Positions 1-45,816 of a DNA stretch of 45,816 bases are shown here, one piece after another. Position numbers and translations under genes: made by a program. The notes under the pieces are model-generated. The model made no database searches. It was not told the DNA's origin and saw nothing but the letters and a program-made list of their open reading frames with translations. The stretch is from Kudoa neothunni. Lineage: Eukaryota; Animalia; Cnidaria. Every line of letters begins with the position of its first letter. The first letter of the stretch is position 1. The DNA lies in the NCBI GenBank assembly GCA_964304625.1, contig OZ199838.1, positions 854,793 to 900,608 of the forward strand, given 5' to 3'.

Positions 1-13
1 ATGTGATCTTATT

Positions 14-790
14 GTGAGACACGCAATAAGTTTATTATTAATGTTAGTCCGTGTAAAATTGTTATATATCAATATTAAAAAATCTAAATAGTAATATTAA
101 ACAACTAATAGGTTAATAACAAAGAGAAAAACAATAAAATTCAATGTTTATAGAAAAAAAGATGGAGATTGTACGTGTATTCGACCGCGTTCGGATGAAA
201 AATTCTTACATTTTAGATGTTATTATTTTATTTTATTGTGGACAATATTGAAAAAAATAAATTCGAAAAACATTTGTAATGGGCGTTTTTAGGTGTTGCT
301 CTGGCGTATTCATATACAGTAATGGACTTGTCGTACGTACATTAGCTATTTTATATATTTAAAGGTTCTCTCGTATTTAAAATGATTTAAAAAATGATTC
401 AATCTTATTATTACTCATTTAAATAATTTATAAGTATAATTAGTACGAAAAAAGAATAATAAACGGTCCCGTGAGGATCGGTCATACGTATTTTTGCTTT
501 AACCATGTGATTAAATTAAGTGTTTTCTTTCTTTTTATACCACAGTTAAACTATTAATAAGTTTTTACAGTTACATCAATGTGGTAGATAGTAGAAAAAT
601 GACGAATAAACATAGACACATGTTATAGACACAGTAGTATGGTTTATAATTATGTCTTCTGTAATTCATTGAAATATCAATGGAGCAATGTCAGTCCCTC
701 CCAATAATTTAGAAGCGGATGATTATTTTATTTATTAAAATTTGAACTTATCAGAGATGGTCTTATTTTATTTGGAGGGGCTTGGTAACT
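14..790 (+). other. Putative micro-exon array (upstream part of the same gene)
   Basis: Regular alternation of AG acceptors and GT donors giving candidate exons of 8-59 nt (92-111, 154-170, 217-275, 320-336, 365-372, 444-470, 521-544) that can be joined in one open frame (NIKQLI EKKMEI MLLFYFIVDNIEKNKFEKH FNGLVV RSL YEKRIINGP CFLSFYTT). There is some freedom in site choice. Confidence 0.35.
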
Positions 791-969
791 ATTATAAACA
801 TTATCGTTTAAAAAAGGGCGATTTGAAGCCCGATTTTATTTCAGATGTTTATTTATTTTTACATCGTAATTTTAAACAACAAAGAATAATTGGCTTTTTA
901 TTAATCTTTAAATTATAGCTAGTTTCGTGTTTTGATAATTTTTGCGCGCTTGCGGAAAAAAATCATAGT

Positions 970-1192
970 ACATACTCTCCAGCCGAGACCTGTAGTGAGT
1001 AAAACTTCGCCATCCCCAATGGGATAACGTACGACCGATTCATTCTCGTATTAACCGTAGCGCGTAATCGTGCGCCAGCGCTGTGGTCCATAATCAAGTA
1101 ATAAGGTCCCACCACTTTTAGGTTTGAGGGTCATGGGTTCGACCCTCGTCCGCTACACCGCATACTTTACCACTATCCCCGCAAACGAGGCG
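970..1192 (+). ncRNA. GC-rich tRNA-like / SINE-like block
   Basis: GC-rich island in AT-rich DNA; B-box-like GGTTCGACC at 1136-1144; GTAGCG (1057) can pair with CGCTAC (1151-1156) like an acceptor stem; no clean cloverleaf. Confidence 0.3.
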
Positions 1193-1193
1193 C

Positions 1194-1985
1194 ATGAATG
1201 GTTTCGTTTGTGGTAATAAATATGAACAAAACTTCGTGCACTCATTACACGAACAAGCATTGTCAGGTACCAATCTTACTATACATCTAAAAAGTTGGTC
1301 ATACTATTCGAAATTGTGTAAAAAAGAAACTATTATTGATTCGACATTTTTCAATAATATGAAAATTAAACTCCTTGATTTTTTGGAATTATAATATTAA
1401 TGGTTGATGGGTATAAAAACCGTTAACCTGGGCACAATTGCCGGATATTCTTCTCATACAATATTTGATTATTTTCACCATCTTCGGCAGTTGGTAGCGG
1501 ATAGTTTAAATTTTTGAGGGCATAGTTATTAAAGGAAAAAATATAGTTGTAGAGCTCGACTAGTCCAAATTTGGAAAGTTGTAGCATAACTGAGGGCATG
1601 ACGTTAATGGAGCCTGTGTTCATGGAGGTATAGAATGGACATCAGAACGAAAGATGTTTTTGATAGAGGTTCCTGACAGAACTGCTCTGCTCGAACTCAT
1701 CCAAAAAATCAAAACTTACATGTATCCTGGCTTTATTATCGTAACTGATTGCTTCAGAAGTTATGGAACACTACATAATTTCTACACTCACATCATTGTG
1801 AATCACAGTATAGAATATGTGGATAATATCACAAGAGCTCATACAAACACCAATATAGATACCTGGAGTGCTAAAAAATATAAAATATCACCAAGGAACA
1901 GGAGATTTTCGGTTAATGAAGGTGGTTCTGTCAGTGCGGATGGTAAAAACGAATTTCTTGGTTAATTTCAATGGAGAAGGAAAAA
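1194..1985 (+). mobile_element. Merlin/ISXO2 (IS1595-like) DDE transposase remnant
   Basis: Fragments across frames: STFFNNMKIKLLDFL, VELD*SKFGK, HGGIE, FLIEVPDRTA, YPGFIIVTDCFRSY, HIIVNHSIEYVDNITRAHTNTNIDTW. These match DDE_Tnp_IS1595 motifs, with stops and frameshifts. Confidence 0.8.
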
Positions 1986-4039
1986 CAACCACAATTCATG
2001 AAATGGCTGTATACGCTAGTTAGAAAATTTTTAGTTTACTATCAATTAGATTTGTGTTTTATTGTGTTTTTCATAGTTGTATATTTCTGCCGCGTGAATT
2101 CTTTGTTAAATGTGAATTTAGGGGGTTTTATCATAGATCAGCACGTTATTAAATCAAGTAAGTGTTAGATGAGCACACAATATTAATGTGTATGTTTACT
2201 CGGCTTATTTCTATAATAAAGGCGTTTTTAGTCTTAATTATAGAATATAATTTAACTTTCGTTGTGATTATTAATTACTTTATTTATTGAATGGTATTCG
2301 GTCTATTAAATCGATATAATGATATTCTAATACTTATTTGATATTGATAATAAAGTTTTCAGAGAAGATTATTATTTATCTGTCTATGAGAAAGATGTTT
2401 TTATAAAGGCTATTAACTAACAGGTGACAAAATTATTCCTTTTGATTTCATAAAAATTTATATGGTAGTTAACTTGCCGTGTATAATATTTTAATTATAG
2501 GTAGTAGGGGTTCCTAATTTTCCTTGTTTAACCATATAATTATGTAATATGACAGACAAAAAGACCCATTTCATCCTAATTACTTGTTCTAAATGTTTTC
2601 AGTTTATGCTTCAATTTATTTTAGCCATTTTCTCCAAGTTCCTAATGTAAACATTAAGAATGCTCTAATTTTATATGTCTAGCCAAAATAACTTCAATTG
2701 GTAGTATAATTATATATTACTATAATTTTTTTGTTTTATTTATAGTAATAAACTTTTTCATATGCGAGATACAAGTAATCAACCTAAAAGTATGGTATTA
2801 AAATAAAAATCAAATAAATAGGATTACTGTGGTTAACTAATTAAGGACCGGTTTAGTGAGATAATTTTATAATTCGCTAAGCTGTGTATATTATGAAGAG
2901 TATATCGTTGGTTAGAATAGTATTCTTGGTTATATTATGTGTAATGCACTCTCTTGCCAGAAAATACCCCATCAAGAATGTTATTAATCGATTTAAATGA
3001 AAAGTTAATATTATTTTAGAAAACTTTGTACCTGTTTGATCGAGCAAACAATATGTGGGGTGTGTTTGTTAACAGTTTGGTTGGCGAAGATGGGGATGTA
3101 ACTCCAATCAGTACAACTGAAACTTTGTCACAAGTGAAATATTATTGTCCTGGAAGTAAAAAACTAAGTAAATGGTTAGTAAATAAATAAATATATTAGT
3201 TTTTGATAATTACAAATCGATACTGCATTTCACGATAGAATGTATTAACAACATTATTAACCACTCAAACCTAAACAAAGAAGAAAAGACAAAATTATCG
3301 GTGCAATTTTTTGGAACTCAATCATTTAATTATATTAGGTAAACTATAGATATAACTTTTATATTTAGATTGAAAAAATATCCAACCTTTTATAGACGCG
3401 ATATAAATATACACAGTAACTTGTGAGTCGTGCGCAAACATATTTTATATAATATATCTCGATAAAACAAGCATTAATCAGTAGCTAGAATATTTAATTT
3501 CTTCACCATCAACTATGTGACAATCATAACTAACTGACTCAATTTGAAGTAGGAAACATTAATTTATCAACAGTTTTTTTGCATTCTAAATGTCATATGC
3601 AACTAATTTTTTTCGTAACATCGAAGATTATGACTAGTACGAGAGTATTTTATTCGTAATTTTAAAGATTATGGCATTTTCTTCAACAGATGTTAAAATA
3701 TTTTTAACTATATATCAAAAATTGAGTTTATAAATTATTATCAAGAGCAATGAATAAATCAATTTTTAAATTTAAAATAATGAATGTGGTTGATTTAAAA
3801 AAATGATCTGTCTTGAATAATTTTATAATCATACTGACTAGTTGCTTTAACATTATAACGATTATTCTGTTCCAAATTAAGAATATCCCTCAAATGGATA
3901 AAATATAGATATTAATCAACAAATAGAAGAGTGGATTAAACTGATGAGAGCGACAACGATATAGGATTCTTTAAGACGTTTCTTAATCAAAACCTGTATC
4001 TGCTAGCAGCTACTTTGTTTGACTCTATATATAAAAAGA

Positions 4040-4125
4040 ATTATCATTGAACATAATATATTTTGGGTGAATCTTCAAATTTAGATCGTGTTGCATTAAA
4101 ATTATTCCAAATATTCAACTAAACA
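4040..4125 (+). mobile_element. Possible hAT C-terminal dimerization-domain remnant
   Basis: Frameshifted FWVN / NLDRVALKLFQIF resembles the hATC FW...L..LA.KLL.IP motif; short and degenerate. Confidence 0.25.
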
Positions 4126-4900
4126 AATATGCTAATTTGTCAAAATATAATTTAATTGTTGTTAGTGATAATTCATTATTTTATTTTTTTCATTTAGCGA
4201 TCGACTATTTCTCTGGTATCTCAACTGCGCAATAACCATGACTGGATTTAATATTTAATTTGGGGGAATTTTTAATGTAAAATATTCATGTAGTTAGTAA
4301 TACCATCTCTAAGCAATATCACTGCACCATTGGAATTTATTTATGTGCTTTATAATATAAAACTTAATCAATATAATAATAACAACATACAATTTAGCCA
4401 CAAATTAATTGAATTGGCGCTAATGGTAAATCACAAAAATTATTCCATGTAGATAACTCATCGTAGCGACACAATATAAATAATGAATTAATTTAGAAAA
4501 TTATATATTTCTTCAACTTTATATTTTAATTTGATTATATCATTAAATGGATGTATAATAAAATGGATAGTTAATTAAATAATAATATTTTATATTGGAA
4601 AAAATCACCTCAAATGAATAATCAAATTTAATTTTTTATAATAAAAATATGAAGAAATATAAAAAATTATAAAATTGCAGCTCTAATAGTCTTTATATTG
4701 TAGTTGACGCTGTCTGTTGTTTACAAATGGTTTTGCTTTATAAATCTCGCACAATACGTAAAGATAAAATCTTTTAAATTTTCATTAGACAACATTTTGT
4801 GCTTAGAAATATATCCTCTAGTGAATTCAATTTTTTTATTCTATTTGAGTCTTTTTTAAAAAGTATATTAGTTTTATATAGGATTAATTCGCCTTTTTAA

Positions 4901-6272
4901 CCTTCCAAGTATAAATGGAGTCTTTTGAACCACAGCCGACATTAATTATCAATTTTCTACCACATTGACTTTTGAGGAATTTTTGGCAGTCTGTCAACTC
5001 TTCTAAAATGCTCCGTAGTAGAATTACACTAATTAAAAAAATTTTTCATCACCTGGAAAAAAAGTTAACGCATAAACACCCTCCAAATAAAAACTAAAGT
5101 TTGGGGTCTTTTGGACCTCATAATTTTTTTTCATCTATTTATCCAATATATTGATTTAAATGTTTGTGAAAACTTTGAAAAAATTTTATCGAGTAAATAT
5201 ACTTTTATTGCATAAATATCATATCTTAATCTATATTGCGCATGCACCACAATTAATTTAAATTATGTGTTCAAGTGATCCTAATAGTGATTACTCCGAT
5301 ATCGAATTTTCATTTTCATTTTCAAATTCATTTTATGATTATTTATCGTTAGAAAAATTTTATATTTATACAGATATACAACTTAACTCGTTAATACACA
5401 AGAACGGGGTGTTACGGTCAATGAACCCCCGTCGTTAGCATATACAACAAGTGTTGTAAATATTATGAATAATCGCCATGGTGTCCCTCCGTATTTATCA
5501 CAAAATACAATTGATACTTTCGGAATAATGTTTAGTTCTATTATATACGTCATTATTTTAAAATATATTAGTGCATGGGTGGAAAAATTTTTGGTGATAA
5601 ATGGATCGAATTGGATGGGTTCATTAGCTGTTTATTTCTGATGGGATATCACAGGGATAATCGAGAATCGGTTAACGAGATATTTGGGCTAGAAGAAGCA
5701 TAGATATATCGTGATTTAGTTTCATTGCATAAATTTCTCCAAATAATACGAGTTTCACATTTTGATGGTATGGAAAATATTGAGGTAACAAAATAATCCG
5801 GAGATTATTGTCATGTTGGTGAACTACCGCATATTTAGTTAGATTTTTTACGCGTTGTTTCACCCCTAATCAACATTTCAAGCCTATATATGTTACCAGT
5901 TTTATGCAATAATCTATGCAATAGCCTTTGCCAGATTTATGATACTTTTGATCGCTTTAAGCGCAAATTAAATAAAGAATTAATTTTAATAAATGAGCCG
6001 AATTTTGAGTTATGTTTATGGAAAATATGCGATCTCAAAAATAATACATACACATACGCTGTGGTTAAAATATTTCTTTATCATTCGCACATGCGCACAC
6101 AATAAAACATGATGTCATTTATGAAATTACTGAATATATAATCGATCGAATATTTGGAAAACTGCTAAAAATACATATTATAATTTTTCCAAATATTTTA
6201 TCAAATAAAAACGTGGGGTCTTTAGGACCCTAATTAATTTGGAAGGAGTAAATTTTCAAGTGGCTTAGAAGA
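4901..6272 (+). mobile_element. piggyBac deletion derivative
   Basis: TTAA at 4897-4900 and 6273-6276; degenerate termini CCTTCCAAG / CTTAGAAGA; subterminal GGGGTC..GACC motifs near 4917, 5103 and 6215; transposase traces KWIELDGFISCLFLMG and SLHKFLQIIRVSHFD. Confidence 0.65.
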
Positions 6273-6605
6273 TTAATTGAATGAACTCTCAAATTAAAAA
6301 ATCAAAAGATAATTTTAAATCTCTCAGAAAAATAAAATTTTGATAAAAATGGAATGTGAAATTAAGCATGTTTTAATTATATATGATTATTTTTAGTGTC
6401 TAAAGTGTAGCTTTTGTTTATTATCCTTAAAATATATTGTATATCGAAAAATTACCTAAGACCGATTTATTATTGGATCCTTTGAAAATTCTAAAAGGTT
6501 TAAAATTTATAAAATTATCCAACGATAAAAAAGATTTATTACTAAGATTAAAAAATGTGAGAGGATTAATGACTATAAAGCATACAGTGCGTTTTTGCTT
6601 TTAGG

Positions 6606-7304
6606 CAGTGTTTCCCAACCTTTTTACTTTTCGCCATATTTTTCTTGAAAAAGTTCTGTAACTATCTGTAGCAAACGTATTGATATATAACATAAATTAT
6701 TTATAGAATTGAATAAAACTCCCTATCACATTAATATTAAAAGCACTTAATGTATATTTTTTTCTCAATTAAAATTAAAGTGTATTCAATAGATTCTTAT
6801 TTAACTTAACGATGGGTCATAAAAATTAACATCTTTAAGGATCTATTCCATCAATAACAGCGTTGAATGAAACTCAAGGTAATCCAATCTTCAATTTGGA
6901 AAGACTCTCATGTATATGGGGCTAATGAACGGAAAATAAATACTATAAATACCAAATTAATCAATATTATATTAGGCTTAATCAAAAAAAGATATAAACG
7001 ATTTTAAAAAACACTTGATTGAGGACTCAAACCATTCTAATTCTATTCGGATGAAGGACACTAAATATTATTAATAATTTTTATATAGTATCCATTGATG
7101 ATTGTAGTTTTTATAATGTAAATTGTCACATAAAATAAACCATATCTCAAATTTCGATATTAATTTTAATGTACGAAATAATGTCCAATTATCTCACTAT
7201 TATCCATGTAACATCAATATTTCAAGATATTCCACAGTTCAGTATACTTTCAAAAATATTCATTCCCCCAATATTTTTTCACGCCCCATCGGTGGGACAC
7301 ATTG
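6606..7304. mobile_element. Non-autonomous hAT (Charlie/Buster-like) element
   Basis: TIR CAGTGTTTCCCAACC / GGTGGGACACATTG; 8-bp TSD CTTTTAGG (6598-6605) vs CTTTAAGG (7305-7312). Confidence 0.65.
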
Positions 7305-9979
7305 CTTTAAGGGCATTATTACTTTTTTGTATGAAGTAGGAAATTACAATCTTAAATTAATATTATAAGAATCTCCACAATAAAATCACATTTTATACAT
7401 TTTAAGGATATTAAACGATTTAAAAATTAATTTATTCATGTATTTAATATATTACAATTCTATATATTATATAAATTAGTATCATTCATTACAAACAGGA
7501 ATTAAACATTTAATTAGAAGACAATAATATATTTAATAGTAATTATTTAAAAAAACCCAACAATAAGAAACCCATATGAAATTAGATAATCGGAATGTAA
7601 GACATTGAGGATTATGTTGGTTTACCTTTTTATATAAACCCTGAAGATAAACCTATTAATAACTATATCGTATATTAATATGTATTACATTTTATAAATA
7701 ATAAAATTTAAATAAAAACTGTTCGGTATACATTAAATATAATCTTTTTAGGGTCAAATTTTAAAACGAAACAGTCATGAAGTGAGCAACAAGCATTAGT
7801 TCATCATTATTTTATGATTTTATAGTTTAATATCATGAGTAATAATCCGGATATATTTCAAAAAAATATAATATTAAATTTAAGTGTATTGAATCAAACT
7901 ATAAGTTATTGGAAAAATAAAAGAAATGTGCAATATCTGTATGCGGCACGAGCGTTGTCTACTGTAGCTATATTATTTTTGCCAAACCAGTTATATTTTT
8001 TATTTTATTTATTTCAATACATAATATTAAATTGGTTGTATATATCATATTATATATGGAAATCCTGGAATTTAAAAATTCATAGAAACGTTAAATTATA
8101 TTTATTTATACTTTAATAAGAAATTTAATCTAAAACACATCTTTATAGCAATATTAATACGAAAAAGTTTTCTCATTATTGAAATAAAAAATATACTATC
8201 CAAAATAACACCACAAATATAAAATGAAGGTTAATTGGTATAAGGAATAAGTTGATTAAAATTGTGTTTTAATATATATTTTTTAACGCAAGATAATTTT
8301 ATTATTTGAATTATACCAGATGTAATTAACATAATGATTTATAATGCATAATTTCCTTTAAGTTTTCTATTGTTTAATATATATTAAATAATACTTATGA
8401 CAATTATTTTAGAAATAAAGACTTGCACTTTTTCGAAAATTTTGAATTGAGGTTTAAACATATATTTGTCAAAATTTATGTATCCAATAACCCATAAAAA
8501 CAAATTTATCTTTTTCAAACCACTGGAAATGGTATACCCAATGTTAGCATACTTGAATAATCATAAACTCTATCAGGTAATACACAAAAATAAATTATTA
8601 TTTAATAATATCTGAATATTTCTAGAAAAATCAAGACATTGGATTAATTTATATTCATTCCTTAAACTTTATTATGTTTTATTATACAAATGATGATTAT
8701 AACGAACCAAACGATTATATTGGCAACATTAGACGGTACCTAACAAGAAAGAAAAATTTATTGTTATCAATTTTCCTTGCACTGGTCCGTACTTTGCTGA
8801 ATTAATGATTATCAGGGAATATTATACCGTATGATTTGATTATTAAATTATTTTTTTACGATATATGATTATAATTTATAAAATGAATATCTCAAATATA
8901 AAATATTCATATTTATAATAAAAATAACATTTAATCCAAAATTAGAATAATTATCTAAGAAACTATTTAATTAATATTTTTGTTGTCTCTTATTCATCAT
9001 GACTAAAGATAATTATTAGTACTATTGTGTTTATTCAGAAATATGTTTTATTATTAATATATAAATATTTTTTAATAGACATAATATTATTTAGATGAGT
9101 TCGCTAAAGGGTACAAATATATACATAGATAATGTTTGTTCAAGAATTGGATTTCAAGATGAAACTCGAACCTGGATTGTTATTTATATGTGGTGTGTGA
9201 AGTTGGACAGATGTATTCTGGGAAAACGATATTAATTCGAAAAAAATTTGATTTTTACGAATGTTTAAATCTTTTAAAGAAAATTTTTAAAATCCCACCA
9301 AAAATAACGATTTTATATCTCTTGAGAAAAATTTTCTTAGATGGTGGAATATACCCAAAATTTTACCTTAAACCCAATCTGAAGACTTTATTGTATAATA
9401 ATCAATAATCACGGTTATGATGTATTAATTTACTTTTTAGTCTTACAGCATGTTCTTCAATAAAAGATTTCAGTTAAGGAAAAGGAAATCTGAATGATTT
9501 AAGGAAGGATGTTTGGTTAATATGTAAGAGACACACTTTTCACTAAAGTATAATTTTTTATGATTTTTTTGTAATTTTATAATGTATTTTAAATTTATAA
9601 ACATAAAAATTCACCTCTTAATCGTATTAATATTCTTAATTATACATTTAAGAATATAGAAATTCAATTATTGATTTTAATAATATTATTAATTTTACAA
9701 TTGATGATTATTTTGAACATTAAATCGAAATAGCAAAAAAATAAATCATAAGAATTGCAAAATTTTCGTTTTCTCAACTCTACTAATTATGATTTTAAAT
9801 TCATTTTTTAAGTCAAAAGGATTTACCTAAATATACGTAACTATGTGTCAGTTATAACTATTTTCAACAAAATTTGTTTAATGATGACTTTGTTATGACT
9901 AGATATTTATAAGGGTTGGGAAAAATCATATATCATTGTTTTTTGGGTTAAAATTAATAAATAGTGAATTTTTAATCCC

Positions 9980-10222
9980 AAATTAGGCGGGAGTCTGTTG
10001 CCATAATAAAATTTAATCCTAAATGGCATTCCCGCGTGAGTAATAAAGATATTTATTCTCAGCAACTCTTATTTACAAGCTGTTTACAGATTCAATTTTT
10101 CTGAACCTGCTATATTCAGTTATTTCTGTTCTTGATAGCCAAAAGGCTGGCAAGAAATAATTAAATATAATCATAGCTATCGTCACCCGAATTTTATTTA
10201 CCACACCACTAGCCACATCCTT
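9980..10222 (+). repeat. Unclassified interspersed repeat, copy 1 (homolog at 28325-28565)
   Basis: Colinear similarity by eye: AAAATTTAATCCTAA..TCTCAGCAACTC..TTTACAAG.TGTTTA.AGATT..TCACC.GAAT. Confidence 0.6.
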
Positions 10223-10445
10223 AGAATTATTCTATTTATGCAGAAATAAATTAATCCCAATATTCATCACATATTTAATATTATTTTAGTTTAAGTCAAT
10301 ATACTATGGTAAAATTAATTTAAAAATTATTTTTTCCCCTGTTTTGAAATGTGTATTTTACTTTTTGAGATTATGGTATCTTATATAAATAGGAATTATT
10401 TTCAAATACAAAATTTCAAACTTAATTGTAGGATATTCAAGTTAA

Positions 10446-10694
10446 CCCTTAAAGGATAACCTTCAGTTCGATGCGCCCATCTTTATATTATTTTGTTTAT
10501 AAATTTCGTTGTTATGCATGTTATATTTTGTGTATATTCGTCAGAATTTGATCTACATTTTTAAAAAAGCATTATCTACCGACCGTCATAATAAAATAAG
10601 TTAATGGTCTAGCAAATTACACAAATTATAAACAGGTTTTACAACAAAATAATAGGGAGGTGGACGCGCGAATCCAATGGTTAGCCGTTAAGGG
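10446..10694. mobile_element. piggyBac-type MITE (249 bp)
   Basis: TTAA on both sides (10442-10445, 10695-10698); TIR CCCTTAAAGGATAACC vs reverse complement CCCTTAACGGCTAACC (14/16). Confidence 0.8.
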
Positions 10695-10905
10695 TTAATA
10701 ATTTTTGTTTAATATTACGTTGCATTGATATATGTTACTTAACATTGTTATTATATGGTTGTGTCTAGTGAATAAATTTGTTATGATACGGAAAATGATT
10801 ATAATCACATATATATATCTTTGAATAAACTGAGAACTATTGTATTTGGTAATCATTCTTGTTATCCTCCAAAAATTCTGAAGTTGGAAGTTGGATTTGG
10901 ATTAA

Positions 10906-12690
10906 CCTTCTAAATAACTCGGGGTCTTTTGGACCCCAAAGTAGTTTTAAATTAATTATACAATGGCAAACCGATAATACGTAATTCCCTCAGCACCCAT
11001 TGAAAGAAATATGGATTAAACGTTGCCGCCAATATTACGCACTTAAATGCACACGCAGTTATTATTTTGTTGTGTTTCTTTATTTTTCAGTGTGGTCATT
11101 ATACTTTTTATTTAATTAGAATAACAAACAACATTATCAAAATTATTTTGGCGAGAAATAATCCGCAATTTTTGTTTTTAATCAGATTTATTGATAAAAT
11201 TATTTATATCCTTTTACATTGGAATAAAATTTAGTGAATGGTCAGTTCTATCAAATTATAAATACTATATTTATTTCTAATTCATTTTATAGACGCAATA
11301 TGAACATTTTTTTAATATTTTCACCCTAAAATCTTTATTTATTTGCGTCTTTAACATCCTTTAATTGGCATCTAACATAGCCTTGAAATAAAATTTATTC
11401 TATTTTCATTCGAATGGAAATGATCATTTTTCGATCGATGTCTCAAAAGGAGTTTTCTGTTCTATCAAACATTCAACCATCAGAGTTACAATTTATTCAT
11501 CGTTTCCAATAAAATCAATTTTACCTTCTCGGTCCGAAGTGGGGTCATTTGTGACCTCACATGAACTATTTTGCTTTTAACTCCAAGAATCCTAATCTCA
11601 TTAATGAATACATTTAGACATACCTAGATGGAACTATGTTTTATAATTGAATTAATGTTTATTCCTTTTAAGCATTTAATAATATAGCTATGCCACATAT
11701 TTTATGTGGAAAAATTATTTTTTGCATTATTTTTAAACAAAAAAAGTATGATCGTATCAATTTTTATTTATGCTCTTAAGGAATGGAATTAGATTTTGAT
11801 CAACATATTTACATAACTCATAAAAATGCAGTTTTTTTCTAGCTAAGCTGTAATGAGATTAATATTCCTTCTGTGTTAGTGAAACGTAATTTTCTTAATT
11901 TGTTTATATTATCTTGTCTTTTAAAAATAATATTTACTTATTACCTAACAATATGATCTCGAATAATACATACAACACTATCGAATAGCGTATACAAAAT
12001 AATCTTATCTCAAATTCCGGTGATGATTCTGATTATAAAATATCAGAATCTGAAAATTTTCTATAAAGATGATTTTGATTCTTGAAGTAAAAAATATCTT
12101 AACTGATGTTTTCATTTCCCAAGGACCAAGGGTGAGAAGCCCACATTCTCTTGTTCTAATTGCGGTGAATTTTTTTTCTCAAATCATGTTAAATAAAAAT
12201 AAGTTATCTCATGTAACATGTGTCTCGAATAGTTTTCTCATATAAATTTATTATTATTTTTAATGTTAAATTTTTTTGTTGTAGAATTTATATTAGTTTA
12301 TACTATTTCAATTAAAAAAACATCAATTTTTCTTCTAAATTCTAAAAAAAGGGGATAGAGTCGATGACGGATGGTTCGTACTTTCGAAAATATGTAAAAA
12401 TTTGAAATTTGAAAGAAAATGAATTATTAACTTTAAACTCAAAATACACATTAGAATAAAAAAATTAAGTTGAAAAAATATTAGAAATCTAATAATTAAA
12501 TTGTTGTAAGTTTCCCTTATTTTTATAGATTGACGTGTGGTTCATAATTATTCGGGTGAATATAAACTCAGACTTAGGTTGTGCTAACTTTTGATTGGAG
12601 GTAAAACTTCAAAATAATGTTAGACCTACTTCTAAAAAATAAAAATATAATTAATTATTTCGACAGCCAGTCAAAAGCAAAGGTTAAAAT
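10906..12690 (+). mobile_element. Cluster of piggyBac deletion derivatives (boundaries uncertain)
   Basis: TTAA-CCTTCT start with GGGGTCTTTTGGACCCC at 10921; second similar start near 11525; cysteine-rich C-terminal remnant KPTFSCSNCGEFFFSNH..SCNMCLE near 12137-12232. Confidence 0.45.
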
Positions 12691-14929
12691 CAAGAACTAC
12701 AAAACTTTTAGTGCAACATCTTATCAATATTGGTTTTGTTTTAAATATAAAGGATGATATAATTCGCATATATAAGCACAATTTAACCTAAGAAAAATAC
12801 AACATACTTAATAAAACAATAGAGTAATGATATTTTGTTTTTAGGCAAAACTAGGTGTCATTTAAAATTGGAATCTTCAAATATTAAACGAATTTTTCTT
12901 CACCAAAACACTCCAAATGCTCTCCGACCCACAGATCAGAGTATAATGTATTCTGTTAAGTTCCAATATAAAGTATATACGACAAAACGCCACGTTTCTT
13001 CTATCAAAGCTTCGATGGAACCCACATTTCCTAATATTTTGAATGCACTTTTTTGATCGCGGATTCTTGAGATTCGATGACTTAACCAACTATTTTTAAT
13101 TGTTTTATTATGATGAAATCTAATCGTAAAAAATATTTCAGTTATTACTGATAATTTAGATATAAACGATGACTCAAATTAGAATACACATTTTCCTTAA
13201 GAGATACATGAAATGAACAATGATGAAATTAAATCGAACGTTGTGGATATCGGAAATGACAATTTTTCCGATGAACATGAAAATATCATATAGTTAGCGG
13301 ATATCCTGACGATGTTACCAAAATTTAAATCATAACGGATATTTATTAGTTTAAATATAAAAAAATAACATTAATATCTAAAACTGACCTATTTTACTTA
13401 AAAAACATAAGCAATACCTTATCGAGCATGGTTCGAAAAATACAAATATACATTTGGATATCTCAGACCTGTTATGTTTAATCTGCGAGATACTCTTATT
13501 ATATTAAATTACATTTTTTTAATTATTATATCCTACAAATTATTACATCGTTTATTATTTTTTAATATAATAACAAATTAACAATGTCATTAAGATATAA
13601 TTTTGTAGATGGGTAATATATACATTAATGGAAACACATAACCTCTCATCAATATAAATATAGTAATGTCTTGATATTCAGCACTAAATCGGGACCTGAG
13701 CCTTTTACTGCCCAATCCAATAATCCAATATCGAGGTTTTGCACAAATGCGACTAGAGTATCTTTTTAATTTTTTAACGTAAAAATGTTATATCAAGTTT
13801 GTATTATATAATTAAAGATGTGAAAGGCATCTATATAACAATATTCAAACATTTCCTCATTTTTTGCGATCTTTTGATGAAGAATTTTTAAAATATCAAG
13901 AAAATAGTTGAAATCATCCAAACATTTTTTGGTCGTTAATATTCAACAGAAAATTCACAAATTTCTATAAAACAGGGTTTCTCCTTAAATTCACAAATGA
14001 CAATATATGAAAATTTTATCACTACAAATTTAGCACTCTATAATTCTATTACAGGTTTTTGGATTATTTCATTACCCCTTAACTCAACTCCTTTATATCA
14101 TATGTTCGTTGAGTGCACCTTTCTACTACAAGAATGATATCACCGAGATTTAATGTTTTCTTTTTCATATCTACTTTTTATCTAATAAAAATAATAATGA
14201 TTGGATTATCTAATCATTAACAATATTATCATCAACTTTCCTCACTTCTACGCGAAGAGTTAATTATAGAACAACAGAAATTATTAAAACTTATAAGGAA
14301 ACCCTTTTTTTCACTTATACCAATGATTTAAGATTATCAGCAAAAAATCTTGCCTTCTCAGTGAAAAAAAACTCTAGAATATTCGTTTTTTTGGTGTTCT
14401 GACACAATCCGACCATATAATTCAATTTAAAGTTCGATGTATTTTTTATTTGTAATTCCTTTACTGAGAGTAACAACGATGGAAATCATTATATAAGATC
14501 TATCGGATATAATTATATTCAGAGAAGAATAACTAAATTTAATTTGAATAAAATTCACAATAACATAATCCATGATATTCTATGGCGCTATAAAGTAAAG
14601 TTTGGCATTTTAATCATAATATTGAATAGTTTCAACTTTTTAGAAAAATTTCTTTCTTCTTCCACAATATCGAACATTCGAATGTGTAATTTAGTGGATT
14701 AATCGGATTAAAATTTGAAGTAATTTTTCTATAGCAAGACCTTGAATTTTACAAAAATACATTTTTACGTATTATTACATATTTTCTGGTATAAAGCTAG
14801 AGTATACGACTATATAAATCGAAAGGGTTACAATGATAGTTCCAGAAATTTGAAAAAAATTTCGACTACCCTACATAGAACCTCGTAAAATCGAGACTTT
14901 ACTATATAATCTAAATTCATATTTATTTA

Positions 14930-16762
14930 TTAAACGTTTCAAATATCCTTACGTCAGAAAGAACAAGACCAGTGATAAATAAAAAATACGTAATGATGGA
15001 TGAATAACTAACGTTGGTATTTTATTATGCAATTGCAACAAACAATTTCAAAGTGATTATTACAACAATATTTTGAACAGCAAAAACATATTGATTTTTT
15101 TTTCTATCTGAATCTTGCAAACATAGGTTGTACTTTTTTTAACTTTAGAAACGAATCTTTCATTATTCCAAATAAGAGAATCATCGTTGAGAAATGGTTT
15201 CACTAATAAATCCGCTAACTCTTCTAGATCTTTGACTCTCGAGATATTAGGTTTATTAAATATAGTTTTATACAAGTAAAACGAGTTGACCAAACTTAAG
15301 TAAATCATATTGTAAACAATAACCATCGGCCTTTTTTTGGTATATCGTTTTACACTCGAGATAGATAGAATACAATCCAACATATCTATCACACCTTTGG
15401 TTTTGTTATAATCAATTATAACCTCAGGTTTTTCAATATGATCCGGATGCAATCTAACATTGTTTGATGAAGTAGCCAACTAAATGACAGCCTTGTTTTT
15501 TTGGCACGTAGGATAACATAATCTTTTTCTTATGATAAACAAAAATCAAATTAAAGACTTCCCTCATTTTGTTCAACTCCATAATCGGCGGAATGTCCCT
15601 TTTGTTGTGACGAATAGTTCCAAGCATTGTTAATCCATGGTAAAGAAATTATCACATACGATATTTCTACCAGATCGTTTTAAATATGACGATAACTCTA
15701 AGAAAATCTTTTCTCCCACATTCTTAGTAATTTCATTGGTAGTTTTACCCAGATAGATAGAATTATTATGGGTATTATTGGTGTGTTGATCGGTTAATAG
15801 AAAAAACTTTATGCCATAGACTGCAGGCTTAGATGGCATATACTTTTTAAATGGACACCTGCCACGAAATGCTACCAGCCGCTCATCAACAGTAAGACTT
15901 TCAGAGAGAGTCAAACACATTGGAAGAATATTTTTCCATTCATTAAATTAGTCAGTTATTGGGAAAAACTTATTATCTTCACGTCATACTGCACTGGTCT
16001 AAAAAAAATCAAAATTAATAATTCTATTAATTTGTGTGAATCTTTCTAGCGACATTATTTTTTGAAGAATATCTCGTGCTTAATTCAAGCTCCACAATTT
16101 TTTGAGGGCTTCCATCTTGGATTTAAATATATATAAAAGAATTCACATGTATGCTTTCTTTTCCATTAACGTTAATTCATACCATTTATTTCTGTAATTG
16201 AAAGACCAAAATTTATTTGTGCTAGTAATAATGATTTTATAAAATTCGTCATTAAAAAATAACAAAAAACAATCTATAAAGTAACAGATTCTTGACGATG
16301 CGAATGCAGTTATTTCCCGGGGCTTTGTTTAAAACTTTTTCCTATGTTGTTCTAATATTTGAGGGAATATCAGGAGACCATACAACATCGTTTTTATCTT
16401 CTTACATATTAATTGAATCAAACTCATCAGCGATATCATAACTACTAGACGAAAAATTATCTTCCAAATTATCGTCAATTTCACTGAAATTTTTTCTAAT
16501 AATGCTGTATTTAATTTTATATTTGTTTTAATGAAATAATAACATGGGATCAGTCTGGACCCCCAAAACGGCTAGATGTATAAAAAATATTTTACGAGTT
16601 CGTATTAAATTAATTTTTAGTTATAAAACCTTTTTTTATTCTTTGTGAGATATCCGAAGAATAACGCCAGATTTTATTAAATTGATCTTTTTCAACAAAC
16701 TGTAAATTGTCCCAAAATTTGGCTTTGGGTCTAGTGGACCCAAAGCCAAATTCGGAGAGTGG
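14930..16762 (-). mobile_element. piggyBac element with decayed transposase
   Basis: ORFs 15630-15920 (LTVDERLVAFRGRCPFKKYMPSKPAVYGIK..IVCDNFFT) and 15060-15479 (KPEVIIDYNKTKGVID) match DDE_Tnp_1_7; 5' end at TTAA 16763-16766; 3' end not resolved. Confidence 0.9.
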
Positions 16763-16769
16763 TTAATCT

Positions 16770-17114
16770 GTGGTGCATAAACTTTTTTGGACGTGGCAAA
16801 AATAATGTTTAGACAAAATTTTAACGATGTTAAATTAATTCAGGAACGCAAAAATACACGATATTGACCATAAATTATTTAGCGTTGATTCTAGGCCACT
16901 AAATTTTAAAATGAACGCCAGGATTGGTACACTCCTTCACAGAAATGATCGTAATTTAAATTTCATAATCCAAATCGTAAAAGTATGATTCTTAAAATAT
17001 TTTAGTTATTTGTTTATATGGGTTAAATTGAAATTTCATTATATTTTTTGAATATTATTAAGTAACGTCTCCATGCAAAATCTTCCAGAAGCAACGCTGG
17101 TTTATTTGTACTAG
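16770..17114 (+). mobile_element. Helitron 3' portion
   Basis: Ends in hairpin-like CCAGAAGCAACGCTGG then CTAG|T (17111-17115); colinear with 24080-24405. Confidence 0.65.
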
Positions 17115-17901
17115 TATATTACAAATTAGGCACATTTTAATAAAAATTAATCGTTTATTTTACTAATTAATAATTTAAAATCTTATCATATTATTTCTGT
17201 TACATCATATAACCAAACCTTAATCATTCTTTTCTTTCACATGAAATTAAAGAGATATCCTTTCTATTTAATATTTTATTTTTTTAGTATTTGGTGAAAT
17301 TAAGCAAGGTTATTTTATACATATCTAGTGAAATAGGTTGAAATAGATAAGCTTTGATTAATACTCCTATACTGATTAAAAATATTTTCACTCATAATTC
17401 AAATTAATTCATCCTTTATTTAATTAAAATCAATGCTATTCTCCATTTCTCAAGATGTATCGTAGATCTATTTGAAATTATTAACGATTAATAGATTATA
17501 TAATGTCACCGGAAATGTTTACTGTTAGTTTCATGGCCGAGCTACATAATATTGGTATTAACGTAGTGTATACGCTTTTATTTTATTCAATTTCTATATT
17601 GACAAAACCAATATCGTTATATCAGTTATAGCCACCATTTGAGGTATCGTCCTGATGGGCTAAATTGGTAATATCTCTCAAAATTTTTACCATATTTTTA
17701 ATGAATATTTTTTTCATTATTAATTTATATATTTTAATAATTAAAAAAATAACTATTCATTATACCAAAAATTAGAAACAAATTCAATCATTATAACAAT
17801 AAAAAAGTTCGGATGGTTAACCGATCCTAGTGTTAACACATTAACACATTTAAGTCTTTGAGCCAATTTATTCGTATTTAAATTTTTGGCTTGAAAAAAT
17901 A

Positions 17902-19118
17902 CAGTGGGCGAGAGGTAATACTTACTTTGGAGCGCATGCTTTTATTTAAAATTCAATTATTTTTTATTATTTTTGTAATAATTTCCTTTAGAGAATGTCT
18001 ATTATTTTTATTGGTTTCTTATATTTCATTTATATGTTAAATAAATCTTCTTCTAACTTTCAAGCTTATTTTTAGACATAAATGGAACTATTTTTTGTTG
18101 AATAGTCTCATATACTTGAGACAGTTTAATAGTTTTTGTGATTTAGCTATATCTTCGTCGACAGATTCTGAATATGATAAGCTAATGTCTCCAGGATAAC
18201 TGGAGAAATTTCTTTCATTTTTTCGTCGTTTCTGCGTCGATATCCACAAATTCCGAACGTGTCACTTAAATAATGTTTTAGGTAATTGAAAATCGTCATG
18301 TTCAACCGAAGAATCTCTTTCACTTCTTTTAATATTTTTTATATAGAAAATTACTTTAAAATGGAATCATAATTTTATCTTAGTTAAAATTCAAATCCAT
18401 CTTGAATTTATAATTATTCAGGGTAATTTATAAACTTACATTCATCAACAATTTTTGGATCTTTATATAATTTAAATCTATGCAGATTAAACCGTTTATA
18501 AAATTTTGAAATCAACCATAGCTAACACCATCGACATTATCCATAATTTCCTTCACCATTTCATTATGTTTAAAAATAATTTCCTACGAGGAATAACTCT
18601 GAAATATATTATCTTATTCAAGTTATCCGTTTGTATATTTTTCGTCGACTCATCGTTTTTTCAGTGGTTTAATATTTACAGTTACATTTTCATATAATTC
18701 GGCAATTTGAAATTTCATGGATAGGTTACTATTTAAAATTAATATGATTATAACAACATAATTTTTAATGGTGTAGCTTTATTTTTTTTATATCAACATA
18801 AAATATTTTATTTCTCTGTATTTTGTATTTATTATAAGCATATCATGAAGATTTATATCAACCATACATAAAAATTGAACATCAGCTTCGCGCGATTTTA
18901 AAGTCAGTTTCTGGGAAAAAGATGCGTATTACTCAACAATTCATAAAAATTCAATATTTTATTGATATTTTTCCTAGAAAATATTTTTTGGGTGGAAAAA
19001 CTCAAATTAATTAAGTTTATAAACGTCAACTGAAGTAATGAGTTCAACATGTAGTAAATTCTATATGAATAAGCAAAAGTACGAATTAGCCGTATTGCGT
19101 ATTACCCGTCACCTATTG
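17902..19118 (-). mobile_element. pogo/Tigger remnant
   Basis: TA-CAGTGGGCGAGAGGTAATAC left end vs degenerate inverted copy at about 19098-19118; minus-strand SYG*FQNF resembles the CENP-B-type HTH SxGW..F motif. Confidence 0.5.
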
Positions 19119-19121
19119 GAT

Positions 19122-19149
19122 ATCTATATATATATATATATATATATAT
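19122..19149. repeat. (TA)n microsatellite
   Basis: Visible dinucleotide run next to the Tigger end. Confidence 0.9.
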
Positions 19150-19771
19150 CTTAAGAGCATGAATTATGCTAAGGTGATAAGATATCAACATGTTAGATTT
19201 AAAATATTGTTTTAATCTATATATTATAATGTTATTTATGAAAAATAAATATATTATATTATTTTTTATTAAATTTTTTAAACAAAATACATAATTGTTT
19301 GAATAGTATTTGTTATATCATATAACTATTTGGATAATTAAAAGATAAGAGAAAATCATTGTTCCACCCACGCAAGAGTGCGTGTTTAATTTTTAATATT
19401 CTATTATAAACACTTTTACGTAAAAATTACACTCATAGATTATAAGAAAATAGTTTTCAATAAATATAATTTAAATTATATAGAAATAAACAACATTTAT
19501 GCACAAATGATTTCAAAAATTTTTCATTTTTGATTGTATGAAATTTTTCCGTACAATGTCATATGCGTCATTCTTAAGATGTGATAATATTTAAGAGAGA
19601 ACTAAATCGTTTTCCAAATAGAATTTTATAAGTTCACTTTTTGAATGAGTAATCCTTTTGAAATTCATAACAGGATTATTCTCAGATTTATGTTCAAGCA
19701 CTTTCTCACCATGATTAAATAAATCTTGGAAATTATCTTTATTATTTATTCGATATCAAATGTAAGTTTAA

Positions 19772-20712
19772 CCTTCGGAAAGTGCAACTCGAAAAACTTA
19801 CGCGTGTGCCGAAGCGGGGACCTATGGTACCCGACCCCAGAGGTTTTTCAACTTAATTCACTCGCAATGATTAAAAAATTTGTTTTATGTGGTTATCATT
19901 TGATTTGAAATAAAAGTAATTGCCCAGAATGTAAAAATATTAAGTCAACTAAGAAAAAAATACAAACAATTTGTAACCGTCACTTTTAAGATAAAAAGCG
20001 TTAATAACGAAGAAATTCCTCAAAAATATAGGTTATGTTTGTATAAAGCCATTAAGTAACTATTGGAAAATTCAAGGTTGATATTCAAGCGAATTTATCA
20101 TTTGAAAGGAACAGCCAACAAAGATAACAGAAAATTGTCGTGTATCTCATTTTCCGACCGTGGTATTAAATTGTAGGAATATTTCCCACCCCTTAAAAAA
20201 CTACCTTTTCAGTTATAATTTTTATTCTATGGTATAAATCATGATTGACATAAAAAGAAAAACCCGGTTCGAACAAAATTAAATATTATTCGACCTATAC
20301 TTTCAAAATTAATATATTACCAAGAGCGTCCGTGTCATTATAATCTCAGGATAATCTCCAAGCTTTATGGATTCTTGTGGTAGAAAATAAAATCAAAACT
20401 TAGTCATACTCTTATTGCTTTTATTCATTTTTAAATTAATTTTTAACTAAAATTAAATAAATAATAAATATAAGAGATTCAAAGGACTTTTAACACTAAA
20501 TAATATTGGTTCAGTCTTGAAAAAGTAGTCTATTATATAATATCCTTAAGCAAATAATTTTTTGTTAGTTTAGTTTAAATTTTATTTGATATTAAAAGAT
20601 TACATGGAAATCTATAGAGAAAATAAAACGGTAAAATTAGAAATTTTGAAGAATAAAATAATCAGGGTTCCCAAAATAACTCGTCCATCCCGTAAGCCTT
20701 ATGGCATAAGGA
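19772..20712 (-). mobile_element. Probable piggyBac derivative
   Basis: TTAA-CCTTC end at 19768-19776 with a GGGGACC..GACCCC subterminal motif; TTAA at 20713; the two termini match poorly. Confidence 0.3.
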
Positions 20713-21815
20713 TTAATCAAAAGTTGACTGACAAGGTGTAAAATGAACATAACGTGATATACATTTTCTCACTCTGCCTATTTGAAATCAGTTAATTTCA
20801 GTTAAGACATTAAATATTCATGTATATCTAATATTTAAATCCAATCGATTATTTGAAATTTAAATATAAAAATTTTTAAAAATTATGAATAATCGGTTGC
20901 TTCCTATTAAATTATTAATATAATTAAAAAATTAATTATGAAACCATCATAATTTTTACATTAAACCCTCTTTCATATTGCTTGAATAAATTTTATATGG
21001 ATTATCGTTGTTTAGCACCTGAGTAGTTGGAATCTCGCTTTTGATACATGCTTTAATAACATCTATAATTATTTTTTATATGAAAAGCTATTTACTAAGA
21101 TAAGTTTTGTATCAAACGTAAAGGTAATATTTATATTTAATTAATAAAATAAATTTTGTTCAGAAGGAATTATTTCCATGGATTTTGGGTGCTATTGAAT
21201 TCCAACAACAAAAATTTAAAGGTTACTTATATAATATAACTATTTGAAATATTATGCTATTTTTAGACTTAATTACCCCTGTGACAACAACTACATTCAC
21301 CACAACTACCTTGTACGTAATATTTTATGTTTATCTTACCGCTTTAGTCATTGTCATATCTAATAATAGGACCATCGAAACAATATCTGTCATTTCCACT
21401 GATACCACCATCACGGAAACTACGATTATTTCAACAACAACAACAACAACAACAACTACTACTACTACCCTGACTGATACATATATTTATGATGCGATAT
21501 TTCCAGAGGTGTTACTATCTAGTGTGACTCTTTCAACATCAACACACAAGAATATACACGTCCGTATATTCCAAAGTAAATTATATTAATTATTATAATA
21601 TTATTATTTTTTAAAGTATTAATGATATCATGCATTATTATAACAATCTTGTTTGTGCCAATTATGGCTTTTTGTTTCTGGAAATTACTCCGAAAATATA
21701 AACGAAGAGAAAAATGGTTCTTAAAACACCCAAAATTAAAAGAAAGTAGTTATTAGCTCGTATAAACTATGATGATATCGTGATGATTTTTGTTAAGTTT
21801 GTTTTTTGTTATGTA

Positions 21816-23480
21816 CAGTTGTGACTCGATACTGCGTAATTTAACTTTACTAGCATTATGTGCTTTAATTCAATAAACAAATTATAATAATCAAATTAAT
21901 ATGATTAAATGGATAACTATACAACAACAAAATTTGATCAGGCGGATATAAAACAAATTTTGGAAAAACCTTGTGTCTCTCTATTGCGTAACTCATTTTT
22001 TTATAATTTTAATCCCTTAAATACGATGGATGCATTATAAAAAGCGTTGAAAGTTCTCAAATAACTAAATAGAATATAATTAAAACAATTGATTACTATA
22101 ATTTTTTGAAGTCTATATCGGAGCTAATGATATTACTGTAAACATCTCAGTTTACCAATTTATATTTACTTTAATATTTTTAGAAATTATTCTAAACAAG
22201 ACGGAGCAATTTATTCAAACATTTCAAAATCATAAAAAATATTTAAAATCGGAAAATATAGATATCAAAATAATTTTTAAAATTGGGTAGTTTCAATGCG
22301 AGAAAAAAACTATTATCTAGTTTTTTAATGATCGAATGATCTTTTATTATTGTCATAGAATTTTAAATAAAAGATCTTAACGGATGCAAAGGTTGGTTTA
22401 ATAATTACAGAAGGCTTTGCGGCCTGAAAAACTTAAATTGTACGGAGGAGGAGAACGCTGATTTTAAATATATTTATCAATGGATTGGAAATTTCTCCGA
22501 GATTTTGTCAAGACGCAATCTGTGATGCATATTAAATGCGGATGAGATAGCTCATTTTTATGAACTGCTGATACAGCGTACGTTCACTATTAATAATTAG
22601 CACAATGTAGGGGTGTAAAACAATTCCAAAATGGGCTACGATGTTTATCATTTCTATTATGACGGGATAAAAATTTTAATTACATATAATATTAAAATTT
22701 TAATAAAAATCGCTATTTTAGGGTAATTAAAGAGTTTTCAGTTTGATGCCATTCACAAATGAATGTGTGATTATCTTCATCTGTATTTTATCTGATCATC
22801 AGAGATATGAACCAGAAGTTAATTAAAGAAAATAGAAAGGTTTTTATTTTATTATAAAAATGCTCATATTGTCCTTAATCGATCGATTATTTCGGAATCA
22901 TTCAGCTCCTACTTCTATCAAAAACACTGCTTGTGTCGTGCAATCAATTTACCTGGGACTAATTCACCGCTTAAATGCCAATTAGAACAAAATCTTATGC
23001 ATAAATGTGTTATTCAGAGAGATAGACCAAAAAATATTTAAATATGCCTTATTCTATTTCGTAAATATGTTAAAATTGGTTCGGGAGTGGTTGGGGTTAA
23101 AAAATTAGTAATTGAGTTAATAAGCCGCTTATTCTCAAACTAAAATAATTGATTTTTTCTTCATATTTATTGAAAATCTAGCAAGATAAAACTTGAATGT
23201 AATGTGATGATGATATAACTTGATAAAGTAATTCTAATATTCATATGTGTAGATGATATTATTTTGTTGGAAGAAAACGAAATTATACATTTAAATTAAG
23301 ATGATTAAGGTAAACTTACTTTTTGGAATGAAGATCCTTATGTCATACACCACGGTGAAATTTTTACAACGTTTCAAGTAAAAAATCTTATAAATCGTTT
23401 TCACAATACTAAATGTTCCCCAAAGTGTTTAGAAAATGCTGATTTCGTCGATTCAAAGTTTGTTTAATGGATTACAACTG
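21816..23480 (+). mobile_element. pogo/Tigger (TIGD-like) transposon, decayed
   Basis: TA TSDs at 21814-15 and 23481-82; TIR CAGTTGTGACTC vs reverse complement CAGTTGTAATCC; GCKGWFNNYRR, ILNADEIAHFYELLIQRTF and CRGVKQ motifs. Confidence 0.85.
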
Positions 23481-23553
23481 TAATATTAACACCTGGTTGT
23501 GTCGTGGTAATGGTCGGTTGAAGTTAATTTCCCTCCTTATATGCTTTATTAAA

Positions 23554-24405
23554 TCTATATTAAGCGATATTATCTGACTTTTTATGTAATGTTATCGTGT
23601 ATATATGGAGGTTTGCACGTACACACTTCTTTTGTCGAGAGTTATAACGTATATGACTTGATAAGTATATTTTAAAAGCTCTATCCATGGTTTAAAATAT
23701 ATGAAAAAGTCCATGTTTGCATCGTTGATAACGATTTGGCAAGGAATTCTATAATCAGATTGATTGAATCTTTATAAATTATAATACAAGCACCATGTCC
23801 GTAGATTTAATTGAAATCGTCCGCTATGTTGAACTTTCAATGATTAAATTCAATATAAATGGTTGTACTCTTACGTCGTCTAATTATATAAATTATTTAG
23901 GTTGATATTGAAACGATTTTTAGCTGTTTGTTTGGTATCAGTGCACTAATGTTTATGCGGGATCAGGGGATAATAATTTGAGCATTAAAAATCAGTTATC
24001 CTAAATTTTCTTCTATTTCTATTTTTTTACCTCCTCAGAAAAGAATGTCGAAATCTTTCTGAGTCGGACCAGAATCGACATTGAAAAATTCACAGACCAA
24101 AAAAAAATTTTTTGACAATACTTCAAGGTAATTCAAATAATTGGGGAACGTAGAAAAAAATGACGCCGACCTTAAATTAATTATCGTTGGTGCTGGACGA
24201 TGAAATTTTTAAATGAACGTCGGGATTGATACGTTCCTTCACAGAAATGATCATAACTTAACTTTCGTCAATGTATAAAGCTTAAAATTGTTTAGTTATT
24301 TTTCTTCTATAGTTAAATTCACAACTTCAAGATATTTTGTGAATGTTATTAAGAGGCGTGTCTATGTGAAGTCTTCCCCAAACAACGCTGGGCAGTTCCC
24401 GCTAG
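23554..24405 (+). mobile_element. Non-autonomous Helitron
   Basis: A|TC start (tentative); 3' CCCAAACAACGCTGGG hairpin and CTAG|T; homologous to 16770-17114. Confidence 0.65.
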
Positions 24406-25432
24406 TCTAAATAAAAATCTAGAGTTTGAATCAATGATTTTTATTTTGAAAAGGTAGGACAATTAAATTAAGTCATATTTTGCGAACTTTGAATAAAAAA
24501 TAATTTTTCACATCAATAAAACTGTTATTTTTACAATGTTATCATTAAGCTTAGAATCACATAATAAAATCTTCATAAACAATCTGAATATATTTTTCTT
24601 TTAAAGAGAAAAATTAATTAAGGAATCCAATTAACAATAAAACCTTTTTGTACTTTTTCAAATGATGTAAATTGTTATCTTAGATTAACCCTCTAATGGT
24701 TTGGGGATAAATTTTAACTCAAAACGATTTTATTAATGGTATATCTTTTTATACAGTAAACAAAAACCTAATAAATTCCAGTTATTCTTCTAAAAATATT
24801 TCTTCTTTGGATAAATGAAAAAATCATTTTCGAGAAGTTATTGTATAATTTTTAATTTTTATTTTATCTTGTAATGGTCTTTGGGGTCAAATTTACCCCA
24901 TGTTTTTTTTGATGAAAAATATGTCAAAAAATGTAAACAATTTCGAATTCAAATAAAATGAAATTCCTACGTATAGTTTTTGTAGAAAGTAAGGATATGT
25001 TAGATAAATGACTTAAATCGCATGCACGAATATATGGTGATATGTGATTCTAGTGATTTAATTGATGAATTTTGCTTTTCCAATAATGAATATCATGTTG
25101 TTTAACGAGTGTCTTTTCTTCAATGTTTCTTGCTGAAAAATTTCCGGAAAAAATTGATCTTAAAGTCAATCAATAGAGGGAAATTATAGATACCATCATG
25201 CCTCCAATCATCACCAAATATAGCCTAGACCTAGCATGTTGTGGCAGCATTTATGTTTTCCTTGAAAAGTGTATATTTATATTTTATTTTCCCAAGAAAT
25301 TAAAAGGCGTGATTTTCTTAAAACATCACAGAAAAATTATACAAAACATTGTTGACGGTAAAATCCACCAAAAAAAACAATAAAAACACGTTTTAGCATT
25401 GTTTATGCTTCTCGGCAGAAACCTCTTCTTAA

Positions 25433-27742
25433 CTCATAGCGGTTTTTCATTCCCTTTTCGGCACAGTCTTCACACCACTCTATATCTTACAATAATTTTT
25501 TTAATAATGTAATTCTAGGATATATGATTCATATGTATAATTTCTATATTATATAAAAATATTCATTAAATATATTTTATATTGTGCCAGGTACTGTTCT
25601 ATATTACCCTTGTAATGTGACAACATACAAATAGAACAGGAATTCTACTAAACTGTCATTTTAATATATTATATTCTTGGTATATAATAATATATTACCA
25701 GAAGTTTAATATAAGTAAAGAATTAAATATAATAAATAAGAGAGCTACAAATAATTATCAACATAAAACAATGCCGAAAAGGGCACGATAAACCACCGGA
25801 GTGCGATTTCTCAATTAATCTTTTTGTTAACTTCGCGGTAAAAGCTTTAAGATGAGGTACAGTAACTTAGTTGATGCTATCGAAAATATTGAAAATATCG
25901 ATGAATTACCAAATACGGTTGATTTTGTGGTCATACCTCCAGATCATGTGGATACATTGACCGATGAAGATGATGAGTTCGTCCACAGAGATTACGATAA
26001 CATTGAGATTGGAACTGTTTCTGAGATATACGGTGAAATAGAAACTTTTATTAACGTAGAACGCGATGAAAACATTGAAAATGGCGGAGTTAGATGGCAT
26101 AAAATCATCCCACGTTGCAATTCGTCGACAAACTCAATAAATAAAAATATGATGACCCATATTATAAATATTATCGATAATGATGATTCGAACATGTATG
26201 AGTCGTATGAAAGTTTTTTGGAATTTTTTGACGAAAACGTGTTATTGCATATCGTTAAAGAAACAAATTTTTACGCTCAACAAAAGAACGACCATAAATT
26301 TCATTTGACGATAAAGAAACTTAAATGTCTCATCGGCATATTATTATTAACCGGATATAATAAATTATCCCAGCTGCATCTGTATTGGGAGTCTGCTATG
26401 GACGCTGGCGTTGAACTTGTGAAAAAGTCAATGTCATACAGTAGATTCAAATTAATAAAAAAATATCTAAATTTTAACGACAATTCAAAGTTGGATAAAA
26501 CTGAAAAACTTTTCAAAGTAAGACCATTAATTGAAAAAATGAATAAAAGTCTTAAAAAATTTGGTTTTTTCCATAATAACTTTAAAGTTGACGAACAAAT
26601 GATACCATACACAGGCCATCATACTTGCAAAATGTACATGAAAGGGAAACCGGTTCGTTATAGGTTTTAGCATCTTCTGATGGTTATATTTACAGTTTCT
26701 ACGTGTACACTGGTAAGGAGGAATCGTATTGCAAAAGTCTTGGTTTGGGTGGCAGTGTTGTGTTAAAATTTGTTGAAGAACTTGAAGGAAGAAATGACGC
26801 TCATGTTTTTTCGATAATTATTTTAGCTCTTATAAATTGATAGCTGAATTGAAGAAGAGAAATGTAAATGCCCCTTAACAGATCCTAAGGTAATGGAAAA
26901 GAAACCGAGAGGTTTTTATGAGTCGTACGAAGATAGCTCAACCAAAATAAATTGCGTTTGTTGGAACGATACAAAACCAGTTTCCTTTCTTAGCAATGCG
27001 CTTTCTGTTGAATCAGTCCAGTATACAAAGCGTTATTGTAAAACAAGAAAGTGCTACTTGACGATAGATCAGCCATATATCTCATATATGTATAACAAAC
27101 ATATGGGAGGCGTTGACATCGCAGACATTAATATATCCTGTTACAGAGTAAAAATTCGTTCCAAAAAGTGGTACTGGCCCTTGTTTACAAATATTATCTC
27201 AATTGCAGCGGTCAATTCCTGCGAATGGCTCAATTATAAGAATAAATGCAACGTAAAATTATTGACTCATATTAGGCGTATTGTAGCCAATGTGATCCAA
27301 ACTGACCGCACTGAAAAAATTACTAGAAGATCATCTCTAGCAAATATTCACACTGCTCTGTTATGTGATTGGCCAACAATGAGCGCAGACCCATTGAAAA
27401 AAAGACACAAATGCGTTGTTTGTAAAAAAGTCGCTATCTATTTGTGTCTGAAATGCAAAAACTATATGCATATCAAATGTTCAATGATCTATCATAATTC
27501 GTAATATTTTGTAATTCTACTAATATATTATTGTAATTTTCCTCGGCGCAAACGCATGAACGCTTAATTAGAAAAACGCACGTCGGTGGTTTATCGTGCC
27601 CTTTACGGCACTTTTGTATTTTGGATTATTTTTAAACTTCCCAAATGAATCTAGAAGAAATATTTTACGCTTTATCATTAATAATTGTGGTCTGTTTGCT
27701 GTTTAAATTTTTTGAAGATTTAAATATGAAAACCGCTATTGG
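25433..27742 (+). mobile_element. Inner piggyBac (PGBD2/3-like) element
   Basis: TTAA 25429-32 and TTAG 27743-46; TIR ..ATAGCGGTTTT(T)CAT; internal inverted repeat TGCCGAAAAGGGCACGATAAACCACCG (25772) vs CGGTGGTTTATCGTGCCCTTTACGGCA (27584). Confidence 0.85.
25852..27504 (+). pseudogene. piggyBac transposase, disrupted by small deletions/frameshifts near 26670-26890
   Basis: VDEQMIPYTGHH..KGKPVR, FFDNYFS, YNKHMGGVD, RSKKWYWPLF and C-terminal CxxC..CxxC..H..C..H; split into ORFs of 272 and 203 aa. Confidence 0.9.
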
Positions 27743-28324
27743 TTAGTTTAAAGTGAGAAACATGCGAATACATTGGGAGAAAAAATGATAAAAATCCTAA
27801 ATGATAATGATGCGGCGAAAATTGCTGTAAATTTAATTTCCCATTTCACGCATTTAAAACCTGTAATAATTTCTCAAGAGTTGCCAAAATTCGTCTTATG
27901 TTTTGTTTTTTATTATTTTCATTGGCGCAACACGTTTAATTTCGCTGCATTAACACAATTACTTTTTTATTGAAACATTGATGTTTAGCAACATGACAGA
28001 TCTTAAGCGAAACCAATGATTGCGTGGATTACGTCAAATTTTAAAAAGTATTTGCCAGTGTTTCATCAATAGGAATTAAAAATTATTCTACATTATTGAT
28101 TATTATTTTTTTCACGGTGTTATAATACAACAAAATGTGGGGTAAAATTTATCCCAAAGTCCATTACACGTTCGTCGTTTTTGTGATCATTAGAGGGTTG
28201 AATAATAATTCCTAATTTTAATATTTATAATATCAGAATTTTTACCTGGAAAATTTTTCTATAACTAAAAAATTCAAATATTCTTTTAAATTTGTAAAAT
28301 TATGTTTAATTTGCACGATTGTTT

Positions 28325-28565
28325 TTTACGACAGAAGCTGTTGACACTGCAAAATTTAATCCTAACTGGATGTGCGCATGCGCACTGGGATGTTTTAATC
28401 TCAGCAACTCCTGTTTACAAGTTGTTTATAGATTAAGTTTTTTAGATTCTGGTATATTTAATTATTTCTGACCTACCACTTCGCTCTTAAGGCCATAGTT
28501 AATTAAATACAGTCAAAACTAGTATCACCTGAATATTATTTTCCGTGCCAATATAGCCTCTTCCT
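28325..28565 (+). repeat. Unclassified interspersed repeat, copy 2
   Basis: Colinear with 9980-10222; contains the palindrome TGCGCATGCGCA. Confidence 0.6.
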
Positions 28566-29288
28566 TTTTTTATTTAAGAAATGACTGTCTAAAATCAGAT
28601 TAAATTCTTCATAAAAAAATCAGAAAAGGCAAAATTTGACTTTAATTTTCTATCAGGAATTATATCCAATCTTGCATATTTAATTTAATATACTTAGGCA
28701 AAGCATCTTCAATTGAATTATTTTTAATTTTTCCATATCCACAATACATACAAAAGATAAAAGATAACGAAAGAAAAAGAAAAAGAAAAAGAAAAAAATG
28801 GTTTTGTTTAATTGATTAGTGATCAGCGTTGTTTTTTGGCATTATAAAAAGATTTATGTATTTTTATTAATTTAGAAATAAACTCAAAATTTCTCATTGA
28901 TTTGTTAAATATTCTTAATTCCGTATTTTAAGTGAAAATTTAAAATTACTAAATAAATCTTATGGATTAACATGCCAAAAATGATAACAAACTAGAAATT
29001 GGATCATTACAAAGAAACATCTTAAAAATTCGTTCATTTTAATTTATCATTTTAATAAATTTTAACTTAATGATTCTCCAATTCAACTAACTACAACATA
29101 ATTTTAAAAAAATCAACCATTTCTACGTTAAAGTCCCATTTCGCTCTGCACTGGTTAACAGTAAATCGTGTGACAAGAAATAATAACCAATATGAATCAT
29201 AAGTGATAATAAATATTTTTTTCGGTAGGTCAAAAATAACTAGATAGGTCATAGAATTTCATGGCGACGATAAAGTAATTTTATTCAT

Positions 29289-31057
29289 TCATTTGAAAGC
29301 TAGAGGTTTATTTGCTGGTTTTCGTTTATTAAAAATCAACCATGTTGATAGCAATCCCACACCAATAACCAACGTAACCACAATCGTGACAATTATTGCA
29401 ACTATATAAGATCTCGTCAAAAATAAAAATTTCGTATCGAGAAGCATTTTTCCAAGCGTCCAATTAGGTGCATTAGCCTAATATAAGCAAATGTGGTTAT
29501 GTGAATCTTTCAATAATATAGAGAATCACGTTGACTACTGCTTGATCTGTCGGTTTAACGAAATAACTTGTTATAAACTTCAGGTATTTAGAGGAAAAAC
29601 AGCGTTCCACGTTGTTATAAAACTATGAGCGGAATATTATTTAATAACAGAAAAAAATCTTACGCAATCTTTTTTGTTGAACATGTCTGTCATTCTTTTG
29701 ACTAACTCAATGTAATCGCTGGAACTCAATTCATTCGAAAAATACATCCACGATCCCATTAACTATTATATAATTTGTAAAGTGGAATAATATTTTAATA
29801 CCGTGAGTTTGATTTGTTCCGGTACACTTATTGGTGTATATGAGGAATCCTTGATTATACATTTGTTCTTTTCGTTAGCGTCACTATCCGAACAAAAGCT
29901 TTCCATTAATTTTTTAGTGCAAACGGTATCATTGTCAATTCCATTTATAGTGATTTTCCGTGGTAATAAATAACGTCCGATAAGGCTTTTAGTACAAGCA
30001 TTTGCAAAATTAGTTGTCTCAATAGTCTCTGAAAATCCTTTTGGGTGACAAGGGCTGTTTATGGGTTTGCTGGCATCGTTAGTCTCCTAAATCAGATTGA
30101 TTTACAGAGAACACAGCTTTATATTACCATTATTAATTTAACCAAATAGTAACTTTTTATATTGTTTACACCACCACATTTAAAGTTAAGAATTCCATAG
30201 TGGATATGTTGGTCAAACAAATGGACAGTTCTTTTATTCAATAACGTGTGACCTTTTGATTTGGGAGGTATTGGTAATCCAACCTGAAGTGATGAGCCTC
30301 CTATATCTACCACACCTTTTTCCTCCACTGTCTATAGTAGTAGAAATTCGCGTTATTAAGAAAAATTAACAAATTCAAAATAAAAACCTCAGTTCCTTCC
30401 TTGTATATTGATGCGATGAAATCATATTCAGCCTCAGTTTCATCCTCTGCTACTTCGACGAAGTCCATGTTTTTAGGGTTGATTGTATTCTTGGTTCTAA
30501 ATAGTGCCCTCATACCATTCATTAATTCGTCAAACTTTTCTTTATTGGAATTCCTATATAATAAACGTCCAATATTATAGATTAATTTATGATGCATTAT
30601 TCATACTCCAAGTTTCTTAAACCACCTGTACCAATGAATTTCATCCATATCTTGTGTTGTTTAGAGATGGCATTGATTTCTTTGGTACCACCCTCGATAC
30701 ACTGATCTATTGCGGTCTTTGCTTTACCTAGGTCTGTCTGTTGATTGAATGCAACTAAATTTTAGTTTTGGTGGCGCACTCAATTCACATATGTTACTAT
30801 TGCATTTCATTTTCTTAATAAATTTAACGGGATAATTATTGTGAGATTTTGCTTTAGAACTGTCATCTACCATGATCTGAAATATACTTAATCTGGTTCC
30901 TGTGGAGCCAGCATCAAATATAAATCCAAACTAATGTAAATAATCATTTATGTATTACGTATACATTAAGAAGTACATAATCATGTTTATTTGGGACTGG
31001 ATCACTCAGGACAATTCCAATGCAGACCAAAAATATTATGACTTTGAAAATCGGCAT
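29289..31057 (-). CDS. GDA1/CD39-family ecto-nucleoside triphosphate diphosphohydrolase (apyrase), 9 coding exons
   Basis: Spliced ORF: signal-like MPIFKVIIFLVCIGIVLS; ACR1 FIFDAGSTGTR; ACR2 FIGTGGLR; ACR3 ETEAEYDF; ACR4 VVDIGGSSLQ; SPCHPKGF; ACR5 NWTLG; C-terminal TM IVAIIVTIVVTLVIGVGLLSTWLIF then NKRK; stop at 29289-29291. Confidence 0.9.
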
Positions 31058-31502
31058 GAACGCTAAACAAAATTAACGGATTATTTTTACCTGATTTTTG
31101 TTTTCTTTATCGTAATAATTTAATCGGGTCGTTTACTTTTTACTTATTAATTTGTTATGATTGTACTGATTCCACCTATTAAGGTCCACAAAAATAAGAT
31201 TGTACTTTTTCGAGAAAAATAAGAAAATGTCACTATCTTATCTTATGACTATGTATAAACTATATAAAATTGAGAAAACATTTTGATTTGTACATTCTAA
31301 ATATTTTTATTTATCAAAGAATTAAATTGAATAAATAAACATCATGGACAAAAATAATCATTTTTCATGTTTATATTTCGATTTTAAAATATTATGCAAA
31401 ATGATTTAGATATTTAACAATTTTAAATTATATTTCATGATAATATGTATTGTATTTTAGTATTTATGACAAAATTAAGCATAAATTTAAAAAAAATATA
31501 AA

Positions 31503-33343
31503 TCTATCTATATATATATATATAAAATAGTAGTGTCCGTGTGTGCGTTTGCAGTAATACTCATGTGTCATGAATAAACTTTCTTTAAATACAGCTTTTA
31601 GTTTGCATTTGAATAGATGATACCATTAATAAAAGTATTTCTTCTACTTAAAAGTATAAATATAATCAATACCGCAGTCAGAAGAAAGGTATATTCAGGT
31701 TGTTTACTCGAATAGCAGATTAAAAAGTACCTGCATAATATTGATGTTTATTTACTTCAGAGTGGTAGTCAATTAAAATGAACTTTTTATTAACTATATA
31801 GAAAGATAGTCTCTTAATTATGGTATAGAATATTTTAAAAATTTTATATATTCCTGTTCGAATTAATTTTAAGACAAATAAAACTATTAACGTCACATTA
31901 ACAAGAGTTGTTGCATATTCCTTAAAATTTGAAGCATAAACAAGTTATTTGGGATTTGTTCTCTCTTTTCAAGGGTTATAGATATAGTTAAACTAAATAG
32001 ATTGTGATCATTTTAAATAAAACACATAATTCGAGATTAAAGTTGATGCCATGTCGGAATAATTTAGGTCTCAATATGTATCCTAAAAACGATATGAAAT
32101 GTGTGTAGAGCTTCTAAATATTAAAATTTTTGTAGTAACTTTCTAAATAAAAATCATGTTCTAATGGAATTCCTGAGATTTGAACATTTCTTTTTATCAA
32201 ATATATCGATTGAGATTAAAACTATATTCGTCTTTTCGATAAGTTACTATACTTGATGAGATGATTATTTAAATAATCTTTAAGTTCTTAGTAACCTAAT
32301 TATTCCATATCCTCAGCCATACCTTAAGGTTAATATTCAAATAAATTGATAATTTTCTTTTCGCTGAAATTAATTCATTATGGTATAAAAGTTGCATGAA
32401 AATATGTGACACCCCATTCAATACGTAGTTTAAGAATTTATATTCACGATTACTTTTGCACAAAATACAATCCCCTCTCAATCTCAATATGTGTCATGTA
32501 AATTAATAAGAAATTATTGGTTTATTTGATCTAACCGATATTTTCACAAAGTTTTTGTCAATCTAAGAATAATTCAATGCGAAGAAATTTTTTTAGGGAA
32601 ATCAAACAGTACGTTTTCTTTTAAAAGGGTGCATTCCTTCAAGAAAACCAGTTCATATTTAAATATTTAAGCATCACTGTAATTTTTCAAACCAAAATCA
32701 CCTTCCCATTTTTGATTTAATCGTATTTTGTTAATTAAACGTGTTTATTTTTGAACCAGTAAGTATTTTTGATAAAAAGCAAGGTTGGATTTATTTATTT
32801 ATAAATAGGAAAATTTTGTTACAGTAATGAATACGTAAGTTCCTGCTCACAGCTTTTCAAAACATCAATGGCATCATTATAAAATTGCGATAAAAGGGGT
32901 ACCAATTACTATTTATGTTTCTGAGGCATCTTAGGTTGATTTTACTTTTTTTATCGTTTGTAGACTAATAATAAATTTTATGATTAGAAGGATTAATTTT
33001 TATCTCAAAATTTTGAAAAGAACTGAAAGTCCTATTTAAGTTACTTAATGATTTTGTTTAATGCATAAATGAACTTTAATAGTTAATTAAATTGCTCATA
33101 ATATTAAGTCATTGTAGTTTTGGTCTATATTTTATAAAATAAACTTAAAATTACTCATTAATTTCTCTCTATACCTCTATTTATATTTTAATGTAAAGTG
33201 TGCGTATAATTTCATTTATCTAAATCATCACATTGAAAAAATAATGACAAGCTTTAAAATGCATAAATTAAACTAGAAAAGTAAAATTAAAAGTTAAAAT
33301 TTTCCATCACACAGTATCAAGCAAACCTGGGCGTCACCGCTCT
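31503..33343 (+). mobile_element. Probable Helitron derivative
   Basis: A|TCTATCTATATA..AAAATAGTAGTGTCCGTGTGTG start typical of Helitrons; degenerate 3' end CAAGCAAACCTGGGCGTCACCGCT lacking an intact CTAG. Confidence 0.4.
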
Positions 33344-34894
33344 TTACTTAAAACTCAAAATGGATTTAGTCTGCGGCAGGTGATAGCTTACTTGTTTGGA
33401 CAGGGAAGACTTAGTGGAGCGGTGCTTTTGCGATTGTTAATAATATAATCAAATAAACTACGTTTTAATAAAAATTCTTGATTCGTATTGCAAACAAAAC
33501 AAAAATCTACTGCTTATCTCTTACTGATGGCTATCCTGTTTGTTTTTGAAACAATTGTTTCATTAAATTATTTATACATTTATAACAATTTATTTAATTT
33601 AAAACACATTATTTAGATTAGTCGTTCCTTCTTTTTACGAAATTCATAATTTTTCTATTATTTTGAAGAATCGTTGATCAATGTAGTTTTCTAACTGAAA
33701 ACAATATTATTAGTCATTTAAATTATTTTGATTATACAAACTTTTTTAAATTTTTTAAAACTTTAGAAATGAAATAGGAATATTTTAGTTTGTTTGTGTG
33801 TTTTGGAACTATACATCAACTTTATAAGAAAATAAATAAAATTGGAAATTTTGGTATACATTCTCATCTTATTTAGACGTATACGTATATGAAAACGAAA
33901 CTTAAATTGCGATAAAAAACTAAAGTTAATCGTTTCAATAACAAATAATGTGTAAACAAAATTTAATGATAATAAAGAGGATAAAATAATCCTAGAATAT
34001 TACATGTAGATAATAAATAAGAATCAACCTGTTAAAAAATTACATTGCAGATATGTTTATATATATATATAAATTTATATGTTAATGTTTATTTAGATTT
34101 ATGTAATTAGAAACTATTATTTCTCTTTCTAAACACATAATATGCCTACAAAGATTCACATTCACATAACTTTAATATAGTTTATTTTAGATTTTGTATT
34201 ATTTGTATAAATAATTAACTTTATTTTTAGTGGAAAGAAAAAAAACATCACATGATTACCATTTGTTATGATTAGAGATATTAACTTTGTTATTGACCTC
34301 GTACTTTTATATCGAAAATGTAGATTTTTATAGGAATTAATTAAATAAGTTTTACTTGTTCAACTTTCCAAGTAAGTAGCTGAAAAATTTACATCATCCA
34401 AATAAAAATGGGGTAACATTCTATCCCATTTTTTCGTTTGATAAAATTGTCTCAAATAAAATTCGTCATTGACTGAAAAAATATGAGGAACATTCGTCGA
34501 GTAAATTTTGAATAAATAACCAATTATTAAAGTTACGTTTGGTGTGCGCCCATATTAATGTTGTTGCATATCTATGAAGTATGATTGTATTTATAGGTGT
34601 ATTTCTGCGGGTTTTAATTTTGACGTTTAGTTCGAGTTTTATAACAGCTTCCATTTAATTTATCTTATTTTAAAAAGTGCAATGTAAAACCGCAAAATGA
34701 TGGAAAACAGAGCTTACTCCGCAAACAAGTTATCATACATGTTTTTAAATTCTTTATAAAACACAAAAATTGTCAACCCGTTAAACGATTATAAAATATG
34801 TTTTTTAATCCTCTTTACAATGCGAAACTAAGCAAATTGATGAGAAGTCATCATGTTTGAATAAATAGTAAAAGAATAATGAGAGAATAAAGGA

Positions 34895-36479
34895 TAATGG
34901 TAAAGTATATGATTCTAGAGAAACATCATCTTGCGTGTATTCTTTCTTGTCTTTTCTTTTACGATCATTAATAATAAATAAAAATAATATTGAGTTCAAA
35001 TAAATTACATCCAAATTTGTGCCTAATTCTTATTCGACTACAGTCGGATACACATGTCATCCACATCGTTTTCCAATAAACACCAAAAAATAGCTGATTA
35101 TTTGCTTATTTTATGATAATTAGTATAATCTAATCGTTATTTAAATTTTCTAAATATTTACGTATCAAATATAGCGTACTAATCCTTCTAAATAAGCTTG
35201 TCTAAAATTAAGAAATAATTTATCGTCTATCATTATTTCTATAGTTCAAATTAACCTTTAAACAGTTTAGCAACATTTAAAATTGTTTATTTTAGTTTAT
35301 AAATTTTTATGAGTACATTATTATTAGTGAATTAATTTTTATACACCAATTACTTTCAAGATTGAAACTAACACTAATTATGTTAATCGTGCATAGGTAT
35401 TTTTGGTTATAAAATCGAAGAACGACATTAATTTAAAATACTACAATAAGTATTTTATTTGTATGAAGGAATTAAATTGGGGAACTTTTACAAATAATAT
35501 ATCAAATATTTATTTGTATGTTTGGTATACACCACCAAAAATATAAATATGATAAACATTTGTAAGGTTTATTTATTATGGCAAAAATATTTGTTTTATT
35601 ATTGTTATTGTATATAATTGAATGTTGAAATGAAATAATTAGTAATTTTATTCTGTATGTTACGCCCAGATCATTTTTTGCAACAACAACCATGCTATTA
35701 ATGCGCAGCTAAAGACTAAAGTGTTACGCAATGTGTTGGACGTAGGACCTGTTTTTTGAAGATTTACTCGTTCAAATTTTCTTAAAAATTTTAACATAGC
35801 ATTATCTAAATGAATACATATATTTTAACGTTAATTTGTTTATTGAATTAACAGAAGCCATATTAGAGAAAAAATGTACCGTTTCAACGGGAAACATGAG
35901 TTTTACACCTTAAGTCGTTATTCCGCAGAAGATAAGTGATTTTCACAGCTGTAGATGAAGGAAAAATCAATGTGATTTCTCTTGTAGCACGAAGTTTCTG
36001 TCATTGGTCTGCTTAAATTTAATTTTCTCTTTTTTTAAGTAAAGGTTTCAAAATTCCAACAATTAAAACATCTTTAAGGTAACCCTTTGTTGATAATTTT
36101 TAAAATAACCTATTATGATCATTAATTGAACAGAAAAAGTCATTTTCCTCTCTAAACTTAAAAGCTCCAAAATCGCGATTTTCACGTGGTAAATAATAAA
36201 TAAACACAGAAAAATTTAATATCGTTTGTATTAAAAATAAAACAAATTTTGGCTAATTTGCAAAATAAGTAAATAATCAGCTATTTTTCTGTGTTTCTTG
36301 AAAAACGATGTGTAATACACGTGTATCAGACTGTAGTCGAATAGGAATTAGGCACAAATTTAGATGTAATTTATTTGAGCTCAATATTATTTTTATTTAT
36401 TATTAATGATCGTAATAGAAAAGACAAGAAAGAATACACGCAAGATGATGTTTCTCTAGAATCATATACTTTACCATTA
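34895..36479. mobile_element. Long-TIR (foldback / MULE-like) element
   Basis: Inverted arms 34895-35123 and 36253-36479; I counted 5 mismatches in the outer ~157 bp; no convincing TSD or transposase. Confidence 0.6.
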
Positions 36480-36996
36480 CCAACGTAAAGGAACTGAAGA
36501 ATATCTCAGAAATACGCTGATCATTTTAATTAAAACACAAATGGATTGAATGATTTCTGCCCCTTGATGGATGGGATATCGAATATTGCAAAATATACGC
36601 AGAAATATACTTTATAACAATGTTTTCAAAAAATAAATGTTTGTTTAAAAGAAAATAATTGAGTTTTCTATTTCCCCCAAAAGGTGCGCAATAACCATTG
36701 ATGATTGTATAATAAATTATTGTAAATAACAAGTTGTATTTCAATGATTAATAGTAAAAACCGGTAGAATCGATGAAAAATCTAGCTTCAGTTATTTTTG
36801 ATTGATTGAGCTTAACTCTTTTAAATGTAAAATATTCATGCATTAAATAGTTTATTTCTTAAAATATCTATAAAATATTGGTTTGGATTGGAAACATAAA
36901 CAAATAATACAAATTTTAATAATTACAATGATTGATTGTGACAGAGGAAAATATAAATTAATTGATTTTTACTAACAACAATAAATTATTCCTAAC

Positions 36997-37288
36997 CCCT
37001 GGTCCTGAGGGGATGACTGATATTCAATTCCAAAGCGTCTTATTTTAAGAATATAAATGTGATTAAGTTAATCCGACCACAGAGGAATTCCACATTTATT
37101 GTTGATAGTCTGCTAATTTTTTCGATTATTAAATCAGAAATCAGACAAAACCGATTAAATATTATATGTAATTGTTACCTAGCGTAAAAAATATCAACAA
37201 ACATCAAATACTTTGTTATGTAAATAATTTGTGAAATTGTTAATTAATGCTGTCAAGTAAGAATCTCAACTACATTAATTATCTTCAT
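36997..37288 (-). CDS. Hypothetical micro-exon gene, 5' part, divergent from MBF1
   Basis: Exons 37288-37274, 37210-37179, 37112-37078 and 37038-36997 with GT-AG introns of 63, 66 and 39 nt join in frame: MKIINYLMFVDIFYASRLSTINVEFLCDALELNISHPLRTR; no recognised homology. Confidence 0.3.
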
Positions 37289-37311
37289 AATTCCCATAAA
37301 AATTGCTCACA

Positions 37312-37893
37312 ATGGTAAAGTATATGTCCTATTTTGCGCAAGCGCTTTCTGCACCAACAAAATAACTTAGGTCCTATCTCTGCACAATGAGAAGACAAGG
37401 TGCAATACCTGAGACAAAGAAAAAATGTGGCTTTAATTTTATTTTCTGCCAAATTATTCAACTTTAGTCAACGCCGGTACAAATAAACAGCAAGGTGCTG
37501 TACCTAATGCCACCAAGTTAATGGAAACTGATAATCCACCTCCTGGTAAAATTTAAAACATCTTGTTATTTCCTAAACAAAAAATCAATTATTTCATCAT
37601 ATAGTAAAACGAACTGGTCACCAGGTGGGTGCTGCCATTCAACATGCCAGGGCAGAATTAGGTATGAATCAGAAACAATTAGCCGAAGTGAATATTGTCC
37701 ATGTGTTCTCTTGAGTAAATTTTTTCAGAAAATATGCGTGAAACCAACAGTTATTGCCGATTTTGAAAGTGGAAATGCAGTGATTGATCATGCAATTCTG
37801 TCCAAAATGGAACGAGTCCTCAAAGTTCACTTGAGAGGCAATCACATTGGAGAACCTATTGTAAAACCCACTCCTAAGTCGAAACCAAAATAA
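37312..37893 (+). CDS. MBF1: Multiprotein bridging factor 1 / EDF1
   Basis: Spliced RRQGAIPETKKKFNAGTNKQ..ATKL..QVGAAIQHARAELGMNQKQLAEKICVKPTVIADFESGNAV..ILSKMERVLKVHLRG..IGEP; start either 37312 or 37387. Confidence 0.92.
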
Positions 37894-39335
37894 CACATTT
37901 GCTACATTCCAACCGAAAATTTTCGTTATGTTTATCAACTAAACTAACAAACAATCTCATTTCAATACGACTTTCAATTTTCTTCCAATCCAATGCATTA
38001 CATTAATTATTCCCTTAAGATTCTCATTCTCATTTTCGTTTCAAAAATAACGATAATTTCAGATTAATTTCTCATTTATATTATGAAATTATCTACTTCA
38101 TATATGACATTTTGGAGGATTCTCCAAAATTTACTTAAAAATATAAAAAATATCGAGTATTTATTAACATGACTTAGAGTGGTAATTTTGGCAGTAGAAA
38201 ATAATTATAGGAAATGCGATTTTAATATTGTGTTCGATATTAATTTAAACCTCTCTAAAACTTTGTAAAAATTGCGGTTATTTTAATATTGAGGATTTGT
38301 CGTATAACGGGGGAAATGTGTATTTTGTAGTAATTAGGTATTGAAAATTTTGATGAAACCCCTAATAAATGTTATTATAAAAATTTTCAGGAAATAAGTA
38401 TTTACGTTGCATTTAGGAGATCGATTTAAAATACAAAGATAAGCATAAAAAGCAATTAATCTGGATTTTCAGAATAAATAAAAATTTTTGAACAATAATA
38501 TTTAAGGTAATTATTATTACGATTAAAAATATATCCTATGATGATTTAGATATTAATAATTCTAGTCCATTTATGAGTAATACTGATTGAAAGTTGGTTA
38601 GTTCTAAAATTTTAGTTTGTGGTTTCGTTCATATTCATTCGTTATGTTTTGTGCATGTGTTTATTTGTGTGAACAAACACGAACGAAAATCAAGAACTTG
38701 ACATTCTTGAAACACATAAAATATTGCTTTAAGATTAGAAAACCAGATACCTCTTAAATTTGTGATATATTCAACGTATTGTACATAGACCGGAGATTAA
38801 AAAAGCGGTAATTATGATGGCTGTGACTCAAAAAAATCTTTCATTTTCACAGGTTTTTTTCACCATTATATTTATCAACGAAAAAAAATATCAAGAGTGG
38901 AGCTACTGCTCATGAAACTAATTTCTAAATTTTTATCTAATTTTGATTCGGGCCGTATCTTCACTGCGTGTAATCCAACTTATGTAGCTCCGTGTATTGA
39001 AACCTGGCGTTTTTTGCGTGAACGAGCGTTAAGAATACCTTAATTCAATGTTTTGTAATTTTAAAAATTTTAATTGACTATAAAATAATATGAAGAAATT
39101 TATCCTAAACCCATGCGTAGGTTATCATATGAATACTGAAAAGGTAATAACCAAATTTTTGCAAGAGGGAATGTTATACAACACTTACAATTTGAAAAGT
39201 TATTTTGTTTTTTTCGCGGTTTTTTTAAAATGTGACTGAGAAACGTTGCCTACTAATTGTAATATTCGGATATTCGTATCAATTTCGTTCGATTTATTCT
39301 GACTACTTTCCTTCTACTATTTATATAGAATTTAA

Positions 39336-40512
39336 CCTTCATACACACGCTAAAAAAATCACGTTCCCCATGCTGTCATGCTGGTGGATATTTTGACCCC
39401 AGCGTTTCTGAAAAAATTCAGTTTTTTATATAAATGGCTTTGATATTCAATATAAAATTTCATTTATTGTGGCAGAAAACTTGCAGAATTTTTTCACAAA
39501 CGCTTAATAAAAAATGTATATTGCCAATTATAGTGGTGTACGTGACACAATGGATTCTGTATTCACTGAATACGACTCCTAATTTGAAGAGACTAATTTT
39601 GAATTTAGAAATTGTATAATTGAGAACCCCACATTGGATCACTATTATTTCAATAATGAAATTGATCTGTACAATGAAAAAATCTACGCAGTGACATTAA
39701 GGAAGGAGGTATATCGTCTGAGCAATCAACACACATTCGAAGACAAACTTTAGCAGAGAACATTTTCAAATATAAAATCTCCTTCAAAAATGATGCCTTA
39801 AAAAATTGAGATACTTCACTTTTTGCGTTCTTAAATTTTCTGGAAAATTAAATGTTAGATTTGATTGTTGATTATATAAATAAATAAATAAATAAGAAAG
39901 AAAGAAAGAAAGAATTACAATAGCAAAGTTCAATTAAAAACGATAGCTGAATGAAGTATATTGGTTGTTGTTCGCTTATAAGAATAATGAAGGTGAAAAA
40001 TATGGGTGTGCACAATTACTGACGTTTGCAAACTAGAGTTGAGCGAATTTATATGTACATATATAATTTTTAAAAATGACTGCTAAATAAGTTAGTCTTC
40101 GAATGCGAGCTAGATGTTGACAAATCTTATGGTACAATCGTGTAAATGGCCTTATTGCTAAAATCAATCTAATCATAATTTTTGATAATCTAGTTGTAAC
40201 AGGGAATTTAAAAGAAAAAACCCGTCACATATAAATTATGTATTACTTAAAAAAGTTGTTTGAAAATTTTTCTAGTTTCAAAAGAAGCAAATTTTCGGTG
40301 AGTTGCAATCTACGTCACACGTTTGAATATGAGAATAATTAATTAATATTTTTAAGTATATTTTAATAATAATAATAGTTTTTCTAATATATCAAACGAT
40401 CTGTTTTTAAAATAATAATGTTAATTGCTTAAATACATTTCAGAATTATTAATAAAATGGTGGGGTCATTTGAGCCCCACCCTGTGGAACTTGATTTTTC
40501 ATGTATCGAAGC
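39336..40512 (+). mobile_element. piggyBac deletion derivative
   Basis: TTAA 39332-35 and 40513-16; termini CCTTCATACA vs reverse complement GCTTCGATACA; subterminal palindrome GGTGGGGTCATTTGAGCCCCACC near 40459; contains a (TAAA)n(AAGA)n run near 39877-39913. Confidence 0.55.
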
Positions 40513-42255
40513 TTAAGATATCTATAAAGATAACATATTATAATAAGTTTAAATTTTTATGTTATAATAATTAAGTTTCAAAAATAAATTTAAGATAATA
40601 AAAATTTTTTTTTCTTTGAGGTGTTTACGCGAGTATATCGATTATATTTAATTTGATACGAGGGTCAAATTAAATATGCCGACCAAGATAATAAATTTTG
40701 GGAAACTTACGTATACACATACACATACACACACTAGCAATATTGTATATTATAGGTGAAAATTCACTTATTATACTTATAGTGCAATAAAACATTTTTA
40801 ATTCTTCACTTTTTAAAAATTTTATTACCATATGCTGAAAAATTATTTAAGACGATTTAATTTTTCAAATGTACGCATTAAGACAAATAATGTATGTATC
40901 ATAAATAAAATTTAATGGTTAGCACAATTTTTTTGATCAATGTAATGCCTTTACTCAATGAGAAAGAAATATATTAATTATTTTATTGCGCATAAGAGAA
41001 GCATTATTTTATATATTTATGCAGGTATTTCATTCGATTTAGCATATAAAAACATTTTAAGTTATCTAATAAGATAACCAAATTGAATTGTGTATGAAAT
41101 AATGGAATTCTCGATATTTTGAAAGCATAAGTTGGGTTACGCATGGTGACGATACAGGCGAATCAAGCTTTGGTCAAAGGTTAGGAATTAGTTTCATTAG
41201 CTGAATCTTTGTTATTCATATTTGTTTTCGTTGGTAAATATAATCGTGGGAAAAAAAATCAGAATAAAATGTGCCAATATTGACTTTCTGGTTTCTGGTG
41301 GCACAGATTTTTTTTATTTACCAAAAAAACGTCCGTTTTATTCGAATTAAGTTTAAATAGAAATGTAATAATTATTTTGACGGAGTTAACGCTTGATTTC
41401 CATAAAATTTCTCATGACAAAATAGTTCTAATAAAAATTTGAAATTCATGCAAAAAATAGTGATTTTGGTTAGCATATAACATAGTCATGTGAATTGACA
41501 AACTAAACTCAGTCCAAAATTTTTATTTTAACAATCTGAATTAATATTATATAATACTGCTATACTTATAAAATAATAAACTTTTACTATCAAGCCACAT
41601 GCTGATCAATTCATTATCATGTGATACAAGATTATAAACTACTCGATGTATCTAGATTAATTCTGGTTGATAGCGCTCATAAGTGCTAAGTCACTTAACT
41701 AAAAGATTAATACACAACATAGAAATTAGACAGAAGTTTTGGGAACAACTGAAATTATGTTGAACTCAAGCTAATTCGTAAACGTTTACCAATTTCATGA
41801 TTATGAACGTACAAAGATATGACATCATTCGTTAAACTCAAACTTCATGTACATTAAATGAAATTGATATGATTTTATTTAATATATTTAATTAATGAAA
41901 GAAACAAAACTGTTGAGAGAATGTCGATTACATCCAAACCTTGTTAGTCTTGGTGGGCTATGAATAATCCTTAACATAAGCAGCTTTAAACAAGTTAAAC
42001 TAAATCCTTTTGATAAATGTGTTACAACAACCGATATGATTATAAATGTAATAACTAAACCAAGCGAATTAATAATAGAAAAAAAATAATAAAACCTATC
42101 ACAAACCTAATAAACGTAGTTACAATCTTGGTACAATTTTTTTAGTTTCAAGAGGTGAATTATCGGTACAAACATTAAGCGCATTTTTCATATTCGTAAG
42201 ATTATAGTTGAACGTAGATTTACACGCGAGTGTAGGATTGCGCTGTTTACTCAGG

Positions 42256-45200
42256 ATGAAACCAAATCAGGTTAAAAGGTTCGGTCGTGGGACGCGACTT
42301 ACGAATGTATCGTTAATGTGTGTCTCATTGAATCGCGACCAAATAAATTTATTAGAATGGCGATTCACCACCCACATCAACCACAGAAATTAAATTCAGG
42401 GATCTTAACATTAGTGACAATTCTTCCCATGTGGATAGGTATAATACCAACTTTTTTAACTTTTACCTCTCTATACTTGGGTATTTAGTAGCTTTACGAC
42501 AAAAAATCAAACAAATATAAAGCTCAGTGATAAACCGTACTGTTTTCAAATTTCGTAGTGTATACTAATAATTTTACTGATTTTCAGCGTAAAATTACAA
42601 TGCAATTATGTCCCTATAACTTTTGAGGACAAAATTGTGTATATGTATGCTGTGACGTTTATGTGAGACTTAGTATATTTGTGCTTTGAAACTTTACTTT
42701 TCGCTGAAATTTAGGCCTGAAATCAGTAGCACTACCATGAAACATCGAATTATCAATCAACTGACTGAAATGTTGCCGGAGGTGAAAGTGTTTGATGGAA
42801 ATGTTCTCTACACAGTTGAGAAACTTGATGATAAAGTGATCGATCGATTGCTGATTTGTTGTTTGTGAGTGTTTATCTATTTAGCCATTTGTTTTAACTA
42901 CTGCGCTGCCCAATCAACCTTCTCAGCAGGTCAAATGTGCGTTTACTTTCTCCAAACAAATACAAGCTCATGAAAGCCATGCACTAATCAATATCATATT
43001 CAGAAAGTAGTTAGTTACTGCCGTAGATTTTAAAAATTCTCTATCTCACTATCTTAAGAGTGTTGAGAACGATGAATCTAAAACTTATTGGGAGAAATTA
43101 CTATAACATCGACCTCAGTGTTCCTTTGCCCAAACATAAATTGCATATCTGGCCTGGCTTTATCACCTCAATTAAAAACTATGAAGGTAATGTTTTTATA
43201 ATTCTAATAGCAAAATTTATTATGAAATCTTGTATTTTAGGAGGTACATTTTTAAATATCGATGTCACTCACAGATTTCTTCGAATGCAAACTATATACG
43301 AACAAATGTAATTGTCTATTTGTTTCTGGATAATGATTCATTTGTTTGTACTCTTGTGAGTAGGGCTTCGTTGTATATGGTTTCAGAGGCAAAAGGAAAC
43401 TTTAGCGAAGTTTGTATCAAAACTATTGTCGGTCAAACTGTTATCACTCGCTACAACAACAAATCGTATCGAATTGATGATATTGATTTTTCAAAGTCGC
43501 CCAAGGATACGTTTATGTGGAATGGAAAACTCACCACCTACCTCCAATACTATAAGTAAGATTATTAATGAGGATAGTTCAATTCGACCGCCAATCAATC
43601 AATCAATCGATCAATCAATCGAGTGTCATTTATATCTTTATTTGAAAGAGTGTCGATATTTTTTCTAATCTTATCATTGTACACTTCTTCTTTAGGGATA
43701 TGTATGGAAAAACCATTTTGGACACTGATCAGCCACTGTTGATTCACCGTTCCAAAGAAAAGGTTAAAGCTAAACGCTCGATTTTTCAAGCCCGATCCAC
43801 GTCTAATGTAATATAACTTTGGAATTATTCTGATTAATCCAATGCAAGATCTATTTCTTAATTATTCAATCCAACTAGAATGTCACTTCAGACGAAGAGG
43901 AACGCATTGTTTGTTTGATCCCTGAGTTGTGTTATATGACTGGACTGGATGACGAAACTAGATTGAACTATTCAGTGATGAGAGAACTCTCGAGTTACAT
44001 TCACAGCAACCCTTCCGAAAGGTTTAAGAGTGTTCACAAATTTCTTGAAACTCTCCATACCACTCCCGAATCGTTAGCCGAATTGAACAAATGGGGAATC
44101 ACCATTGCTATGAATTCACTCAACATCAATGGTCGCTATTTCCCAAATGAAAAGCTAATTTGTCAAGAAGGCAAAATGCAGTTTAGTGTCGATCCGACCA
44201 GTGGTTGGATTGGAAAATTGTCTAAAGCTCATCTTCTGAGTGCTGTAATGTATCCATTATAAAATTTGATATTTGCAACGAAATCAACGTTCTTTCTTTA
44301 CGCCTCTAGGTTAGAATCGATGACTGGGTGTGTGTTTTTACCTCCAGAGATAAATCTCACGTTACCAAGTTTCTGAATTGTGTTGTTGTTAGTGGGAATC
44401 AATTGGGAATGATGGTAGTTGGTTGGAATTTGTGAATATAACTCATGTCGCTGATTTTAGATTACCATGCCAAGATTGAAGGAAATACCCAACGATAGGA
44501 TCGAGACGTACATCTCGAGTATTAGAGGTGAAATAAATAGTCGAGTACGCTTATTTACTTCCAATTGGTACATTAGTTTGATCTATTTTTAGACATCACT
44601 TGTGATGATTGTTACACCCACACAACGTGAGGATAGATATGCAACAATAAAACGAATGTTGTGTTGTGACATGCCACATGCATCACAGGTATTTATAATG
44701 TAGTATTAATTAGACCATATAAAATAATGTTGTTTGTGTGATTTATGCCCGAATTATTTGCCGCTAGGTAATTCAAACCAAAACAATTTCAAATCCAAAA
44801 AAATTGAACTCCGTGGCTCAGCGTGTGGCCATGCAAATCAATTGCAAACTTGGCGGAGAACTTTGGGCTGTTCATATCCCACTTAAAAACGTAATGGCCA
44901 TCGGTATTGATGTGTATCATTCGGCTGGTGGAAGAAATCTCTCAACGGTTGCTTTTGTTTCCAGCTTGTCCTCCTCATTGACCAAATGGTTCACAAGCAC
45001 ATCCACTAACAACCCAGGTGAAATTGTTACCACCATCAAATCATTCTTCGCTAAGGCACTCGAAAAATACGTTGAAAATAACGGCAATCCTCCTACTCAC
45101 ATTGTGGTTTTCAGAGATGGTGTTGGTATGGGTCAGCATGAAGCTGTTCGAACTATTGAGGTCAAAGCTTTTATGGACTGTCTGGATGCCACATTCAATT

Positions 45201-45670
45201 CCACCGTCAAACCTTTGCTCGTGTTCTTGTTGATTGTTAAACGTAACAATACAAGAATATACGACGTGGATGAGTCGGCTGATCGAAAACTTTCCAACCC
45301 CAAACCCGGCACGGTGGTCGACAGCACGTTAACTTATAGATCCGCCGAATGTTGTCCTACGTTCTACTTGATCAGTCAACACTTCAACCAAGGAACTATT
45401 ACTCCTACGTGCTATCGAGTTCTCTTCAACAACAGCGGTTTAGCAATGAATCAAATTCAACTTTTCACCTACAAGTGCACTTACCTATACTACAACTGGC
45501 CAGGTACTGTGTCTGTTCCTGCTCCATGCCAGGTATGATTTTCGTTGTATTAATTTTGCAATGACCTATCCATTTCACTTTAGTACGCCCACAAAGCCGC
45601 TTATCTTACTGGTCAGTCACTCATGAAACAGGCTCACAATGTTCTTGCCGACAGATTATACTATCTTTAA
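42256..45670 (+). CDS. piwi: PIWI-clade Argonaute, about 16 coding exons
   Basis: MKPNQVKRFGRG start; N domain (LQCNY, VFDGNVLY); IWPGF; PAZ (VITRYNNKSYRIDDIDF, LIPELCYMTG); QINCKLGGELW, GIDVYH, VVFRDGVG, YYNWPGTVSVPAPCQYAHK and C-terminal LYYL-stop. Confidence 0.97.
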
Positions 45671-45816
45671 GTACGGTCTGTTGTTACCGACTGTTACAGT
45701 GTTATTTAACTGCTTTCACTTTTCCTGATGTTGTCATCTCTTGTTTGCTTCAATTTTTTCCTCTCATGTCCCTCTTTCGTTACTTAGCTAATATTAACTA
45801 TTTGTTTCTGGTTTGA

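What the first reader, a model, noticed from the sequence alone, without database searches (positions are those of the whole stretch)
1..21756. Hidden ~22-kb gene: micro-exon N-terminus + apyrase pseudo-enzyme + mucin stalk + TM, a candidate variable surface/decoy protein
Seen: scattered exons splice into a protein colinear with the intact NTPDase 8 kb downstream, but ACR1 DAGS reads DRAN, ACR2 reads GTQS and ACR4 DIGG reads YIHS. The ACR3 Glu (ExxY), several Cys and ACR5 (WILG) persist. A Thr-rich stalk, TM and basic tail follow. Established: the DxG motifs of ACR1/ACR4 bind nucleotide phosphates in GDA1/CD39 enzymes, and parasites use ecto-apyrases against host purinergic signalling. Inference: a catalytically dead NTPDase fold lifted on a mucin stalk and capped with a micro-exon region. 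I know no described protein with this architecture; it is the best candidate for a new system here.
Basis: partly seen in the sequence, partly recalled or inferred. Interest (0 to 1): 0.8.

Follow-up and report, generated by a model that had tools for sequence, protein, structure and literature searches.

The report
Broken copy of dead-apyrase surface gene
The stretch holds one, probably inactivated, copy of a large undescribed family of parasite membrane proteins that descend from an ATP-splitting enzyme, have lost its catalytic loops and sit on a sugar-bearing stalk; two intact sister genes lie just downstream.

Summary
Window 2893-21756 (+) holds an 11-exon, 18.9-kb locus ("A"): signal peptide, NTPDase-like domain with degenerate ACR1-4 and a kept ACR5 (WILG), Thr-rich stalk, TM helix and basic tail.

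Two paralogs, B and C, lie 27 and 56 kb downstream. They have the same exons, phases and architecture, and open frames of 547 and 630 codons. The motif-intact NTPDase at 29289-31057 (-) shares all eight domain introns with them, in the same order and phase.

Two claims fail.
- **N-terminus:** it is an ordinary signal-peptide exon (2893-2979), not micro-exons.
- **Splicing of A:** it does not splice into one protein. Exons 8413-9547 carry five frameshifts and at least two in-frame stops. A is most likely a pseudogene; less likely, this is a low-coverage assembly stretch.

A one-step profile of the Cys-rich exon finds 39 loci in this 40-Mb genome, very probably the fish parasite Kudoa neothunni. 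Its best PDB match is rat NTPDase1, but not at a significant E-value.

This scan had already flagged the same family elsewhere in this genome. I found no paper describing it. No RNA evidence was obtainable. The joined product was neither searched nor folded.

The parts
2893..2979 (+). Exon a0: start codon and hydrophobic signal peptide
   Evidence: ATG at 2893, GT donor after 2979, 40-nt intron. Same position as the first coding exon of C and of the intact NTPDase.
3020..3155 (+). Exon a1: ACR1-like strand and loop (DRAN 3038-3049)
   Evidence: AG/GT boundaries, open frame. Matches B at E 0.0018 (genome search) and C at E 0.005 (local tblastn). Ends at the same Cys-x-x-Gly position and in phase 1 as B and C.
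3200..3338 (+). Exon a2: ACR2-like (GTQS 3313-3324)
   Evidence: Open frame. Matches B at E 6e-8. Ends in phase 2, nine codons after the motif's first Gly, as in the intact NTPDase.
3339..8412 (+). 5.1-kb intron holding high-copy repeats
   Evidence: The corresponding intron is 263-333 nt in B and C. Logan depth is 17-67 at 5100-6300 and 6900-7100, against 2-5 elsewhere.
8413..8576 (+). Exon a4: ACR3-like, Glu kept; frame broken near 8450
   Evidence: The exon is entered in the same phase as B and C. The conserved part then lies in another frame, and the phase-tracked reading meets a stop.
8626..8828 (+). Exon a5: ACR4-like (YIHS 8650-8661); frame broken near 8733
   Evidence: Matches to B and C lie in frame 0 up to 8721 and in frame 2 from 8733. 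B and C are uninterrupted here.
9095..9392 (+). Exon a6: Cys-rich middle exon; three frame changes (about 9150, 9200, 9295) and an in-frame stop at 9369-9371
   Evidence: Three-frame view against the continuous 300-303-nt exons of B and C. The B+C profile matches it at E 5.8e-6 with stops inside.
9441..9547 (+). Exon a7: shortened, with an in-frame stop at 9495-9497; donor at 9523 or 9547
   Evidence: Starts like B and C, 48 nt after a6. Length is 83 or 107 nt, against 105 and 108.
15063..15947 (-). piggyBac-type transposase remnants inside the 11.5-kb intron (9524-21015)
   Evidence: PF13843 at E 1.7e-16 and 6.5e-4, on two separate open frames.
21016..21123 (+). Exon a8: Cys-Phe exon that precedes ACR5
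   Evidence: Matches B. AG/GT boundaries, phase 0, same position as in the intact NTPDase.
21164..21221 (+). Exon a9: ACR5 (WILG 21179-21190)
   Evidence: 61% identical to the B exon. The acceptor lies five codons before the Trp, as in B, C and the intact NTPDase.
21267..21575 (+). Exon a10: Thr-rich stalk (34% Thr, 8% Ser)
   Evidence: Open frame in phase with a9 and a11. Its last part matches B and C. Holds an (ACA)8 run at 21432-21456.
21617..21756 (+). Exon a11: TM helix, basic tail, stop codon
   Evidence: Matches the last exons of B and C, at 29-35% identity.
29289..31057 (-). Neighbouring motif-intact NTPDase (N): 9 exons, 463 codons, used as comparator
   Evidence: DAGS 30901-30915 and DIGG 30293-30307. 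All boundaries are AG/GT, the phases are consistent and introns are 25-83 nt. Weak PF01150 matches on two exons.

Best explanation
Window 2893-21756 (+) is one locus (A) of a lineage-specific gene family, very probably of the myxozoan fish parasite Kudoa neothunni. The family arose by duplication of an ecto-NTPDase (GDA1/CD39) gene. Its products are type I membrane proteins made of a signal peptide, an NTPDase-derived ectodomain, a Thr/Ser-rich stalk inserted between ACR5 and the anchor, one TM helix and a short basic cytoplasmic tail. The two phosphate-binding loops (ACR1, ACR4) and the ACR2 motif of the ectodomain are replaced, while the ACR3 Glu, three cysteines and the ACR5 Trp-x-Leu-Gly are kept. 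From the established role of the DxG loops in NTPDases, I infer that such proteins cannot hydrolyse nucleotides and instead use the scaffold as a displayed binding or coat module. Copy A itself is most likely a unitary pseudogene. Its 5' and 3' exons are open, but the four central exons (8413-9547) carry five frameshifts and at least two stop codons, and two introns have grown to 5.1 and 11.5 kb through repeat and transposon insertions. The sister genes B and C are intact and carry the function. Shown here: homology among A, B and C; shared gene structure with the intact neighbour; motif states; lesions in A; family size. Inferred: NTPDase fold, loss of catalysis, glycosylated stalk, surface display, function.
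For: 1. Paralogs. A's exons match B and C colinearly on the same strand.
2. Intact sisters. B (10 exons, 1644 nt) and C (11 exons, 1893 nt) have AG/GT at every boundary, consistent phases and no internal stop. At a stop frequency of 0.074 per codon, chance openness is about 1e-18 and 1e-21.
3. Shared gene structure. The intact NTPDase N and C share eight introns in the same order, with phases 0,1,2,0,0,0,0,0 and similar exon lengths.
4. Sequence link to NTPDases.
   - Exon-by-exon similarity to N gives Stouffer z of 2.7 (B) and 3.3 (C), against 0 for mismatched exon pairs.
   - A family profile of the Cys-rich exon, built without N, has rat NTPDase1 (3zx0) residues 252-310 as its best match among 177,635 PDB sequences (E 0.55), with the three Cys aligned.
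   - One distant member's exon matches PF01150 positions 229-307 at E 1.9e-4.
5. Motif states. ACR1 reads DRAN, DSAD and DTGD in A, B and C, and ACR4 reads YIHS, YIHY and YVHY.
6. Lesions in A.
7. Stalks. They are 102, 60 and 156 residues long with 31-66% Ser+Thr, and C holds an (ACT/AGT)n array.
8. Family size. The profile finds 39 loci at E <= 0.1 on three chromosomes, nearly all open.
9. Organism. The assembly is 40.26 Mb with a 12.04-Mb second contig, equal to the K. neothunni assembly in PMC12239612.
Against: - No transcript evidence. Three RNA runs gave zero reads on 2900-8899, which is no test.
- No single exon of A, B or C matches PF01150, the PDB or N significantly on its own.
- The mid-exon profile found no true relative among 1.84 billion proteins.
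- The fold was not tested.
- All lesions of A lie in one block that coincides with the lowest read-contig depth (0.36-1.15), while about 980 nt of flanking exon have none. This pattern fits a local consensus problem, or continued selection on the flanks, as well as simple decay.
- Splicing across the 5-14-kb introns is unproven in a genome whose median intron is 49 bp.
Confidence: 0.65

Rival explanations
1. A is an intact third member. On this reading, the five frame changes and the stops are consensus errors, or belong to one haplotype, in a thinly covered stretch of a HiFi assembly built from parasite reads that contaminated a tuna sample.
For: The lesions cluster in 8413-9547, where the depth of run X1 is lowest. 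In the adjacent 6194-8328, the only long X1 contig differs from the window by seven one-base indels. The source paper stresses low coverage of this parasite. A's other exons are clean.
Against: B, C and N, about 4.9 kb of coding sequence in the same region, have no frame error. The reported assembly QV is 48.5. The stop at 9369-9371 is a base substitution inside a well-aligned stretch, not an indel, and exon a7 is also shortened. X1 contigs match 2904-5607 without a single difference.
Confidence: 0.2
2. The locus is not one gene. On this reading, the 3' exons (21016-21756) work apart from the decayed 5' part, for example as a short mucin-like membrane protein started from the ATG at 21254, or they are a leftover of another copy.
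For: The 3' exons are lesion-free although the centre is riddled. An ATG at 21254 opens a 111-codon frame that runs into the stalk exon. A hydrophobic stretch follows it.
Against: A, B and C each hold exactly one set of every exon in the same order on one strand. The phases join across the large introns in B and C. No promoter or transcript evidence exists.
Confidence: 0.08
3. One reading: an intact 22-kb gene with a micro-exon N-terminus that encodes a working decoy protein from this very copy.
Against: An open product requires frame jumps where no GT-AG intron of workable size fits. The micro-exons are superfluous, given the signal-peptide exon shared with B, C and N.
Confidence: 0.04
4. The likeness to NTPDases is convergent or due to chance, and the family is an unrelated Cys-containing membrane protein family.
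For: There is no significant exon-level match to PF01150, to PDB NTPDases or to N.
Against: Eight shared intron positions and phases with the neighbouring NTPDase. The top PDB hit of the family profile is NTPDase1 at the right residues. There is a PF01150 hit on a member's exon and a positive summed exon similarity.
Confidence: 0.03

Closest known systems
Ecto-NTPDases of the GDA1/CD39 family (rat NTPDase1, PDB 3zx0; the neighbouring gene at window 29289-31057)
   Same: Order of the five conserved regions, three conserved cysteines, the ACR5 Trp-x-Leu-Gly, a signal peptide and a C-terminal TM anchor. Eight introns share position and phase with the neighbour.
   Different: The ACR1, ACR2 and ACR4 motif residues are replaced. 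A Thr/Ser stalk of 60-156 residues on its own exon lies between ACR5 and the TM helix. There is no Pfam-level match for the exons, and the family has about 40 copies.
Other members of the same Kudoa family noted earlier by this scan (s1-690130, s1-701620, s1-701653)
   Same: NTPDase-derived ectodomain without catalytic motifs, membrane anchor, many copies in one genome.
   Different: This copy is frame-broken and stretched by transposon-filled introns. It sits in a cluster with a motif-intact NTPDase of identical gene structure, which shows the origin of the family.
Inactive trans-sialidase-like surface proteins of Trypanosoma cruzi (my own knowledge, not tested here)
   Same: A parasite surface family that descends from an enzyme, has lost key catalytic residues, is expanded to many copies that include pseudogenes, and is combined with Thr-rich mucin-type sequence.
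   Different: Unrelated fold and organism, GPI anchor instead of a TM helix. A binding function is shown there and only supposed here.

Membership tests
GDA1/CD39 NTPDase | ACR1 phosphate-binding loop (Asp-x-Gly-Ser/Thr) | tested here: not met
   Reads DRAN in A, DSAD in B and DTGD in C, against DAGS in the neighbour N.
GDA1/CD39 NTPDase | ACR4 phosphate-binding loop (Asp-x-Gly-Gly) | tested here: not met
   Reads YIHS, YIHY and YVHY in A, B and C, against DIGG in N.
GDA1/CD39 NTPDase | ACR2 Gly-rich motif ending in Arg | tested here: not met
   Reads GTQSF, GSFTF and GTYSF, against GTGGLR in N.
GDA1/CD39 NTPDase | ACR3 catalytic Glu | tested here: inconclusive
   A Glu is kept in a conserved Glu-Met stretch in A, B and C. 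Its equivalence to the catalytic base rests on motif order only.
GDA1/CD39 NTPDase | ACR5 Trp-x-Leu-Gly | tested here: met
   Reads WILG in A and B and WLLG in C, against WTLG in N. The intron lies five codons upstream in all four.
GDA1/CD39 NTPDase | Match to Pfam PF01150 above the cut-off | tested here: not met
   No exon of A, B or C matches. The joined product was not scanned. A distant member's exon reaches 20.7 bits against a cut-off of 24.9.
GDA1/CD39 NTPDase | Two-lobe ASKHA fold | not testable with these tools
Single exons are not folding units.
GDA1/CD39 NTPDase | Common descent shown by gene structure | tested here: met
   Eight introns share order and phase with N, and the exon lengths are similar.
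Mucin-type stalked membrane protein | Ser/Thr-rich segment before a single TM helix | tested here: met
   Ser+Thr makes up 42% (A), 31% (B) and 66% (C) of 60-156 residues, with trinucleotide arrays. O-glycosylation is not testable.
Unitary (non-processed) pseudogene | Frameshifts or stops in exons that are open in paralogs, with introns kept | tested here: met
   Five frame changes, stops at 9369-9371 and 9495-9497, and splice sites retained. Read-level confirmation is missing.

The most novel reading that the evidence does not exclude
The about 40 dead-apyrase, mucin-stalked membrane proteins form the main variable surface coat of Kudoa. On this reading they are an enzyme-derived antigen or ligand-binding family, which may still bind nucleotides or host molecules. 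The family turns over by tandem duplication, stalk-repeat expansion, transposon bloating and pseudogenisation, and locus A shows the death step beside the enzyme gene from which the family was born.
Probability: 0.3. Interest if true: 0.75.

Novelty: new variant of a known kind. Interest (0 to 1): 0.5.

Why it matters
Myxozoans have very small proteomes, about 5,300 predicted proteins here, and almost nothing is known of their surface molecules. A family of about 40 enzyme-derived, catalytically degenerate, stalked membrane proteins would be close to 1% of the genes. It would be a natural candidate for host interaction or immune evasion in parasites that spoil commercial fish.

This locus adds the evolutionary frame. 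A motif-intact NTPDase with the same exon structure sits in the same cluster. The stalk is an added exon. Copies range from intact to decayed. Genes in a 49-bp-intron genome can be stretched to 20 kb by transposons, so automatic annotation will miss or split them.

Tried and rejected
- **Direct comparison with N:** tblastn of the intact NTPDase exons against 1-25000 gave nothing significant. A relaxed run gave only noise.
- **Exon-level family and structure searches:**
  - Pfam scans of A, B and C gave no PF01150 match.
  - PDB sequence searches with two-sequence exon profiles returned unrelated top hits.
  - hhalign against N's exons gave no signal.
- **Wider protein searches:**
  - The mid-exon profile against 1.84 billion proteins returned two repeat proteins (LRR, Sel1), both spurious.
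  - ESM Atlas gave no usable hit.
  - A word search with the canonical NTPDase ORF gave only four proteins, too few for a profile.
- **Reads and records:**
  - RNA reads gave zero on 2900-8899, which is no test.
  - Exact-product look-ups of two ORFs that span the lesions found no record.
- **Readings rejected:**
  - A putative extra exon at 3369-3422 was dropped, because B and C splice the ACR2 exon directly to the ACR3 exon in the same phase.
  - Tiny introns as a cure for the frame breaks were rejected. No GT-AG pair fits, and A's exon lengths already equal those of B and C.
Full report
**Setting.** The window is AT-rich (21-34% GC) and comes from contig 1 of a 40.26-Mb, four-contig genome whose second contig is 12.04 Mb. 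Earlier notes of this scan named the myxozoan Kudoa neothunni. The published assembly of that parasite, recovered from yellowfin tuna data, spans 40.2 Mb with a scaffold N50 of 12.0 Mb. It has a median intron of 49 bp, 5,316 predicted proteins, 46% repeats and almost no RNA support (PMC12239612). The sizes match, so I accept the identification as very probable.

**Observation.** The Thr-rich and TM open frames lie at 21.2-21.75 kb. The intact NTPDase is on the minus strand at 29289-31057. I modelled it as nine exons and 463 codons, with AG/GT at every boundary and introns of 25-83 nt. It has a signal peptide, all five conserved regions and a C-terminal TM helix.

**Paralogs.**
- Searching the genome with A's first exons gave colinear matches just beyond the window's end. 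A search with the ACR5 exon found a match 20 kb further on.
- After fetching the DNA, translated comparison showed three colinear genes on the + strand.
- In window-continuous coordinates these are A (2893-21756), B (48973-70624) and C (78223-86067).
- Followed by phase, B (1644 nt) and C (1893 nt) are open from ATG to stop, with consensus splice sites throughout. With 0.074 stops per codon in this DNA, that is not chance. The three copies are only 30-36% identical in the exons that are intact in all three, so they are old paralogs kept by selection.
- All three share one plan: signal peptide, degenerate ACR1-ACR4, a Cys-rich middle exon, a Cys-Phe exon, an ACR5 exon, a separate Thr/Ser-rich exon, then a TM-plus-basic-tail exon.
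- Stalk lengths are 102, 60 and 156 residues, and C's stalk is built on an (ACT/AGT)n array.

**Link to NTPDases.** Exon by exon, nothing reaches significance against PF01150, PDB sequences or the neighbour N. The link rests on four other observations.
- N and C share eight introns in the same order with phases 0,1,2,0,0,0,0,0 and similar exon lengths. The introns sit at the same distances from the motifs: six codons before the ACR4 strand, five before the ACR5 Trp, and phase 2 nine codons into ACR2.
- Summed exon-wise alignment scores to N exceed shuffles, with z of 2.7 and 3.3, while mismatched exon pairs average 0.
- The middle-exon profile of B and C finds more distant members on other chromosomes. 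One of their exons matches PF01150 positions 229-307 at E 1.9e-4. Three cysteines are invariant across all of them and N.
- A six-member profile without N has rat NTPDase1 as its best hit in the whole PDB sequence set, at the matching residues. The E-value of 0.55 is not significant in itself.

I did not search, scan or fold a joined spliced product.

**Copy A.**
- The N-terminus is a plain signal-peptide exon (2893-2979). It has an in-frame stop four codons upstream of its ATG and a 40-nt intron before the ACR1 exon, as in C and N. The micro-exon model (note s1-701716) is therefore unnecessary.
- Exons a0-a2 and a8-a11 are open and in phase.
- The four central exons are not. The frame changes near 8450, 8733, 9150, 9200 and 9295. 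There are in-frame stops at 9369-9371 and 9495-9497. Exon a7 is shorter than in B and C. No GT-AG pair of workable size can absorb these breaks, and A's exon lengths already equal those of its paralogs.
- Two introns are swollen to 5.1 and 11.5 kb. The first holds high-copy repeats and the second holds piggyBac-type transposase remnants. B and C also have introns of 5-14.5 kb with decayed repeats.

**Caveat.** All lesions lie in about 750 nt of exon, and the other 980 nt have none. That block is where the contig depth of the one DNA run I could lay is lowest. The adjacent 2 kb shows seven one-base indel differences between that run's contig and the window. The parasite's coverage was low. Against a consensus artefact stand several points:
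- B, C and N are free of errors.
- The reported QV is 48.5.
- The run matches the window perfectly over 2904-5607.
- One lesion is a substitution-type stop.

I put a true pseudogene at about 0.65-0.7 and an artefact or minor haplotype at about 0.2. The RNA runs gave no reads at all, which tests nothing.

**Family size and novelty.** The six-member profile finds 39 loci at E <= 0.1 on three chromosomes, nearly all with open frames of about 100 codons. That agrees with the earlier notes of this scan (at least 43 genes), which I thereby tested in part. The mid-exon profile has no true relative among 1.84 billion representative proteins. Paper searches for myxozoan apyrases or NTPDase pseudoenzymes found nothing relevant. 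Neither the Kudoa genome paper nor the Sphaerospora genome preprint mentions apyrases.

**Mechanism.** It is established knowledge, recalled and not tested here, that the DxG loops of ACR1 and ACR4 hold the nucleotide phosphates and that their mutation abolishes NTPDase activity. From this, family members are predicted to be catalytically dead. The signal peptide, stalk, TM helix and short basic tail predict display of the domain on the parasite surface on a probably O-glycosylated spacer. A binding or coat role is the likeliest function. A role in host purinergic signalling would need retained nucleotide binding, which is untested. Locus A contributes no protein if it is broken as assembled.

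**Verdict.** This is a real and interesting gene family. It has already been met by this scan elsewhere in the genome, and it is represented here by a probably dead copy beside two live ones and the ancestral-type enzyme.

Noticed in passing
window 29289-31057 (-): Nine-exon NTPDase gene with all five conserved regions intact, a signal peptide and a C-terminal TM helix. Its introns are as short as 25 nt. It is probably the active enzyme of this cluster.
   Followed up: yes
L001:3157-4342, L004:8805-9251, L005:4208-4808 (gene B); L002:5016-6152, L006:1495-2860 (gene C): Two intact paralogs of the finding, of 547 and 630 codons, just beyond the window's end. B has introns of 14.5 and 5.0 kb, and C has one of 5.3 kb.
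   Followed up: yes
window 25831-27501 (+): piggyBac-type transposase in two long open frames (PF13843 positions 3-154 and 241-348), lying between the finding and the NTPDase. It may be a fairly recent or domesticated copy.
   Followed up: partly
window 1594-1962 (+): Open frame with an ISXO2-like (IS1595-type) transposase domain, E 1.7e-6.
   Followed up: partly
window 43879-45535 (+): Argonaute/Piwi gene: PAZ fragment at 43879-44259 and a Piwi domain at 44768-45535 (E 1e-59).
   Followed up: partly
window 5100-6300 and 6900-7100: High-copy repeats: the DNA run's contig depth is 17-67, against 2-5 around them.
   Followed up: no
window 6194-8328: The only long contig of DNA run X1 differs from the window by seven one-base indels and one substitution, while 2904-5607 matches perfectly. 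This may be a second haplotype or a local consensus weakness.
   Followed up: no
window 13655-14028 and 16808-17106: Decayed repeat elements shared with L001:200-560 (inverted) and with B's large intron (L004:5592-5893). They do not lie at corresponding intron positions, so they are mobile elements and not conserved intron sequence.
   Followed up: no
window 21254-21589 (+): An ATG inside the intron before the stalk exon opens a 111-codon frame that reads into the Thr-rich exon and has a hydrophobic stretch near its start.
   Followed up: no
L010:4302-4595 (-) and 38 further loci listed: Distant family members on contigs 1-3. The L010 exon matches PF01150 weakly, and a linker plus a TM open frame follow it.
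   Followed up: partly
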